Positions 1-64,000 of a DNA stretch of 64,000 bases are shown here, in pieces; within the stretch, counting starts at the first letter, position 1, and each line of letters opens with the position of its first letter. The notes beneath the pieces are model-generated. The model saw only the letters and a list, made by a program, of their open reading frames with translations. It was not told where the DNA came from and made no database searches. Source of the stretch: Candidatus Nealsonbacteria bacterium (GTDB taxonomy: Bacteria; Patescibacteriota; Minisyncoccia; Minisyncoccales; RBG-13-42-11); assembly GCA_026396115.1 (NCBI GenBank), contig JAPLXL010000002.1, positions 69,142 through 133,141 of the forward strand, given 5' to 3'. The translations under genes were made by a program, and so were the position numbers.

Positions 1-1
1 T

Positions 2-385
2 TTGGCTGCCATTTTAAATAAAGAAAAAGAAAAAAGATTTAAAGCCAAAGAAGAAAAAGATATTCAGTTAACCGATGAAGAAGTGATAGAAGTTATTTCT
101 TCTGAAGCGAAGAAAAGAAGAGAATCGATTTTTGAGTTTGGAAAAGGCAAAAGGCAGGACTTGGTTGAAAAAGAAAAAAAAGAATTAGAAATTTTGGAGA
201 AATATTTGCCAGAGCAATTACCGGAAGAAGAAATTAGAAAATTGATAAAAGATGCAATCGAAAAAACCGATGCCAAAGAAATAAAAGACATGGGAAAGGT
301 TATGGCAGAATTAATGCCAAAGATTAAGGGCAAGGCCGATGGCACTCTAGTTTCAAAAATCGTTAAAGAGCTATTAGAGACATAA
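2..385 (+). CDS. GatB/YqeY-domain protein (5' end cut by window edge)
   Basis: ORF is open to the window start. K/E-rich helical protein ending DMGKVMAELMPKIKGKADGTLVSKIVKELL, the pattern of YqeY/GatB C-terminal domain proteins. Confidence 0.65.
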   Translation: MAAILNKEKEKRFKAKEEKDIQLTDEEVIEVISSEAKKRRESIFEFGKGKRQDLVEKEKKELEILEKYLPEQLPEEEIRKLIKDAIEKTDAKEIKDMGKVMAELMPKIKGKADGTLVSKIVKELLET

Positions 386-441
386 AACATAAAATATATT
401 ACCTTTGAGCTCAATAAATTTTCAATTACCAGAATCGCAAT

Positions 442-472
442 GAAGGGTGAAGAAGAGATTTATCTCTTCGAC
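442..472 (+). repeat. palindromic repeat family, copy A (ybeY leader)
   Basis: gaagagat-tt-atctcttc hairpin at 452-469. The 21-mer at 450-470 is identical to 21355-21375. Confidence 0.8.
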
Positions 473-480
473 TTATTTCG

Positions 481-882
481 ATGATCGAAATCAATAATTT
501 AACCACCAATCAAATCGACAGGGAGTTTTTAGAAAAAGTTGCTAAAAAAGTTTTAATGGGAGAAAATAAAAAGAAGTTAGAATTATCAATTGTCTTGGTC
601 GGTCAGGCCAGAATAAGAAAATTAAATAAGAAATACCGCCAAAATTATCGGTCAACCGACGTTCTTTCTTTCTCATATGATGGCTCGGGAGATATAGTTA
701 TTTGTTTGGGAGAGGTTAAAAAAAATGCCAAAAGATATAATTCAACTTTTAGAAAAGAATTAGCCAAAGTTTTAATTCACGGCATCTTGCATCTTTTGGG
801 CTATGACCATGAGAAGTCAGAGAAAGCTGCCAAGGAGATGGAAGAAAAACAAGAACATTATTTAAGAAAAATTTATGGCTAA
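481..882 (+). CDS. ybeY: rRNA maturation endoribonuclease YbeY
   Basis: 133 aa with the zinc-binding motif HGILHLLGYDH (HxxxHxxxxxH). Size is typical of YbeY. Confidence 0.9.
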   Translation: MIEINNLTTNQIDREFLEKVAKKVLMGENKKKLELSIVLVGQARIRKLNKKYRQNYRSTDVLSFSYDGSGDIVICLGEVKKNAKRYNSTFRKELAKVLIHGILHLLGYDHEKSEKAAKEMEEKQEHYLRKIYG

Positions 883-2095
883 AACTAATATACTTGCCGG
901 TTTAGATATAGGATCAAGTACTATTAAAATTTTGATTGCGGTAAAAAGAAATGGTGAGCCGAATTTTGAGGTGCTCTTTCGGGGAGAAGAACCATCTTTA
1001 GGAGTAAGAAGGGGAGTTGTAATTGATGTTGATAAGGTTTCTAGGATTATTCAGATTCTTTTTGATAGGCTAAGAGCTGAAACTGGCCAAAAAATCAATT
1101 CAGTTTTTGTCAATATCGGAGGCAGCCATATTTCTTGCGTTTTGTCTCGGGGAATGGTTGCCGTTTCCCGGGCAGACAGAAGCGTTTCAAAAGAAGATAT
1201 AGATAGGGTTTTACAGGAAGCTGCCAGGGCTCTTTCTTTGCCTTCAAATAATGAAATTTTAGAAACTTTTCCCAAAGAATTTATTATTGATGGCGTGGGA
1301 GGGATAAAAACCGCCGAGGGTTTACAAGGAGGGAGATTAGAAACAGAAATTTTAATTTTAAGCAGTTTTTTACCTTATAAAAATAATTTAATCCAAGCGG
1401 TTTTGGATGCAGGCCTCCAAATTTCGGACATTGTTCCTTCTTCGATAGCCAGTTCATCTGTTGTTCTTTCTCAGAGACAAAAAGAATTAGGCGTGGCAAT
1501 TTTAGACATAGGAGCGGGCACTTCAGATTTGGCTGTTTTTGAGGAAGGAGATCTGGTTCATTTAGCTGTTTTCCCCATTGGCTCGGCCAATATAACTTCA
1601 GACATTGCTGTTGGTTTGAAAACAGATGTTGATATCGCCGAAGCAATAAAGATAAAACTGGGCAGTTGTCTTTTTAAGGGAAAAGACAAAAAAGAAAAAA
1701 CTGAAGTTGAAGGAGAAGAGCCTTTGATTTTTTCTCAAAAAATATTGACAGGAATTATTGAGGCGCGGGTTTCAGAAATTTTTGGAGAAGTTCAAAAAGA
1801 ATTAAAAAAGATTTCAAAACAAAATCTACTGCCCTCGGGCCTTGTTTTAGCGGGAGGAGGGGCAAGGTTGCCAAAAATTGTTGAGTTAGCTAAAAAAGAA
1901 TTAAAGCTTCCTTGTCGGCTCGGAAAAATTGCTTGTTTCCCGGAATTAGAAGAAGAACTAAGTTATGCTACTGTTTGCGGATTAGTTTTTGATGGCAGTA
2001 AATCAGAAGGCAGAGAGATTTGGCGGGAAAGCAGTTTTTCTTCCGGTAGTTTTGCTAATAAAATAAAGAAAATATTTAGAAATTTTTTACCATGA
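875..2095 (+). CDS. ftsA: cell division protein FtsA
   Basis: Actin-fold ATPase motifs GLDIGSSTIKILIA and LDIGAGTSDLAVF. C-terminal amphipathic segment FANKIKKIFRNFL. Overlaps the ftsZ start (ATGA). Confidence 0.9.
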   Translation: MAKTNILAGLDIGSSTIKILIAVKRNGEPNFEVLFRGEEPSLGVRRGVVIDVDKVSRIIQILFDRLRAETGQKINSVFVNIGGSHISCVLSRGMVAVSRADRSVSKEDIDRVLQEAARALSLPSNNEILETFPKEFIIDGVGGIKTAEGLQGGRLETEILILSSFLPYKNNLIQAVLDAGLQISDIVPSSIASSSVVLSQRQKELGVAILDIGAGTSDLAVFEEGDLVHLAVFPIGSANITSDIAVGLKTDVDIAEAIKIKLGSCLFKGKDKKEKTEVEGEEPLIFSQKILTGIIEARVSEIFGEVQKELKKISKQNLLPSGLVLAGGGARLPKIVELAKKELKLPCRLGKIACFPELEEELSYATVCGLVFDGSKSEGREIWRESSFSSGSFANKIKKIFRNFLP

Positions 2096-3021
2096 AAAAT
2101 ATGACAAAAATTAAAGTGATTGGAGTGGGTGGTTCGGGCTCAAATGCTATATCCAGGATGGCAAAATGCAAAATAAAAGGCGTTGAATTAATTGCCATTA
2201 ATACCGATGCCCAAGATTTATCCAGAACAAGGGCGGATGTAAAATTAGGGATTGGTAGAAAAACCACTCAAGGGTTGGGCACGGGAATGAATCCGGAAAT
2301 CGGTAGAAAATCAGCCCTAGAAAATCGTCAGGAGATTTTAGAGATTTTAAAAGGTTCTGATATGGTTTTTATTACTTGCGGACTTGGTGGGGGAACGGGA
2401 TCGGGAGCAGCTCCAGTGATTGCTCAAGTTACCAAAGAATTGGAAATTTTAACCTTGGCCGTAGTTACAAAACCTTTTTCCTTTGAGGGACAGGTTCGGT
2501 TAAAAATCGCTGAAGATGGCATTAGAAAATTAAAAGAAAATGTTGATACTTTAATTTCTATTTCCAACGATAAACTTCTTGCTACTTTAGATCCCAATAT
2601 CTCTCTTGTAAATGCTTTCTGGGCCTGCGATGATATTTTGCGTCAGGCAGTTCAGGGAATTTCCGATTTAATTTTGTTGCCTGGCATTATTAATGTTAAT
2701 TTTGCCGACGTTAAGACGATTATGAAAAATGCCGGTTCCGCACTTTTTGGAGTAGGCAAGGCTTGGGGTGAAGGAAGAGCAGAAAAAGCGGCCCTTTCTG
2801 CCATAAACTCTCCTTTATTGGATGTATCGGTAAAAGGAGCCAGAGGAGTTTTGTTTAATGTTTCTGGCGGAAAAGATATTAGTCTTTCAGAAATTGATGA
2901 AGTTGCCAGGTTTATTACCAAAGAGATTAACCCTGAAGCAAAAATAATTTTCGGCGCCGTTCAAAATGAAAATTTGAAACAAGGGGAGATAAAAGTAACG
3001 GTCATTGCTACCGGATTTTAA
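2092..3021 (+). CDS. ftsZ: cell division GTPase FtsZ (core domain only, no C-terminal linker or tail)
   Basis: IKVIGVGGSGSNAISRM and the tubulin signature GLGGGTGSGAAPVIA. Ends at KVTVIATGF immediately followed by a stop. Confidence 0.95.
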   Translation: MKNMTKIKVIGVGGSGSNAISRMAKCKIKGVELIAINTDAQDLSRTRADVKLGIGRKTTQGLGTGMNPEIGRKSALENRQEILEILKGSDMVFITCGLGGGTGSGAAPVIAQVTKELEILTLAVVTKPFSFEGQVRLKIAEDGIRKLKENVDTLISISNDKLLATLDPNISLVNAFWACDDILRQAVQGISDLILLPGIINVNFADVKTIMKNAGSALFGVGKAWGEGRAEKAALSAINSPLLDVSVKGARGVLFNVSGGKDISLSEIDEVARFITKEINPEAKIIFGAVQNENLKQGEIKVTVIATGF

Positions 3022-3029
3022 ATTGCTAA

Positions 3030-4502
3030 ATGTCTCAATCTCAAATTTTTTTATTCATCTGTCTCTCTTTTATCGGAGGCATTTTTTTAAATTCATTCTT
3101 GCCCGTTGGAGCCTTGGTAAAGACGGGTTTGGTTATCCTTGGAATATTGCTTATCTCAATTTTCTGGAGATATAAAAAAATAACTGTCCTTGGTTTTTGT
3201 ATTTTATTTTTGGTTTTGGGAATTTGGCGGCATCAGCTGACAGAGTTAAGAATTATGAATAATGAATTAAGAAAATACAATGACCAAGAAAAAATTATTA
3301 CTTTAGTAGGAGTGATCGCCAAAGAGCCAGATATTAGAGAAAAAAGTGTCAAACTGACAGTTCAACCAGAAAATATAAATGGAAAGGTTTTGGTAATTGC
3401 TAGTCGATACCCTGAATATCAATATGGAGATAAATTAAAAATTATTGGAAAATTAGAAACTCCTCTTGAATTTGAAGATTTCAATTACAAAGATTATTTG
3501 GCCAAAGACGGAATTTATTCGATCATGTATTATTCTAAAATTGAATTAGTCGGTCAAGGTTTTGGAAAACCGATTTATAAAATCCTTTTTTATTTCAAAA
3601 ATAAATTTGAAGAAACGGCCAGAAGCTTTATTTCTCCTCCCCAAGAAGGAATTTTGGAAGCTTTGGCTTTTGGCGATGAGGGAAATATCTCTAATGATTG
3701 GAAAGAAAAATTCAATATTACCGGCACCCGGCATATTGCTGCTGTTTCCGGGATGAACATTACAATTATTTCAGCCTTGCTTTTGAATATTCTTTTGCTA
3801 TTAGGATTCTGGCGGAATCAAGCTTTTTATCTATCCGTTATTTTGCTGGTTATTTATATTTTGATGATCGGGGCGCCGGCTTCAGCCGTTAGGGCGGGGA
3901 TTATGGGAATTATTTTTCTAACAGCCCAGCATTTTGGCAGATTGTCAGCTGCTTCCAGGGCCGTTGTTTTTTCCGCAGCTATTATACTGGCTTTGAACCC
4001 CTTGCTTTTGAAATTAGATGTCGGATTTCAATTGTCATTTTTGGCAATGATGGGAATAATTTATCTTCAGCCCGCCTTTCTAAATTTTTTTAAAAAGATG
4101 CCCGATTTTAAATTTTTTTCCTTAGGAACTACTCTTTCAACTACCCTTTCCGCCCAGATTTTTACCTTGCCAATTTTAATTTATAATTTTGGCTATATTC
4201 CTTTAATTTCTCCAATTACCAATATTTTAATTGTTCCATTTTTAGCCCCAATTACTATTTTGATTTTTGTTTTTGGCTTTTCGGCAATGCTTTTTTGGCC
4301 GTTGGGTTTTCTTTTTTCTTTGCCGGTTTGGTTTTTCTTAAGCTATATTACTTACCTGATTGACGGGTTCTCAAAACTTTCTTTTGTTTCTTTAAGCATA
4401 AAAAATATTCATTGGATTTGGCTGTTAATTTCTTATTTAATTTTAGGATTATTTATTTGGCGGTTTAAAGAAAAACAAAAACTAAAGTTTCTGAAATATT
4501 AA
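3030..4502 (+). CDS. comEC: ComEC/Rec2 DNA internalisation channel (N-terminal OB-like domain plus competence domain, no beta-lactamase domain)
   Basis: Polytopic membrane protein with ITGTRHIAAVSGMNI, the competence-domain signature. At 490 aa it is too short to carry the C-terminal metallo-beta-lactamase domain. Confidence 0.85.
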   Translation: MSQSQIFLFICLSFIGGIFLNSFLPVGALVKTGLVILGILLISIFWRYKKITVLGFCILFLVLGIWRHQLTELRIMNNELRKYNDQEKIITLVGVIAKEPDIREKSVKLTVQPENINGKVLVIASRYPEYQYGDKLKIIGKLETPLEFEDFNYKDYLAKDGIYSIMYYSKIELVGQGFGKPIYKILFYFKNKFEETARSFISPPQEGILEALAFGDEGNISNDWKEKFNITGTRHIAAVSGMNITIISALLLNILLLLGFWRNQAFYLSVILLVIYILMIGAPASAVRAGIMGIIFLTAQHFGRLSAASRAVVFSAAIILALNPLLLKLDVGFQLSFLAMMGIIYLQPAFLNFFKKMPDFKFFSLGTTLSTTLSAQIFTLPILIYNFGYIPLISPITNILIVPFLAPITILIFVFGFSAMLFWPLGFLFSLPVWFFLSYITYLIDGFSKLSFVSLSIKNIHWIWLLISYLILGLFIWRFKEKQKLKFLKY

Positions 4503-4557
4503 ACCTTTACACCAAAGTTTGGTGCGGCGGTAAAATTTTGGTAAAATAAGTAAATCT

Positions 4558-5880
4558 ATGGGAAAAATTTACCTAATCTCGGTTAATATGGGTTATGGTC
4601 ATCAAAGAGCCGCTTATCCTTTAAAAAATTTAGCTGTTGAAGAGGAAATTATTAATGTCAATGATTATCCGGGAATCTCCAAAAAAGATAGAAAAATTTG
4701 GGCAAAACTGCGAAAAGGTTACGAGCTTATATCAAAATTTAAGAAAATTCCTTTAATTGGTGAATTTGGATTTTTTATTTTTGATCAGTTTCAGAAAATT
4801 CTCAGTTTTTATCCCAAAAGAGACTTGTCAAAACCGAATTTTCAATTAAAACAAACATTCTCACTGATAAAAAAGGGCTGGGGAAAAGATCTCATTGAAA
4901 AACTTGCCCCGTACCGAAACGAAGTTTCTGGTGCGGGGTTAAAAAGAGAACCCCTTCCTTTAGTCAGCACTTTTTTCGCCCCGGCTTTTATGGCTGAATA
5001 TTTTAATTATCCCGGCCAAATTTTTTGCCTTATTTGCGATGCCGATATTTCCAGAACCTGGGCACCCCTTAATTCCAAAACAAGCAGAATTAAATATTTT
5101 GCTCCGACAGAAAGAGTTGCAGAAAGGCTAAAACTTTATGGAGTTAAAGAGGAAAACATTTTTTTAACCGGTTACCCCCTGCCTTTGGAAAATACGGGCA
5201 GCGAAAATTTGGAAATTTTAAAAAATGATTTAAAATACCGGCTTTTAAACCTTGATCCACAAAAGAGATTTTTCCAATATTACGAGCCCCTGACAAAAAA
5301 ATATTTGGGAAACTTGCCCCAAAAACCCAATCATCCTTTAACATTAATGTTTGCCGTTGGCGGAGCCGGGGCGCAGAAAGAAATCGGAATTAAAATTTTA
5401 AAACATTTGTTTCACGAACGGGCCACTGGAATTAAAATAATTTTGTCAGCTGGAATTAAAGAAAAAGTTAAAGAATATTTTCTTAAAAATATTAAAAATT
5501 TAGGTTTTAAAAATCATTTGGGAAAGGAAATTGAAATTCTTTTTGAAGAAGATATAGAAAGTTATTTTCGAAGTTTTAATCTGGCTTTAAGAAAAACCGA
5601 TATTTTATGGACAAAATCATCAGAACTTTCTTTTTATTCGGTTTTGGGAATTCCAATTATTATTGCTCCGTCAATCGGTTCTCAAGAAGAATTCAATAAA
5701 AGATGGCTTTTAAAATCTGGCTTCGGCCTTTTGCAGGAAAATCCAAATTATGTTCATCAATGGCTTTTTGATTGGCTGGAAAAAGGATATCTGGCTGAGG
5801 CTGCCATGCAGGGTTTTATTGAAGGAGAAAAATTAGGAACCTATAAAATTGAAAAAATAATTTCAAAATGTCTTGGTTAA
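4558..5880 (+). CDS. GT28-like (MGDG synthase/MurG-type) glycosyltransferase
   Basis: N-terminal NMGYGHQRAAYPL resembles the GxGHxxAA motif of MGDG synthase-type enzymes. C-terminal PIIIAPSIGSQEEFNKRWL resembles the GT28 C-terminal PGQE..N motif. Confidence 0.5.
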   Translation: MGKIYLISVNMGYGHQRAAYPLKNLAVEEEIINVNDYPGISKKDRKIWAKLRKGYELISKFKKIPLIGEFGFFIFDQFQKILSFYPKRDLSKPNFQLKQTFSLIKKGWGKDLIEKLAPYRNEVSGAGLKREPLPLVSTFFAPAFMAEYFNYPGQIFCLICDADISRTWAPLNSKTSRIKYFAPTERVAERLKLYGVKEENIFLTGYPLPLENTGSENLEILKNDLKYRLLNLDPQKRFFQYYEPLTKKYLGNLPQKPNHPLTLMFAVGGAGAQKEIGIKILKHLFHERATGIKIILSAGIKEKVKEYFLKNIKNLGFKNHLGKEIEILFEEDIESYFRSFNLALRKTDILWTKSSELSFYSVLGIPIIIAPSIGSQEEFNKRWLLKSGFGLLQENPNYVHQWLFDWLEKGYLAEAAMQGFIEGEKLGTYKIEKIISKCLG

Positions 5881-6782
5881 TAATTACAATTTCATTTTAT
5901 TTTATTTTAGCCATTGTTTTTTTAGTTGATAAATATCTTTTAACTAGTTCTATTCCAAATCCTAAAGTTTATACATTTTATGTCGGTGCTTTAGGAATTT
6001 TAGTTTTAGTTTTTGCACCTTTTGTAGGATTTTATATTCCAACAATTCCCCAAATTATTTTAGCTTTCTCGGCTGGAGCTATTTATATTTACGCTCTTTT
6101 TTGGTTTTACAAGTCCTTGCAACTTTTTGAGGCCTCGAGAGTAGTGCCGGCCATCGGCGGTTTAACTCCCTTGTTTACTTTTGCTTTGATATATCTTTTT
6201 TCCCGCGGAAGAGAAATTTTGTCTTTCTTGGAAATTATAGCTTTTATTTTTTTAATTTTAGGAAGCGTTTTGATAAATCTTAAAAAAGAAAAATTGATAA
6301 ATATAAAAAGTTTAAAATTTTCTGTCCTAACCGCTTTTCTTTTATCTTTATCATTTGTTTTAATAAAATATGTTTATTTGGTTCAACCCTTCTGGAATGG
6401 TTTTATTTGGAGAAGTGTAGGCGGTTTTTTAATGGCCATTTGTTTTTTTGTTTTTTTTCCGGAAATTAAGAAAGAAATTTTTATTAAGAGAAGAGAAAAA
6501 TTCCCGAAAAAAACAGCTATTATTTTTCTTACGAATCAAACAGCCGGCGCCGGAGCGGCTCTTTTGCAGAACTGGGCAATTTTTTTAGTGCCTTTAGCTT
6601 ATATGCCTTTTATCAATGCCCTTCAGGGAGTTCAATACGTTTTTCTTTTGATTTTTGCCATAATTTTGTCTTTTAAATTGCCTAAAATTTTGAAAGAAGA
6701 AATATCCCGGGAAATTATCTTTCAAAAAGTTGCTGCTATTTTATTAATCGGCGCAGGATTGATTTTAATAGCCTTAAAATAA
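5868..6782 (+). CDS. polytopic (about 10 TM) membrane protein, DMT/EamA-like
   Basis: 304 aa and hydrophobic throughout. Size and TM count fit the drug/metabolite transporter fold. Overlaps the upstream gene end. Confidence 0.4.
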   Translation: MSWLIITISFYFILAIVFLVDKYLLTSSIPNPKVYTFYVGALGILVLVFAPFVGFYIPTIPQIILAFSAGAIYIYALFWFYKSLQLFEASRVVPAIGGLTPLFTFALIYLFSRGREILSFLEIIAFIFLILGSVLINLKKEKLINIKSLKFSVLTAFLLSLSFVLIKYVYLVQPFWNGFIWRSVGGFLMAICFFVFFPEIKKEIFIKRREKFPKKTAIIFLTNQTAGAGAALLQNWAIFLVPLAYMPFINALQGVQYVFLLIFAIILSFKLPKILKEEISREIIFQKVAAILLIGAGLILIALK

Positions 6783-6807
6783 TCGGTCCACCGGGATGGC
6801 TTCCCTG

Positions 6808-6858
6808 GGCGAAGAAGATAAATCTTCTTCTTTACCCTTCGCTGCGGCTCGGGTGTGC
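6808..6858 (+). repeat. palindromic repeat family, copy B
   Basis: ggcgaagaagataaatcttcttctttacccttcgctgcggctcgggtgtgc. Confidence 0.85.
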
Positions 6859-6865
6859 AATAAAG

Positions 6866-7885
6866 ATGAAAAAAAATTTAAAGAAAATGATTTTTGCAAT
6901 ATTAATCTTTCTTTTTATTATTTTGGGTTTCTTTTTTCTTGGAAGCGCTCCCCAAGCGGAAGAAATTAAATGGGGAGTCAATTTTTCCCAAAAACACAGC
7001 CGGGACATGGGATTGGAATGGAAAGAAAATTATTTAGCTTTGCTTGATGATTTAAATGTAAAAGATTTAAAAGTTGCCGTTCATTGGGACTTAATTGAGC
7101 CGGAAAAAAATGAATATCGTTTTGAAGACCTGGATTGGCAGATAAATACGGCTGAAAAAAGAGGGGCTAAAATTCTTTTGGTAATTGGCATGAAAACGCC
7201 GAGATGGCCGGAATGCCATCTTCCTGGCTGGGCAAAGAATTTAACCAGAAAAGAACAAGAAGAAAAAATTTTAGAAATGCTTAAAAATATTGTTTTGCGT
7301 TACAAAGATTCAAAAACTATATATGCCTGGCAGGTAGAAAATGAACCTTTTTTCCCTTTTGGCGATTGTCCCTGGCTTCATGACAGAAAATTTCTTAAAG
7401 TAGAGATTGATTTGGTCAAGAGTCTTGATTTTCAAAACAGACCGGTGGTAATATCTGATAGTGGAGAGTGGTCTTTTTGGTTTAGAGCGGCTCGGATTGG
7501 CGACATTGTTGGCACAACAATGTATAGAAAAGTCTGGTTTCACCAGTTAGCAGTTTATGTTACTTATCCTATCCCCCCTGTTTTTTATTGGAGAAGGGCC
7601 CAACTTGTTGAAAAGTTTTTTGATAAAAAAGTAATTTGCGTTGAATTTCAAGCTGAGCCCTGGGGGCCAAAACTGCTTTATAATTTGCCTTTAGCAGAAC
7701 AGGAAAAAACAATGAACTTGGAACAATTCAGGAAAAATATTGAATATGCAAAAAAAACCGGCTTAAAAGAATTCTATTTATGGGGAGCTGAATGGTGGTA
7801 TTGGATGAAAGAGAAACAAAACCAGCCAGAAATTTGGAACGAAGCAAAAAAATTATTTATTGAAATCAAAGGTGAAACGAATTGA
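6866..7885 (+). CDS. membrane-anchored/secreted clan GH-A (TIM-barrel) glycoside hydrolase
   Basis: N-terminal hydrophobic anchor. WDLIEPEKNEYRFEDLDWQI and WQVENEPF (NEP acid/base motif) are typical of GH5/GH42-like hydrolases. Confidence 0.5.
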   Translation: MKKNLKKMIFAILIFLFIILGFFFLGSAPQAEEIKWGVNFSQKHSRDMGLEWKENYLALLDDLNVKDLKVAVHWDLIEPEKNEYRFEDLDWQINTAEKRGAKILLVIGMKTPRWPECHLPGWAKNLTRKEQEEKILEMLKNIVLRYKDSKTIYAWQVENEPFFPFGDCPWLHDRKFLKVEIDLVKSLDFQNRPVVISDSGEWSFWFRAARIGDIVGTTMYRKVWFHQLAVYVTYPIPPVFYWRRAQLVEKFFDKKVICVEFQAEPWGPKLLYNLPLAEQEKTMNLEQFRKNIEYAKKTGLKEFYLWGAEWWYWMKEKQNQPEIWNEAKKLFIEIKGETN

Positions 7886-7899
7886 AAATTCGTTGAACA

Positions 7900-8778
7900 T
7901 TGAAAATTATGCTTAGCATTATTATTCCCGCCCTGAATGAGGAAAAATATCTTCCCTTATTGCTTAATTTAATCAAGCAGCAGAACTTTGCTGGAGGCGA
8001 AGAGGATAAATCCTCTTCTTCACCTTCGCTTTCCCGAGCGATAGCGAAGGGGGAAGAAGAAAGTTTACTTTCTTCGCCCTCGCTAGGCGAAAGCTCGGCT
8101 TATGAAGTGATTGTGGCTGATGCCGACTCTATTGATAAAACAGTTGAGATTGCCAAAAGTTTTGGCTGTCAAGTTATTAGAGGCGGCCTGCCGGCCAGAG
8201 GAAGAAATGAGGGAGCAAAAATTGCCAAAGGAGAGATTTTTTTGTTTATGGACGCTGATAATGTTTTTTTGCCAGAGAACTTTCTAGAAAACCTTTTGGC
8301 AGAATTTGAAAAAAAGAAATTGGGAGTAGCTTCTTTTCCGATCTATCCCAGGGGTAAAAAAATAGATAAAATTCTTTACGGAATTTACAATAATTTTGTT
8401 AATTTGACTAAAATTCCCTGTGCCACAAATTCGGTTTTGGTTAAAAAAGAAATTTTTGAAAAAGTTGGCGGATTTGACGAAGAAATAAAAATAGGTGAAG
8501 ATCATTGTTTTGTCAAGCAAGCGGCAAAATTTGGCAAATTCGGATTTATAAAAACCGAATCCGTTTTGACATCTCCCAGAAGGTTTGAGCATGAAGGCAG
8601 ATTGAGAACTTATTTGAAATATATTTTAGCCGGGATTTATATGCTTTTTTTCGGCCCGATAAAAAAACCTATTTTTAAGTATAATTTTGGTCATTGGTCA
8701 GCGAGCGAGGCAGAGCCGAGCGAAGGTGGAAAAGAGCGTAAAGTGCTCTTTGACTATTTGAAAAAGAAAAAAAATTGA
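7900..8778 (+). CDS. family 2 glycosyltransferase carrying an in-frame 37-codon repeat-derived insert
   Basis: LSIIIPALNEEKYL ... YEVIVADADSIDKT ... FMDADN is a GT2 signature. It is interrupted at 7990-8100 by repeat-element sequence. Confidence 0.8.
   Translation: MKIMLSIIIPALNEEKYLPLLLNLIKQQNFAGGEEDKSSSSPSLSRAIAKGEEESLLSSPSLGESSAYEVIVADADSIDKTVEIAKSFGCQVIRGGLPARGRNEGAKIAKGEIFLFMDADNVFLPENFLENLLAEFEKKKLGVASFPIYPRGKKIDKILYGIYNNFVNLTKIPCATNSVLVKKEIFEKVGGFDEEIKIGEDHCFVKQAAKFGKFGFIKTESVLTSPRRFEHEGRLRTYLKYILAGIYMLFFGPIKKPIFKYNFGHWSASEAEPSEGGKERKVLFDYLKKKKN
7996..8100 (+). repeat. palindromic repeat family, two tandem copies inside the GT2 CDS
   Basis: ggcgaagaggataaatcctcttcttcaccttcgct..., then ...gaagaaagtttactttcttcgccctcgctaggcgaaagctcggct. 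The 25-mer at 7998-8022 is identical to 21298-21322. Confidence 0.85.
8701..8751 (-). repeat. palindromic repeat family, reverse-orientation copy forming the GT2 C-terminal tail
   Basis: The reverse complement reads aaagagcactttacgctcttttccaccttcgctcggctctgcctcgctcgc. Confidence 0.7.
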
Positions 8779-8800
8779 GATAAAATTAAGTATTACCACC

Positions 8801-10120
8801 ATGTCTATTTACGAACTGCCAAAATTTAAGATGCCGAAAATAAAACTGCCAAAATTTAACTTTCCTAAGTTTTTAAGGAACAGAATTTTTTGGCTGGCAG
8901 TTTTAATTATTTTTTTGTCTTCTTCTTTTGGTTTTTTAGCCGGAATTGTTTCTGGCAGTATTTTCTATTTGCAAATAAAAGATTATCTTTCCGGCTTAAA
9001 TATTAAACTTCCGGAAATTCAAAAATTGATTGAGAAAGAATATGTTTCTCAAACTACTCAAGAAGAAACAACAATAAATGTGGTAAAGAGCGCTTCTCCG
9101 GCAGTAGTCAGTATCGTTATCACCAAAGACGTTCCAATTATTGAAGAATATTACTACAACCCTTTTCCAGAATTTGGTCAGCAATTTCAAATTCCTCAAT
9201 ACCGGCAAAAAGGAACCCAAAAGCAGGAAGTTGGTGGAGGAACGGGCTTTATTGTTTCTGATGACGGAATGATTTTAACCAATAAACATGTGGTTTTAGA
9301 TACTGAAGCTGATTACACTGTTTTAACCAATGATGGGAAGAGTTATCCTGCCAAAGTTTTAGCTCGCGACCCTGTTCAGGATTTGGCAGTAATTAAGATT
9401 GACCAAGAAAAAATTGTGAATAGCCCGGGGAATTTCACTTTAACAAAGTTTCCAGTAGTAAGACTGGGTGATTCGGATGCTCTCCAAATCGGCCAGACCG
9501 TAATTGCCATCGGCAATGCCTTGGGAGAATTTCGAAATACGGTTTCAGTGGGTGTAGTTTCAGGTCTAGGGAGAAGCATTACTGCTTCAGGTGGCGGTTT
9601 ATCTGAAACTATTGAAGATGTTATCCAAACCGATACCGCTATTAATCAAGGGAATTCCGGTGGGCCGCTTCTTAACCTAAAAGGAGAGGTTGTTGGGATA
9701 GATACAGCTATGGTTCAGGGAGCCCAAAATATTGGTTTTGCTATTCCTATTAATAAAGCCAAAAAAGACATTGAGCAGATTAAAACCCTGGGGAAAATTG
9801 TTTACCCATATTTGGGGGTTAGATACGTTTTAATCACAGAAAAGATTCAGGAAGACAATAACTTGCTGGTTTCTTACGGTGCTTGGATTATTAAAGGATA
9901 CCAGGGAGAGTCAGCCGTTGCTTCTGGTTCAGCTGCTGAAAAAGCCGGCCTTAAAGAAAAAGACATAATTTTAGAGTTTAATGAAGAAAGGATTACTGTT
10001 GAAAATTCTTTAGCTAAAATTATTATGAAATATAACCCGGGAGACAGAGTTGTTTTGAAAATTTTGAGAAACGGCAAGGAAGAAATCATCCAGGCAACCC
10101 TGGACGAAATAAGCGAATAA
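8801..10120 (+). CDS. htrA: HtrA/DegP-family serine protease with PDZ domain
   Basis: Intact catalytic triad contexts TNKHVV, DLAVIKI and GNSGGPL. N-terminal TM anchor and C-terminal PDZ-like region. Confidence 0.9.
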   Translation: MSIYELPKFKMPKIKLPKFNFPKFLRNRIFWLAVLIIFLSSSFGFLAGIVSGSIFYLQIKDYLSGLNIKLPEIQKLIEKEYVSQTTQEETTINVVKSASPAVVSIVITKDVPIIEEYYYNPFPEFGQQFQIPQYRQKGTQKQEVGGGTGFIVSDDGMILTNKHVVLDTEADYTVLTNDGKSYPAKVLARDPVQDLAVIKIDQEKIVNSPGNFTLTKFPVVRLGDSDALQIGQTVIAIGNALGEFRNTVSVGVVSGLGRSITASGGGLSETIEDVIQTDTAINQGNSGGPLLNLKGEVVGIDTAMVQGAQNIGFAIPINKAKKDIEQIKTLGKIVYPYLGVRYVLITEKIQEDNNLLVSYGAWIIKGYQGESAVASGSAAEKAGLKEKDIILEFNEERITVENSLAKIIMKYNPGDRVVLKILRNGKEEIIQATLDEISE

Positions 10121-10157
10121 GAACAGTGTAATAAAAAAGGAAAGGAGGAAAAAACAC

Positions 10158-10340
10158 ATGGGCTTACATGGGACTGAGTCTAACCTGATAGAAAGGATGG
10201 ACGCCTATCAAAGAGAAGCAAGAGCAATAAAAAGAAAACTGGAAAACGGCGTTCCGGAAGAGAAAAGAGATAAGATTGAATCTCGCTTGAAAGACCTCAA
10301 AGGAAGATTAATTCCCGATCTTGTCCGAAAAATTTTTTAA
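10158..10340 (+). CDS. small helical hypothetical protein
   Basis: 60-aa ORF with an unusually strong SD (aaggagg, 8 nt before the ATG), followed by a rho-independent terminator. Confidence 0.4.
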   Translation: MGLHGTESNLIERMDAYQREARAIKRKLENGVPEEKRDKIESRLKDLKGRLIPDLVRKIF

Positions 10341-10375
10341 GGGTTTTTATGCTTCTACTCGGAGCACAAAAGTCA

Positions 10376-10425
10376 GGGGGATACAAGATGCGTAAACAGC
10401 GGATTGTATCCCCTTTTTTTATTTT
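10376..10425 (+). terminator. rho-independent terminator
   Basis: gggggatacaa (10376-10386) pairs with ttgtatcccc (10404-10413), followed by a T run. Confidence 0.7.
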
Positions 10426-10451
10426 TGAGGTTTTATTTTTTTTAAATTGTA

Positions 10452-10460
10452 TGCTATAAA
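10452..10460 (+). promoter_or_regulatory. extended -10 promoter candidate for clpB
   Basis: tgcTATAAA (TGn plus -10). It would place the transcription start just 5' of the repeat element that fills the clpB leader. Confidence 0.35.
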
Positions 10461-10470
10461 GAAAATGAAA

Positions 10471-10531
10471 GGCGAAGAGGACTTCGTCCTCTTCTTTACC
10501 TTCGCTTTTATAAATAAAAGCTTGGTGTATG
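10471..10531 (+). repeat. palindromic repeat family, two-hairpin variant abutting the clpB ATG
   Basis: ggcgaagaggac-ttcg-gtcctcttc tttaccttcgc; second hairpin gcttttat..ataaaagc; then ttggtgtATG. Confidence 0.85.
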
Positions 10532-13219
10532 AACGGTAATTTCACCCACAAATCTCAAGAGGTAATACTCCAGGCGCAGAATGCGGCCCAGGAAAGAGGC
10601 CAGCAGCAGATTGATGCTCTGCACCTCTTATACGCCCTGCTTTCTCAGGAAGAAAGCGTGGTTTTGAATTTGCTTGAAAGATTAGGAGCTGATATTGAGG
10701 ATTTAAAGAAGAAAACAAAGGCTGCCTTGGATAAAATTCCGGTAATTGCCACCACTCAAGTTTTTGGTCAATTGTATTTGACCCAGGATATGGCCAGGGT
10801 TTTAGAGAGAGCCAGACAGGAAGCCGCTAAAATGGGTGATGAATATATTTCGGTTGAACATTTATTTTTAGCTTTGTTAGATACTTCAACCAAAGCAAAA
10901 GAAATTTTAGACAAAACTAATTTTTTACAGCCGGGCGGCGGCGTCACTTCTTTGGAAATTGGCAAATTGGACTATGAAACAGTTTTGAAAACTTTAGCTC
11001 AGATTCGCGGAGGCCAAAGAATCACGGATCCCGAACCCGAATCAAAATATCAAGTTATTGAAAAATATGCCAGAAATTTAACTCAGTTGGCCCGTCAAGG
11101 GAAGTTGGATCCGGTAATTGGCAGGGAAAATGAAATCAGAAGATTAATGCAGGTTTTGTCGCGAAGAACAAAAAACAACCCGGTTTTAATTGGCGAAGCC
11201 GGGGTTGGCAAAACCGCCGTGGCCGAGGGCTTGGCTCAGAAAATTGTTTCCGGAAAAATTCCGGAATCCTTAAAAGATAAAGAAATTATTGCTTTGGATT
11301 TGGGAGCTTTGGTTGCCGGAACAAAATATCGGGGAGAATTTGAAGATAGAGTAAAAGCTCTTTTAAAAGAACTTAGTCGGTCAGGCGGCAGATATCTTCT
11401 GTTTATTGATGAACTGCATACCTTGGTTGGGGCCGGCGCGGCCGAAGGAGCGATTGATGCTTCTAATTTGTTAAAGCCGGCTTTGGGCCGGGGAGAATTA
11501 AGAGCAATTGGCGCCACCACCCTGAAAGAATATCAAAAATATATTGAAAAAGACCCGGCTTTAGAAAGAAGATTCCAGCCAATTTATGTTCAAGAGCCCA
11601 CAATTGAAGACACGGTGGATATTTTAAGAGGAATCAAAGAAAAATACGAACTTCATCACGGAGTAAAAATTAAGGATTCTGCCCTGGTGGCAGCTGCCGA
11701 GTTGGCTGCCCGTTATATTACCGACAGATTTTTGCCGGACAAAGCCGTAGATCTAATGGATGAAGCAATGAGCTCTTTAAGATTAGAAATTGAATCAGAA
11801 CCCTTAGAGCTTGAACAATTAAAAAATGAAATCCAAAAACTAGAAGTTGAAAAACGAGCCTTAAAGAAAAATAAAAAAAGACAAAAAGCAATTTCTCGCC
11901 AACTGGCTGATTTAAAAGAGAAAGCAAAAGAAATTGAAGCTCAATGGCAGGCAGAGAGAGAAGTTATTACTAAGATTAAAAACCTTAAAAAAGAAATAGA
12001 AAGTACTCGTTTTGAAGTAGAAAGAGCCCAGACCCAGGCCGATCTCCAAAAAGTGGCTGAATTAAAATACGGAAAAATTCCCAACCTTTTAAAAGAATTG
12101 AAGTCGGTTGAAAGAAAATTAGTTAGATTCCAAAAATCAAGACCAATTTTAAAAGAAGAAGTTTCAGAGGAAGAATTGGCCAGGGTTGTTTCTCTCTGGA
12201 CCGGCATTCCGGTTACTCGGCTTTTGGAAGAAGAAGTTAAAAAATTAGAAAAAATGGAAAATCTTCTTCAAAAAAGAGTCGTTGGCCAAAAAGAAGCAAT
12301 TTTGGCAATTTCTAATGCAATTCGAAGGGCAAGAGCTGGAATTTCAGAAGAAAACAGGCCTGTGGGCTCTTTTATGTTTTTAGGACCAACCGGTGTCGGC
12401 AAGACCGAAACTGCTAAAGCTTTGGCTGAATTTCTTTTTAACGACGAAAACGCTTTGATCAGGTTGGATATGTCAGAATATATGGAAAAGCACACTGTGT
12501 CGCGAATGATTGGTTCTCCTCCGGGCTATGTTGGTTACGAAGAAGGAGGTCAATTGACCGACAAAATCAGAAGAAGGCCTTATAGCGTAATTTTGATGGA
12601 CGAAATTGAAAAAGCCCATCCCGATGTTTTTAATATCCTTCTTCAGATTTTAGAAGACGGCAGATTGACCGACGCCAAAGGCAGAACAGCTTCTTTTAAA
12701 AACGCTATTTTGATTATGACTTCAAACGTTGGTTCAGACATTATCGCCAAAGAAGCGTCACTTGGTTTTATTGGTGGTGACGAAGCAATGGAAGCCAGGG
12801 AAAATTTAAAAGAAAAAGTAATGTCAGCTTTAAAGGAAAACTTCCGGCCCGAATTCCTGAATAGAATTGATGAAATTATTATTTTTAACTATCTCGGCAA
12901 AATGGAAATTAAAAAGATAGTTGATTTGCAATTGGCCATTGTTAGCGAACGCCTTAAACAAAAGAAAATTGAAATTAAGGTTACAGAACAAGCCAAAGAA
13001 TTTTTAGCCGAACGTGGTTTTGACCAGAACCTGGGAGCCAGGCCCTTAAAAAGAGTGATTCAGAAAATGGTTTTAGATCCTCTGGCTTTGAAAATAGTTT
13101 CCGGCGAGTTGAAAGAGAAAGACAATATAGTTGTTGATTTGCAGAATAACGAAATTGTTTTTAGAACTTTTGAAGATTTAGTAAAAAATGTTTCCAAAGA
13201 GAAACTTTTGGTTAAATAA
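10529..13219 (+). CDS. clpB: ATP-dependent disaggregase ClpB
   Basis: Two AAA+ modules (GEAGVGKT and GPTGVGKT Walker A motifs) with a long coiled-coil middle domain and a Clp N-domain. 896 aa. Confidence 0.95.
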
Positions 13220-13935
13220 TGTTAAAAAACATTCTTAAAATTATTACCATTTTTATTATTGGAATGGTTGGTGGGATTTTCGCCAATCAGATTTTATGGC
13301 CTTATTTTGTTGAAAGGCCGCTTTTTTATCAATACGGCTTGGAGGAGAGCCCGACTTATATAACAGAAACAAAGGAAATAATTATTCAGGAAAATATCGC
13401 CCTTAAAGACGCGCTTGAGAAAGTAAAAAAAACAGTAGCCGGAGTGAGAACTCAAACCAAAACAGGTAAGGTTTTGGAGGGTTCCGGTTTTATCGTTACT
13501 TCCGACGGTTTAATGGTTACCCTGGCTGAACTCGTGCCCCAGGGCTCAGATTTCACCTTTTTTATAGATAACGAGTCGGTCTCTTTCCAAATTTTAAAAA
13601 GAGATTTAAAAGAAAATTTAGCTTTAATAAAAATTTCAGATTCTGTCTTTACCACGGTCAGCTTTGCCAGATTGGAGAAATTGAAAATGGGGGAGAGGGT
13701 TTTTTTGATCGGAGTTACCTTTGAAAATGAAATTCCTTCAAAACTGGTGAATGAAGGAATTGTTAAAACTTTTGACGAAAACTTTATTCAAACCAACATC
13801 CTTGAAAGCAGTCTTTTTGCCGGCAGCCCTCTTTTTAACATTGAAGGAGAAGTTCTGGGAATAAACACGATTGATTCTAAAGGGAGGGTCATTGCCATTC
13901 CCATTTCCAAAATCAGAGAATTCGTCGGATTGTAA
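13219..13935 (+). CDS. membrane-anchored HtrA-like trypsin-fold protein with all three catalytic residues substituted (pseudoprotease)
   Basis: Aligns to the htrA protease core in this window. TNKHVV becomes TLAELV, DLAVIKI becomes NLALIKI, and GNSGGPL becomes LFAGSPL. Its start overlaps the clpB stop (TAATG). Confidence 0.6.
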   Translation: MLKNILKIITIFIIGMVGGIFANQILWPYFVERPLFYQYGLEESPTYITETKEIIIQENIALKDALEKVKKTVAGVRTQTKTGKVLEGSGFIVTSDGLMVTLAELVPQGSDFTFFIDNESVSFQILKRDLKENLALIKISDSVFTTVSFARLEKLKMGERVFLIGVTFENEIPSKLVNEGIVKTFDENFIQTNILESSLFAGSPLFNIEGEVLGINTIDSKGRVIAIPISKIREFVGL

Positions 13936-13941
13936 AAATAT

Positions 13942-13985
13942 AAAAAGCTCACCAGATTAACTCTGTGTGAGCTTTTTGTTTTTTA
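13942..13985. terminator. bidirectional rho-independent terminator
   Basis: aaaaagctcac (13942-13952) pairs with gtgagcttttt (13967-13977), flanked by A and T runs. Lies between convergent genes. Confidence 0.7.
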
Positions 13986-13989
13986 TTAT

Positions 13990-14289
13990 CTATTTATTGG
14001 TATATTTTCCAATATTTTTTACCCGTCCCATATCTACTTCTTTTTCTTTTATCTCTCCTTCATTTATTTTCGGGTTTTTCATGATCCAAATCAAGAATTT
14101 CGAGCCCAAACAAGCAATAGATATTAGGCCTATTGTCTGTGCTATCAAGACACTATTAATTTGAAGGTAATAAATCTTGGCAATAAGATGTGCCTCAATA
14201 ATGACCTTACGGCAAAACCATATTGTTGATATTACCGTAACAAGACCTGTCACTACTTGCGCCACAAGTATTCTAAATCTTTCCATCAT
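13990..14289 (-). CDS. small membrane protein, unknown function
   Basis: Minus-strand ORF with 2-3 hydrophobic helices. I prefer the ATG at 14289, preceded by GAGGTG, over the GTG at 14301 used in the ORF track. Confidence 0.4.
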   Translation of the reverse strand: MMERFRILVAQVVTGLVTVISTIWFCRKVIIEAHLIAKIYYLQINSVLIAQTIGLISIACLGSKFLIWIMKNPKINEGEIKEKEVDMGRVKNIGKYTNK

Positions 14290-14611
14290 TTCTATTTTCA
14301 CCTCTCTTTCTTTCCATATTTATATTTTTAAAAAAAGAAAAATTTCTTTTTAACTAACTATACCTTAACATATTTAAAATAAAAAGTCAAGCCAGAAAGC
14401 ACTTTTTGAAATAAGTTATCCACAGGGGCGGGTTGTTTTTTTGTTTTTGGATTTGTTATGATAGGAAAATATGGCAAATTTTAAAAAATTTTTGAATAAA
14501 AAATTTCTTTTTGTTTTTGTATTTGTTTTAATCCTCGCTGTCGGAGGATTATTTTTTTGGTGGCAGAGATAATTATTAAAATCTCGAATAAGATATAGTT
14601 TAAGTGAAAGA

Positions 14612-14644
14612 AAGCCCATCGCTGGCGGCGGGCTTTATGTTTTC
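14612..14644 (+). terminator. terminator-like hairpin containing the left copy of the 15-bp direct repeat
   Basis: aagccc (14612-14617) pairs with gggctt (14630-14635), then tatgtttt. Confidence 0.4.
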
Positions 14645-14674
14645 CGCCAGATAAAATTTGATAAACGCCTTATT

Positions 14675-15022
14675 ATGAGATATTTATTTCTTGTGTTAAC
14701 GAGAGGACTTGCGACCTTTATTGTGCTTTTACTTAGCGTAATTTTTATTTTCTTATTTTTTCATAAAGTCCTTGATGGTTCTTTAGAGCTTATTATTTTT
14801 GCCCTGCTTGGATATATTACTGGAGCTATAATTCAGCCGAGCCACGAGTTTTTATTGCGTTTAAGGGCTCATAAAAGCAACTCTGAGATTGATTATGAAC
14901 TTGAGGCGCTTGAGACAATGGCACCACTATTAATTCGTTTTCGTAAGAGGACAGCCGATATTGTTTTTGATATTACTTTATTGGCGGGTATTATAGCTTT
15001 CTTTTTTGTCATTTTCTTTTAA
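14675..15022 (+). CDS. small 3-TM membrane protein, unknown function
   Basis: 115-aa ORF with hydrophobic helices at both ends and a charged central segment. Confidence 0.45.
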   Translation: MRYLFLVLTRGLATFIVLLLSVIFIFLFFHKVLDGSLELIIFALLGYITGAIIQPSHEFLLRLRAHKSNSEIDYELEALETMAPLLIRFRKRTADIVFDITLLAGIIAFFFVIFF

Positions 15023-15038
15023 TATAGGAGAATAATCT

Positions 15039-15440
15039 ATGGAAACGGAAAGAATAAAACAATTTTCATTTTGGAAGGCCCTTTTAGTAGTTTTTGTAAT
15101 AATCTTAGCTACATCAGGAATAACTTTTGGGTTTTTAGGTTTATACGACGAGGGTTTTATTGAGGGATTTAGTGGTCTTCTGATAATTGCTTTTATATTG
15201 GCACCAATCTTTACCTTTTTTATTAAGTGGCGGAGAGATTATAGGTTAACTGGTAAGCTATTCACTTTAAATTACAAAGAAATTAAGAGCTGGCAATTTC
15301 TATTTGCAGTTTTATTTTTTATATTTTCAATTTTTACAGTAGCAAGCACCTTCTTTCCGTCTGATTATAAAAATTTTAATTCTTTGCCACCAATCCAAAT
15401 AAATCCCGATGATTGGAACCCTTATGGTTATTATGGGTAA
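15039..15440 (+). CDS. small 3-TM membrane protein, unknown function
   Basis: 133-aa ORF with an SD-like aggag upstream, followed by a terminator. Confidence 0.5.
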   Translation: METERIKQFSFWKALLVVFVIILATSGITFGFLGLYDEGFIEGFSGLLIIAFILAPIFTFFIKWRRDYRLTGKLFTLNYKEIKSWQFLFAVLFFIFSIFTVASTFFPSDYKNFNSLPPIQINPDDWNPYGYYG

Positions 15441-15454
15441 CAAAAAGTCAAATT

Positions 15455-15480
15455 AAAGCCCCTCAAGCGGGGCTTTTTTT
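15455..15480. terminator. rho-independent terminator between convergent genes
   Basis: agcccc (15457-15462) pairs with ggggct (15469-15474), then a T run. Confidence 0.7.
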
Positions 15481-15563
15481 GATATAAAATGTCTATTAAG
15501 AGAAAAATCTTTTAAAAGGGGGCTTTTATTTTTCAGTTGAAACTCTGGCTAAGATTATAGCTT

Positions 15564-18500
15564 TCATAGTTTCTGAGTATTTACCAATTTATAATAAGGA
15601 TTTTTAGAGCATTTTGCCTTGATTTTTTCTGCCTTATTTAACCCTAAACCTTCTAACCCAATGTTGAAATATAGCGCAAAAACTAAATCATCAATATAGT
15701 TTTTCAGCTCTTGTTGTTTATCATAATCAATAATTGGTAAGGTTTTTAATTCAGATAAACTAATTATTGATTTTTCTAATTTTAATCCCTTACTATTATA
15801 TTTCTCGTCAATTGTTTTCTTAACTAAATTTTTACCACCTTTTATATGAATTTTAATTTTTTCTTTATCTTTTTCTAAAATTAGATTATTGCTTTCTACT
15901 GAAACGTTATCAAATTTTTGGAGCATTACTTTTGAAAAATCAACAAAGTGGGATAGCGTTTCCTCCCCTAACTTTAACATTTTTTCCACGCTATTTATGA
16001 TTTCATTTTTTATTTTTTGATTACCATCTGTAATTTTAGGTATTCGCACGAATTCTTTGATAGCCCTCAGCGGTATAAAATAATCTTTTTCATTTTCTTG
16101 TCTGAGATTTTCTTCAAGAATCAATTTGGTAATAGGAGAATTAAGTAAGGAAAAATAAAATAATAATTCGTTTTTTGAGTTAGAACTAACAGTCAACGAT
16201 TGGTTATTGATTAGGAGAATATTTCTATCTGTGAATTGGAAACGATTAGCAAATCTCGTTCGCCAGATGATTTTAAATTTTTTATGGAAGGTAGCTATTC
16301 CTTGACTTCCAGAAGGAAATTCAAAAGAACCATTGATAGGATAATATTTCTCGCTTTTACTTATCGTATATGCATCCCAATCGTTAGTTTTATAGTCAAA
16401 AATTTCAAAACAGTCATCATTAGCTCGGTTTTTAATTGAATCTTCGTTTATTATAACCCCTCCATCAAAAGAAAAGTCATCGTTGGGAGTTAATTTAACT
16501 CTAAAAGATGAGATATCAATCGTATTTTTCTTATATTCTTCGTGGAAATTTAAAAATTTCTTCTCTTGTTTAATAAAATTCCAGTTTGCGACATTCTGTA
16601 ATAATTCTTCTTGCGGGATTTCTTTCTCGGAAATTTTCTCTCCCTTAAGAATATTCTGTAAAGTTTCTTCTATGTTGTCATCAGGATTTTTATAATTTAT
16701 TACCTTAACCTTATTTGTTGCCAAAGGTATTTTTCTGCTAAGAACGAAAATCAAACTTGAAGTAGGTACTGGTTTATCTTGTTTCAACCCCCTACCTATA
16801 AACATTTTCCCACTGAAAATTATGATTTTTTCAAGGGTTGTAAATTTAGCCAAATGATAACGAAGGACATCAAGGTCGCCAGCGTTTAATAATGTTTGAG
16901 GAATAATATAGCATAGTTTTCCGTTGTCTTTCAATAATGCAATTCCTAAAGCAATAAAAAAGGCATAGAGGTTGGGCTTTGGAGAGTATGGTTTAATCCT
17001 ATTAGGCACGGTATTTAAATTTACGCCATAAATATCACTCATCTGAACTTTTTTATCCTGTATAAGCTTTACTATTAAAACGCCCTGTTTAGAAGATTCG
17101 TTATATCCAATATACGGTGGATTGCCGATTACATAATCAAATCTTTTTCTTGGCGGACGCATACTTTTTTTCGTATTTTCTAAATCACCTTTTTCTCTCA
17201 TATAACTATCAAATTCAAATTCTAATTTCTTAATATTAAAAAGTGGTCGTTGCCCTCCGCCAATGCCCATAAGGTCGTTTTCAGTATTGTTTATCTCTGA
17301 AAAAATAAACTCTGATATTGAATCTTTTGTCCAGAAAACTTTAATTTTTTTATCAATTGGATTGTTGTATTTTTCGTTAATAATCAACGGCAACATTCTC
17401 ATCACAATGTTCATCTCAGCCAGATATAGTGGAAATTCCGCTATATCTAAACCAAAAACATTTTCATTAACCAGTTCTTCTACCTCTTTTGAAGAATTTT
17501 CTGAGCCGTTCGGCACGGCGTTGATAATTTGATTAACAGCACTATATAAAAAAGTTCCACTACCGCAAGATGGGTCAATAATAGAAATATAATTTTCTTC
17601 AGGGTTATTATCTAACCTCTTTTTAATATTTTCTGGGTTATAACCAATCTGTTTAAGCATAAAGTTGACCACATCTGGGTCTGTGAAATATTGTCCCTTT
17701 TGTTCTTCTTTGTAGAGTTCCTTTAAGTAGTTTTCGTAGATATAACCAAATATTTCATTTCGGACATTGGCGAAGTTATATTTTTTAATAAATACAAAAA
17801 TGTCTAACCACGGGGAGACATCGTGCAGTTCGTTTTTAGGTTTACGCAAAAGCTCTATGAGTTTATTTGTAATAAATTCTTGTTCTTTAGCGAATGGACG
17901 ATAAATATTTTTAGATATTTCATTAGAAATACCATCAATAATACCTAAAATTTTGCCGTATTGCTTTACCTTTAAGCACTCGTAAATACCATTTTGAATA
18001 TCTGTAAACTCTTTTTTAAAAGAACTAAAATCGTTATCTACTAATGTTTTATAGAGTATAAATTGGATAATATAAGCATAAGTAATCTCAATAGCAATTT
18101 TTCCTTTTTGTTTTTTATCGGTAGTCTCTAAATATCCTTCAATCTCTAGCTTATTTTTAAAATCTCTTATTAAGGTTGTTATGTCCCTAAAAAAGTCTTG
18201 TCTTTTTTTATCTATCGAAATATCCTCTGGAATAATCTTTAATTGTCCTTTTTCCTCAAAAAATGATAAATAATAAAATTCTGGCTTGATATACTCCTCC
18301 CAATATTCCCTAAATAATTCAGGATTTTCAAAAATTTGCTTCAAATTAAATTCTTTTAGTAAATAAGCATTATTATAAAATTGCCAAGTATAACCATCTG
18401 TCAAAATCCCATATTTTTTATCTAAATCAAGTTGATATTGAAGTAATTGGCTAAGGCCGTTTTCAATGTTTCCGTATTGCTCCACCTCAAGAGGAATATT

Positions 18501-18740
18501 TATTTCGGGATTTATATAAATAATAATATCAGCCAAACGTCTAGCTTTTGTTTTAGTTTCTTCTGTGAATTCGTTATTTCTTCTTTCTAATGGAGTAGAG
18601 CTCAGCCCTTCTTTTAAATTAAAAATATCCTCAGATTTAAGAAAATCTTTAACAAATTTCTGAACGCCAGAGCCAACTTCTCGGGTTTTATAATCCTCTT
18701 TTTCTTTATTCCATTTGGTTTTTAGTTCCCTTATATTCAT
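15564..18740 (-). CDS. type IIG/IIL single-polypeptide restriction-modification enzyme (N-terminal nuclease-like region, gamma-class N6-adenine methyltransferase, C-terminal target-recognition region)
   Basis: 1058 aa. SAM motif I (IIDPSCGSGTFLY) lies upstream of catalytic motif IV (VIGNPPYIGY), the gamma-class order seen in Eco57I/MmeI-type enzymes. The N-terminal segment ADIIIYINPEINIPLEVEQ is PD-(D/E)xK-like. Confidence 0.8.
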   Translation of the reverse strand: MNIRELKTKWNKEKEDYKTREVGSGVQKFVKDFLKSEDIFNLKEGLSSTPLERRNNEFTEETKTKARRLADIIIYINPEINIPLEVEQYGNIENGLSQLLQYQLDLDKKYGILTDGYTWQFYNNAYLLKEFNLKQIFENPELFREYWEEYIKPEFYYLSFFEEKGQLKIIPEDISIDKKRQDFFRDITTLIRDFKNKLEIEGYLETTDKKQKGKIAIEITYAYIIQFILYKTLVDNDFSSFKKEFTDIQNGIYECLKVKQYGKILGIIDGISNEISKNIYRPFAKEQEFITNKLIELLRKPKNELHDVSPWLDIFVFIKKYNFANVRNEIFGYIYENYLKELYKEEQKGQYFTDPDVVNFMLKQIGYNPENIKKRLDNNPEENYISIIDPSCGSGTFLYSAVNQIINAVPNGSENSSKEVEELVNENVFGLDIAEFPLYLAEMNIVMRMLPLIINEKYNNPIDKKIKVFWTKDSISEFIFSEINNTENDLMGIGGGQRPLFNIKKLEFEFDSYMREKGDLENTKKSMRPPRKRFDYVIGNPPYIGYNESSKQGVLIVKLIQDKKVQMSDIYGVNLNTVPNRIKPYSPKPNLYAFFIALGIALLKDNGKLCYIIPQTLLNAGDLDVLRYHLAKFTTLEKIIIFSGKMFIGRGLKQDKPVPTSSLIFVLSRKIPLATNKVKVINYKNPDDNIEETLQNILKGEKISEKEIPQEELLQNVANWNFIKQEKKFLNFHEEYKKNTIDISSFRVKLTPNDDFSFDGGVIINEDSIKNRANDDCFEIFDYKTNDWDAYTISKSEKYYPINGSFEFPSGSQGIATFHKKFKIIWRTRFANRFQFTDRNILLINNQSLTVSSNSKNELLFYFSLLNSPITKLILEENLRQENEKDYFIPLRAIKEFVRIPKITDGNQKIKNEIINSVEKMLKLGEETLSHFVDFSKVMLQKFDNVSVESNNLILEKDKEKIKIHIKGGKNLVKKTIDEKYNSKGLKLEKSIISLSELKTLPIIDYDKQQELKNYIDDLVFALYFNIGLEGLGLNKAEKIKAKCSKNPYYKLVNTQKL

Positions 18741-18744
18741 AAAT

Positions 18745-18921
18745 CTATTTCGTTTTTACTTTATTTAAAAACTTATTAAATTCTTCTTTATCAATTCTAA
18801 ACTCTTTGCCTATTTTATAGGCTTTCAACTTCCCCCTTTTGATATAGCGGTAAATAGTCATAATATTTACCCTTAATTTGTTTGCTAATTCTTGAGTTGT
18901 ATAAAAATCATTCTCTTTCAT
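18745..18921 (-). CDS. excisionase/MerR-type helix-turn-helix DNA-binding protein (58 aa; below the ORF-track cutoff)
   Basis: My own minus-strand translation is MKENDFYTTQELANKLRVNIMTIYRYIKRGKLKAYKIGKEFRIDKEEFNKFLNKVKTK. This is the classic excisionase-family HTH pattern (T..E.A..L.V...T.YR.I..G.L.A.K.G...RI). Its stop lies 4 nt before the RM gene ATG. Confidence 0.7.
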   Translation of the reverse strand: MKENDFYTTQELANKLRVNIMTIYRYIKRGKLKAYKIGKEFRIDKEEFNKFLNKVKTK

Positions 18922-18929
18922 ACACTTTC

Positions 18930-18958
18930 ATTATACTTTACAATTCTTTACAAGCCAA
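18930..18958 (-). promoter_or_regulatory. sigma70-type promoter for the HTH-RM operon, with tandem TTGTAAAG boxes in the spacer; predicts a leaderless mRNA
   Basis: On the minus strand, TTGGCT (18958-18953), a 17-nt spacer, then TATAAT (18935-18930), with the ATG 8 nt downstream. The spacer holds TTGTAAAG twice at 10-bp spacing (plus-strand 18936-18943 and 18946-18953). Confidence 0.5.
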
Positions 18959-18988
18959 GTGGATAACTTTATCATTGTAAAAACAAAA

Positions 18989-19018
18989 AGCCCATCGCTG
19001 GGCTATTTTTTATTTTTT
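18989..19018. terminator. orphan rho-independent terminator (right copy of the 15-bp direct repeat)
   Basis: agccca (18989-18994) pairs with tgggct (18999-19004), followed by T runs. No convergent gene ends here. Confidence 0.55.
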
Positions 19019-19126
19019 GCTTAGGAGGCGTTCTTTATTTGGACACTTGACAAGTATTCTGAAAGGATTATGATGGACAATGAAAGGTCGAAGTAAGACA
19101 TAGATTGACATTAATCAATAAAATAT

Positions 19127-19516
19127 ATGGAAATTCAAGGATACAACTTTGAAGAATTTACATCTTTTAGAGGAAAGTTTTCTTCTAAAATTAGCTTAGG
19201 TAAGATAGGTGGATTTGGTTTTAGCACCGGTTTTTTTCACAGAAATAATTTAAAAGGGTCGGTTGGATTAAAGCTTTTTTACGACAAGGACAAAAAAGCG
19301 GTAGGATTCAAGTTTCTTGACTCGCCAGAAGAAGGTATGGTAAAATTAAAACCAAGACAGACAGGAGGATATATCTCTGCTATTTCGTTTCTCGGAAAAT
19401 ATGATATTGACCCCAAAAAATATACCGGCAGATATGACCCTAAGGAAATTATGGATGAGAAACTCGGAAAGATATTTATTATTGAATTAAAAGAGCAGAA
19501 AGATGATAAAAATTAA
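19127..19516 (+). CDS. hypothetical protein
   Basis: 129-aa ORF. No motif recognised. Confidence 0.45.
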   Translation: MEIQGYNFEEFTSFRGKFSSKISLGKIGGFGFSTGFFHRNNLKGSVGLKLFYDKDKKAVGFKFLDSPEEGMVKLKPRQTGGYISAISFLGKYDIDPKKYTGRYDPKEIMDEKLGKIFIIELKEQKDDKN

Positions 19517-19666
19517 ATACAAAACGCTGGAAGCAAGTAAAGTACTCCAGCGTCTTGTAGATTACAAATCGTGGAGACCAGCGTCCCTAATAGGATTAAA
19601 AGTCGCGCTGGTTTTCCACAGCCTCTTCAGCTATTTTCATTATAGCTTGAAAAGGTTAACAAGTAA

Positions 19667-20140
19667 ATGTTAATTTCAATGTTACAAACAACGAAAGCAA
19701 AGCCAAATCCTTCCGGAAAAGATCGTTCCAGATTTTTTACACCACAACAACAACTAGCAGGAGAGTGGATTGATATTCAGAATACTGGTTCATTACCAAT
19801 ATCTTTAAACAACCTAGAGGTTTATCATTTAGCTTATAAAATGACTGGAACGGAATGGGAGAAAGTTATTGTTTTATCAGGCATGTTACCAGCGGGGAAA
19901 ATAGTAAGAATTCATTCGGGAAGAGAGATCCCATTACTACAGTTATTAGAAATAGATAGAATCGGTGCGGAGTATCATATCTTTACGGGAAAGAACTATG
20001 TTTGGAATAATGACCAAGTAGATAAACCCAGCATTTTTAACTCACAACTAAAAAAATGGGAAGATCAGACCTGGTATGACAAATATCCACCCGAAGGGAT
20101 TGTGCTGAAAAGGGACAATGGCAAACTAGTACCATTATAG
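19667..20140 (+). CDS. lamin-tail-domain (LTD)-like protein
   Basis: NPSGKDRSRFFTPQQQLAGEWIDIQNTGSLPISLNNLEVYHL resembles the LTD pattern NPxGxD...EWIELxNxGxxxVxLxGW. No signal peptide is seen. Confidence 0.5.
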   Translation: MLISMLQTTKAKPNPSGKDRSRFFTPQQQLAGEWIDIQNTGSLPISLNNLEVYHLAYKMTGTEWEKVIVLSGMLPAGKIVRIHSGREIPLLQLLEIDRIGAEYHIFTGKNYVWNNDQVDKPSIFNSQLKKWEDQTWYDKYPPEGIVLKRDNGKLVPL

Positions 20141-20213
20141 CCCTAGGAGAAGTGCGAGGGTCGTTGTTTTCTAGAGACAACTTCCCTCGTCCTTTCATCA
20201 AATTGTAAAGTAA

Positions 20214-20906
20214 TCTTTAAAAAATAATTCTGGCAAGAATAATAAGTTAAATGGCATTTATCTTTTAGGTTCAGCTACCGAAAATTGGACGCTTTATCGA
20301 AATAATGATTTTCCTTATGTCATTTTACAACTTGAAATAGTTTCCAGTTCCACTTTGATCATTAATCCAGGTGTGGTAGTAAAATTTGAACCTTATAAAC
20401 CCTGGTCGGGTAATGACGATAATTTGATCGTAAAAGGAAAGATTGAAGCCATAGGTTCTCCAACCGAAAAAATTGTTTTTACTTCGATTGATGATGATGA
20501 GTACGGTGGCGATACTAAAAATGATGGAATCACAACCTCAATTAGCTATTGGAACAGGATTCATTTCACTCCCGAAGCTGCTACTTCTACTTTTCAAAAT
20601 GTAATCATTAGTTATGGAGGACTAACTGGACTTGGTTGGTATCCTTATCTTGGTGTGGTATATGTAGAAAAAAATAGTGTAATTTTTGAAGATGTTTACT
20701 TCAAAAATAACGGACCCAGTGCGTATACTCTTTATTTAGAGAACTCAACTTCTACGGTTAGAAATTCCATTTTTGAAAATAGTTGGATAGCAATTAATAT
20801 TGTCGGTCAAGATCAGAATGTCTTTGAGAATAATGCTTTCCAAAATTGCAATTGCTATGTCATGAAGGATAATCAGTGTATTTCGCCTATTTCGTCCTTG
20901 CCTTAA
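20214..20906 (+). pseudogene. 5'-truncated remnant of a large right-handed beta-helix surface protein
   Basis: The frame is open from 20214 with no ATG until a TTG at 20355. The upstream in-frame peptide LNGIYLLGSATENWTLYRNNDFPYVILQLEIVSSSTLIINPGVVVKF continues the domain. Downstream NSIFENSWIAINIVGQDQNVFENNAF repeats are beta-helix-like. There is no signal peptide or N-terminus. Confidence 0.45.
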
Positions 20907-20962
20907 TGCCCAACAAATAGGTTTTTATGTATGATTTTCAAGTCGTTAGGGCTTGATTTTTT

Positions 20963-20991
20963 TTGACCCAGTTTTTAATTTCTGATATATT
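20963..20991 (+). promoter_or_regulatory. sigma70-type promoter
   Basis: TTGACC (20963-20968), a 17-nt spacer, then TATATT (20986-20991). The ORF-track TTG start at 20963 is the -35 box itself. Confidence 0.5.
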
Positions 20992-21004
20992 AAAAGAACG
21001 TTCT

Positions 21005-21637
21005 ATGAACAGAGAGTTTTTAATTCAACTGACAAATAATCTTTATCGCTTAACCTTGCTTTTTCCGAAAAAAGAGCCCTTAAGGTATAAAATGCGAGAA
21101 AAGGCTGATGATATTTTGGCCAAACCCAATGAAAAAGATTTGGAGGTTTTGGACAGTTTTTTTGAAGTGGCTTTGGTTCAAAACTGGGTAAGTCCTTCTG
21201 ACATATTGGCAATTAAGAAAGAATATGATAATCTAGGGGAGATATTAAAAAAATACAAGCCGGAAAAAGAAAAAAAGAAAGATAATCTTGCTGTTGTCGA
21301 AGAGGATAAATCCTCTTCTTCAGCCATCGAGCGAGGCGAAGCCGAGCGAAGATCAAGAAGAGATTTATCTCTTCGCCCCGCTGCGGCTCTGGTTGTTGAA
21401 GCTTATCCCAAAGAAACGCCAATTCCGCTGGGTCATAATTTGAACAGGCAAGAAAAGATACTGGAGTTTTTAAAAGAAAAGGGCAGGGCCCAGGTTTGGC
21501 AGATAAAGCAAGTTCTGCCCGAAGTTACCAAAAGAACCTTAAGACGAGATTTTGAGCATATGTTAGAACAGGGCTTAATTGAGAGAATGGGCGAGAAAAA
21601 CGACACTTTTTACCAAATTAGAAATATTCAATCCTAA
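21005..21637 (+). CDS. winged-helix (DeoR-type HTH) DNA-binding protein with repeat-derived linker
   Basis: C-terminal NRQEKILEFLKEKGRAQVWQIKQVLPEVTKRTLRRDFEHMLEQGLIER is a DeoR-like wHTH. ATG at 21005 is preferred as the start. The linker at 21298-21396 is repeat-element DNA. Confidence 0.55.
   Translation: MNREFLIQLTNNLYRLTLLFPKKEPLRYKMREKADDILAKPNEKDLEVLDSFFEVALVQNWVSPSDILAIKKEYDNLGEILKKYKPEKEKKKDNLAVVEEDKSSSSAIERGEAERRSRRDLSLRPAAALVVEAYPKETPIPLGHNLNRQEKILEFLKEKGRAQVWQIKQVLPEVTKRTLRRDFEHMLEQGLIERMGEKNDTFYQIRNIQS
21298..21396 (+). repeat. palindromic repeat family, two tandem copies inside the wHTH CDS
   Basis: cgaagaggataaatcctcttcttca..., then ...aagaagagatttatctcttcgccccgctgcggctctggttgt. 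Confidence 0.85.
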
Positions 21638-21696
21638 ATGAGGTATACATATATAGGGTAGGACACGCTGTCCTACCTTGTCTGGCTTAATTTATC

Positions 21697-22212
21697 ATGG
21701 CAAATAAACGAAAAGAATTCAGTAAAATCTACGACCGGTGTATTAATAAAATATATCGTTTTATATTCTTAAAGGTGAATTCTGAGGAAATTGCCCAGGA
21801 TTTGTGTTCCGAGACCTTTTTAAAGGGCTGGGAATCATACAAGAACAATCCCAATATTGAAAATCCTTCAGCTTTTTTGTATCGGATTGCCCGTAATCTA
21901 ACAACCGATTACTATCGGGAAAAGGGTAGGACAAATTTTGTTTCGCCAGAAATAGTGCCGATTGTTGATCCAAAGCCGGGTATAGAAGAAAAAGTAGTTT
22001 TTAACTCAGATTTGGACCAAGTTAAGCTAGTTTTAGCTGATTTAAAGGAAGATTACCAAAACGTGATTATCTGGCATTATTTGGACGATCTACCTATTCC
22101 AAAAGTAGCGAAAATGCTTGATAAATCGGAAGGAGCCACCCGGGTGACTCTCCATCGTGCTCTAAAATCCATTAAAAATGAGATTAACAGACGGGAGGTA
22201 AAGGAAGGATAA
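21697..22212 (+). CDS. ECF-type RNA polymerase sigma factor
   Basis: 171 aa. Region 2 (YRIARNLTTDYYR) and region 4 HTH (IPKVAKMLDKSEGATRVTLHRALKSIK). Confidence 0.85.
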   Translation: MANKRKEFSKIYDRCINKIYRFIFLKVNSEEIAQDLCSETFLKGWESYKNNPNIENPSAFLYRIARNLTTDYYREKGRTNFVSPEIVPIVDPKPGIEEKVVFNSDLDQVKLVLADLKEDYQNVIIWHYLDDLPIPKVAKMLDKSEGATRVTLHRALKSIKNEINRREVKEG

Positions 22213-22214
22213 CT

Positions 22215-22275
22215 GGCGAAGAGAACTTCGTTCTCTTTTTTATCTTCGCTTTCACTACGTGAAAGCTTGGTGTGT
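22215..22275 (+). repeat. palindromic repeat family, two-hairpin variant between the sigma and DUF5667 genes
   Basis: ggcgaagagaac-ttcg-ttctctt ttttatcttcgc; second hairpin gctttcac-tac-gtgaaagc; then ttggtgtgt. Confidence 0.85.
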
Positions 22276-22307
22276 AACAAATTCGTGTCTAATTCGTCGT
22301 AATTACA

Positions 22308-23165
22308 ATGAAGATGACTGACAGAGACCTCATCAAAAAACTGCAAATCCTCAAAGACATTAAACCCAGAAAGGACTGGGTTGTTTTGATTAAAACACAG
22401 ATTTTAGGCGAAGAACGAGAACAGTTCTCGTTGATAGAAAGTTTGAGATTGTTTTTTCAGTTTAAGTTGGCTAAACCGGCTTTTGCCAGTTTAATTGCTG
22501 TTTTTCTTCTATTCGGGCTTTTTGCTTTTGCTCAAAACTCTTTACCCGGCGACTTTTTATACCCGATAAAGAAGATTGCAGAAAGAGGCCAGGCAGTTTT
22601 TGTTTCAAAAATTGATAAGCCGCAAGCCAGCCTTAATTTAGCCAATAAAAGATTGGAAGAATTGACTAAAATCGCAGAAACCAATCAGGTGAAAAAATTA
22701 GCTCCGGCCATCAATGAATTCCAGGCAAGCGTCTCCGAAGCAGCTAAGAATTTATCAAGAATGGAGGCAACCAGTTCAGACCCCGCAGCAATTAAAAAAA
22801 TGGTTGAGGGAACCAAAGAATTAGGAGGAAAAATACAAGAAGTTAAATCATTGGGCGTGGTTATCGGAGAAGAAGAATTTGATGAATTGCAGGGGGTTTC
22901 AGATAAATTAGAGGTTGAGCTTTTGATTTCAGATTTGGAAGAAAGAACTTTATGGACCGAAGAGCAAAAAGAGATTTTAAATCAAATGAAAGAATTAGTC
23001 GAAGAAGGGAAATATTCAGAGGCGTTGGTTATGTTTAACGCAGAATTTAATAAGCCGGCCAGCCCGGAACCGATGGAAGAGCCGATAGATGAATCGGAAG
23101 AGCAAATAGAAGAACCAATAGAAAAAGAGCTGATAGAAGAAGTGACAGAAGAACCGACAGAATAA
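22308..23165 (+). CDS. single-pass membrane protein, DUF5667-like (putative anti-sigma partner)
   Basis: Directly downstream of the ECF sigma gene. One TM helix, then PGDFLYPIKKIAE, which I recall as characteristic of DUF5667 proteins. Acidic C-terminal tail. Confidence 0.5.
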   Translation: MKMTDRDLIKKLQILKDIKPRKDWVVLIKTQILGEEREQFSLIESLRLFFQFKLAKPAFASLIAVFLLFGLFAFAQNSLPGDFLYPIKKIAERGQAVFVSKIDKPQASLNLANKRLEELTKIAETNQVKKLAPAINEFQASVSEAAKNLSRMEATSSDPAAIKKMVEGTKELGGKIQEVKSLGVVIGEEEFDELQGVSDKLEVELLISDLEERTLWTEEQKEILNQMKELVEEGKYSEALVMFNAEFNKPASPEPMEEPIDESEEQIEEPIEKELIEEVTEEPTE

Positions 23166-23215
23166 AGTTTCCACAATTTTGATGGTTGGAGTTGTTATTT
23201 ATTATGTTAAAAAAT

Positions 23216-23315
23216 GGAGATTCGCGAACCCCGCACCAATCTTGCTTTCGGCGAGATGATACGGGGTAATTCTCGTGACTAATACGTAAGGTCGCGAAGA
23301 AAAGGTCGACGCGAT
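23216..23315 (+). ncRNA. GC-rich structured 5' leader (candidate cis-regulatory RNA, class unassigned)
   Basis: Nested helices: 23221-23227 with 23292-23298, 23228-23233 with 23262-23267, and 23041-offset-free inner hairpin 23241-23245 with 23251-23255. Mutually exclusive alternative pairings also exist (23271-23275 with 23252-23256, and 23292-23296 with 23310-23314). This is a GC island in AT-rich spacer. Confidence 0.35.
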
Positions 23316-23350
23316 GATGTAAATAATTAATAAAAAAATAAAAAACTAAA

Positions 23351-25225
23351 ATGAATAGATTAAAAAAGATTATAGCAGTTTTAGCGATTGCTGGTTTATT
23401 CGGAGCCGTAGCTCCTGCTCAAGCATTAACCGCAGAAGAGCTTTTGGCTTCAATTCAAAGCCTTCAGGCCGAATTGAATCAATTGATGACTGAATATCAG
23501 ACATTGACCGGAGCTCCTGCAGCTCCTGCAGCCAGTGTGCCTGCAGCTTGTGCCGGAGTCACTTTTGACCGCAATTTATCCCAGACTATGACGGGTACAG
23601 ATGTAAAATGCCTACAGGCAATTTTAAATCTGACCGTCGACACACAAGTAGCAGCCAGCAGTTTCGGTTCTCTGGGAAATGAAACGACTTATTTTGGTTC
23701 TTTGACCAAAGCAGCCGTTATCAATTTCCAGGAGAAATACGCCACTACGATTTTGGCTCCACTTGGATTGACTGCCGGAACCGGTTTTGTCGGTGCTGCA
23801 ACAAGAACTAAATTAAACGCGATGTTGACAGGAGGAATTCCAGTAGTTCCAGTCGTTCCAGTAGTGCCGGTAGTTCCAGTAGAGGAACAAATTGAAGGAG
23901 ATTTAACAGCAAGATGGCTTCCATCTCCAACAGGTGTTGAAGTTAATTGGGGAGCTACCAATGTAGCAGTAGCCGCTTTAGAACTTAGTGCAGAAGATTC
24001 AAGTATCAGAGTCGACAGAATTGACATTACCTTTAGTGCAGATATTTGGAAAAAGATAGATTATCTTGCTCTTTATGACGGAGACAGTGCTGTAAAGGGA
24101 ACTGACATTGATAGTTCAGTTGGTGACAGATTAAGATTAACAGGATTGGGCATTAATGTTCCCAAAGACGGAACAAAGACCATTACTGTTAAAGTTAATG
24201 TGCCTGTTATGCCTCGTGTCCCTGGATCAATGACTCTTACTATTGTAGGCGATGGAATAAGAGGAATAGACACTGCAGGAATTACTCAATATGCGACTGT
24301 AAGTGGTAGTAAAATATTTACCGTAGCAGCCGCTGGCGTAGGAGCAAGAGTTGAGACTAAAGTAAATGCAAGCAATCCTGCTGAAGGTATTGCCTTGATT
24401 GATGCAGATGTGGCAACAGAGCATGAGGTTTTAAGGTTTGACCTTAAAGTAACAAAAGACACCGCTCAGGTAGGAACTATTGTAGTTACTCTTTCCACCG
24501 CAACAAACATTAATTCTGTAAAGCTTTATGATGGGACTGAAGTTATTGGCAGTGAAGATGCATCTACCACAGTAACATTTGATGATCTTGAAGTAGATAT
24601 TGCTAAAGATACTACCAAGACTCTAAGTGTTAAGGTGGAATATGCTGCAACAACCACTGCAGGCAGTGTTTTAGTATCAATAGCTAATACTACCCCAGAG
24701 GGAACTGTAGTCGCAGTAAGTGAAAATGATGAAACTGTTACTTACACCGGCTCGGCAACAGGAAACACAATTTACTTTTATTCCGTGTCACCGGTTGTGA
24801 CTTTTGTTTCCCAAGCGATAACAGAAACCGAAGACCCAGTAACCTCAACCTTGACTGAATGGTTTGATGGTACGATTACCTTCAAATTGACAGCACAAGG
24901 AGAAGATATAGTGATTCCTACTACTACTGCTGGAATTGTAATTTCAGGATGGAGTGTGACTGATGCTACATCTACCGGCGTTACTACTACCTCTCAATTG
25001 ATAACGATTGATGGTAAAATATTAAGTAGCGCTTCAGTAGCAGAGAGAACTATTGCAGCTGGCACGTACAGAACCATTGTGGCAAAGGCAAGAATTACTG
25101 ACGTTGATGATACCGGTGAATATTATAACTTCAAGATTACCAAAGTAGGATGGGATACTGCCCATGTATTGGCAGATGCTTTGATTGTGATACTTAAGAC
25201 AGACGCTCTGATATTTGTTAAGTAG
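23351..25225 (+). CDS. secreted protein: signal peptide, coiled coil, PG_binding_1-like domain, (PVV)n linker, large beta-rich T/V/A-rich region
   Basis: Signal peptide ending APAQA. GTDVKCLQAILN...LTKAAVINFQEKY...ILAPLGLTAGTGFVGAATRTKLN is a peptidoglycan-binding domain pattern. Confidence 0.6.
   Translation: MNRLKKIIAVLAIAGLFGAVAPAQALTAEELLASIQSLQAELNQLMTEYQTLTGAPAAPAASVPAACAGVTFDRNLSQTMTGTDVKCLQAILNLTVDTQVAASSFGSLGNETTYFGSLTKAAVINFQEKYATTILAPLGLTAGTGFVGAATRTKLNAMLTGGIPVVPVVPVVPVVPVEEQIEGDLTARWLPSPTGVEVNWGATNVAVAALELSAEDSSIRVDRIDITFSADIWKKIDYLALYDGDSAVKGTDIDSSVGDRLRLTGLGINVPKDGTKTITVKVNVPVMPRVPGSMTLTIVGDGIRGIDTAGITQYATVSGSKIFTVAAAGVGARVETKVNASNPAEGIALIDADVATEHEVLRFDLKVTKDTAQVGTIVVTLSTATNINSVKLYDGTEVIGSEDASTTVTFDDLEVDIAKDTTKTLSVKVEYAATTTAGSVLVSIANTTPEGTVVAVSENDETVTYTGSATGNTIYFYSVSPVVTFVSQAITETEDPVTSTLTEWFDGTITFKLTAQGEDIVIPTTTAGIVISGWSVTDATSTGVTTTSQLITIDGKILSSASVAERTIAAGTYRTIVAKARITDVDDTGEYYNFKITKVGWDTAHVLADALIVILKTDALIFVK
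23840..23881 (+). repeat. 9-bp tandem repeat (cca gta gtt, 4.7 units) encoding a PVV linker
   Basis: Units at 23840, 23849, 23858 and 23867, plus a partial unit at 23876. In frame with the CDS. Confidence 0.9.
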
Positions 25226-25271
25226 AACTAAGTAAGATTTATTTTTTTTGCCTTTCCTTGTGGGGCAACCA

Positions 25272-25304
25272 AAAAGTCCACCCTCTCGGGTGGCTTTTTG
25301 TTTT
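25272..25304 (+). terminator. rho-independent terminator
   Basis: ccaccc (25278-25283) pairs with gggtgg (25288-25293), then ctttttgtttt. Confidence 0.7.
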
Positions 25305-25365
25305 ACTGATTATCACTGATAATTTACTGATTTATGCTGATATGATAAAATAAAGAAATATCCAT

Positions 25366-27078
25366 ATGCAGAAAACAAAAATAATTTTCATTGGAATAAT
25401 ATTATTAGTTGTCCCTTTGTTTGCTAACGCCGATACTCTCGGGCAAGAGGTCAATTTTAACATTGATTCTTCTTATGATTTATACGGTAGAAAAGAGGCT
25501 TTGGCTCTTTTGCAAAAAATTACCAATCAAATCTATTTTTATGTTGACAAAGAATGGTGGGAGGGATTGGATTATTCAAAAAAACAGAGTTTGGATGTGG
25601 AAATTTATAATTTAAGCGTTGAGTTTGAAAGAAATATTTATTCAAAACTAACTTCAACTTTCGGTTCAGAACCAAAGCCCGGGATTGACGGCGATGAAAC
25701 AATTACGGTTTTAATTCATCCGATGATTAAAGATGCCGGCGGCTATTTTAATTCGGGTGATGTCTATTCCAAACTTCAATATCCAAAATCAAATGAAAGA
25801 GAAATGCTTTATTTAAACAGCCAGTATATTGACAAATCTGAAGCCAAAAGTTTTTTAGTCCATGAATTTTTGCATTTAATTACGGTCAATCAGAAAGATC
25901 TATTAAGGAATGTAACTGAAGAAACTTGGCTTAATGAAGCCAGAGCAGAGTACGCTTCAACTTTGCTGGGTTATGATGATATTTACAAAGGAAGCAATCT
26001 TGAAAGAAGGGTTAGAGATTTTTTAACAAAACCATCCGATTCTTTAACCGAATGGCTTAATAAAAAAGAAGATTACGGAGTCGTTAATTTATTTACCCAG
26101 TATTTAGTTGACCATTACGGAGTAAAGGTTTTGGTTGATTCTCTGCAATTTTCAAAAACCGGAATTGATTCCATAAATTACGCTTTGGAGAAAAATGGTT
26201 TAAAAAAAGATTTTTCTCAGATTTTTAGCGATTGGCTAATCACAGTTTTGGTTAATGACTGCCAATTAGGAGAGAGATATTGTTATTTGAATAAATATCT
26301 CAAAGATATTAGAATCACCCCTACTTTTTATTATCTTCCAAGAACAGAAACCATTTTGTCTACTTATCACGATACTACTTATTGGAGTGCCAACTGGCAC
26401 AGATTTATAGGCGGATTGAGCAATCTTATTTTGGAATTTGAGGGAGCCGGTTCTGCCGAATTTGAAATTCCCTATTTGCTTTGCGATTTAAAAGATAATT
26501 GCTCTGTTGAGTTTTTTCCTTTAGATCCTGCCGAGCAAACAGGAAAAATCACTTTTCCTGAATTTAACACAAAATACAGTTCTTTAACTATTATTCCTTT
26601 TATTAAAAACAAAACCTCCGGGTTTGACGGGAGGGAAGATTCTTTTTCTTTTTCCTGGAAGGTTACCGTTCAGGAAAAATCAGAAGAGAAAAAAGAAGCC
26701 GAATTAATCAGCCGGCTTTTGGCCGAGATCGAAGAATTAAAAAGACAGATTGCTGAAGTTCGAGCAAAGATAAACGCCATTTTGATTGAAGGAGGCCAAA
26801 TTTCCTGCCAGAGATTTGAAAAAGATCTTTTTTTTGGAATAAGGAATGATTTTGAAGTTAGCTGCCTTCAGGAGTTCTTAAAATCTCAGGGCCAGGATGT
26901 ATATCCTGAAGGATTGGTTACCGGCAACTTTCTTTCTTTAACCCAGCAGGCCGTAATCCGTTTTCAGGAAAGATACGCTGCGGAGATTTTGGCACCCTTA
27001 GGCTTGAAAAGGGGAACCGGATATGTCGGGCAGATGACAAGAACAAAATTGAATGAAATTCTGATTAGCGGAGAATAA
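25366..27078 (+). CDS. secreted putative zinc metallopeptidase (HEXXH) with C-terminal coiled coil and PG_binding_1-like domain
   Basis: Signal peptide ending FANADT. VHEFLHLI is an HExxH motif with a downstream E (NEARAEY). C-terminal LQEFLKSQG...LTQQAVIRFQERYAAEILAPLGLKRGTGYVGQMTRTKLN. Confidence 0.5.
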   Translation: MQKTKIIFIGIILLVVPLFANADTLGQEVNFNIDSSYDLYGRKEALALLQKITNQIYFYVDKEWWEGLDYSKKQSLDVEIYNLSVEFERNIYSKLTSTFGSEPKPGIDGDETITVLIHPMIKDAGGYFNSGDVYSKLQYPKSNEREMLYLNSQYIDKSEAKSFLVHEFLHLITVNQKDLLRNVTEETWLNEARAEYASTLLGYDDIYKGSNLERRVRDFLTKPSDSLTEWLNKKEDYGVVNLFTQYLVDHYGVKVLVDSLQFSKTGIDSINYALEKNGLKKDFSQIFSDWLITVLVNDCQLGERYCYLNKYLKDIRITPTFYYLPRTETILSTYHDTTYWSANWHRFIGGLSNLILEFEGAGSAEFEIPYLLCDLKDNCSVEFFPLDPAEQTGKITFPEFNTKYSSLTIIPFIKNKTSGFDGREDSFSFSWKVTVQEKSEEKKEAELISRLLAEIEELKRQIAEVRAKINAILIEGGQISCQRFEKDLFFGIRNDFEVSCLQEFLKSQGQDVYPEGLVTGNFLSLTQQAVIRFQERYAAEILAPLGLKRGTGYVGQMTRTKLNEILISGE

Positions 27079-27095
27079 TACCGGCGGTTTTTACC

Positions 27096-28127
27096 CTAAG
27101 TTTGCCTCTTTAGTTCTTCAATCTCTTCTTTTAATTTTTTTATCTCTCGGTTCAATTCCGCCACTCTTAAATCCCTTCCCATATTTATTTGTTGGTATTC
27201 TTCAAGTTCTTCTAATCTTTCTAAGAGCTCTTTCGTTCTTTCTTTGACTCTTTCATCTAATGTCTGGTTTAATTCCGCCAGTTCTCTAGTTCGAGCTTTT
27301 ACTTTTACCTCCAAGACATTTCTTGCTTCTTCTACTTGTTGCCCCGATTCCTTCAATCTTTCTATCATCAGATTAAATTCCTCTGCCAATGACTCAATTT
27401 CATCTCCGGTTTTTATTTTAATTTTTTCTCCTAACTCACCTTCGGAGATTTTTTTAACTCCTTTCTGGAATTCTTTGATTGGAGATACAACTACTTTATT
27501 TACACCTCTTCCCATTAAATAGATGGTCAGTATTAAAGCACCGATACTAAAAATTATTATTTGAATTCTTATTTTTCTTATATCATTCTCCACTCTCTCG
27601 TAAGAGATAAAATATCTCACATTGTATGAATATTTTCCCCAATCATCGGAATAGGGATAGAGAATCTCGGATATCAGCTCTTTTTTCTGGGGATGGGGAA
27701 CAAAATATTCTTGGGATGACTGTAAGTTTTTCTTTAGGGTCTCTGGTATTTGCTCTTCTTCCGGCTCATATTTCTGCCAGACGTCAGCTTTTTTTAGGGA
27801 CTCTGTGTCTGCTAAAATATTTCCTTCGGTATCTACAATTTGAATCCTTGAAATGTCCGAATTAAGCTCCAGTGTTTTTAACGTCAACTCTCTGAATTTA
27901 AGATAGCCGGAATCAAAGTATAGTTCGTAGCTTTCTATAATGGGCCCGACAGAAAGCTGAGAAAAACTCTTGGCCTGGGATATTAATCTTTCAGTAAGGG
28001 ATTTTTTGTTGTTGTCGATCAAAATAGAAGCTGTTCCAATAAAAATAACAATTAGAAAAAATCCAATTAAAATATTCAATTTCGTCTCAATGCTGCCTGA
28101 AATTTTCTTTTTTAAAATACTTTTCAT
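27096..28127 (-). CDS. two-TM sensor-like protein with HAMP domain and coiled-coil tail but no output domain
   Basis: TM1, an extracytoplasmic region of about 160 aa, TM2, then HAMP (PIKEFQKGVKKISEGELGEKIKIKTGDEIESLAEEFNLMIERL). Two S-helix-like LExxVxxRTxEL repeats follow, then the protein ends. Confidence 0.65.
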   Translation of the reverse strand: MKSILKKKISGSIETKLNILIGFFLIVIFIGTASILIDNNKKSLTERLISQAKSFSQLSVGPIIESYELYFDSGYLKFRELTLKTLELNSDISRIQIVDTEGNILADTESLKKADVWQKYEPEEEQIPETLKKNLQSSQEYFVPHPQKKELISEILYPYSDDWGKYSYNVRYFISYERVENDIRKIRIQIIIFSIGALILTIYLMGRGVNKVVVSPIKEFQKGVKKISEGELGEKIKIKTGDEIESLAEEFNLMIERLKESGQQVEEARNVLEVKVKARTRELAELNQTLDERVKERTKELLERLEELEEYQQINMGRDLRVAELNREIKKLKEEIEELKRQT

Positions 28128-28244
28128 TTTTTTGACTAAATTTCAAAAACAGCAACTCTTCCCGGAGAAAAAGAATTCTTTTTTCCTCCGAGAAAGTGCC
28201 TGAATCGTTCAGGACAATCTAATGTTTTTTCTTTACAATTTCTT

Positions 28245-29918
28245 TTACAATCCGAAGATTACCGCCCAGGTGCTTTTTTTCTCTTCTATAGCCTGATATT
28301 CAATTTCCTTTTTGGCTATCTCGTAAGCTCTGATGTCATCATCCGGTCTTGGGTCAAATAAGATGTTCGGATTTACGGCATAACCCCACTCAGAAGTAAA
28401 CAAAGGAATAGCCGCTACGTCTTCGTGAACCATTTTTAGCGCCTGCTGCATGTAAACTAATCTTTCTTTTGGGTTCATCGTTACGTTGGCTTTGTCAATA
28501 AGTTCGTCTAATTCCGGGTTGCTGTATCGGCCGACATTATACATTCCAAGAGTTCGCATAGTATAGTCATCAGCGTCAGGAGTATGGAAAAAGTCAACTA
28601 ATACCTGAATAGCGTCTCCAATATCGGTGTTAATCCAAAAGGTATATAAAGATGTATCCCCATTGCTCCATTTATCATAATCTTCATAGTCAGGTTCGTC
28701 TTCTGTTCCGCCTCTGAATATCGCATTTACTTTTAACCCTGTTTTTTCCAGTGATTTGGCAATCGATTCAATAATATTCATATCGTAAACAGTGGCGTCA
28801 ATGTCTACCTCAAATCCGTTTGGGTAACCAGCTTCTTGGAGTAATTTTTTAGACGCTTCAGGGTCATAAGGATATCTTTTTATTTCTGGATTATAGCCAA
28901 AAATATCCTTAGTTACTACTTCATCTTGAACTTCGGCCAGTCCTCCATAAACCTCCTCCATAACCTGATTAACGTCTATACCTTGATAAATAGCTTTTCT
29001 TACCCTGATATCCTTTAAAGGATTGGTGTTGAGACCGTGAACGTAAGGTGATATCTCGTTGGCAACGTCAAACCCGATGAAGAAGATATAGATCTCTGGG
29101 TTTGTAACTATGTCAACTTTTCCATTTTCTTTCCCTTTGTCTATGGATTCTCCACCTGATACAGATATAAAAGCAATATCTGCTTCTCCGTCTTCTACTG
29201 CTTTTAATCTTTCTTCATCGGTATCAAAATGCTTCCAAGTAACCTTCTTTACTTTAGCCACATCTCCCCAGTAGTTTTCATTGCTGACCAAAATCGCATA
29301 TAAATCGTTTTCATCCCACTCTTCCAATTCATATGGTCCCGTACCGATACTGACTATTGTTCCATCTTCTTTAAGGTAATTCTCATTGAATATCCAGACA
29401 AAAGATAACTTGTTGGCTAAAAGGGGGTCTGGTCCTTTGGTTTTTATTTCTATGGTGTAATCATCTATAACCTTTACGCTGTCTAAGGTTGATAGAAAAC
29501 TTTGGCCATAAAAACTCTTTTTAATGGTTTCATCTATGGTGAATTTGACGTCATTAGCAGTAAACTTGCTGCCGTCGTGGAAAGTAACCCCTTCTCTCAG
29601 ATGAAACCGCCAGGTGAGTTCATCCGGGTTATCCCAACTTTTAGCTAACTTCGGCTCCAATTTGAAGTTTTTATCAAGATTAGTTAATCCTTCAAAGACC
29701 TGAGTATTGATAGATCTGGTGGGTATGTTTATATCGTCTGCAGGATATCGTTGGGTATAACGAATGGCGAGGGCAGCAACAGTAATTTCATCAATATCAG
29801 CTGCCTTAACAATCGGTTCATAAGTGATAATTGGTTCGTAAGTAATAACCCTTATCGCAGAAAAAACTCCAAAAGCTATTAAGATGAAAATAAGGAACAA
29901 CCAAATTTTCTTTTTCAT
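28245..29918 (-). CDS. family-5 (OppA/DppA-type) ABC substrate-binding protein, TM-anchored, copy 1
   Basis: 557 aa. LAKSWDNPDELTWRFHLREGVTFHDGSKFTANDVKF and GTGPYELEEW are the SBP_bac_5 signature. N-terminal anchor without a lipobox Cys. Confidence 0.8.
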   Translation of the reverse strand: MKKKIWLFLIFILIAFGVFSAIRVITYEPIITYEPIVKAADIDEITVAALAIRYTQRYPADDINIPTRSINTQVFEGLTNLDKNFKLEPKLAKSWDNPDELTWRFHLREGVTFHDGSKFTANDVKFTIDETIKKSFYGQSFLSTLDSVKVIDDYTIEIKTKGPDPLLANKLSFVWIFNENYLKEDGTIVSIGTGPYELEEWDENDLYAILVSNENYWGDVAKVKKVTWKHFDTDEERLKAVEDGEADIAFISVSGGESIDKGKENGKVDIVTNPEIYIFFIGFDVANEISPYVHGLNTNPLKDIRVRKAIYQGIDVNQVMEEVYGGLAEVQDEVVTKDIFGYNPEIKRYPYDPEASKKLLQEAGYPNGFEVDIDATVYDMNIIESIAKSLEKTGLKVNAIFRGGTEDEPDYEDYDKWSNGDTSLYTFWINTDIGDAIQVLVDFFHTPDADDYTMRTLGMYNVGRYSNPELDELIDKANVTMNPKERLVYMQQALKMVHEDVAAIPLFTSEWGYAVNPNILFDPRPDDDIRAYEIAKKEIEYQAIEEKKSTWAVIFGL

Positions 29919-29966
29919 TTTATTTATTAGTATTTATTAATTTTTTTCGACCTTTTTTGTTTTTCT

Positions 29967-31640
29967 TTACAATCCGAAAATTATCGCCCAGGTGCTTTTT
30001 TTCTCTTCTATAGCTTGATATTCAATTTCCTTTTTGGCTATTTCGTAAGCCCTGATATCATCATCCGGTCTTGGCTCAAATAAAATGTTCGGATTTACGG
30101 CATAACCAAAGTCAGAAGCAAACAAAGGAATGGCTGCTACGTCTTCGTGAACCATTCTTAGCGCCTGCTGAATATAAACTAATCTTTCTCCGGGGTTCAT
30201 CGTTACGTTAGCTTTATCAATAAGTTTGTCTAATTCCGGGTTACTGTATCGACCGATATTATACATACCAAAAGTTCTCATAGTATAATCATCAGCGTCA
30301 GGAGTATGGAAAAAGTCAACTAATACTTGAATGGCGTCTCCAAGAAAACTGCCAGTCCAAGTGGTACATAAAGATGTATCTCCATTGCTCCATTTATCAT
30401 AGTCTTCATAGTCAGGTTCGTCTTCTGTCCCGCCTCTGAATATCGTATTTACTTTTAGCCCTGTTTTTTCCAGTGATTTGGCAATCGATTCAATAATATT
30501 CATCTCGTAAATATTGGCGTCAATGTCTACCTCAAATCCGTCCGGATAACCAGCTTCTTGGAGTAATTTTTTAGACGCTTCAGGGTCATAGGGATATCTT
30601 TTTATTTCTGGATTATAGCCAAACATATCCCTAGTTACTACTTCATCTTGAACCTTGGCCAGTCCTCCATAAACCTCCTCTATAACCTGATTAACGTCTA
30701 TACCTTGATAAATGGCTTTTCTTACCCTGATATCCTTAAAAGGATTAGTGTTGAGACCGTGAACGTAAGGCGATATCTCGTTGGCAACGTCAAATCCTAC
30801 GAAGAAGATATAGATCTCGGAGTTTGTAAGTATGTTAACTTTTCCATTTTCCCTCCCTTTGTCTATGGATTCTCCACCTGCTGCAGATATAAAAGCAATA
30901 TCTGCTTCTCCGTCTTCTACTGCCTTTAATCTTTCTTCGTCGGTATCAAAACTCTTCCAGATAACTTTCTTTACTTTAGCCACATCTCCCCAGTAGTTTT
31001 CATTGCTGACCAAAATCGCATATAAATCGTTTTCATCCCACTCTTCCAATTCATATGGTCCCGTACCGATACTGACTATTGTTCCATCTTCTTTAAGATA
31101 ATTCTTGTTGAATATCCAGACAAAAGCTAATTTATTAGCTAAAATAGGGTCTGGCTCTTTGGTTTTTATTTCTATAGTGTAATCATCTATAACCTTTACG
31201 CTGTCTAAGGTTGGTAGAAAACTTTGGCCATAGAAGCCCTTTTTAATGGTTTCATCTATGGTGAATTTGACATCGTTAGCAGTAAACTTACTGCCGTCGT
31301 GAAAAGTAACCCCTTCCCTCAGATAAAACCGCCAGGTGAGTTCATCCGGATTATCCCAGCTTTTAGCCAAGCTCGGCCCCAATTTGAAGTTTTTATCAAG
31401 AACAGTTAATCCTTCAAAGACCTGAGTATTGATAGATTTGGTAGTTATATTTATATCGTCTGCAGGATATCGTTGGGTATAACGAATGGCGAGGGCAGCA
31501 ACAGTAATTTCATCAATATCAGCCGCCTTAACAACCGGTTCATAGGTGATAATCGGTTCGTAAGTAATAATCCTTACGGCAGAAAAAACTCCAAAAGCTA
31601 TTAAGATGAAAATAAGTAACAACCAAATTTTCTTTCTCAT
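29967..31640 (-). CDS. family-5 (OppA/DppA-type) ABC substrate-binding protein, TM-anchored, copy 2
   Basis: Same length and motifs as copy 1. Offset by exactly 1722 bp. Confidence 0.8.
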   Translation of the reverse strand: MRKKIWLLLIFILIAFGVFSAVRIITYEPIITYEPVVKAADIDEITVAALAIRYTQRYPADDINITTKSINTQVFEGLTVLDKNFKLGPSLAKSWDNPDELTWRFYLREGVTFHDGSKFTANDVKFTIDETIKKGFYGQSFLPTLDSVKVIDDYTIEIKTKEPDPILANKLAFVWIFNKNYLKEDGTIVSIGTGPYELEEWDENDLYAILVSNENYWGDVAKVKKVIWKSFDTDEERLKAVEDGEADIAFISAAGGESIDKGRENGKVNILTNSEIYIFFVGFDVANEISPYVHGLNTNPFKDIRVRKAIYQGIDVNQVIEEVYGGLAKVQDEVVTRDMFGYNPEIKRYPYDPEASKKLLQEAGYPDGFEVDIDANIYEMNIIESIAKSLEKTGLKVNTIFRGGTEDEPDYEDYDKWSNGDTSLCTTWTGSFLGDAIQVLVDFFHTPDADDYTMRTFGMYNIGRYSNPELDKLIDKANVTMNPGERLVYIQQALRMVHEDVAAIPLFASDFGYAVNPNILFEPRPDDDIRAYEIAKKEIEYQAIEEKKSTWAIIFGL

Positions 31641-31737
31641 TTTTTTATTGAAATTTATTTTTTTTCGACCTTTAACTTTGCTTCTTTTATTTTATCATAA
31701 GTTTTACATTCCAGCCAGTTTTCCCCATGTTGGATTT

Positions 31738-31748
31738 TGTGGTATAAT
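31738..31748 (+). promoter_or_regulatory. extended -10 promoter (TGgTATAAT) predicting a leaderless mRNA
   Basis: tgtggtataat, with TATAAT at 31743-31748 and the ATG at 31755, 6 nt downstream. Confidence 0.4.
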
Positions 31749-31754
31749 TTTAAT

Positions 31755-32069
31755 ATGTTTACATTCTTTCTTGCCGGTTTTTTAGGCGGCGCAATAAGAG
31801 GCGTAATCGGCATTATAAAATACGCCCTTTCTTACAAGGGTGTTAAAATGCAGTGGCTCTATTTTGGAACAGTTACAACTGTTTCTGGTTTAATCGGATT
31901 GACTTCTGCCTGGATAGTTCAGGGATTAGGAGTTGGTTTTGAGGAGATTGGGGCTTTATCTCCGGCCATCGCCCTTATTGTTGGCTACGCCGGAGGCGAT
32001 TTCCTGGAAAACATTTTCAAGGTTTTAATGAAGAAACCAATCCTTTTTGAGCAGGAGAAGGAGAGTTAA
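31755..32069 (+). CDS. small glycine-rich 3-TM membrane protein
   Basis: MFTFFLAGFLGGAIRGVIG... The ATG at 31755 is preferred over the TTG at 31737, which lies inside the promoter element. Confidence 0.45.
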   Translation: MFTFFLAGFLGGAIRGVIGIIKYALSYKGVKMQWLYFGTVTTVSGLIGLTSAWIVQGLGVGFEEIGALSPAIALIVGYAGGDFLENIFKVLMKKPILFEQEKES

Positions 32070-32091
32070 TTCACTGACTATTTTAAAAACT

Positions 32092-33012
32092 ATGAAGATT
32101 TTAGTTAGCGGCGGAGCCGGATTTATCGGTTCCAACCTTGTAGATAAATTAATCAAAGATGGCCACCAAGTGGTTGTTATTGATAATCTATTTACCGGCA
32201 AAAAGGAAAACTTAAACCCTAAAGCCAAATTTTACAAAATTGATATTCAAAGCCCAAAAATCTCTCAAATTTTCAAAAAAGAAAAACCGGAAATTGTTTT
32301 TCATTTTGCCGCCCAAGTTGACGTCAGAAAATCAGTTGAAAACCCAATCGAAAGCGCTAAAGTTAATATTTTAGGAAGTTTGAATATTTTAGAAAATTGC
32401 AAAAAATTCAAAATCAAAAAAATAATTTTTTCCTCAACCGGCGGAGCAATATATGGCGAAGCCAAAATCATTCCCACTCCGGAAGATTATCCAGCTAACC
32501 CTCTTTCACCCTACGGCATTGAAAAATTAACAATTGAAAAATATTTAGATTATTACTGGAAAATTTTTAAAATCCCTTATATTTCTTTGAGATTAGCCAA
32601 TGTTTACGGGCCCCGCCAAAATTCAAAAGGCGAGGCAGGGGTAATAGCTATATTTTGCGATAAAATGCTTTGCGGGAAACAACCAATCATCTATGGTTTA
32701 GGTTGCCAAACCAGAGACTTTGTTTTTGTTGACGATGTAGCGGAAGCTAATATTTTGACAATGAAAAGCAAAAGAGTAGGGATTTTCAATATTGGCACAG
32801 GAAAAGAGACAGACATTGACACCATTTTTGAAAAAATCAAGAAACTGATAGGCGTAAAGTGTAAAAAAATTCACGCTTCGGCCCAACTCGGCGAACAAAA
32901 AAGAAGTTGTTTAGATTACACCAAAGCCAAGAAAGAACTCGGCTGGCAACCAAAATACAGTTTAGAAAATGGATTAAGAGAAACTATAAATTATTTTAAA
33001 AATGGAAATTAG
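32092..33012 (+). CDS. NAD-dependent nucleotide-sugar 4-epimerase (GalE-like)
   Basis: MKILVSGGAGFIGSNL Rossmann start and the SPYGIEK (YxxxK) catalytic motif. The ATG at 32092 is preferred. Confidence 0.8.
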   Translation: MKILVSGGAGFIGSNLVDKLIKDGHQVVVIDNLFTGKKENLNPKAKFYKIDIQSPKISQIFKKEKPEIVFHFAAQVDVRKSVENPIESAKVNILGSLNILENCKKFKIKKIIFSSTGGAIYGEAKIIPTPEDYPANPLSPYGIEKLTIEKYLDYYWKIFKIPYISLRLANVYGPRQNSKGEAGVIAIFCDKMLCGKQPIIYGLGCQTRDFVFVDDVAEANILTMKSKRVGIFNIGTGKETDIDTIFEKIKKLIGVKCKKIHASAQLGEQKRSCLDYTKAKKELGWQPKYSLENGLRETINYFKNGN

Positions 33013-34501
33013 AAACATAATCAGAAGCATTTATTTAAACCCGAGAAATTTTTTTCTTGAAAATTTAGGGGTAAGACAAACCATTTTTAAAAACACTTTT
33101 TGGTTGGCAGTAGCAGAGGGCATAGGCAGGTTTTTAAAATTAATTTTAATTATTTATGTTGCCCGAATTTTAGGGGCTACGGAATACGGAAAATTCACTT
33201 TTGCTTTGGCTTTTGTTGGTTTGTTCGCTATTTTTTCCGACCTTGGCATTTCCTCAATTTGCACCCGTGAAATTGCTCGGGAAAAGGAAAAAGAAAAAGA
33301 ATTCCCGGCTGTTCTTTCCTTAAAACTTCTTCTAAGCATAGGAACCTTGATTTTAATTTGTTTGGGTTCTTTTTTTATTACTCTTGACCCAATAATCCGG
33401 GGAATGATCTGGATTTTGGGAATTTATATTATAGTAAGTAGTTTTTCGCAGGTTATCTATGCTTTCTTTCAAGCCCGCCAGAAAATGGAATATGAAGCCT
33501 GGGCTAAAATTTTACAGGCGGCGGCTGTGACCGGAGCCGGGTTTTTTGTCCTTTTTAATTTTCCTTCGGTCCAAAATTTAAGCTTGAGTTATTTATTTGC
33601 CAGCTTAATTGCTTTGCTTTTTATTTTATTCTTTTTTCATTTTAAGGTTTATCGACTGAAAATATACTTCAACAGCATTATTTGGCGAAATATTTTGGCA
33701 ATGTCTTGGCCTTTGGCTTTATCGGGCATGATGGGTTCAATTTGCGCTGATACTGATTCAATAATGATGGGCTATTGGGGCCAGATTATCCAAACCGGCT
33801 GGTATAATGCCGCTCAAAGAATTATGGTAGTTGCTTTAATTCCCACCGGCCTGATTGGGGCAAGTTTTTTTCCGGTCTTGAGCAAGTTTTTCGGCCAATC
33901 AAAAGAAAAACTTCAGAAAGGCTGGAATTATTTTATGGAGGTGATGATTTTTATTGCCGTTCCTTTAGTCATCGGCGGTATTGTTTTGGCCTCCAAAATT
34001 ATTGATTTTGTTTACGACCCGACCTTTTTTCCTTCCATTTTGGTATTTCAAATTTTAATAGTAACCGGCGGAATTGCTATTATAACCGGTCCGTTCATTC
34101 ATGCCTTAATTGTTTCAAATCAGCAGAAAAAAACCTTTTGGATTGTTCTTTTTGGGGCACTTACCAATGTAATTTTGAATTTTATTCTGATTCCTGAATA
34201 TTCTCTTTATGGCGCAGCTTTTACCACTTTAGTAGCCAGTTTTTTAATGCTCTTTTTAAGTTTTAAATCTACTTTGAAATTTACAGAGATTAAGCCCATA
34301 AATTTAAAATTGGTTTTGACTTTTTTTGCAGTTGCTCTTTCTACCATCCCAATGTGTTTTGTGATTACCCGGCCTCAAATTTATAATCTTTATATTATTT
34401 GGATAATTTTAATCGGAGCAGTAATATATACTATTTCCCTTGTTATTTTAAAAGGATTAATAAGTTATTTCTCTTTATTCTCTAAAATTTCGAGAAGATA
34501 A
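33002..34501 (+). CDS. MOP-superfamily polysaccharide flippase (Wzx-like)
   Basis: 499 aa with about 14 TM helices. The N-terminal pattern (NTFWLAVAEGIGRFLKLILIIYVARILG) is typical of polysaccharide biosynthesis/export proteins. Confidence 0.75.
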   Translation: MEIRNIIRSIYLNPRNFFLENLGVRQTIFKNTFWLAVAEGIGRFLKLILIIYVARILGATEYGKFTFALAFVGLFAIFSDLGISSICTREIAREKEKEKEFPAVLSLKLLLSIGTLILICLGSFFITLDPIIRGMIWILGIYIIVSSFSQVIYAFFQARQKMEYEAWAKILQAAAVTGAGFFVLFNFPSVQNLSLSYLFASLIALLFILFFFHFKVYRLKIYFNSIIWRNILAMSWPLALSGMMGSICADTDSIMMGYWGQIIQTGWYNAAQRIMVVALIPTGLIGASFFPVLSKFFGQSKEKLQKGWNYFMEVMIFIAVPLVIGGIVLASKIIDFVYDPTFFPSILVFQILIVTGGIAIITGPFIHALIVSNQQKKTFWIVLFGALTNVILNFILIPEYSLYGAAFTTLVASFLMLFLSFKSTLKFTEIKPINLKLVLTFFAVALSTIPMCFVITRPQIYNLYIIWIILIGAVIYTISLVILKGLISYFSLFSKISRR

Positions 34502-34515
34502 AAAGAAGCTTCGGT

Positions 34516-35208
34516 ATGCAAATAGTTATTTTATGCGGAGGAAAAGCAACTCGGCTTTATCCCCTAACCAAAAAAATTCCCAAGTCAATGATAAAGATTG
34601 AGAGGAAGCCCTTTTTGGAGCATCAATTAGATTTGTTAAAAAAGAACAGAATAAAGAACATATTATTGTGTGTCGGATATAAAGGAGAACAAATCAAAGA
34701 TTATTTTGAAGATGGCAAAAAATTCGGCGTAGATATTAAATATAGCCAAGAAAAAAAGAAACTGCTTGGCACAGCCGGAGCCTTAAAGAATGCGGAAAAA
34801 TTATTGGCAGACAAATTTTTAATGATCTGGGGCGATTCTTATTTACCTTTTGATTTTCAAAAAGCAGTAAAATTTTTTAACAAATTTAACAAGCTTGGAT
34901 TGATGACGATTTATAAAAATTGCAACAGATACGAACCGAGCAATGTTGAAGTTAAAGGGAATTTAGTAAAGGTTTACAGCAAAAAAAGAAAAACCAAAAA
35001 AATGAAATACATTGATTACGGAGTGAGTATTTTCAGAAAAGAAGTTTTAAAATATATTCCCAAAAATCAGGTCTACGATATATCAGGACTAAATCAGTTA
35101 TTAATTAAAAAAAAACAACTTTTAGCTTTTCCGGTCAGAAAAAGATTTTATCAAATAGGCACTTTTTCCGGCATAGAGGAATTTCGAGAATATCTTAAAA
35201 ATAATTGA
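34516..35208 (+). CDS. hddC: sugar-1-phosphate nucleotidyltransferase (D-glycero-D-manno-heptose 1-phosphate guanylyltransferase-like)
   Basis: IVILCGGKATRLYPLTKKIPKSMI is an NTP-transferase motif. Sits adjacent to hddA, gmhA and gmhB. Confidence 0.6.
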   Translation: MQIVILCGGKATRLYPLTKKIPKSMIKIERKPFLEHQLDLLKKNRIKNILLCVGYKGEQIKDYFEDGKKFGVDIKYSQEKKKLLGTAGALKNAEKLLADKFLMIWGDSYLPFDFQKAVKFFNKFNKLGLMTIYKNCNRYEPSNVEVKGNLVKVYSKKRKTKKMKYIDYGVSIFRKEVLKYIPKNQVYDISGLNQLLIKKKQLLAFPVRKRFYQIGTFSGIEEFREYLKNN

Positions 35209-35255
35209 CAAAAAGTAGATATTGATTAAGAATAAGATATATTTAGCAAAAAAAT

Positions 35256-36263
35256 ATGATTATTGTTCGGGCACCAATGAGAATATCAATTGGGGGAGGA
35301 GGTACGGATTTACCTTCTTATTACTCAAAATTCGGCGGTGAATGGACTTCAGCCGCTATTGATAAATATGTTTATATCACAGTCCATAAAAGATTTGATG
35401 ATACTATTCGGGTATGTTATTCGAAAACAGAAAACGTGAACAAACCGGAAGAAATTCAGCATCCAATAGTCAGAGAGGCCTTAAAATTATTAGGAATAGA
35501 CGGGGGAATAGAAATTTTTTCTGCCGCTGATATTCCCTCCAATACTGGATTAGGATCTTCGGGAAGTTTTACTGTTGCCTTGCTTACTGCCTTGCATACC
35601 TATTTACAAGATGTAAAAAAAGAAGATTCTCGGACCAAGACTGAAATTGCCGAACAAGCCTTTCATATTGCTATAGATTTATTAAAGGAACCTTCGGGTA
35701 AACAGGACGAATATATTGCTGCCCATGGCGGACTAACTTCATTTTCAGTTTCTCCGGAGGGAAAAGTAAAAGTTGAACCCCTTTATATAAATAAAATCTC
35801 TCCCGAAGTCATGAGCGAACTAGAACATAATCTTTTAATGTTTTATACCGGTATCAGGAGAGAATCCTCTCAGGTTTTAAGGAATCAAGCTAAAGCTACT
35901 GAACAAGGAGAAAAAGATATGATTGAAAATCTTAACCGGGTTAAGGAAATCGGGAGAGAAATCAAAGAAGCATTGGAAAAAGGTAATTTAACCAGGTTTG
36001 GAGAGTTGTTGGATATTCACTGGCAGGAGAAAATAAAAAGAAAGGGAACTTCTGATCCCAGAATTAACGGGTGGTATGAAACAGCTAAGGAAGCAGGAGC
36101 GATTGGTGGAAAACTGATGGGAGCCGGGGGAGGAGGATTTTTCTTGTTTTATTGTGAAAATCAAAAAGAAAAATTAAGAAAAGCAATGGCTTCTCAGGGT
36201 CTGAGAGAAACAGCATTTCGATTTGATCTTGAAGGCACAAAGGTCGTAGCAAATTTTATATAA
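35256..36263 (+). CDS. hddA: GHMP kinase, D-glycero-D-manno-heptose 7-phosphate kinase-like
   Basis: VRAPMRISIGGGGTDLPSYY start and the GHMP motif PSNTGLGSSGSFTVAL. Confidence 0.7.
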   Translation: MIIVRAPMRISIGGGGTDLPSYYSKFGGEWTSAAIDKYVYITVHKRFDDTIRVCYSKTENVNKPEEIQHPIVREALKLLGIDGGIEIFSAADIPSNTGLGSSGSFTVALLTALHTYLQDVKKEDSRTKTEIAEQAFHIAIDLLKEPSGKQDEYIAAHGGLTSFSVSPEGKVKVEPLYINKISPEVMSELEHNLLMFYTGIRRESSQVLRNQAKATEQGEKDMIENLNRVKEIGREIKEALEKGNLTRFGELLDIHWQEKIKRKGTSDPRINGWYETAKEAGAIGGKLMGAGGGGFFLFYCENQKEKLRKAMASQGLRETAFRFDLEGTKVVANFI

Positions 36264-36274
36264 TATTTAAATCA

Positions 36275-36862
36275 ATGAAAATATCTGAATATATTCAAAA
36301 TTATCTTTCTGAAACAGCAGAAATTGCAAAAAATATAGATAAAGAAACGATTGAGAAAACTATAAAGACTTTATTGAAGGTAAAATCACAAAAGGGGAGA
36401 ATCTTTTTCTTAGGAGTAGGCGGAGGAGCAGGAACCGGCTCTCACGCTGCCAATGATTTTAATAAAATTGCCAAAATTTCCAGTATTTGTTTAAGTGATA
36501 ATCCAGCTTTATTGACCGCCCTGGTCAATGATGAAGGTTGGGAATCTATTTTTAAAAGACAATTAGAAATGCACCAATTGACTGCTAATGATTGTCTTTT
36601 TATTTTTTCCGTAGGCGGAGGAACAGAAACAACCTCCAAGAATTTGGTGGAAGCTATTAATTATGCCAAAGAGATCGGAGCTAAAATTATTGGTGTGGTG
36701 GGAAAAGACACCGGAGTTACTGCTCAAGAAGCTGATGCTTGTATAATTACTCCTTGCCCTGAGCCATCAAGGAGAACAGCTCATACTGAAGATTTTCAGA
36801 TGATTATGGACCATCTTCTGGCGAATCTTTTAGCCGAATTGGAAAATCAAGATGAAGAATAA
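36275..36862 (+). CDS. gmhA: SIS-domain sedoheptulose 7-phosphate isomerase
   Basis: The SIS phosphosugar-binding pattern IFFLGVGGGAGTGSHAANDF. Size and context fit. Confidence 0.65.
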   Translation: MKISEYIQNYLSETAEIAKNIDKETIEKTIKTLLKVKSQKGRIFFLGVGGGAGTGSHAANDFNKIAKISSICLSDNPALLTALVNDEGWESIFKRQLEMHQLTANDCLFIFSVGGGTETTSKNLVEAINYAKEIGAKIIGVVGKDTGVTAQEADACIITPCPEPSRRTAHTEDFQMIMDHLLANLLAELENQDEE

Positions 36863-37388
36863 AGCTATCTTTATAGATCGCGACGGTGTGATAAATAAGA
36901 TAATTATGCGGAATGAAAAGCCGTCTTCACCTTGGAACTTAAAAGAATTTGAGATTCTCTCTGATGTTAAAGAGTGTTTAGGAGCATTTAAAGAAATGGG
37001 ATTTCTGAATATAGTTTTTACCAGTCAGCCGGATATAAGCAGAGATAATTTAAAAATAGAAGATTTGGAAAAAATGCATAAGCTTATATCAGAAACATTG
37101 CCGGTAGATGAAATTAAATTTTGTCCCCATGATGATAAAGATAATTGTCAGTGCCGAAAGCCAAAACCGGGATTGATACTTGAAGCAGTTAAAAAATGGT
37201 CTATTGATTTAGAGAAATCTTATGTAATTGGAGATAGCTGGAAGGATATTGAGGCCGGCAAAGCGGCTGGCTGTAAAACATTTTTACTTAGGAGAGAGTA
37301 TAATAAGGATTTTCAAAAAGATTATGATTTTGAAGTCGATAATCTTAAAAAATCGGTCGAAATTATAAAAAAATTAGATAAAAAATAA
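36852..37388 (+). CDS. gmhB: D,D-heptose 1,7-bisphosphate phosphatase (HAD-IIIA)
   Basis: IFIDRDGVIN (DxDG), CPHDDKDNCQCRKPKPGL (zinc-finger/CRKP motif) and GDSWKDIEAG. Confidence 0.8.
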   Translation: MKNKAIFIDRDGVINKIIMRNEKPSSPWNLKEFEILSDVKECLGAFKEMGFLNIVFTSQPDISRDNLKIEDLEKMHKLISETLPVDEIKFCPHDDKDNCQCRKPKPGLILEAVKKWSIDLEKSYVIGDSWKDIEAGKAAGCKTFLLRREYNKDFQKDYDFEVDNLKKSVEIIKKLDKK

Positions 37389-37394
37389 AAATAT

Positions 37395-38126
37395 ATGAAA
37401 ATATTTGTTGATTCAGCTGACACGGAAGAGGTTAAAAAATATCTTTCCTGGGGTCTTTGCGACGGGGTAACCACTAACCCCACTGTTTGTTTAAAATGCG
37501 GAGTTACCGGTGGCATGGAAGGGATTAAAAAGCGTTCTTTGGAAATTGCCAAATTAATTACTCCTCGGACGCTTAGTGTTGAAGTTACCAGTGAAAATCC
37601 GGAAGAGATTCTTGAACAAGCGAGAGATTATGCTAAATTAGCCGAAAATATTGCTGTTAAGGTAACTATTACTGATAGAGAGGGAAATAGTTTCTTGCCG
37701 GTCATCCGTCAATTAGTTAGTGAAGGAATAAGAGTTAATGTCACAGCGATGACTACTTTCAACCAGGCAATCTTCGCTGCTAAAGCAATTAGGGCAGGAA
37801 TGGAAGCAAATCCTGAAAAAGCCAAAATTTCTCATTTTATCAGTGTTTTTGGCGGAAGAATATCTGAGGAACAAGGAGTGGAGCGGACTTTCCAGGTTCT
37901 GAAAGATCTTCGAAATTGGCTTGATTTCCACCGGTTTAAAGGAATTGAAATTATTGTTGGTTCGGTAAGGACCCCGGAGAATGTTGAGTATTGGTCAAGA
38001 ACAGGTGCTCATATTTTGACCATTCCCCCCGAAGTAATTGCTAAATCTTTGCTCGGAGCAAGAACGAAGGAAACAGTGGCTCAATTTATAGAAGATGCCA
38101 AAAAATCAATGGAGGAATTGGGGTAG
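37395..38126 (+). CDS. transaldolase / fructose-6-phosphate aldolase family (short type)
   Basis: MKIFVDSADTEEVKKY...CDGVTTNPT and the IAVKVT Schiff-base lysine context. Confidence 0.8.
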   Translation: MKIFVDSADTEEVKKYLSWGLCDGVTTNPTVCLKCGVTGGMEGIKKRSLEIAKLITPRTLSVEVTSENPEEILEQARDYAKLAENIAVKVTITDREGNSFLPVIRQLVSEGIRVNVTAMTTFNQAIFAAKAIRAGMEANPEKAKISHFISVFGGRISEEQGVERTFQVLKDLRNWLDFHRFKGIEIIVGSVRTPENVEYWSRTGAHILTIPPEVIAKSLLGARTKETVAQFIEDAKKSMEELG

Positions 38127-38165
38127 ACAGTATTTTCTGGGGCGTTTTAGTTAATTTAGACATTT

Positions 38166-38744
38166 ATGCCAAAGATCATTCTTTCTAAGAAGGGAAAAAT
38201 TTTAGAGTTTTCAATTGCCCTGTTTTTAATTTTGATAGGAGTTAGCCTAAGATTTCTTCCTCATCCTCCGAATTTCAGCCCTGTTATTGCTATTTCTTTA
38301 TTTGGAGGGGTTTATTTTTCAAAGAGGATAGCCTTTATTTTGCCGATTTTGATAATGTTAATCAGTGATATTTTTATTGGTTACTATGAAATTGGCTTGA
38401 TGGCTTCGGTTTATGGAAGTTTTGTCTTATGTGTATTTTTAGGCTCTTGGTTAAAAGAACATAAAAAATGGCAGACAATTTTGGGAAGCTCTATTTTATC
38501 CGCTCTTATATTTTTCATTTTGACAAATTTTGCTGTTTGGGCTTTTACTCCCTGGTATGCTAAAACTTTCTCTGGAATAATTCAGTGTTATCTAATGGCT
38601 TTGCCATTTTTCAAAAATACTCTGTTGGGAAATTTCTTTTACGTAGCTGTCCTATTTGGGACTTATGAAATAGCAGAAATTTGGATAAGAAAAAAGTTTA
38701 GAATAATTGAATCGTTACCTGCTTTTGTAAATGCAAAGATATGA
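38166..38744 (+). CDS. six-TM membrane protein (DUF6580-like); possible small-molecule or vitamin uptake component
   Basis: 192 aa. RFLPHPPNFSPVIAISLFGG resembles the PHxPNFxP..A..LFGG signature I recall for the DUF6580 putative-transport family. Its stop overlaps the start of the B12-binding radical SAM gene. Confidence 0.35.
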   Translation: MPKIILSKKGKILEFSIALFLILIGVSLRFLPHPPNFSPVIAISLFGGVYFSKRIAFILPILIMLISDIFIGYYEIGLMASVYGSFVLCVFLGSWLKEHKKWQTILGSSILSALIFFILTNFAVWAFTPWYAKTFSGIIQCYLMALPFFKNTLLGNFFYVAVLFGTYEIAEIWIRKKFRIIESLPAFVNAKI

Positions 38745-40339
38745 AAATTACTTTTATCTCGCTGATAGAAGATGTTTCTATACCGGGTTTACGTTTTTTG
38801 TCGGCTTTCATCAAACAGAAAGGCCATGAATCGGAGATTATTATGCTTCCAAGGTCTTATTCTGAGGGACTGAATGACTCTGTCTCTTTTTTATATCCTT
38901 ATCCTGATATTGTTCTTAAACAACTTGTGGAAAAATGCAGTCAGTCCGATTTGATTGGTATTTCCTTGATGTCTTGTCATTTTGATAACGCTGTTTATAT
39001 CACCCGTTATTTACGTAAACGGCTATCCTGTCCAATAATTTGGGGAGGAATTCATCCCACTATACGACCGTTGGAGTGCTTAGATCATGCCGATATGGTC
39101 TGTGTGGGAGAGTCCGAGTTGAGTCTCGACATGTTAATGGAAAGAATGTCTAATGGAGAATCTTGGAAGTCAATTTCTGTCCAAGGGATACTTAGACAAG
39201 GAGAAAAAAATGACCAATTTCTCCCAGGACCTATTTTGGAAGATTTAGAGAAATTGCCTCTGCCGGATTATGATTTAGAAGACCAGTTTCTTTTATATGA
39301 AAAAAACCGAATAGTTCAACTAGATAAAAATCTTTTAGTCCGCTGTCTTTATGGCTCCTATGTAACAACTCTTTCACGGGGCTGTCCCTATGCTTGTACT
39401 TATTGTTGCAATAACGCTTTGAATAAAATATACAAAAGAAAACTGCCTATCAGACACCGACTTGTTAAAGACATAATAGAGGAATTAGAAATGGCAAAAA
39501 GGTCCATACTAGGGTTGAGAGAGATAATTATAACAGATGATGCCTTTTTTGCTCAAACTCAAGAGAGAATAGAAGAGTTTTCTGAAGAATATAAGAGAAA
39601 AGTAGACCTGCCCCTTAAAGTTCTTACTACCCCTGTTACTTTTACATTATCTAAGGCAAGAGCATTAGTAAAAGCAGGGTTGTGTGCCACGGCAGTAGGC
39701 ATCCAGTCAGCCAGTTTACGAATCAGAGCCCTGTATAATCGGTCTGACACATTAGAGCAAGTATTAGCGGTTGGAGATGTCGTTAGCCAAGTGGCCGAAG
39801 AAACTAAAAAGAAAATAGATATTCGTTATGACTTTATTTTGGATAATCCTTGGGAGAATGAAGAAGACCTCAAAGATAGCATTCGTTTTGTTTTAAAACT
39901 AAAAAAACCCTTCAGTTTAATGTTGTTTTCATTAACATTTTATCCGGAAACAGTTCTTTATAAAAAAGCTCGTCAAGAAGGAATTATTTGGGATGACTTG
40001 AATCAGGTTTATAGAAAAAGTCAATTAGCTCCTAATCGCAGTTATTTCAATGCCCTATTGGCACTGGCCGGTTTAGGAATGTCAAAATTTCTAGTCGAAA
40101 GGTTGTTAAATACACATATCTCTAAAAAGCACTTAGTCGGTTCCTTATATTTTTTAGTTAGTTTATATACATTAAAGAAAGAGTTAAGAAGCGTTATAGT
40201 TAAAGGTTTTTTGCGCGGGGACTTTCAATGGGTATATACCGCATTTTTGATATTTCTTGGAAGAATAAAGCAAAAGTTCGTTTCAATGAGACATACCGAA
40301 CTGGTAAGATTTAAAGGAAAAGCAGGGGAAATTCAATAA
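38741..40339 (+). CDS. B12-binding-domain radical SAM enzyme (class B)
   Basis: N-terminal B12-binding-like region (IGISLMSCHF...PIIWGGIHPT), then the radical SAM cluster motif CPYACTYCC. Confidence 0.8.
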   Translation: MKITFISLIEDVSIPGLRFLSAFIKQKGHESEIIMLPRSYSEGLNDSVSFLYPYPDIVLKQLVEKCSQSDLIGISLMSCHFDNAVYITRYLRKRLSCPIIWGGIHPTIRPLECLDHADMVCVGESELSLDMLMERMSNGESWKSISVQGILRQGEKNDQFLPGPILEDLEKLPLPDYDLEDQFLLYEKNRIVQLDKNLLVRCLYGSYVTTLSRGCPYACTYCCNNALNKIYKRKLPIRHRLVKDIIEELEMAKRSILGLREIIITDDAFFAQTQERIEEFSEEYKRKVDLPLKVLTTPVTFTLSKARALVKAGLCATAVGIQSASLRIRALYNRSDTLEQVLAVGDVVSQVAEETKKKIDIRYDFILDNPWENEEDLKDSIRFVLKLKKPFSLMLFSLTFYPETVLYKKARQEGIIWDDLNQVYRKSQLAPNRSYFNALLALAGLGMSKFLVERLLNTHISKKHLVGSLYFLVSLYTLKKELRSVIVKGFLRGDFQWVYTAFLIFLGRIKQKFVSMRHTELVRFKGKAGEIQ

Positions 40340-40347
40340 AATATAAA

Positions 40348-41271
40348 ATGAGATTATTAGATAAAATTAAAGGGCGATTGGAATTATATACAGGCCTAAT
40401 TAAACATAGGAAGGAAATAAAAGAACTATATCGTTCTTTTGACGAGATAACGAAGAAAGATTTTCTCTCGATATTAAAACTTAACTTAATCAGATCCTTG
40501 AAGCCGTATTTTTTATTTGAAGGAGAGAAAAAAGATTACAATTTTTACAGCTCTGAAGATAAAGCTCTTATCTTTGATAGTTACATTTTTAAACCAGCCG
40601 AAATAAAACAAAATTTCCAAAAGAATTCTTTTTTAGAAATAATTCGAGGGTATTCTGTTCTTGTTGAGGAAATTTTAATCACTAAGGCCTATGAAGATGA
40701 AGAAGTAAAGATTGAATCAAAAGATATTGTTTTGGATTGCGGTGCTAATATTGGCATATTTTCAATTTATGCGTCTAAAAAAGCAGAAATGGTTTATGCA
40801 TTTGAGCCGGGCAGGAATGAAATCACCTCATTACATGAGAATAAAACACTTAACAACTGTAATAATATAAAAATTATTCCTAAAGCAATATTAGATAATA
40901 GCAAAGGCGCAAGATTAGTTTTATGGGGGGTTGTAAGTAGTTATTTGGTCAGTAAAGAAAAAAAAGAAAATAAGGAAGAAACCGATGAAGAAGATGTCTT
41001 AGACATAGAAACTATTTCTATTGATGAGTTTGTTAAAAAAGAAGGTTTAGAGAAAGTAGATTTTATAAAAATGGATATTGAAGGTTCAGAAAGAAAAGCT
41101 CTTCTTGGTGCTAAAGAAACTTTAAAAAAGTTTAAACCAAAATTAGCATTATCTATTTACCATAAATTTAGTGATTTTTATAAACTTCCTCTTTTGATAA
41201 AAAGATTAAACCCGGATTATAAAATAAGGGTAAAAAATAAAAAGGGGACATTAATGACTTATGCTTATTAA
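40348..41271 (+). CDS. FkbM-family methyltransferase
   Basis: VLDCGANIGIFSIYAS ... FEP ... FIKMDIEGSE. Confidence 0.8.
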   Translation: MRLLDKIKGRLELYTGLIKHRKEIKELYRSFDEITKKDFLSILKLNLIRSLKPYFLFEGEKKDYNFYSSEDKALIFDSYIFKPAEIKQNFQKNSFLEIIRGYSVLVEEILITKAYEDEEVKIESKDIVLDCGANIGIFSIYASKKAEMVYAFEPGRNEITSLHENKTLNNCNNIKIIPKAILDNSKGARLVLWGVVSSYLVSKEKKENKEETDEEDVLDIETISIDEFVKKEGLEKVDFIKMDIEGSERKALLGAKETLKKFKPKLALSIYHKFSDFYKLPLLIKRLNPDYKIRVKNKKGTLMTYAY

Positions 41272-41304
41272 AAATTGGCGGTGTTGGAAAGATTAATAAT
41301 TATT

Positions 41305-42189
41305 ATGGACCAAAAACTAAATATAATTCCACCTTCAGTGAAAGCCGGAGAAAAAAACTGGTTGAAGAGGTGGATAAAAAATAACAAAAGTTTATATCCT
41401 CTCTTTTATAGGTTGTTACGGTGTAATCGTGATGTCTTTATATTGAGAAATTTTTGGATAAATACAGATACTCTCTTTAGCTCAGTTGAGATAGAAACTT
41501 GCTCTATTTGTAATAGAAAATGCCCTTTCTGTCCGGTTGCTTATGATAACAGCCAAAAAGTGATAATGTCCGATGAAATTTTTAATAAAATAATAACTGA
41601 ATTAAAAGAATTAAACTTCAAGGGTGAGATTGCTTTTGCCGGTTACGGTGAGCCATTACTAGATAAAAGATTAGAAGAATTTGTAAAGAGAATAAAAAAA
41701 GAATTAGGTTCTTCTGTTGAAATTGTTACAAACGGTGATTTTTTGACTTACGAAAGATTTAAACAGCTTATTTCTGCAGGTGCGGATACTTTTCGCTTAA
41801 GCCAGCACGATAAGGAACCTTCAGAACAAATTAAAGAATTTTTTAGTAATGTTCAAAAAAATGAACTAAAATATATAATATTTCAAACAGCAACCGAAGG
41901 TTCAATAACATTCACTAATCGTGGTGGATCAGTGAAGATGAAAACTTTACATCCCTTTTATTGTGCTCCTATGCATTTAATTATTAGAGCTGACGGGAGT
42001 GTTCCACTTTGTTGTAATGATTATTACGAAGAAGTGAAATTGGGAAACGTAACCAAGCAAAGAATAATTGATATCTGGAACAAACCCTTTTATAGAGAAA
42101 TTAGGAATGAAATAAAAAGAGGCATTTTCAACCTTGAAATTTGTAAAAAATGCTTAGACCTTAAACCGTTTGAAGATAGAAATATTTAG
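41305..42189 (+). CDS. radical SAM / SPASM-domain enzyme
   Basis: CNRKCPFC (CxxxCxxC). C-terminal Cys-rich region CAPMHLIIRADGSVPLCCNDY ... CKKC. The ATG at 41305 is preferred; the ORF-track TTG is at 41275. Confidence 0.75.
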   Translation: MDQKLNIIPPSVKAGEKNWLKRWIKNNKSLYPLFYRLLRCNRDVFILRNFWINTDTLFSSVEIETCSICNRKCPFCPVAYDNSQKVIMSDEIFNKIITELKELNFKGEIAFAGYGEPLLDKRLEEFVKRIKKELGSSVEIVTNGDFLTYERFKQLISAGADTFRLSQHDKEPSEQIKEFFSNVQKNELKYIIFQTATEGSITFTNRGGSVKMKTLHPFYCAPMHLIIRADGSVPLCCNDYYEEVKLGNVTKQRIIDIWNKPFYREIRNEIKRGIFNLEICKKCLDLKPFEDRNI

Positions 42190-42245
42190 TAGTTTAGAGA
42201 TAAAATTAGTAATTTTTATAATTTATAAATTTATTAAAATAAAAA

Positions 42246-43118
42246 ATGGATATTTACAAAAAACTACTTAAAAATCGTTTTGGTGATATAAAATATTTTT
42301 TTTGGTTATTTAAAAATTGGTATAATCTAAAAAGAGATAACTATTCTTTAACGTCATTTTTAAAGTATTGGATTCTATATTTTTTCCCTCGTTTTTTTTA
42401 TGGTAGAAGCAAATCCATTGATATCTCTAAAAATATTATTTCGCGTTTTAAAAATAATAATCTTATAATTCCCTTACCAATTAAAAATAAACCATATTAT
42501 TATATAGGACTTAGAGATGCAGGTGACTTTTATATGTTTCGTGAAGTTTGCGTAGATGATGATTATAATGTATCTCAAATAAAAGTAGGGATGGTTATTG
42601 TAGATGCCGGAGCTCATATTGGGACATTCACTCTCTTGGCGAGTAAAATGGTTGGTGAACAAGGAAAAGTTATTGCCATTGAACCTGAACAAGATAGTTT
42701 TCTGCAATTAACTAAAAATTTAGAAATAAATAAAATAAAAAATGTAATCCCTATAAACATTGGTTTAAGTGATTTCAATGGTAATAAAGATTTTTTTGTC
42801 GATAAAGAATCAGCTTGTAGTTCTTTTATTTTAAATTCTGATCGGCAGATTATAAGTAAACCCAGTATTAAGGTAAAAACCCTAGATAGTGTTCTTCAAG
42901 AAATAAATATTGATAAAGTCGATTTTCTTAAAATTGATACAGAGGGCGCGGAACTGGAAATTTTAAAAGGAGCAAAGCAAACTATAATTGAGAATCCTGA
43001 AATAAAAATGGTAATTGCATCTTATCATTATCCGAAAGAGAAAGAAGAAGTATTTCAATATTTAAAAAGTTTGAAATTCTCTCCAAAAATTTTAGGAGAC
43101 TTAATAATAATACAATAA
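42246..43118 (+). CDS. FkbM-family methyltransferase
   Basis: IVDAGAHIGTFTLLAS ... IEPE ... FLKIDTEGAE. Confidence 0.8.
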   Translation: MDIYKKLLKNRFGDIKYFFWLFKNWYNLKRDNYSLTSFLKYWILYFFPRFFYGRSKSIDISKNIISRFKNNNLIIPLPIKNKPYYYIGLRDAGDFYMFREVCVDDDYNVSQIKVGMVIVDAGAHIGTFTLLASKMVGEQGKVIAIEPEQDSFLQLTKNLEINKIKNVIPINIGLSDFNGNKDFFVDKESACSSFILNSDRQIISKPSIKVKTLDSVLQEINIDKVDFLKIDTEGAELEILKGAKQTIIENPEIKMVIASYHYPKEKEEVFQYLKSLKFSPKILGDLIIIQ

Positions 43119-43134
43119 TAATGATCAGTAAGAC

Positions 43135-44073
43135 ATGAGAGAGCATATGAATAAATTATTGCCGGAAATTAGTATAATTATTCCTACCTATAAACGTTCT
43201 CATTTAATAGGACGAGCTATTCAAAGTGTTTTAAATCAAACTTACCAAAATTTTGAAATTGTAATAATTGATGACAGTCCAAATGATGATACCGAAAAAA
43301 CTATAAAAAAGTTTAATGATAAAAGGATAAAATATGTCAGAAATAAAATTAGAAGAGGATTTATTGGTGCAAAAAATCAAGGGGTTAAAGAGTCTAATCC
43401 GAGTTCAAAATACATTGCTTTTCTTGACGATGATGATGAGTGGCTGCCACAATTTTTAGAAAAAACAATAAGAGTACTGGAAGAAAAAAAAGATATTGCA
43501 ACTGTTAGTAGCTATGCTGAATTGAGGAGTCAAGACGGGAAATTTATCAGAAAAATGACTGGTGAGAGTAATGAGTTTTGGAAAGTAAGGGTCGGAAATG
43601 GCTCTGTTATAAGAAAAGAGATATTTGAAAAGGAAAATATCTGGTTTGATGAAAAAATACTATTTGAAGATTTGGATTTCGGAATTAGAATGGCCAAAAA
43701 CCATAAATGGGAATGTATACCGGAGGCATTACGGATATATTATGGTTATCCGGCAGTGATAGGAGAATCACATTCAACATCTTTCACACAAGAAACACCG
43801 TCGGAAGAATTAGAATATTTTTATAAGAAAAACTACGAGATTTATAAAAAAGCTGGGAAAAAGGCATTAGCATGGATTCATTTTATTATTGGAAAAACTT
43901 TTTGTAGAGCAGGAAAAATAAAAGAAGGAAGGACTCATCTCTTAAAAGCTCTTAAGATTTATCCACGACCAGAATATCTTTTTTATTATCTTCTAGCTCT
44001 GTTTTTTCCAAAAGCTTTTAAAAACCTTTCTTTGATAATTTTAAAACAAAAAATTTTTCGGGGGAAACTTTAA
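43135..44073 (+). CDS. family 2 glycosyltransferase
   Basis: ISIIIPTYKRSHLIGRAIQSVLNQTYQNFEIVIIDDSPNDDT ... FLDDDDEW. Confidence 0.8.
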   Translation: MREHMNKLLPEISIIIPTYKRSHLIGRAIQSVLNQTYQNFEIVIIDDSPNDDTEKTIKKFNDKRIKYVRNKIRRGFIGAKNQGVKESNPSSKYIAFLDDDDEWLPQFLEKTIRVLEEKKDIATVSSYAELRSQDGKFIRKMTGESNEFWKVRVGNGSVIRKEIFEKENIWFDEKILFEDLDFGIRMAKNHKWECIPEALRIYYGYPAVIGESHSTSFTQETPSEELEYFYKKNYEIYKKAGKKALAWIHFIIGKTFCRAGKIKEGRTHLLKALKIYPRPEYLFYYLLALFFPKAFKNLSLIILKQKIFRGKL

Positions 44074-44092
44074 TTTTAAAAAGTTTTTTATA

Positions 44093-44845
44093 ATGATTCA
44101 AAAAAGTGATAACAAACAGTATTTTTTAGAAACTCAACGATTTTACAACCGCTTATTTGAAGATGACGACCATTATGGAATTAAGGAGTACTGGCACGGC
44201 TGGGCCGGTAATTTGCATAGATATAAAGTTAAATTATTAAGAGATATTTTTATTAATACCCTGAAATGTCAAAAGAATACTCAGATATTAGACATTGGTT
44301 CCGGTATTTCACCATTCAGAGAAATCTTTAGGCCAGAAGAATGTCCTCAAATAACAGCCTTTGATATCTCAACTGTCCTTATCCAGAAAGCAAAGAAAAT
44401 TTGCCCTTATATAAAATCAATAGTAGATGATGCTCAGAATCCAAAAATTGAGGGGAAATGGGATATATTATTTGCTGGTGAAATAATTGAACATTTACCG
44501 CGCCCCAAGGAAGCTCTTCTAAAATGGAATGATTTGGTAAAAAAAGGAGGTTGGTTGGTAATCTCCACACCAAATCGCCACTTTAGCCGAAAAACCAAAG
44601 AGCATATTTCTCTTCTAACCATAAGCGAAATGAAAAAGATGCTTGGTCAGTTAAATTTTAAGATAGTAGAGATAATTGGTGTTGATGTATTTATTCCTTT
44701 CTTGGACCGTTTTTTACATAAACTTGCCAAATATCTGCCGAAGATTTCACCAGTATCTGATAGAATATTCCAAATAAAAATAGGGTTAACTTTTCGATTA
44801 CCTTGGTTAGCCCGTGACATAGTCTATATTGCAAAAAAACGTTGA
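44093..44845 (+). CDS. class I SAM-dependent methyltransferase
   Basis: ILDIGSGISPF (motif I) ... DILFAGEIIEHL. Confidence 0.7.
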   Translation: MIQKSDNKQYFLETQRFYNRLFEDDDHYGIKEYWHGWAGNLHRYKVKLLRDIFINTLKCQKNTQILDIGSGISPFREIFRPEECPQITAFDISTVLIQKAKKICPYIKSIVDDAQNPKIEGKWDILFAGEIIEHLPRPKEALLKWNDLVKKGGWLVISTPNRHFSRKTKEHISLLTISEMKKMLGQLNFKIVEIIGVDVFIPFLDRFLHKLAKYLPKISPVSDRIFQIKIGLTFRLPWLARDIVYIAKKR

Positions 44846-44890
44846 GACCTGAAAAATACCAATAAATAAATTATAAAGTAAACAACGCTT

Positions 44891-45802
44891 ATGTATAACC
44901 AAAAAAATAATTTTATTAGACCCCATAAGAAGGCAAAGAGCATGCGAAAAATATTGTTTTCAATGTATAAAAAAATTTTTAATCTCCTTCGTGGGCATAA
45001 ACTCAAATTATTTTATCCCGTTAGAATTGTTAATAATTTTATATTCTCTCTCTTGAAACCAGATTTTACCAATGTTCAAGGACATAAAATGTTTTTAGAT
45101 TCAAAAGATTCTCTTGAGCTTTCTGTTAAAGAAGTTTATGAGTCACTTCAAACAGAATTAGCCAAAAAAGAAATTAAAAAGGGAGATGTCGTTTTAGATA
45201 TTGGAGCAAATATTGGATATTTTACCTTAATTTTCGCAAAACTTGTTGGCGAAAATGGTAAAGTTTTTGCTTTTGAGCCAGATCCAGGCAATTTTTCATT
45301 ACTTGAAAAGAATGTAAAAATAAATAACTATCAAAACGTGACTTTAATTCAAAAAGCAGTTTCAAATAAAACTGGAAAAGCTAAATTGTATATATGGAAA
45401 AACACTCTAGGCCCTAAAATATACGATTCACCCGATAGCCATCAATATATCGAAATTGAATCTATAAGGTTAGATGATTATTTCAAGAATTATAATGGAA
45501 AGATCGATTTTATCAAAATGGATATAGAGGGAGCTGAAGGGGGAGCGACACAAGGAATGACCTCACTTTTACAGCAAAATAAAAACATAAAAATTATTTC
45601 AGAATTTTGGCCTGCTGGACTCGAAGAATTTGGTGTGGGACCTGAAGAATATCTAAAATTACTCATTGGGCAAGGTTTCAAATTGTATAACCTCAATCAG
45701 CAAAAAAAGAAAATAGAACAGGTTAATATTACTGAATTATTAGAGATATGTCCTAAAAAAGAAAAAGCTACAAATCTATTCTTGACAAAAAATAATAAAT
45801 AA
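44891..45802 (+). CDS. FkbM-family methyltransferase
   Basis: VLDIGANIGYFTLIFA ... FEPDP ... FIKMDIEGAE. Confidence 0.8.
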   Translation: MYNQKNNFIRPHKKAKSMRKILFSMYKKIFNLLRGHKLKLFYPVRIVNNFIFSLLKPDFTNVQGHKMFLDSKDSLELSVKEVYESLQTELAKKEIKKGDVVLDIGANIGYFTLIFAKLVGENGKVFAFEPDPGNFSLLEKNVKINNYQNVTLIQKAVSNKTGKAKLYIWKNTLGPKIYDSPDSHQYIEIESIRLDDYFKNYNGKIDFIKMDIEGAEGGATQGMTSLLQQNKNIKIISEFWPAGLEEFGVGPEEYLKLLIGQGFKLYNLNQQKKKIEQVNITELLEICPKKEKATNLFLTKNNK

Positions 45803-45811
45803 TAAAAAGAC

Positions 45812-46906
45812 ATGGTAGAAAATTTAAATCAATCAGAAATCAAATTAGGAGCCCATTATTACCTCTGGTATGGAAGACCCACCTTTCCTCTTTTAGGCGG
45901 GGGAGTATGGAAATCAGGTTATAAGCATCAGCCACTTTTGGGTGAATATAACAGTCGAGACCCCCAAGTAATCAACCAGCATATTAATTGGGCAGAGGAG
46001 GCAGGAATTGATTTTTTCGTTATCAGCTGGAACGATTCTGGTAGCTGGGACGATATTACTTTAAAAGATTATTATCTAAAGCAGTCGCAGGCCTCGGAAA
46101 TAAAATTCTGTCTTCACTATGACAGTTCTTTAGCCCTGAACGTCTTTAGAAATCCGGTTTCTTACGATTTTAATGATAAATACTCTCCCTTTAAAACTAA
46201 GGGAGAAAAATTTCTGGAGGATTTTGAATATCTTGCCGAGACCTATTTTAATCACTCCCAGTACTTAAAAATAAACAATCGCCCCTTGGTGATAATTTAC
46301 AATACTTCTCTCTTTAAAAATGTTTCCCATTACTTTGATAAATTGCAGGCTAATATGGAAAAAAGAGGAATTTCACTCTTTTTGGTTGCCGATGTAGTTC
46401 ATTGGGCTGGTGTTAAATTAACTAAAAAAAACCTGTCGTATCTTTGGGAAATGCCGCCAAAGGAGGTAATAAAAATTTTTTTTCGAGTAATGCACCGTTT
46501 TTCTTTAAATAATTTAGAAGAGGATGTTTTTTTGAGTAAATACTTTGATGGTATTACTGGATATAATATGTATTCAATCAATCGGACAGTAAATTTTCTT
46601 GAAGATGTAGATGAGGTATATCAAAAATTTTTTAGTTATACGCGTTCTCATAAGCTCTGCTTTATTCCTACCGTTATACCGGGTTATGATGATAGAAATC
46701 TCAGCGGGTTAAATCGTCCGATTTTGGAAAGAGAAGAAGGTAAATTTTATGAGGATTTTTGGGCGATAGCAAAAAAATACCTTGATCCTTCCCTTAAAAT
46801 GGTCTTAATCACCACTTTTAACGAGTGGCATGAGGGGACAGAAATTGAACCTTCTAAGGAATATAGTAATAGGTATCTTGAAATTACTAGGTTGTTAAAA
46901 AATTAA
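45812..46906 (+). CDS. GH99-like / WbsX-like glycan-processing protein
   Basis: GAHYYLWYG ... PLLGEYNSRDPQVINQHINWAEEAGIDFFVISW ... TTFNEWHEGTEIEP resembles the GH99/WbsX fold signature. No signal peptide. Confidence 0.45.
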   Translation: MVENLNQSEIKLGAHYYLWYGRPTFPLLGGGVWKSGYKHQPLLGEYNSRDPQVINQHINWAEEAGIDFFVISWNDSGSWDDITLKDYYLKQSQASEIKFCLHYDSSLALNVFRNPVSYDFNDKYSPFKTKGEKFLEDFEYLAETYFNHSQYLKINNRPLVIIYNTSLFKNVSHYFDKLQANMEKRGISLFLVADVVHWAGVKLTKKNLSYLWEMPPKEVIKIFFRVMHRFSLNNLEEDVFLSKYFDGITGYNMYSINRTVNFLEDVDEVYQKFFSYTRSHKLCFIPTVIPGYDDRNLSGLNRPILEREEGKFYEDFWAIAKKYLDPSLKMVLITTFNEWHEGTEIEPSKEYSNRYLEITRLLKN

Positions 46907-46958
46907 AGGTTAAATAAGCCAGTTGAAATACTGGTTAAATCATAATATCATTTGAAAT

Positions 46959-47957
46959 ATGGCTAATATTTTTTCTAAAGTTAAAAGGGCAACAATGATG
47001 CACGTCAACCCAGAACTTTGTCGGCCCAAAGCGGCTCGTTTAATCATTACTACTAATTGTCAGTTTCGCTGTCAAATTTGTACTTTTTGGCGTGAAAAAC
47101 CTCTAGATGCAAGTTTGGAAACCATAAAATACTGGATTAAAGAACTAGCCGATTTCGGAATCAAAGAAATTGATTTGGGCGGCGGAGAACCGCTTTTAAG
47201 GAAAGATTTGCCAGAGATTATTGAAGAAGTTAAATCCTACGGAATAAAATGCGGTCTGACGACTAATGGTTGGTTAGTGAGCCAGATTCCTTTTCCATCC
47301 CTTGATTATATTGATATTTCAATTGATGGGGCTAAACCAGAAACCCACGATAAGATTCGGGGGGTAAAAGGTGCTTGGGAAAGAGCAATCAAAGCGGCAG
47401 AAATTGCCAAAAAACACTGTCCCACCCGTTTGAATTTTGTTTTACAGACAGATAATTATCTTGAATTGGTTGATTTTTGCCACTTGGCAAGGAAATTGGG
47501 AGTAAGCGTTGGTGTGATACCGGTTAGTTTGAAGCTGGCTGCCCAACCTTGGATTTCAAATCATTTGAGTCAATACGATATTCCTCTTTTGAAGCGTCAG
47601 ATCACTCAAGCCTTGGAAACAGGAGTTATTGTAAATAATAAAGAATTTTTAAAAATATTCCTGACTAAAGTAGAAAAAGGGCCTTTTCCTCAAAAATGTC
47701 TGGCTCCTTTTTACTGCGTATTGATTTTTACCAACGGCGATGTTTATCCCTGTGGGAATTTCGATGTACCGGTTGGCAATCTTTCAATAGGAAAGAGTTT
47801 TGAAGATATTTATCAAAATTACGAAAATATGCGAAAAGAAATTCAATCGGGTTCTCACCAGTTTTGTAACCAGTGTGTTTACTCTGACATTGCTACCCGG
47901 GGAACGATTCGTTCAAACATTATTCCTTTCCTCAAAAAAAGTCTGAAGAAAAAGTAG
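46959..47957 (+). CDS. radical SAM / SPASM-domain enzyme
   Basis: CQFRCQIC (CxxxCxxC). CLAPFYCVLIFTNGDVYPCG ... CNQC auxiliary-cluster cysteines. Confidence 0.8.
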   Translation: MANIFSKVKRATMMHVNPELCRPKAARLIITTNCQFRCQICTFWREKPLDASLETIKYWIKELADFGIKEIDLGGGEPLLRKDLPEIIEEVKSYGIKCGLTTNGWLVSQIPFPSLDYIDISIDGAKPETHDKIRGVKGAWERAIKAAEIAKKHCPTRLNFVLQTDNYLELVDFCHLARKLGVSVGVIPVSLKLAAQPWISNHLSQYDIPLLKRQITQALETGVIVNNKEFLKIFLTKVEKGPFPQKCLAPFYCVLIFTNGDVYPCGNFDVPVGNLSIGKSFEDIYQNYENMRKEIQSGSHQFCNQCVYSDIATRGTIRSNIIPFLKKSLKKK

Positions 47958-48015
47958 TTATATATTTTAATAATTTTCCCCCGGAGATATAAAAGTCAAT
48001 TTGGTATTTTAAGTA

Positions 48016-48837
48016 ATGAAATTTATGGCTAAAAATCAGATAAAAATTGGATTAATCGGTGGAACCGGTTTTTATGAATTTTTTAAAGGGAAAACCAAAG
48101 AGGTTGAGGTAAGAACAAAGTTTGGTTCACCTAGCGACAAAATAACTATTGGGAATTTATTTGGAAAAAGGGTGGCTTTTTTGCCGAGGCATGGCAAGAA
48201 ACATCAATTTCCTCCCCATCTTGTTCCCTATAAAGCCAATATTGCCGCTCTAAAAAAACTTGGCGTTGAAAGAATTATTGCCACAACCGCTGTTGGTTCT
48301 TTAAGGAAAAACATAAAACCAGGGGATTTTGTAATCTGTGATCAATTTGTTGACAGAACCCTCAGAGGAAAAGAAAGTACCTTTTTTAATGGGCCGCAAG
48401 TAGCCCATATAGAAATGGCTTATCCTTATTGTTCAGAATTGAGAAAAATTGCCATTGCTCAGGCTCAGAAATTAAAGATTAGAACTCATCCCAAGGGAAT
48501 TGTAGTGGTAATTGAAGGACCAAGATTCTCAACATTAGCCGAAAGTCTTTGGTTTTCTAAAAGTGGCTGGGATTTAGTAAATATGACTCAATATCCAGAG
48601 ATAGTTCTGGCTTCAGAGCTTGGTATATGTTATTTAAATATTTCTTTAGTTACAGATTATGACGTTGGAATATATTCAAAGAAGAATATAAAACCGGTTT
48701 CAATTGAAGAAGTTTTGAAAAATTTTAAAAATAATACAGAAAAATTAAAGAAAATAGTTTTAGCTATTATAAAAAATATATCAGAAAAAAGGGAATGCGA
48801 ATGTGAATCGAAAGCTAAACGAGCTATTTTAAGTTGA
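48016..48837 (+). CDS. mtnP: S-methyl-5'-thioadenosine phosphorylase
   Basis: IGLIGGTGFY ... FLPRHGKKHQFPPHLVPYKANIAALKKLGVERIIATTAVGSL ... VNMTQYPE is an MTAP signature. Confidence 0.85.
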   Translation: MKFMAKNQIKIGLIGGTGFYEFFKGKTKEVEVRTKFGSPSDKITIGNLFGKRVAFLPRHGKKHQFPPHLVPYKANIAALKKLGVERIIATTAVGSLRKNIKPGDFVICDQFVDRTLRGKESTFFNGPQVAHIEMAYPYCSELRKIAIAQAQKLKIRTHPKGIVVVIEGPRFSTLAESLWFSKSGWDLVNMTQYPEIVLASELGICYLNISLVTDYDVGIYSKKNIKPVSIEEVLKNFKNNTEKLKKIVLAIIKNISEKRECECESKAKRAILS

Positions 48838-48855
48838 TTTTTCCTAAAAAATAAA

Positions 48856-50049
48856 ATGATTAAAACTATAAAAAAATATTTGGAGTTTCTAAAAAATTTG
48901 ACCATAATTCCTTGGAAATATAAAAAATCTATTTGGCACCTATTGAGAAAAAAAGGCTTAAAGAGTGTTGGAAATTTTCTTTTTGTAAAATATTTTGTTG
49001 CCGACGAAGGCGGGGAAGCGGCAGTTTTAAACAATTTAATTACGGCAACAAAATTATCCTCTTTGGCCCCTTATCCATTTAAGATTGAGGTAGAACATAC
49101 CACCATTTGTAATAAAAAATGTATTATTTGCGAAAGAAGCTACTGGGGAGAAAAATCAGAAAGATTAACTTTTGAGCAATTTAAAAAAATAATTGACCAA
49201 TTTCCTAAATTGAAATGGATTAATGTTACCGGTGAAGGAACCGGTTTTCTTAACCCTGATTTTCTGAAAATAATTGAATACTTGAGGTCAAAAGATATTT
49301 CGGTTAATTTTGTTGATGAGTTTGATTTTATTGATGAAGCTAAAGCCAGAAAACTGATAGAATTGGGAGTAAACTGTATTTGGATTTCAATGGATGGAGC
49401 GACAAAAGAAATCTACGAAAAAATAAAGGTTGGCTGTAATTTTGAGAAAGCAGTAAATAACATAAAAATGCTACTGAATTTAAAAAAACAGCTCCATTCG
49501 CCGTTTCCTATGCTCTGTTTCCGATTTGTTGTTAATAAATTAAATTACAAAGAAATGCCAAAAATGGTAGAGCTTATTCATTCATTGGGGGATTTAGGCG
49601 AGGGAAGCAAATTAGAATTTGTAGGACTTCTTACTTTTAAAGAAATAGAAAAATATTATTTGCCGGAAATCCCAAAAGAAATTTTAGAAGAAACAGTTGA
49701 AACAGGTAGAAAATTAGGAATAAGAGTCAAATTTTCTCATATCAGCGAAAGTAAACTTTCTGCAATTGAGAAATGTGCCGCCTGGACCGAGCCCTATATA
49801 ATGATAGGAGGCTATGTTTTACCATGCTGTGCGGTATTGATGTCCAACAAACGAGATTTTTTGAGAAAATATGCTTTCGGCAACTTCTACCAGCAACTAT
49901 TTAAAGAGATATGGTATTCGGAAAGATATAAGAAGTTTCGGAAAATGGTCTTAAAAAATAATGAAAAAGTTCCTATTCTTTGCGTCGGTTGCCGAGCTTA
50001 TAATACAACCGAGAGAGAAAAAAGATACGGCTGTTCAAGTTCAATTTAA
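48856..50049 (+). CDS. radical SAM / SPASM-domain enzyme
   Basis: CNKKCIIC (CxxxCxxC). CAAWTEPYIMIGGYVLPCC ... CVGC auxiliary-cluster cysteines. Confidence 0.8.
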   Translation: MIKTIKKYLEFLKNLTIIPWKYKKSIWHLLRKKGLKSVGNFLFVKYFVADEGGEAAVLNNLITATKLSSLAPYPFKIEVEHTTICNKKCIICERSYWGEKSERLTFEQFKKIIDQFPKLKWINVTGEGTGFLNPDFLKIIEYLRSKDISVNFVDEFDFIDEAKARKLIELGVNCIWISMDGATKEIYEKIKVGCNFEKAVNNIKMLLNLKKQLHSPFPMLCFRFVVNKLNYKEMPKMVELIHSLGDLGEGSKLEFVGLLTFKEIEKYYLPEIPKEILEETVETGRKLGIRVKFSHISESKLSAIEKCAAWTEPYIMIGGYVLPCCAVLMSNKRDFLRKYAFGNFYQQLFKEIWYSERYKKFRKMVLKNNEKVPILCVGCRAYNTTEREKRYGCSSSI

Positions 50050-50064
50050 AGAGCAGAGAGAAAC

Positions 50065-50856
50065 ATGTTGCCAATTATTAAAAAATTTATTATTAAAATT
50101 GAAAGACAAATAGTGAAAATTCTTTTGTCTTTTCGGAAAGATGTGGTTTCTTTTGACCCGCCGCCAAGCGGAATGAATAAAGAAACTGTCTTAAAAAAAG
50201 TTGCCGAGGTTCCATTTTGGTGGCACTCCATAGATTTTGGTTACGGGATAGTGACCCCAGGCCATCAGGGGGGGATCAAGCATCCAACCGGGACAAAGAA
50301 TCTTTTGGGCAATCTTCAGCTTCCAGATGATCTAAGGGGTAAGAGTGTTTTGGATATTGGAGCCTGGGATGGTTTTTTCAGTTTTGAAGCAGAAAAAAGA
50401 GGAGCTTCAAGAGTTTTAGCCATTGATAATTTTTATCGGGATAAATTAGAACATACCGGGAGCCAAGGATTTGAAATAGCCAAGGAAATTTTAAAATCTA
50501 ACGTTGAATTTAAAAAAGCCAGCGTTTATGATTTATCTCCAGAGAAATTTGGCATGTTTGATATTGTTTTATTTTTAGGTGTTTTTTATCATCTCCGGCA
50601 CCCCCTGCTGGCTTTAGAGAAAGTTTTTTCGGTAACCAAGGAAATGCTGATTATGGAGACCCATTACGACCCCTATCACGATAGTAAAACTCCTTTGGCT
50701 GTATTTTATGAAAACGCCGAAATAAACAACGATCCTACTACTTTTTGGGGTTTTAATAAATCGTGTCTTCTGGCAGTTCTGCGTTCAGTTGGATTTAAAA
50801 ATCCAGAGGTTATTTACCGCTATGCTGACCGCATTATTCTTAAGGCATATAAGTAA
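50065..50856 (+). CDS. class I SAM-dependent methyltransferase (DUF1698/CmoB-like)
   Basis: WWHSIDFGYGIVTPG, then VLDIGAWDGFFSFEA. Confidence 0.65.
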   Translation: MLPIIKKFIIKIERQIVKILLSFRKDVVSFDPPPSGMNKETVLKKVAEVPFWWHSIDFGYGIVTPGHQGGIKHPTGTKNLLGNLQLPDDLRGKSVLDIGAWDGFFSFEAEKRGASRVLAIDNFYRDKLEHTGSQGFEIAKEILKSNVEFKKASVYDLSPEKFGMFDIVLFLGVFYHLRHPLLALEKVFSVTKEMLIMETHYDPYHDSKTPLAVFYENAEINNDPTTFWGFNKSCLLAVLRSVGFKNPEVIYRYADRIILKAYK

Positions 50857-50858
50857 AG

Positions 50859-52547
50859 ATGATTGAAAAAAGAGAAATTATTCAACAGTGGCAGTATCTT
50901 GGTAGAGTCCATCCGGAATTACTGGAAGATAAAGTTTTTGAACACTGCCAAAAATCTGGCATTACTAGTTTACAATCTTATCTTTATTGGGCCGAAATTG
51001 AAAAAGAGCCGGAGAAAATTGACTTTTCAAGCTATGATATTTTAGTTGAGAAGTTAAAAGAACATAATTTAAAATGGGTTCCTTTTTTTATCTTAGGACC
51101 CGATTACGCCACGCCTGATTGGTTTAAAAAAACAAATGAATCGGTTTACGCTCAATGTCTTGAACATAAAAAAGAATCAAAGATTCAATCAATCTGGAAT
51201 CCTTTTTTGCCGGAATGGGTGGATAGATTTTTAAGGATTGTATCCGAACATTATCAAGATAAAAGTGTTTTAGAGAGTATTTGTTTGGGTATCAGCGGAA
51301 ATTGGGGAGAATCTATTTATCCTGTTGAAGGGGGTTTTCATAAAAATTTTCACAGCCATCAAGGTTGGTGGTGCGAAGATAAATATGCGGTTCAAGATTT
51401 TAAGAAATATATTATTAGAAAGTATGATTCTCTTAGTGAACTTAATAATGCCTGGAAAACGAATTTTTCAAGTTTTGAATTAATAAATTTCCCAAATTTA
51501 AGATACTCTTATCCTTTGAGCCGTGAAATTTATAAATTCATACCGTTTTTTCTAAGGCCCGGCGTGAAATTTATTTATAATCTTGTAAAAAATAATTTTA
51601 AAAAAGAGATTAAAGATATCACAGGTCAGCAGCAATGGCTGGATTTCACTGAATGGTATATGGCTTCTATGACTAATTGGGCGGAATTCTGGTTTGAGAC
51701 AGCGCGGAAATATTTTCCAGATAGTGAAATATATTTAGTGACCGGCGGAAATGGTAATCCTATGCTGGGTGCCGATTTTTCCGCTCAAACAAAAATAGCG
51801 GCAAAATATAAGGGAGGGATTAGAATTACTAACCAAACAGATGATTATTCTTACAGTTTTGCCTTTGCTCGGCTAATTTCTTCAGCAAGTAAATTTTACG
51901 GGTCTTATTTTACCACCGAGGAAGTTTGGATTAACAAGCCAGAGAGAGTGATGATGCGGATATTTGATGTCATAACCTCAGGAGCTAAAGGGTTTTATTG
52001 TAAGAATATTATTGGCACAGGCAGAGATTATTGCACTAAGAAAGATTTTTCTGCAGGGGAACCAACTAAAGGAGCAGAAATTTTATCCAAAAACCTCCAT
52101 TATTTTCAATTATCTAAGCCGATTGTCAAGGCGGCTATTTTTTTCCCAAATACCTCTATTGCCTTTGAGCCTTTAATTTTAGACCTTTTGTATAAACAAT
52201 GCGCAAAACTCCGTGATGTGTTAGATTTTGATTTATTAGATGAAAATATGATAAGAGACGGTGCTTTGGAGAAATATCAATATCTTTTAGTTTTAAAAGG
52301 AAAAATACCGGAAGGTGAGATCTCAGAAAGAATTAAAAATTGGATCAAGAAAGGTGGCATTCTTAGTTCTGATCCCAAGATAATTGCCAGCGATATTGAT
52401 AATGAATATGACCGAGTTTATGCCACTCGATTTGCTGATAAAATTATGTATTACAATGCCAATGATTTTGAAGTGAGAAAAAAAGTTGGCTCAAAATTTA
52501 TAAAAATTGAAGGGAATTCAATAAAAATAGAGCAAAATAAATTATGA
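50859..52547 (+). CDS. cytoplasmic TIM-barrel glycoside-hydrolase-like protein (GH42/GH14-like)
   Basis: SLQSYLYWAEIEKEPEKIDFSSYDILVEKLKEHNLKWVPFF resembles the N-terminal strands of clan GH-A enzymes. Assignment is weak. Confidence 0.35.
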   Translation: MIEKREIIQQWQYLGRVHPELLEDKVFEHCQKSGITSLQSYLYWAEIEKEPEKIDFSSYDILVEKLKEHNLKWVPFFILGPDYATPDWFKKTNESVYAQCLEHKKESKIQSIWNPFLPEWVDRFLRIVSEHYQDKSVLESICLGISGNWGESIYPVEGGFHKNFHSHQGWWCEDKYAVQDFKKYIIRKYDSLSELNNAWKTNFSSFELINFPNLRYSYPLSREIYKFIPFFLRPGVKFIYNLVKNNFKKEIKDITGQQQWLDFTEWYMASMTNWAEFWFETARKYFPDSEIYLVTGGNGNPMLGADFSAQTKIAAKYKGGIRITNQTDDYSYSFAFARLISSASKFYGSYFTTEEVWINKPERVMMRIFDVITSGAKGFYCKNIIGTGRDYCTKKDFSAGEPTKGAEILSKNLHYFQLSKPIVKAAIFFPNTSIAFEPLILDLLYKQCAKLRDVLDFDLLDENMIRDGALEKYQYLLVLKGKIPEGEISERIKNWIKKGGILSSDPKIIASDIDNEYDRVYATRFADKIMYYNANDFEVRKKVGSKFIKIEGNSIKIEQNKL

Positions 52548-53677
52548 GAGTTTTAATTGTTTACCCTAAATTTTATATATACGGTGGAGCAGAATTAGTA
52601 GTAGTAAGATTAGCCAATTATTTATCGAGGAAAGGCATCCAAAATGCTATTTTGACGACTGCTATGCTGCCGGAAATAGAAAAAGATCTAGATAAAACAA
52701 AGGTGATTATTCAGAAAGAATCTAAAATTCCTTTTAATTTCTTGGGACTTAGAGAGATTTTAGCTTTGCATAAAGGAATCCGCGATAATTTGGACAACTT
52801 TGATGTAATAAATATACACAATTATCCAGCAGAGATTTCATTTTTCCCTTTTCAAAAGCCCGCTGTTTGGATGTGCAATGAGCCGCCAGAAATTGTTCTG
52901 CGCCTTGATTCGGAACAATCTCTGTTCTCAAGATTGGTAAAGAAGACAATTTTGAAGTTTGATAAATTCGTAGTCAGGCGTTATATAAAAAATGCAGTTG
53001 TGGCTGACGAATTTAATGCCGAAAGATTTGAAAAAATATACGGATTAAAGCCAGAAATAATAAATTATGGTATTGATTATAATTTTTTCTCCTCCGGTTA
53101 TCCGGAAGAAACAAAGAAAAAATACAATTTAACCAATAATTTTGTTATTCTTCAAGTAGGGATGTTAACCCCTTTAAAAAATCAATTAGAAAGCGTTAAA
53201 ACCATTAAAAAATTGAAAGATAAGATTCCTCATTTGAAGCTGATACTTGCAGGATTGGCAGAAGATGAGTATAAATTAAGTTTGGAAAAGTATATAAAAG
53301 AAGAACATCTTGAGGATTACATAATTTTTACCGGTCAATTAAACAGAAAAGAGTTGAGAGATTTATACCATGCTTGCGATGTTTTATTGCATCCGATAAA
53401 GCCTCAAGGAGGATGGCTGTCTCCCTTTGAAGCGCTCTGCGCGAAAAAATTAATTGTTGTCTCTCCGGAGATGAGTGCTTCTAGCATAATTAAAAAAGAA
53501 AAAATAGGCATTGTAACTGATAATTATGCAGAAACAATCATAGAAGTATACAGAAATGCGGATAAATATGTTAGAATGAAAGAAAAAGGGAGCGAATGGG
53601 TGAAAAATAATTTGAATTGGGATATTTTTTGCCAAAGGAATTTAGATGTATTTCAAAGAGCATTAAAATCAAAATAA
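52544..53677 (+). CDS. family 4 (GT-B) glycosyltransferase
   Basis: MRVLIVYPKFYIYGGAE ... typical GT4 C-terminal half (FTGQLNRKELRDLYHACDVLLHP ... SPFEALCAKKLIVV). Confidence 0.7.
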   Translation: MRVLIVYPKFYIYGGAELVVVRLANYLSRKGIQNAILTTAMLPEIEKDLDKTKVIIQKESKIPFNFLGLREILALHKGIRDNLDNFDVINIHNYPAEISFFPFQKPAVWMCNEPPEIVLRLDSEQSLFSRLVKKTILKFDKFVVRRYIKNAVVADEFNAERFEKIYGLKPEIINYGIDYNFFSSGYPEETKKKYNLTNNFVILQVGMLTPLKNQLESVKTIKKLKDKIPHLKLILAGLAEDEYKLSLEKYIKEEHLEDYIIFTGQLNRKELRDLYHACDVLLHPIKPQGGWLSPFEALCAKKLIVVSPEMSASSIIKKEKIGIVTDNYAETIIEVYRNADKYVRMKEKGSEWVKNNLNWDIFCQRNLDVFQRALKSK

Positions 53678-53682
53678 AATCT

Positions 53683-54711
53683 ATGAAAGTATTAGTAACA
53701 GGCGGTTGTGGATTCATCGGTTCTCATACCTGCGAGTATTATATCAAAAAAGGTGACGAGGTTATCTCTTTTGATAATATGACTAAACATGAATTGATGA
53801 GGACCGGTTATGGCACTGATACTGCCAGAGATTACAACTGGAATTTTCTTAAAAAATTAGGAGTCAATTTAATAAAAGGAGATATCCGAGATTATGAGAA
53901 GTTGAAAGAAGCAGCTAAAGGGTGTGATTTTATTATCCATACTGCTGCCCAGCCGGCAATGACCATCAGCGTAGAGGATCCAGACCTTGATTTTTCAACC
54001 AATGTTTTAGGAACATTTAATGTTCTAAAAGTAGCCCGTGATTATAAAATTCCAATGGTCTCCTGTGCCACTATTCATGTTTACGGAAATAAAATAAACG
54101 AAGAATTAAAAGAAGGGGAGACCCGGTATCTTCGGGAACCTCCGGAAATAGATGAGAAATATCCTACCATGGGAGGAACTCTGACTCCACTCCATGTTTC
54201 AAAAAGAGCAGCCGAACTTTATGTTCAGACTTTTATAGATACCTATGGTTTAGAAGCTGCCAGTTTTCGTTTGACAGGATTATATGGACCCAACCAATTT
54301 GGAGGAGAAGATCACGGTTGGGTTGCCAATTTCGCGATTAAAACTGTTCTGGGTGAGCCAATTAATATATACGGGACGGGAAAACAGGTGAGAGATATTT
54401 TATATGCCCGAGATGCCGTTTTGGCTTTTGATGCTTTTTGGAAAAATAGAAAGCCCGGTATTTATAATATTGGAGGAGGAATGAAAACTTCGATATCATT
54501 AGTTGAATGTATTGAACTTTTAAAAGAAATTACTGGCAAAGAAATAAAAGTAAATTTCTACCCCGATAGATTAGGAGATTTACGCTATTTTGTTTGTAAT
54601 ACTTCTAAAGCTAAACAAAATCTTAATTGGCAAGCAGAAATTCTGCCAAAAGAAGGGATAATCAGGTTAGTAAATTGGATTAAAGAGAACATTAATTTAT
54701 TTAAAAAATAA
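53683..54711 (+). CDS. NAD-dependent nucleotide-sugar epimerase (CDP-paratose 2-epimerase-like)
   Basis: MKVLVTGGCGFIGSH start. Extended-SDR layout with VSKRAAE (YxxxK-type position). The ATG at 53683 is preferred. Confidence 0.7.
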   Translation: MKVLVTGGCGFIGSHTCEYYIKKGDEVISFDNMTKHELMRTGYGTDTARDYNWNFLKKLGVNLIKGDIRDYEKLKEAAKGCDFIIHTAAQPAMTISVEDPDLDFSTNVLGTFNVLKVARDYKIPMVSCATIHVYGNKINEELKEGETRYLREPPEIDEKYPTMGGTLTPLHVSKRAAELYVQTFIDTYGLEAASFRLTGLYGPNQFGGEDHGWVANFAIKTVLGEPINIYGTGKQVRDILYARDAVLAFDAFWKNRKPGIYNIGGGMKTSISLVECIELLKEITGKEIKVNFYPDRLGDLRYFVCNTSKAKQNLNWQAEILPKEGIIRLVNWIKENINLFKK

Positions 54712-54715
54712 ATTT

Positions 54716-55441
54716 ATGAAAGCACTAATTTTAGCCGGAGGCAGAGGGAAGCGTCTAGCTGAAATTTCTAAGGATAAAAATAAATGCATGGTTGAAGTGA
54801 AAGGAAAGCCTCTTATTGAATATAGTTTAGATTGCGCAAGCCAAACCAATATTTCTGAAATAGTGATTGTAGTTGGATATAAAGCCGAAGAGATAACAAA
54901 CACTTATGGAAATAGATATAAGGGAAAGCCAATAAAATACGCACTTCAACCAGAACAGAGAGGACTAGTCCATGCAATTGAGTATGCCAAAAAGGCGATA
55001 GGAGGAGAGGATTTTATGTTAATGTTAGGAGACGAACTTATGATAAAATCAAAACACACAGAGATGATTAAAAAGTATCGCGATGAAAATCTTTTTGCTC
55101 TCTGTGGAGTCGTCAATGTAAAAGATAGAAATTTAATTAAAAAAACTTACGCTGTTATTCAAGGTGAAGATAATAGAATTTTTAGATTAATAGAAAAACC
55201 TTCCAGCCCAATGAATAATGTTATGGGTACAGGAAATTGCATATTCAAAAATGAAATCTTTTCTTATATTCCTCAGACTCCTATTAATCAAAAAAGAGGA
55301 GAAAAAGAACTTCCTGATCTTATTCAGTGTGCTATTGACGATGGGAAGGTAGTAAAGTCATTTGCTGTTTGCGATGAATATTTTAATTTAAATTTTAAAG
55401 AAGATATTAAAGACGCAGAATCTTATTTTAGCCATTTTTAA
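54716..55441 (+). CDS. sugar-phosphate nucleotidyltransferase
   Basis: MKALILAGGRGKRL ... MLGDEL. Confidence 0.75.
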   Translation: MKALILAGGRGKRLAEISKDKNKCMVEVKGKPLIEYSLDCASQTNISEIVIVVGYKAEEITNTYGNRYKGKPIKYALQPEQRGLVHAIEYAKKAIGGEDFMLMLGDELMIKSKHTEMIKKYRDENLFALCGVVNVKDRNLIKKTYAVIQGEDNRIFRLIEKPSSPMNNVMGTGNCIFKNEIFSYIPQTPINQKRGEKELPDLIQCAIDDGKVVKSFAVCDEYFNLNFKEDIKDAESYFSHF

Positions 55442-55458
55442 AAATATAGAACTTTCAG

Positions 55459-56229
55459 ATGAATATGGAGAATATAAAAAAATATCCAGAGATTAAAACA
55501 GCAATTATTCTTGCCGGAGGCAGTGGACGAAGAATGGTTAGTTTTTCAGTATTGCCGGACGAGTTAAAAAAACAAGACTTTAATCCGGAGACAATGCACA
55601 AATCCATGATTCCCGTCGGAGGAAAGCCTCTCTTGGAACATACTATTTTGTGGTTTAAAAGGTGGGGAATTAAAAAAGTAGTTATCGGAGTAGGATATCA
55701 AAAAGGAAGTATTATCAGTTATTTTAAAGATGGGAAGCAGTGGGATATAGAAATTATTTATGCCGAACATAATCCGGAGAGAGGAACTGCTGATGCCTTG
55801 AAAGAAGATATAGAAAAGTCGGGAATAAATGATAATTATTTTTTTGTCGTAAATTCAGACCAGTTGACTTCGTTCCCTTTAGAAAAATTAATTGAAGTTT
55901 GTTTTTCAGATGAAAATTTACCAATTGCCACTATTGGACTTGTTTATCCTACTTTTCCTTTTGGGAAGGTAGAATGTAATCTTGAGACGCATAAAGTGGT
56001 TAATTTTCAAGAGAAGCCAATTGTGAAAATACCAACAAGTGCTGGCATTTATCTTTTTTCCAAAGAAATTAAATCTTACCTTAAAGATGATTTAGAAAAA
56101 TATACCTTCCCAATTTTAGTTGAGAAAGGCAAAATCAAAGGATGTCTTTATGAAGGATTTTGGGACACTATTAATACAATAAAAGATTGGGAACGTATAA
56201 ATAATCAATTTAAAACATATGATAAATAA
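55459..56229 (+). CDS. sugar-phosphate nucleotidyltransferase
   Basis: AIILAGGSGRRM ... KSMIPVGGKPLLEH ... GTADAL. Confidence 0.7.
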   Translation: MNMENIKKYPEIKTAIILAGGSGRRMVSFSVLPDELKKQDFNPETMHKSMIPVGGKPLLEHTILWFKRWGIKKVVIGVGYQKGSIISYFKDGKQWDIEIIYAEHNPERGTADALKEDIEKSGINDNYFFVVNSDQLTSFPLEKLIEVCFSDENLPIATIGLVYPTFPFGKVECNLETHKVVNFQEKPIVKIPTSAGIYLFSKEIKSYLKDDLEKYTFPILVEKGKIKGCLYEGFWDTINTIKDWERINNQFKTYDK

Positions 56230-57205
56230 CAAAAAAACTCTTCTTATCACAGGTTCAACTGGTTTTATCGGTTCGCATTTAGTTGAGAAACTGGTTGATA
56301 AATATCAAGTAGTAGCTCTTGTTCCGTCCAGCGACATAGGGATGAGGCTTCTTCCTAAAGATGTTCGCGTTGAATACGCGGGGCTTGAGGATTTTGATTT
56401 GGTTAAAAAAATTATATTCAATAATGAGCCAAAAATAGTTGTCCATCTTGGAGCAATCACGCCTGTTCGCTACTCTTTTGAAAATCCCGATATTTATCAA
56501 AAAGTTAATTATTTAGCCACGATTAATCTTGCAGAGTTAGCTATTAAAGTTAAAGATTTTGAGAAATTTATTTTTGCTTCCACTATGGAAACCTACGGTT
56601 GGCAGCCGGTTAAAAAACCATTTACGGAAGATTTATCTTTTAATCCCGACAGTCCTTATGCTGTATCAAAAGTAGCTGCTGAAAAATATATCCAGATGCT
56701 AAGTAGAGCGCTTAACTTCCCGTCGATTATTCTAAAAGCATGTAATACTTTTGGCCGAAAAAATGAGAAAGGTTACATTGTAGAATATATTATTACCGAA
56801 ATGTTAAAGGGAAAGAGTCCTCAGCTTGGAACCCCGGAAGCGGTAAGAGACTTAATGTATGTTAATGACCACGTAAATGGTTATTTAAAAGCAATTGAAT
56901 TTGAATTACCTGAGCCAAAAGAAAGAAAGAAAATTTTAGAGAAAAATCCGATAGCTTTTACTTTTAATATTGGAAATGGTTATGAATTTACAATGAAAGA
57001 AATTGCCCGGAAGATAGGAGAAATAATTGGATTTGAAGGAGAGATTAAAACTGGTTTTCCAAAAGATTATCCCTGGCGTCCTTCAGTTGCTCCTTATCTT
57101 AGTTTGAATGCTAGTTATGCTCAGAAAATACTTAAATGGAAACCGGAATTTTCTTTAGAGAAAGGGCTACAAAAAACTATTGAGTTTTGGAAAGGAAATT
57201 TATGA
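56219..57205 (+). CDS. NAD-dependent nucleotide-sugar epimerase/dehydratase
   Basis: LLITGSTGFIGSHL ... SPYAVSK (YxxxK). Confidence 0.75.
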   Translation: MINNKKTLLITGSTGFIGSHLVEKLVDKYQVVALVPSSDIGMRLLPKDVRVEYAGLEDFDLVKKIIFNNEPKIVVHLGAITPVRYSFENPDIYQKVNYLATINLAELAIKVKDFEKFIFASTMETYGWQPVKKPFTEDLSFNPDSPYAVSKVAAEKYIQMLSRALNFPSIILKACNTFGRKNEKGYIVEYIITEMLKGKSPQLGTPEAVRDLMYVNDHVNGYLKAIEFELPEPKERKKILEKNPIAFTFNIGNGYEFTMKEIARKIGEIIGFEGEIKTGFPKDYPWRPSVAPYLSLNASYAQKILKWKPEFSLEKGLQKTIEFWKGNL

Positions 57206-58383
57206 GAAAACTTAAAATAGCTGTTTATCATAATCTTCCGGATGGAGGGGCGAAAAAAGTAATTGAAAATATTATATCTGGTCTAAAAAACCGAGGTCAT
57301 GAGATAGACATATATACCGGGGAAGGTTTTCATTCTTCAAAATTAAGTAAAAAATATAGTTTTAACAAGATTCTATTACCTTTTAACCTTTGGCGCTATA
57401 GAAGATTTTGCCGGAAATTAGCTTCAGAAATCAATAGAGAGGACTATGACGTTGGGATAATTACAAACTCAAAGATACTTCAACACCCTTATGTATTAAA
57501 ATACATAAAATTCCCTAAACTTTTAATATCCCAAGAACCTTTGAGAAGTATCTATGAAAGAAATTTCCAGAAAAATTATGTTTATAAAAGATATTACAAG
57601 GGATTGGCTGGAAGACTTGTTTCTTTATATTCTCTTTTAGATAATTTTGTGAGGGAAAGACCTGATAGAGAAAATCTGAAAAATGCGGATGAATTAATTG
57701 TAAATTCTTATTTCAGCAAAGAAAACTTTTTATCTGACTACGGAATTCTTGGAAAAGTAGTCTATCCCGGAGTGGATACAAAAATATTTAAGCCACCTTT
57801 GGAGAATAAAAGGGAAAACTATATTTTAAGCATCGGTATCTATCATTTAGTTAAAGCTCACGATTTAGTTATCAAAGCTCTTAGTTTTATTCCCGAAAAT
57901 AAACGGCCTTTACTCAAAATACTTGGTTTTGGGAATCTTGATACATCTAAAAAAGAACTCCAGTATCTTAAAAATCTTAGGGACAGTTTAGGTTTAGAGG
58001 AAAATGTAAAATTTGAGAAAGATTTTTTAGGAAATAATATAATAAATTATTACCAAAATGCTTATTTAACAATAGCAACCCATTTTTTAGAACCTTTTGG
58101 TTTTGCTCCTATTGAATCTATGGCTTGTGGAACACCCGTGGTTGCTGTAAAAGAAGGAGGTTTTCGGGAAACAGTAAAGCATGGAGAAACGGGTCTGTTG
58201 GTAGAAAGAGATCCAAAAGAGCTTGCAAATGCTATTTTATGTCTGATAGAAAACAAAGAAATTTGGAAAAGATTTTCTGAAAACGGACTTAATTGGGTAA
58301 AATCTAATTTCTCTTGGGAATCAGCGGTAATTAAAATAGAGAAAGAACTTCTTACTCTTACAAAAAATGAGAATAGGTATTGA
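57202..58383 (+). CDS. family 4 glycosyltransferase
   Basis: EPFGFAPIESMACGTPVVAV (Ex7E motif). The ATG at 57202 overlaps the upstream stop (ATGA). Confidence 0.8.
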   Translation: MRKLKIAVYHNLPDGGAKKVIENIISGLKNRGHEIDIYTGEGFHSSKLSKKYSFNKILLPFNLWRYRRFCRKLASEINREDYDVGIITNSKILQHPYVLKYIKFPKLLISQEPLRSIYERNFQKNYVYKRYYKGLAGRLVSLYSLLDNFVRERPDRENLKNADELIVNSYFSKENFLSDYGILGKVVYPGVDTKIFKPPLENKRENYILSIGIYHLVKAHDLVIKALSFIPENKRPLLKILGFGNLDTSKKELQYLKNLRDSLGLEENVKFEKDFLGNNIINYYQNAYLTIATHFLEPFGFAPIESMACGTPVVAVKEGGFRETVKHGETGLLVERDPKELANAILCLIENKEIWKRFSENGLNWVKSNFSWESAVIKIEKELLTLTKNENRY

Positions 58384-59512
58384 TGCAAGATTATTAGAGA
58401 GAGAAATGACGGGTATCGGTCGAGTCGTTGCGGGTATTTTAAACTGCATTCGTTCATTAGATAAAGATAACGAATATTTTTTATTTTCTTTTGGTAACCT
58501 AGAAAATTATAGAAAGAAAGGCTTCACGATTATACCAACGGGCCGAAATAAAGTAATCCCTTCTGAAGTTTATTCTCCAATTTGGCTGAATTTTATCTTG
58601 CCTCGTTATATTAAAAAAAATAATATAGATTTGTTCTTTTTTCCAAGCTCCCTAATTCCGACGGTTAATCTTAGATGCAAGAAAGTAATTCTTCTTTGCG
58701 ATGTTTTTCATAAAGTAAATAAAAATTATCACCCCTTTTTCTATAGGAAATATCTGGATTTGTTTCTGAATTTTTCAATTAAAAAAAGTAATTTAGTTTT
58801 AACAATTTCTGAAAATTCAAAGGAAGATATTATAAATTTTTACAAAGTTCCCGGAGGGAAAATAAAAATGGTATATTTAGCCGCAGGAGAAGAATTTAGG
58901 CCTCGTTTATTAACACCGGAAGAGAAAGAATATCTGATAAAAAAATATAATCTACCTCCTAATTTTATTCTTTATATCGGTATTATAGATTTCAGAAAAA
59001 ATATTAATGCTATAATAGAAACAGCCGATATCTTGGTAAATAGAGAGAAGAAAGATGTCTATTTTGTTTTAATTGGCAGACCGGCTTTGGATTATAAAAA
59101 TATAATTAAAAAAAGCCAAAAAATTAGAGAAGGACATATTATCTTTTTGGATGCAGAGAGTAAAGATATTCCTTTTATCTATAATCTCGCAAATGTGTTT
59201 TTCTTTCCCTCTTTTTATGAAGGATTTGGCTTGAGTCCGTTAGAAGCAATGCAGTCGGGTACGCCGGTTGTTGCTTCTAATGCTTCTTCTTTACCCGAGG
59301 TTATCGGAGAAGAAGGAGGAGGAGGAGGATTGATGAGAGAGCCAAATGATTATCAGGGATTTGCCAATGATATTCTGAAGTTGTCAGAAGATAAAAATTT
59401 TTATCAGGAAATAAGAGAAAAGGGGGTTGAGCAAGCAAAAAATTTTAGCTGGAGAAAAACTACCGAGGAAATTATAGAAGTTTTTAATCAAATTTATGAA
59501 ACCGAAAAATAA
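58367..59512 (+). CDS. family 4 glycosyltransferase
   Basis: [20 protein letters not shown] (Ex7E motif). Confidence 0.8.
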
Positions 59513-60797
59513 AATATGCGTAATTGGTTTATGGCATCTTGGATGCGTTGTTTCGTCTTGTCTGGCTAATGCAGGATACAAAGTCTGCGGGGTAGATTTT
59601 ACTCCCGAAATTATCAATAATCTGAAAAAAGGGAAACCGCCGTTATATGAACTGGGTTTGGAAGAGTTATTGGTTAAAAATTTAAAAAGCAAGAGAATTA
59701 GTTTCACCGATTCTTTCAAGGATGCGCTTGATAAAGCAAGTTTTATTTTTTTAGCTTTTGACACGCCTGTTGATGAAAAAGACAGGTCAGATTTATCGAT
59801 TATCTATAACGCTTGTAAAAAAATAGCTGAGTTTGCGCCAGAGAAATTTACATTGGTGATTATGAGCCAGATACCGGTCGGTACATCAAAAATTCTCAAA
59901 GAGTTTATCTTAAAGAAAAATAAAGCTCTCTTATTTGAAGTAGTTTATAACCCAGAAAATTTGAGACTTGGGCAAGCGTTAGAGGGATTTATGAAACCAG
60001 ATAGGTTAATTATCGGTTTAGAGAATGGAATTATAAAGAAAAAAATAGAAAAACTATATTCTTTTATTAAAGCCCCTAAGATATATATGGATTTAAGCAG
60101 CGCTGAAATGACAAAGCATGCAATCAATTCTTATTTGGCAGGCTCTATTAGTTTTATAAATGAGATAGCGGGTTTATGTGAAGTAACAGGTGCTGATGCC
60201 AGGAAAGTTGCAGAGGGGATGAAAAGCGACAAGCGGATTGGCCAATATGCATTTTTGAATCCGGGTTTGGGATTTTCTGGCGGTACGCTTGCCAGAGACC
60301 TTCAAGTTTTAAGGAAAATTGGGAAACGTAAAAAAATAAAAACACGAATGCTAAATGCTATTATAGAAGTGAATCAGGAGCAAAACAAAAAAATTATAAA
60401 AAAAATAAAAAGTATATTTGGTTCAATTTCCAAATTGAACGTTACAATATTAGGCCTCACTTATAAGCCGGGAACTAGTACTTTACGGCGTTCGGCAGCT
60501 TTAAAAATAGCTCAAAAATTAATTTTTTATAAGGCTAACGTTAAGGCATTTGATCCTATGGTTAATACCCAAAAGATAATAACAGGATTGAAAGTTTTTA
60601 AGAGTCCATATGATGCTGTAAGAAACTCCGACCTTATTCTTTTAATTACCGAGTGGCCGGAATTTAAAAATTTAAATTTTTCTAAAATTAAAAGATTAAT
60701 GAGAAAGCCGATAATAATAGATTGTAAAAATTTTCTAGATTCAGAAGTTGTCAAAAATATAGGTTTTGATTATTATGGTGTTGGTATTAAAAATTAA
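59496..60797 (+). CDS. UDP-glucose/GDP-mannose 6-dehydrogenase-family protein with non-canonical active site
   Basis: Family architecture is clear (YNPENLRLG, LTYKPGTSTLRRSAA). However, the nucleophile position reads GFSGGTLARD instead of GFGGSCLPKD, and the NAD motif is GLWHLG instead of GxGYVG. Confidence 0.7.
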   Translation: MKPKNKICVIGLWHLGCVVSSCLANAGYKVCGVDFTPEIINNLKKGKPPLYELGLEELLVKNLKSKRISFTDSFKDALDKASFIFLAFDTPVDEKDRSDLSIIYNACKKIAEFAPEKFTLVIMSQIPVGTSKILKEFILKKNKALLFEVVYNPENLRLGQALEGFMKPDRLIIGLENGIIKKKIEKLYSFIKAPKIYMDLSSAEMTKHAINSYLAGSISFINEIAGLCEVTGADARKVAEGMKSDKRIGQYAFLNPGLGFSGGTLARDLQVLRKIGKRKKIKTRMLNAIIEVNQEQNKKIIKKIKSIFGSISKLNVTILGLTYKPGTSTLRRSAALKIAQKLIFYKANVKAFDPMVNTQKIITGLKVFKSPYDAVRNSDLILLITEWPEFKNLNFSKIKRLMRKPIIIDCKNFLDSEVVKNIGFDYYGVGIKN

Positions 60798-60808
60798 AAT
60801 ACAAAAAT

Positions 60809-61639
60809 ATGTTATTGAAAAATAAAATAGCAATAATTACCGGAGCTGCCGGAGGTATAGGGAGTGTTATCGCCCAAACATTTATCAAAGAAGGATGTAA
60901 TGTGGTTTTGGCTGACCGCATAAAACCGGATTTAGATAAAATTTCTAAAATAGTAAAGAAATATAATCCTAAACTTTTATCTGCGGTAGTAGATGTTACT
61001 AATGCAAAAGAGGTAAAGCGCGTAGTAGACCTTGCGCAAAAAAAATTTTCTAAAATAGATATTTTAGTAAATGCTGCCGGCATTCAAGGGCCGATAGGAA
61101 GTTTTATAGAAAATGATATAAAAAAATGGATGAAGACAATAGATGTGAATCTTTTTGGCACCATATTGTTTATAAAATCTGTTCTGCCGATTATGATAAA
61201 GCAGGGTTACGGAAAGATTATAAATTTTTCAGGCGGAGGAGCTTTTAATCCACGGCCAAATTTCTCGGCTTATGCTACCTCAAAAGCAGCGGTTGTCCGT
61301 CTTACCGAAACTTTAGCCGAAGAAACAAAAAGATATAATATTCAAATTAATGCAATCTCTCCGGGAGCGGTGAACACTAAGATGTTGGAGCAAGTGCTTA
61401 AGTCAGGAGCGGAGGCCGCCGGAGCTGAGTTCTATGAAAAATCGAAAAAGCAAAAAAAAGAAGGTGGAGACTCGCCCCAGTTAGCAGCCGATCTGATATT
61501 ATTTTTGTCTTCAGAAAAATCTTATAATTTAAGCGGCAAAATAATAAGCGCTAAATGGGATAATTGGAGGGACTGGAATAAGGAAGAAATTTCAAAGATT
61601 ATGTCATCCGATATCTATACTTTAAGAAGAATAATATGA
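60809..61639 (+). CDS. short-chain dehydrogenase/reductase
   Basis: ITGAAGGIGSVIA (TGxxxGIG) and YATSKAAV (YxxxK). Confidence 0.85.
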   Translation: MLLKNKIAIITGAAGGIGSVIAQTFIKEGCNVVLADRIKPDLDKISKIVKKYNPKLLSAVVDVTNAKEVKRVVDLAQKKFSKIDILVNAAGIQGPIGSFIENDIKKWMKTIDVNLFGTILFIKSVLPIMIKQGYGKIINFSGGGAFNPRPNFSAYATSKAAVVRLTETLAEETKRYNIQINAISPGAVNTKMLEQVLKSGAEAAGAEFYEKSKKQKKEGGDSPQLAADLILFLSSEKSYNLSGKIISAKWDNWRDWNKEEISKIMSSDIYTLRRII

Positions 61640-62640
61640 GGGTAGGAATTATTGGGCTTGGCCGTCAGGGTTGGCGCCGAGCTGAGGCAATAAAAAAAAC
61701 GAGCGATAAAATAATTATAGGAGCTACCGATAAAATAAATGAGAATTCGAAACTCTTCTCTGAAAGTTTTGGTTGTGAAATCACTGATAATTGGAAAGAT
61801 TTAGTTAAAAGGAAAGATGTTGATATTGTGGTGATTTGTACTCCACCAAACCTGCATAGTAATATGGCGGTTACTGCCCTAAGAGCTAAAAAACATGTTT
61901 TGTGCGAAAAACCCTTAGCTTTGAATGTTAAAGAGGCAAAGATAATATTAAAAGAAGTAAAAAAAAGTGGTTGTAAGCTGAAATGTGGGTTTAATCTTCG
62001 TTATCATCCGGCGATATCTTTAGCAAAGAAATGGGTAGATAGGGGATTAATTGGAGAACTAATTTTTATTCGCTGTCGTTATGGAATTGTCGGAAGAGAA
62101 GGATATGAAAAAGATTGGCGAGCCAAAAAAGAAATCAGTGGCGGAGGACAATTGATGGATCAGGGAATGCATGTTTTAGATTTGTCTCGTTGGTTTTTGG
62201 GTGAATTCAAAGAGGTTTTTGGAAGTCTCTCAACTAATTTTTGGAAAATTTCTCCTTTAGAGGATAATGTTTTTGCCATTCTTGAGACCAAAGAAAAACA
62301 GACAGCTTTTTGCCATATCAGCTGGACTCAATGGAAAAATTTATTTTCTTTTGAAGTTTATGGAAAAGACGGCTATCTTACATCTGAAGGTTTAGGCGGA
62401 AGTTATGGATTGGAGAAACTTATTTTTGGAAAGAGAGATTTTAAAAAACCTTTTGATCAGAAAATAATTAAATTTGGGAAGAAAGATTCTTCTTGGCTTG
62501 AAGAATGGAAAGAGTTTACCTTAGCGATAAAAAAAGACCGGCAGCCCCTAGGTTCTGATTATGACGGTTTTATGGCGCTTAAACTGGCTGAAGCTCTTTA
62601 TAAATCGGCCAGAACAAAGAAAATAGTAAAATTAAATTAA
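61636..62640 (+). CDS. Gfo/Idh/MocA-family oxidoreductase
   Basis: MRVGIIGLGRQGWRR Rossmann start and VLCEKPLA (EKP motif). Confidence 0.85.
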   Translation: MRVGIIGLGRQGWRRAEAIKKTSDKIIIGATDKINENSKLFSESFGCEITDNWKDLVKRKDVDIVVICTPPNLHSNMAVTALRAKKHVLCEKPLALNVKEAKIILKEVKKSGCKLKCGFNLRYHPAISLAKKWVDRGLIGELIFIRCRYGIVGREGYEKDWRAKKEISGGGQLMDQGMHVLDLSRWFLGEFKEVFGSLSTNFWKISPLEDNVFAILETKEKQTAFCHISWTQWKNLFSFEVYGKDGYLTSEGLGGSYGLEKLIFGKRDFKKPFDQKIIKFGKKDSSWLEEWKEFTLAIKKDRQPLGSDYDGFMALKLAEALYKSARTKKIVKLN

Positions 62641-63575
62641 GGTTTAAGATAATCTTTTATCCCTTGCTCAAGATTATATTTTGGCTCCCAATTTAAATAT
62701 TTTTTTGTCGTAGTAATATCGGCTTCGGTATAATATTGATAAGAATCTTTAAATGGATTTTCTTGATATTCCGGCTTTAGATTTGTTCCTAAGAACTTAT
62801 TTAGTGTATCTACGGTTTCGTTAACGCTAATAGCTTTTCCGGTACCGATATTGAATAATTCGTTAACTTTCGAATTTAAAGAAAGTAAATTAGCTCTGAC
62901 AACATCTTTAACATAAATGAAATCTCTTTTTTGTTTTCCGTCACCGAAAACGATAGGGCTTTTTCCTTTTTTCATTTGGGAATACAATTTCCAGATTAAG
63001 CTTCCTTTTTTTTCCGTGACTTTATAATATTCTTTTGGTCCGTAGACAACAAAATATCTTAGACCAACCAACTTCAGATTTTTTTTCTCAAATAAATCAA
63101 AATATTCTCTGGCAATATTATCTTGAATTAACTTTGAAAAAGCGTAAGCGTTAACTGGATATTCTCCTTCTCCTACTTTCATTGGAGGAGCGGAGTTTCC
63201 GTAGACACCGCTTGACGAAGCATAAACGAGGTGAGTGTTATGGGACAAGGCATAATTTAAGAGGTTTCTGAAACTCTCAATATTTTCATAAATTACTTTT
63301 TGCTCTTCATCTCTGGAGATAATAGTATCGGTGATTGCCGCCTGATGAAAAATAATGTCTAATTTTGGAAAAAATTTATCCAGATCTACGTTTAAAACGT
63401 TATTTGCTATAACATCTCCTTTAAATCCTGACAGGTTTTGGAAATGACCTGATGAAAAATTATCTATTACAAAAATTTCGGCTTCCGGATATTTTTCCTG
63501 AATTTCCAATACCAAATTTGCACCGATAAACCCGGCTCCTCCGGTTATTAAAATTTTCTTTTTATTTAAATCCAT
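62637..63575 (-). CDS. nucleotide-heptose 6-epimerase-like extended SDR (HldD/RfaD-like)
   Basis: ILITGGAGFIGANL ... LVYASSSGVYG ... NAYAFSKLIQD ... VGLRYFVVYGPKE ... QKRDFIYVKDV ... NIGTGKA runs colinear with the E. coli HldD sequence as I recall it. Confidence 0.65.
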   Translation of the reverse strand: MDLNKKKILITGGAGFIGANLVLEIQEKYPEAEIFVIDNFSSGHFQNLSGFKGDVIANNVLNVDLDKFFPKLDIIFHQAAITDTIISRDEEQKVIYENIESFRNLLNYALSHNTHLVYASSSGVYGNSAPPMKVGEGEYPVNAYAFSKLIQDNIAREYFDLFEKKNLKLVGLRYFVVYGPKEYYKVTEKKGSLIWKLYSQMKKGKSPIVFGDGKQKRDFIYVKDVVRANLLSLNSKVNELFNIGTGKAISVNETVDTLNKFLGTNLKPEYQENPFKDSYQYYTEADITTTKKYLNWEPKYNLEQGIKDYLKP

Positions 63576-63624
63576 ACTAAGATGATTAAATAATCGATTT
63601 TATTTTAAGATATTCTAAGAATTT

Positions 63625-64000
63625 ATGCAAATTATTTTTTGGCTTTCTATAATTTTTATCCTTTATTGCTATTTCGGTTATCCCATGATTTTGGTGATTT
63701 TGGGCTTATTCTTTAAAAAGAAAACAAAAAGAGCAGAAATTAGCCCCTTGGTTTCTCTGTTGATCGTCGTCTATAATGAAGAGAAAATAATTGAGAGAAA
63801 AATCGAAAATAGTTTAGCTTTAGATTATCCGAAAAACAAATTGGAGATTGTAGTTGCTTCAGAATCTGATGATAAAACAGATGAAATTGTGAAGAGATAC
63901 AGGGAGAAAGGAGTAAAACTTTTTACTTATCCCGGGAGAGGAGGGAAGCCATATAGTATTTATCGAACTTTGCCAAAGTGTCAGGGGGAGATTATTGTCT
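63625..64000 (+). CDS. family 2 glycosyltransferase (3' end cut by window edge; not in ORF track)
   Basis: My own translation is MQIIFWLSIIFILYCYFGYPMILVILGLFFKKKTKRAEISPLVSLLIVVYNEEKIIERKIENSLALDYPKNKLEIVVASESDDKTDEIV... This shows a TM anchor plus the GT2 signature of membrane-bound processive-type GT2 enzymes. Confidence 0.7.
   Translation, partial: MQIIFWLSIIFILYCYFGYPMILVILGLFFKKKTKRAEISPLVSLLIVVYNEEKIIERKIENSLALDYPKNKLEIVVASESDDKTDEIVKRYREKGVKLFTYPGRGGKPYSIYRTLPKCQGEIIV

Follow-up and report, generated by a model that had tools for sequence, protein, structure and literature searches.

Four radical SAM (rSAM) enzymes encoded in a cell-surface glycan operon of Candidatus Nealsonbacteria (CPR/Patescibacteria) are best explained as tailoring enzymes that modify sugars, and the 13-gene region in which they lie forms, together with a downstream core, a mosaic of two transferable cassettes. 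A probability of about 0.8 is assigned to this explanation as a whole, the substrates and the reaction types within it being inferred. An earlier reading based on the sequence only (hereafter the sequence-only reading) had proposed radical tailoring of sugars without a peptide substrate; six independent lines of evidence support the action of the four enzymes on NDP-sugars or a lipid-linked glycan, and not on a ribosomal peptide.

The window, i.e. the entire stretch of 64,000 nucleotides analysed, contains the operon as 31 genes on one strand (+, to which all the coordinates below refer) at 32047-62640, with a largest intergenic gap of 58 nt. Pfam and NCBIfam profile searches of the window proteins confirmed the order, the domains and the four CX3CX2C motifs of the 13 genes, which very probably represent the variable sugar-tailoring middle of the single operon of about 31 genes. 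The description of all the neighbours as carbohydrate-active was borne out by the same searches, and the pairing of rSAM and methyltransferase genes was also recovered, a methyltransferase gene lying immediately after three of the four rSAM genes. The operon holds five methyltransferase genes within the 13-gene region, several SDR genes and three nucleotidyltransferase genes. The upstream block (32047..38126) encodes, according to Pfam, an SDR epimerase, a Wzx flippase, HddC- (nucleotidyltransferase), HddA- (GHMP kinase), GmhA- (SIS isomerase) and GmhB-like (HAD phosphatase) proteins and a transaldolase; the top NCBIfam matches HddC, HddA, GmhA and GmhB are all below their equivalog cutoffs, and judged by these matches the proteins together look like a supply of NDP-(GDP-)heptose. 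The downstream flank (55459..62640; Pfam) encodes a nucleotidyltransferase, an SDR, two GT4 glycosyltransferases, a UDP-glucose dehydrogenase, a further SDR and a GFO oxidoreductase, and is kept with high scores in the related loci L002 and L011; in L002, both the flanks are shared and the middle is different.

Three of the rSAM proteins, rSAM A (41275..42189, CNRKCPFC), rSAM B (46959..47957, CQFRCQIC) and rSAM C (48856..50049, CNKKCIIC), match Pfam Radical_SAM and SPASM and had been regarded as three SPASM paralogs. This classification needs revision on both counts: only 4-5 auxiliary Cys and no CX2CX5CX3C motif are conserved in alignments of 113, 74 and 119 sequences (homologues and the window protein), which is the pattern of Twitch-type proteins, and identities of 27-31% over partial lengths indicate three families rather than recent paralogs. 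The conserved residues are C79/83/86 with C230, C246(C247), C290 and C293 in rSAM A (113 family sequences), C34/38/41 with C247, C265, C303 and C306 in rSAM B, and the invariant C85/89/92, C194, C307, C324, C325, C376 and C379 in rSAM C. The number of auxiliary Fe-S clusters predicted from these Cys is one, and not that of a full SPASM domain. Peptide substrates are compatible with one auxiliary cluster, as SkfB, a sactisynthase of the Twitch type, shows.

Evidence for sugar substrates comes in part from the relatives of the enzymes. Comparison with characterised rSAM enzymes, suggested in the sequence-only reading, identified rSAM A as a BtrN homologue and AprD4 as the nearest solved relative of the B12-domain enzyme. 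rSAM A matches BtrN (PDB 4m7t) over its full length (E 5e-28), with the four auxiliary Cys and the Arg of SNRGG aligned, and a Foldseek search with its AF2 model (pLDDT 88.5) returned BtrN with E 1.4e-19, TM 0.86 and rmsd 2.1 A, the runner-up reaching only E 1e-7; by this homology in sequence and fold, rSAM A is a putative sugar secondary-alcohol dehydrogenase. Among solved structures, the family profile of rSAM C scores best against BtrN, DesII and viperin-like enzymes, all of which modify sugars or nucleotides. The rSAM C family comprises 247 representatives (50%-identity clusters, E<=1e-30), and a search of the GTDB species-genome collection yielded 310 relatives. Some members of the family are naturally fused to GT-A/Anp1, GT2, GT4, methyltransferases, YdjC, and AKR plus ferredoxin, and in many phyla rSAM C is encoded on the same strand as an orthologous nucleotidyltransferase, a GT4 and an NDP-sugar SDR; both observations argue for a role in glycan synthesis. 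The remaining lines concern the missing attributes of peptide maturation. With no gap of more than 58 nt in the operon, a precursor peptide has no room; the gaps that had been described as free of precursor-like ORFs (42190-42245, 46907-46958, 47958-48015 and 48838-48855) measure 56, 52, 58 and 18 nt, and the only small ORF lying mostly outside the genes is a low-complexity TTG ORF of 33 aa. A conserved precursor peptide gene in related loci would have argued for peptide maturation; across 160 loci carrying a homologue of rSAM A, B or C, no small ORF proved to be conserved. An RRE domain was not detected by Pfam, and the N-terminus of the rSAM C model (AF2 pLDDT 90.2) is all-helical and lacks the RRE sheet. 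No curated peptide-maturase family of NCBIfam reaches its cutoff for the window rSAM proteins.

The view that the Twitch/SPASM enzymes mature a peptide or protein encoded elsewhere, such as a pilin or an S-layer glycoprotein also glycosylated by the locus, draws on the Pfam SPASM matches, a weak NCBIfam likeness to sactipeptide, ranthipeptide and PqqE maturases, and the structural neighbours of rSAM C. The last are non-discriminating, since Foldseek places the RiPP maturases SuiB and SkfB beside BlsE, DesII and viperin at TM 0.5-0.6, and the maturase scores are far below the cutoffs. Together with the specific match of rSAM A to BtrN, the lack of an RRE-like domain and of a place for a precursor ORF, the fusions and the conserved NDP-sugar enzyme partners, this makes peptide maturation very unlikely. 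Still less credit is given to the enzymes being maturases of cofactors, metalloenzymes or lipids that ride in the operon and act outside glycan synthesis. Their top NCBIfam matches do point in this direction (W_rSAM_matur, a tungsten-cofactor oxidoreductase maturase, 139 bits, for rSAM C; PTO1314, 113, for rSAM B; rSAM_ladder_B12, a lipid B12-rSAM family, 83, for the B12 enzyme), but are well under the respective cutoffs of 380, 306 and 360, and the genes of the operon overlap or are at most 58 nt apart, with a linkage to NDP-sugar genes that is conserved across phyla and extends to glycosyltransferase fusions.

A further alternative concerns the gene for an S-methyl-5'-thioadenosine phosphorylase (MTAP; 48016..48837), located between rSAM B and rSAM C. 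The hopanoid (HpnH/HpnG) and futalosine (MqnE/MqnB) pathways are precedents for adenosylation followed by removal of adenine, and an rSAM enzyme could similarly adenosylate a sugar-derived acceptor with the 5'-deoxyadenosyl radical instead of abstracting hydrogen, and the MTAP-like phosphorylase would then release adenine to give a chain-extended ribosyl-1-phosphate sugar for the nucleotidyltransferases, for which the operon has three genes. In favour of such a scheme, MTAP and rSAM C also lie near each other in L030, a distant locus (48% identity). It is nevertheless improbable to a high degree: MTAP is present in only two of the 83 rSAM C loci (L010 and L030) and missing between rSAM B and rSAM C in L006, L007, L011, L013, L014 and L089; the protein passes housekeeping MTAP equivalog cutoffs (TIGR01694, 289 bits, cutoff 275; PRK07823, 320 bits, cutoff 306); and rSAM A-C keep Twitch clusters, as dehydrogenase- or epimerase-type enzymes typically do. 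The gene orders in these loci mark MTAP as a lineage-specific insertion. rSAM enzymes are inhibited by 5'-deoxyadenosine, which is salvaged by an MtnP-dependent route (PMC8102628); MTAP probably clears this inhibitor, a by-product of all four rSAM enzymes, along with MTA.

Cassette 1 (38166-44073), as part of the preferred sugar-tailoring reading, comprises genes for a DUF6580 protein, the B12-domain rSAM enzyme, the BtrN-like rSAM A, FkbM methyltransferases and a GT2. The polytopic DUF6580 membrane protein (38166..38744; Pfam, 179 bits), for which no sequence relative was found in the PDB, is encoded by a gene whose end overlaps the B12-rSAM gene by 4 nt. Like the window, L090 and L050 have a DUF6580 gene next to one for a B12-domain rSAM enzyme, and in L006 and L090 DUF6580 is paired with DUF4430, a transcobalamin C-terminal-like domain (PMC4350170); the DUF6580 protein may be a component for the uptake of a corrinoid or another cofactor. 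The B12-domain enzyme (38741..40339, CPYACTYC; Pfam B12-binding 42 bits, Radical_SAM 59 bits) reached the cutoff of no NCBIfam family, and has orthologues in L090 (857 bits) and the archaeal locus L004 (252 bits). Its sequence relatives make it a candidate for either a sugar C-methylase or an AprD4-like sugar dehydratase. Class B C-methylation, put forward in the sequence-only reading, stays one of these two candidates, and both methylation and cobalamin use are unproven because the nearest solved relative, the sugar diol-dehydratase AprD4, does not methylate. A cobalamin-independent 1,2-diol dehydratase of the AprD4 type, which would deoxygenate a heptose or hexose and leave a ketone for one of the operon's SDRs to reduce, is a serious though less than even possibility: AprD4 (6fd2) is the top solved relative of both the profiles used (A3, E 2.4e-38; A4, the ortholog-group profile, E 1.3e-9), being followed by CysS and TokK for the latter, and several SDR genes are available. 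Against this, only the rSAM core resembles AprD4, and for the ortholog group the match is weak (40 bits); the N-terminal domain exceeds the B12-binding threshold of Pfam and has a match in the B12 domain of TokK, the linked DUF6580 and DUF4430 genes hint at corrinoid supply, and with five methyltransferase genes the product would be heavily methylated in any case.

The B12-rSAM gene is followed by that for FkbM methyltransferase 1 (40348..41271; Methyltransf_21, 72 bits), and its orthologue in L090 is likewise followed by FkbM genes. FkbM methyltransferase 2 (42246..43118; Methyltransf_21 83 bits, V_cholerae_RfbT 32 bits) is RfbT-like. The GT2 (43135..44073; Glycos_transf_2, 120 bits) is a conserved partner of rSAM A, with orthologues flanking or following it in L002 (403 and 285 bits), L089 (480 bits) and L090 (367 bits). 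A class-I methyltransferase (44093..44845; Pfam Methyltransf_23) has an orthologue in L089 (402 bits).

Cassette 2 (44891-55441) is built on a four-gene core anchored by rSAM C, with a GT4 (GT4a, 52544..53677; Glycos_transf_1), a CDP-tyvelose-2-epimerase-like extended SDR (Epi2, 53683..54711; PDB 9rl0, E 2.8e-55; 1orr, E 4.8e-47) and an AglF/RmlA-like sugar-1-phosphate nucleotidyltransferase (NTP2, 54716..55441; NTP_transferase 121 bits; top NCBIfam match AglF, 166 bits, under cutoff). The core occurs in about 30-36 of 83 rSAM C loci (79 species-genome loci of the GTDB collection and four additional contigs) from many bacterial and archaeal phyla, and many of the bacteria and archaea that carry it are uncultivated. 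Orthologues of Epi2 (>=300 bits) were identified in 36, of NTP2 (>=250 bits) in 31 and of GT4a (>=200 bits) in 32 of the 83 loci; NTP2 and the SDR occur jointly in 30 loci and are neighbours in 29 of these, GT4a adjoins rSAM C in 23 of its 32 loci, and of 99 partner genes 96 share the strand of rSAM C. For loci with at least 5 kb on both sides, the orthologous SDR, nucleotidyltransferase and GT4 are present in 24/47, 22/47 and 20/47, respectively, and rSAM C loci devoid of orthologous core partners carry more distant nucleotidyltransferases and GT4s. Sequence matches place Epi2 in the TyvE family (PMC13098431). TyvE keeps SPYGCSK, whereas the Epi2 family has an invariant Tyr-to-Leu-His change (TPLHVSK in the window; TPLH[AVT]SK in 37/37 orthologues), the other window SDRs retaining SPYxxxK; lacking the catalytic Tyr, Epi2 may be non-catalytic.

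CPR bacteria and some archaea have a longer version of the cassette, in which rSAM B, a CmoB-like methyltransferase and two cytoplasmic GH-like proteins join the core. In the window, the cassette begins with FkbM methyltransferase 3 (44891..45802; Pfam), whose orthologue is directly 5' of the GH99-like gene in L006 and L089. The GH99/WbsX-like TIM-barrel protein (45812..46906; Glyco_hydro_99 89 bits, Glyco_tran_WbsX 79 bits) has no signal peptide, and its orthologues lie 5' of rSAM B in L006, L007, L013, L014 and L089. rSAM B, whose top PDB matches (PqqE, BlsE and SkfB) cover the rSAM core only, has an orthologue within 1.2 kb of rSAM C in 8/9 loci having one. Matches to rSAM B and to rSAM C also come from contigs many of which agree in length. 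The CmoB/TIGR04290-like methyltransferase (50065..50856; Methyltransf_9; TIGR04290 123 bits, below the cutoff of 300) adjoins rSAM C in 5/9 loci having it. A GH42/GH14-like TIM-barrel protein (50859..52547; weak Pfam matches), beyond the 13 genes and also without a signal peptide, has orthologues (>=300 bits) in 14 of 83 loci.

By homology, the BtrN-like enzyme of cassette 1 would abstract the carbinol hydrogen of a secondary sugar alcohol to yield a ketone, its auxiliary [4Fe-4S] cluster accepting the electron, while the B12-domain enzyme would C-methylate an unactivated sugar carbon or act on a diol as a dehydratase of the AprD4 kind; corrinoid import may fall to DUF6580, the FkbM enzymes would methylate and the GT2 would transfer the sugar. 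In cassette 2, the nucleotidyltransferase would activate a hexose-1-phosphate, the Tyr-less TyvE-like SDR and rSAM C would remodel the NDP-sugar by an oxidation, epimerisation or deoxygenation that starts with radical H-abstraction, and the GT4 would install the product. MTAP most likely removes 5'-deoxyadenosine and MTA.

The presence of three SPASM-matching enzymes in a glycan locus had been considered unusual; rSAM-rich glycan loci recur in CPR bacteria and archaea, and are unusual only outside these groups. A heptose block of the type at 32047..38126 precedes the variable region in L002 and cassette 1 in L090, where this cassette was found again. Public gene calls begin rSAM A 9-30 nt later than the coordinates used here, and a single ORF of L090 encodes the flippase and the BtrN-like enzyme as a fusion.

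The thirteen genes proposed by the sequence-only reading were reproduced exactly by six-frame ORF calling combined with Pfam and NCBIfam scans, and they are part of one glycan operon. All are on the plus strand, and Pfam assigned, in order, a DUF6580 membrane protein (38166-38744), a B12-binding plus radical SAM protein with the motif CPYACTYC (38741-40339; hereafter the B12-domain enzyme), an FkbM methyltransferase (40348-41271), rSAM A with radical SAM and Pfam-SPASM matches and the motif CNRKCPFC (41275-42189), a second FkbM protein (42246-43118), a GT2 glycosyltransferase (43135-44073), a class-I methyltransferase (44093-44845), a third FkbM protein (44891-45802), a GH99/WbsX-like protein (45812-46906) and rSAM B, radical SAM plus SPASM with the motif CQFRCQIC (46959-47957). 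These are followed by MTAP (48016-48837), which exceeds two NCBIfam equivalog cutoffs (TIGR01694, 289.3 against 274.85 bits; PRK07823, 320.3 against 306), by rSAM C, assigned by Pfam as radical SAM plus SPASM with the motif CNKKCIIC (48856-50049), and by a CmoB/TIGR04290-like methyltransferase recognised through Pfam/NCBIfam (50065-50856). All thirteen lie within a 31-gene single-strand array (32047-62640) with an intergenic spacing of -19 to +58 nt throughout, and the four gaps named earlier measure 56, 52, 58 and 18 nt. The genes 5' of the thirteen encode an SDR, a Wzx flippase, HddC-, HddA-, GmhA- and GmhB-like proteins and a transaldolase, while those on the 3' side encode a GH42-like protein, three GT4s, SDRs, two nucleotidyltransferases, a UDP-glucose dehydrogenase and oxidoreductases. 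The remaining genes of the window, including FtsA, FtsZ, ComEC, ClpB and HtrA, indicate a bacterial genome. Scanning the window for Rfam families and tRNA genes gave no match, so that no B12 or SAM riboswitch precedes the operon, and a promoter and terminator scan at the operon start gave a signal no better than chance. Two tandem 557-aa paralogues of the family-5 solute-binding proteins, adjoining a HAMP-domain protein (28245-31640, minus strand, and 27096-28127), are located directly 5' of the operon and divergent from it.

Comparison with related loci from other genomes shows the thirteen-gene region to be a mosaic of two cassettes, cassette 1 (38166-44073) and cassette 2 (44891-55441), the latter with a four-gene core of rSAM C, a GT4 glycosyltransferase (GT4a, 52544-53677), a TyvE-like SDR (53683-54711) and a nucleotidyltransferase (54716-55441). 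One genome per GTDB species was scanned with the rSAM C alignment, giving 310 confirmed relatives, from which 79 loci were kept, all in MAGs. The species-genome scan and contig look-ups together provided 83 loci, annotated by searching the window proteins against six-frame ORFs, a procedure to which neighbours unrelated to window genes are invisible. Orthologues of the core SDR (at least 300 bits) were identified in 36 of the 83 rSAM C loci, of the nucleotidyltransferase in 31 and of GT4a in 32, with GT4a and rSAM C as direct neighbours in 23 of the 32. The SDR and the nucleotidyltransferase adjoin each other in 29 of 30 loci, and 96 of 99 partner genes in the rSAM C loci are encoded on the same strand; about half of the loci carry merely more distant nucleotidyltransferases and GT4s. 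rSAM C anchors a conserved NDP-sugar cassette, found in bacteria (including Patescibacteria, Omnitrophota, Nitrospirota, Chloroflexota, Planctomycetota, Elusimicrobiota and Desulfobacterota) and in archaea (including Hadarchaeota, Methanoperedenaceae, Syntrophoarchaeum, Heimdallarchaeota, Bathyarchaeota and Nanoarchaeia). An extended form, which adds the FkbM, GH99-like, rSAM B, CmoB-like methyltransferase and GH42-like genes ordered as in the window, is present in six loci (L006, L007, L011, L013, L014 and L089) and partially in Hadarchaeota and Bathyarchaeota, and matches to the rSAM B and rSAM C queries apparently often fall on the same contigs. The surroundings of cassette 2 differ: in L006 it is accompanied by NeuB/CMP-sugar genes, in L007 by genes of the aminosugar, carbamoyltransferase and GT9 kinds. 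The core reaches beyond the stretch delimited by the sequence-only reading, to 55441, and is a more interesting object than the thirteen genes themselves.

The core SDR is distinguished by its active site. Its closest solved relative in the PDB search is the CDP-tyvelose 2-epimerase 9rl0 (E 2.8e-55), and, like the SDR1E epimerases of this type (TaTyvE, 9rl0; StTyvE, 1orr), it keeps the Gly-rich NAD motif, together with the Thr and Lys of the catalytic triad. In contrast to TyvE, all 37 orthologues aligned have Leu at the position of the catalytic Tyr164, next to a His that never varies, the segment SPYGCSK of TyvE being replaced by an invariant TPLH[AVT]SK (TPLHVSK in the window protein), and Ile or Val stands where TyvE has Asn125 of its TNK segment. 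The SDR1E signature, namely the Thr-Tyr-Lys triad plus Asn125, is thus incomplete in the orthologues. The roles of the triad and of Asn125 in TyvE have been described, and the N125A variant abolishes TaTyvE activity (PMC13098431). The remaining SDRs of the window retain SPYxxxK. A further difference from TyvE is the constant linkage of the core SDR to a Twitch radical SAM gene, observed in the window (53683-54711) and in the 36 loci with orthologues (for example L006 14853-15884 and L023 8076-9104).

The radical SAM domain PF04055 scores above the Pfam cutoff in all four rSAM proteins. Family alignments of 113 (A), 74 (B) and 119 (C) sequences, comprising homologues and the window protein, show near-invariant CX3CX2C cysteines (113/113 in A, 72-74/74 in B and 119/119 in C). 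The SPASM subfamily has a seven-Cys motif including CX2CX5CX3C that ligates two auxiliary [4Fe-4S] clusters, while the Twitch subfamily, of the BtrN, MoaA, SkfB and SpeY type, has a shortened SPASM domain, in which some four Cys ligate a single auxiliary cluster. The CX2CX5CX3C motif is absent from the rSAM A, B and C families, so that the seven-Cys, two-cluster definition of SPASM does not apply to them. Besides CX3CX2C, only four to five C-terminal Cys are conserved in each, with BtrN-like spacing (A, Cx15C(C)x42CxxC; B, Cx17Cx37CxxC; C, Cx16CCx50CxxC). The three proteins are therefore classed, on these cysteine patterns, as Twitch-type enzymes with one predicted auxiliary cluster and not as full SPASM proteins. 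They had been described earlier as three SPASM paralogs, a description that has to be abandoned, since they share just 27-31% identity over partial lengths and represent three separate families.

The affinities of rSAM C were examined by several searches. A single-sequence search against the PDB gave a match confined to the BtrN Twitch domain, and the family profile ranked BtrN ahead of DesII, viperin-like enzymes and SkfB, the match to DesII being weak and at profile level only. This ranking comes solely from the profile-sequence search. The rSAM C model (pLDDT 90.2) was also compared with the PDB by Foldseek, a placement that was set aside as non-discriminating, since RiPP maturases, anSME, viperin, BlsE and DesII all scored alike (TM 0.5-0.6). 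The likeness of rSAM B to PqqE, BlsE and SkfB in the PDB search is confined to the rSAM core. HMMER, run exhaustively against 1.84 billion cluster representatives, identified 247 rSAM C relatives at E<=1e-30. Among the best 150 of these 247, at least seven are fused to an Anp1/GT-A glycosyltransferase domain, and others to GT2, to a methyltransferase plus GT2, to GT4 at either end, to YdjC, to an aldo-keto reductase plus ferredoxin or to Methyltransf_24. The repeated pairing of rSAM and methyltransferase genes pointed out in the sequence-only reading is mirrored by natural methyltransferase fusions, which show the association to be functional and not accidental. The relatives P0212, P0409, P0429, P0474 and P0475 include inteins or LAGLIDADG homing-endonuclease interruptions, and P0491 and P0454 are tandem double or triple rSAM-Twitch fusions.

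The alternative that these enzymes mature peptides was considered in view of their resemblance to the RiPP and protein SPASM maturases (anSME, PqqE, SkfB, SuiB, sactisynthases), with which they share an rSAM core, a C-terminal Cys-rich Fe-S domain and a Pfam SPASM match. They differ from these maturases in having one predicted auxiliary cluster instead of two, in lacking an RRE and a precursor gene, and in having carbohydrate enzymes as their conserved partners and fusion partners. With a largest gap of 58 nt, the operon contains no credible small precursor ORF, the sole small ORF outside the genes of the array being a 33-aa low-complexity TTG ORF. Among 160 fetched loci with a homologue of rSAM A, B or C, no small ORF less than 3 kb from that homologue was conserved; the only recurring ones were translations of a tRNA gene (in three related Nitrospirae contigs) or came from identical contigs. 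No PqqD/RRE Pfam domain was detected in the rSAM proteins, and in the AF2 models rSAM A and rSAM C begin with purely helical segments, the 65 N-terminal residues of rSAM C containing no winged-helix RRE. An RRE is not universal among RiPP rSAM enzymes, and its absence is supportive and not decisive. None of the four rSAM proteins reached an NCBIfam cutoff, all maturase scores being far below, and rSAM B, rSAM C and the B12-domain enzyme lie outside every curated family. The peptide-maturase reading was rejected on the absence of a credible small ORF from the operon and of a conserved one from the 160 loci. Radical tailoring of sugars without a peptide gene, as first suggested from the sequence, remains the interpretation that fits the glycan operon, the glycosyltransferase-fused relatives and the missing precursor ORF, and proteins with Pfam-SPASM matches should not be annotated by default as peptide maturases.

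Within cassette 1, rSAM A is, by sequence and modelled fold, a BtrN-family Twitch enzyme. Residues 64-296 align with the whole of BtrN (PDB 4m7t), the butirosin 2-deoxy-scyllo-inosamine dehydrogenase, at 28% identity (phmmer, E 5e-28), and the two agree in the CX3CX2C motif, in the four auxiliary-cluster Cys positions and in the arginine of SNRGG, which is R216 in rSAM A, is conserved in at least 90% of the family and in BtrN is the proposed base. In a Foldseek search of the PDB, the AlphaFold model (pLDDT 88.5) matched BtrN best (E 1.4e-19, TM 0.86 on BtrN, rmsd 2.1 A), the second match being 12 orders of magnitude weaker (E 1e-7). Unlike BtrN, rSAM A carries a helical N-terminal extension of about 65 residues, and it is encoded in a surface-glycan operon beside heptose genes and a GT2, with no aminoglycoside cluster and no aminotransferase following it. 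Further BtrN-like homologues are found in archaeal and CPR glycan loci with up to five B12-domain rSAM genes.

Four contiguous genes of the operon have GmhA, HddA, GmhB and HddC as their best NCBIfam matches, all below the equivalog cutoffs (HddA 144 against 600, GmhA 58 against 209, HddC 105 against 300, GmhB at domain level only), and these matches together with the gene order suggest a heptose pathway. The arrangement of the four enzyme types side by side with a transaldolase resembles the GDP-D-glycero-alpha-D-manno-heptose pathway of Campylobacter capsule and S-layer loci, from which it differs in the sub-cutoff scores and in the linked tailoring genes, which here encode radical SAM enzymes; heptose tailoring in Campylobacter employs NAD-dependent dehydrogenases, epimerases and reductases. 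A short gene of the transaldolase/FSA family, presumably for sedoheptulose-7-P supply, ends the heptose block in three loci (window 37395-38126, L002 3909-4640 and L090 1932-2672). In L090, cassette 1 directly follows HddA-GmhA-GmhB-transaldolase, in the order DUF4430, DUF6580, a single Wzx-BtrN-like ORF, the B12-domain enzyme (857 bits), three FkbM genes and GT2. The single ORF (4733-7087, 784 aa) joins a Wzx-type flippase (Polysacc_synt) in frame with a BtrN-like rSAM. It may have arisen in nature or through misassembly, and a genuine fusion would tie the BtrN-like enzyme to lipid-linked glycan export. In L002, both flanks of the window are conserved and the middle is different, the BtrN-like enzyme alone being kept, between two GT2 genes, the pattern of O-antigen- or capsule-type loci, in which the centre is hypervariable.

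The B12-domain enzyme has an N-terminal PF02310 match (42.3 bits, cutoff 32.1) followed by PF04055, the class B domain layout, which it shares with sugar C-methyltransferases of the GenK, GenD1 and Fom3 type. A single-sequence search of the PDB gave no match to it. A broad profile (A3) retrieved AprD4 at E 2.4e-38, and since so broad a profile may overstate this similarity, the search was repeated with an ortholog-only profile (A4), where AprD4 again ranked first, weakly (E 1.3e-9), ahead of CysS and TokK. Among the solved class B relatives TokK, CysS and TsrM, only weak profile matches to TokK and CysS were obtained. With AprD4, a dehydratase, as the nearest solved relative, class B C-methylation, as previously proposed, is treated as one possibility and not the default. 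AprD4 and AprD3 carry out the C3' deoxygenation of apramycin as an rSAM diol-dehydratase and an SDR reductase. The present system resembles AprD4/AprD3 and DesII in pairing a presumably sugar-acting rSAM with an NAD(P)-dependent SDR; it differs in its low similarity, restricted to the rSAM core, in its partner SDR without the catalytic Tyr and in its setting, the primary surface-glycan operons of uncultivated anaerobes. Three to five separate B12-domain rSAM genes per glycan locus occur in L003 (GCA_040960625.1, 252041-272868), L053, L055 and L057, surrounded by glycosyltransferases, a flippase and PMT_2 proteins, a far denser pattern than in the window.

DUF6580 genes recur in the rSAM glycan cassettes (window 38166-38744, L006 13760-14847, L090 3667-4677 and L050 9418-9996), with a B12-domain rSAM gene as neighbour in all of these but L006, and paired with DUF4430 in L006 and L090. 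Transcobalamin-like B12 binders have DUF4430 as their C-terminal domain (PMC4350170). The linkage hints at corrinoid supply, and from this gene context DUF6580 and DUF4430 may form a candidate corrinoid capture or uptake pair. Comparison of DUF6580 with PDB sequences, known B12 ECF S-components included, gave no meaningful match, and a literature search returned no paper mentioning it.

MTAP is not part of the cassette. It occurs in only two of the 83 related loci, namely L010, a close relative, and L030, where it lies near rSAM C (7803-8618), and rSAM B abuts rSAM C without it in all six loci with the extended cassette. A role as a core pathway enzyme, by adenosylation and subsequent de-adenination, was rejected as the main reading owing to its absence from almost all related loci. 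The rSAM C proteins of the two MTAP-bearing lineages are 82% and 48% identical, and MTAP may have been recruited repeatedly for clearance of 5'-deoxyadenosine, which it would most likely remove. 5'-Deoxyadenosine is a by-product and inhibitor of rSAM enzymes and enters MtnP-dependent salvage (PMC8102628).

A more far-reaching reading, to which a probability of about 0.4 is attached, is that the four-gene core may encode an undescribed radical route to a modified NDP-sugar, in which rSAM C and the His-for-Tyr SDR would be an obligate pair, for example for epimerisation or deoxygenation at an unactivated carbon, that the product would be a widespread, as yet undetected constituent of surface glycans in uncultivated anaerobes (CPR, Omnitrophota, Nitrospirota, Planctomycetota, Hadarchaeota, ANME/Methanoperedens, Heimdallarchaeota and Bathyarchaeota), and that the rSAM/methyltransferase pairs would be radical-oxidise-then-methylate units, fused in some relatives. 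In the mechanism considered most likely, whose substrates and reaction types are inferred, the core nucleotidyltransferase would activate a hexose-1-phosphate, and rSAM C together with the Tyr-less SDR would remodel the sugar through hydrogen abstraction at an unactivated carbon, with oxidation to a ketone, epimerisation or an AprD4/AprD3-style deoxygenation as the outcome; the invariant non-cluster Cys194 of rSAM C could serve as the H-donor in an epimerisation. GT4a would install the product, and rSAM B with the CmoB-like methyltransferase would make a further modification. In cassette 1, rSAM A would oxidise a secondary alcohol, either on the heptose or on the sugar that GT2 transfers, the B12-domain enzyme would C-methylate or dehydrate and the FkbM enzymes would methylate. 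The alternation of rSAM and methyltransferase genes would be explained by a keto group generated by an rSAM dehydrogenase, which would let an ordinary SAM methyltransferase C-methylate the neighbouring carbon.

This class of chemistry is already established in antibiotic biosynthesis (BtrN, DesII, AprD4, GenK), and to our knowledge radical SAM sugar tailoring comes almost exclusively from such pathways. Chemistry of a like kind now appears in ordinary surface-glycan operons, with one cassette common to dozens of uncultivated bacterial and archaeal lineages. If the proposal holds, it implies new sugar-nucleotide chemistry, including an SDR working without a catalytic tyrosine, and predicts that CPR bacteria and archaea display surface sugars of unusual methylated, oxidised or deoxy types. 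Host attachment and phage resistance probably depend on such glycans in these organisms, and the three or four genes would form a small testable set for heterologous reconstitution. Literature and database searches found no curated family or paper covering the shared rSAM C cassette and no paper on BtrN-like enzymes in polysaccharide loci; the sole related item concerned the HS:19 capsule locus of C. jejuni, where an unstudied rSAM gene adjoins that of a methyltransferase.

Elsewhere in the window, a second GH42/GH10-like TIM-barrel gene followed by a GT2 (6866-8778) resembles the pairing of GH-like and GT genes within the glycan operon. A 1058-aa protein weakly similar to the MADS (MAD2) and BREX PglX DNA methyltransferases is encoded at 15564-18740 on the minus strand, within a low-GC stretch (14000-20000; GC 0.30 against about 0.35 elsewhere) that may be a defence island.
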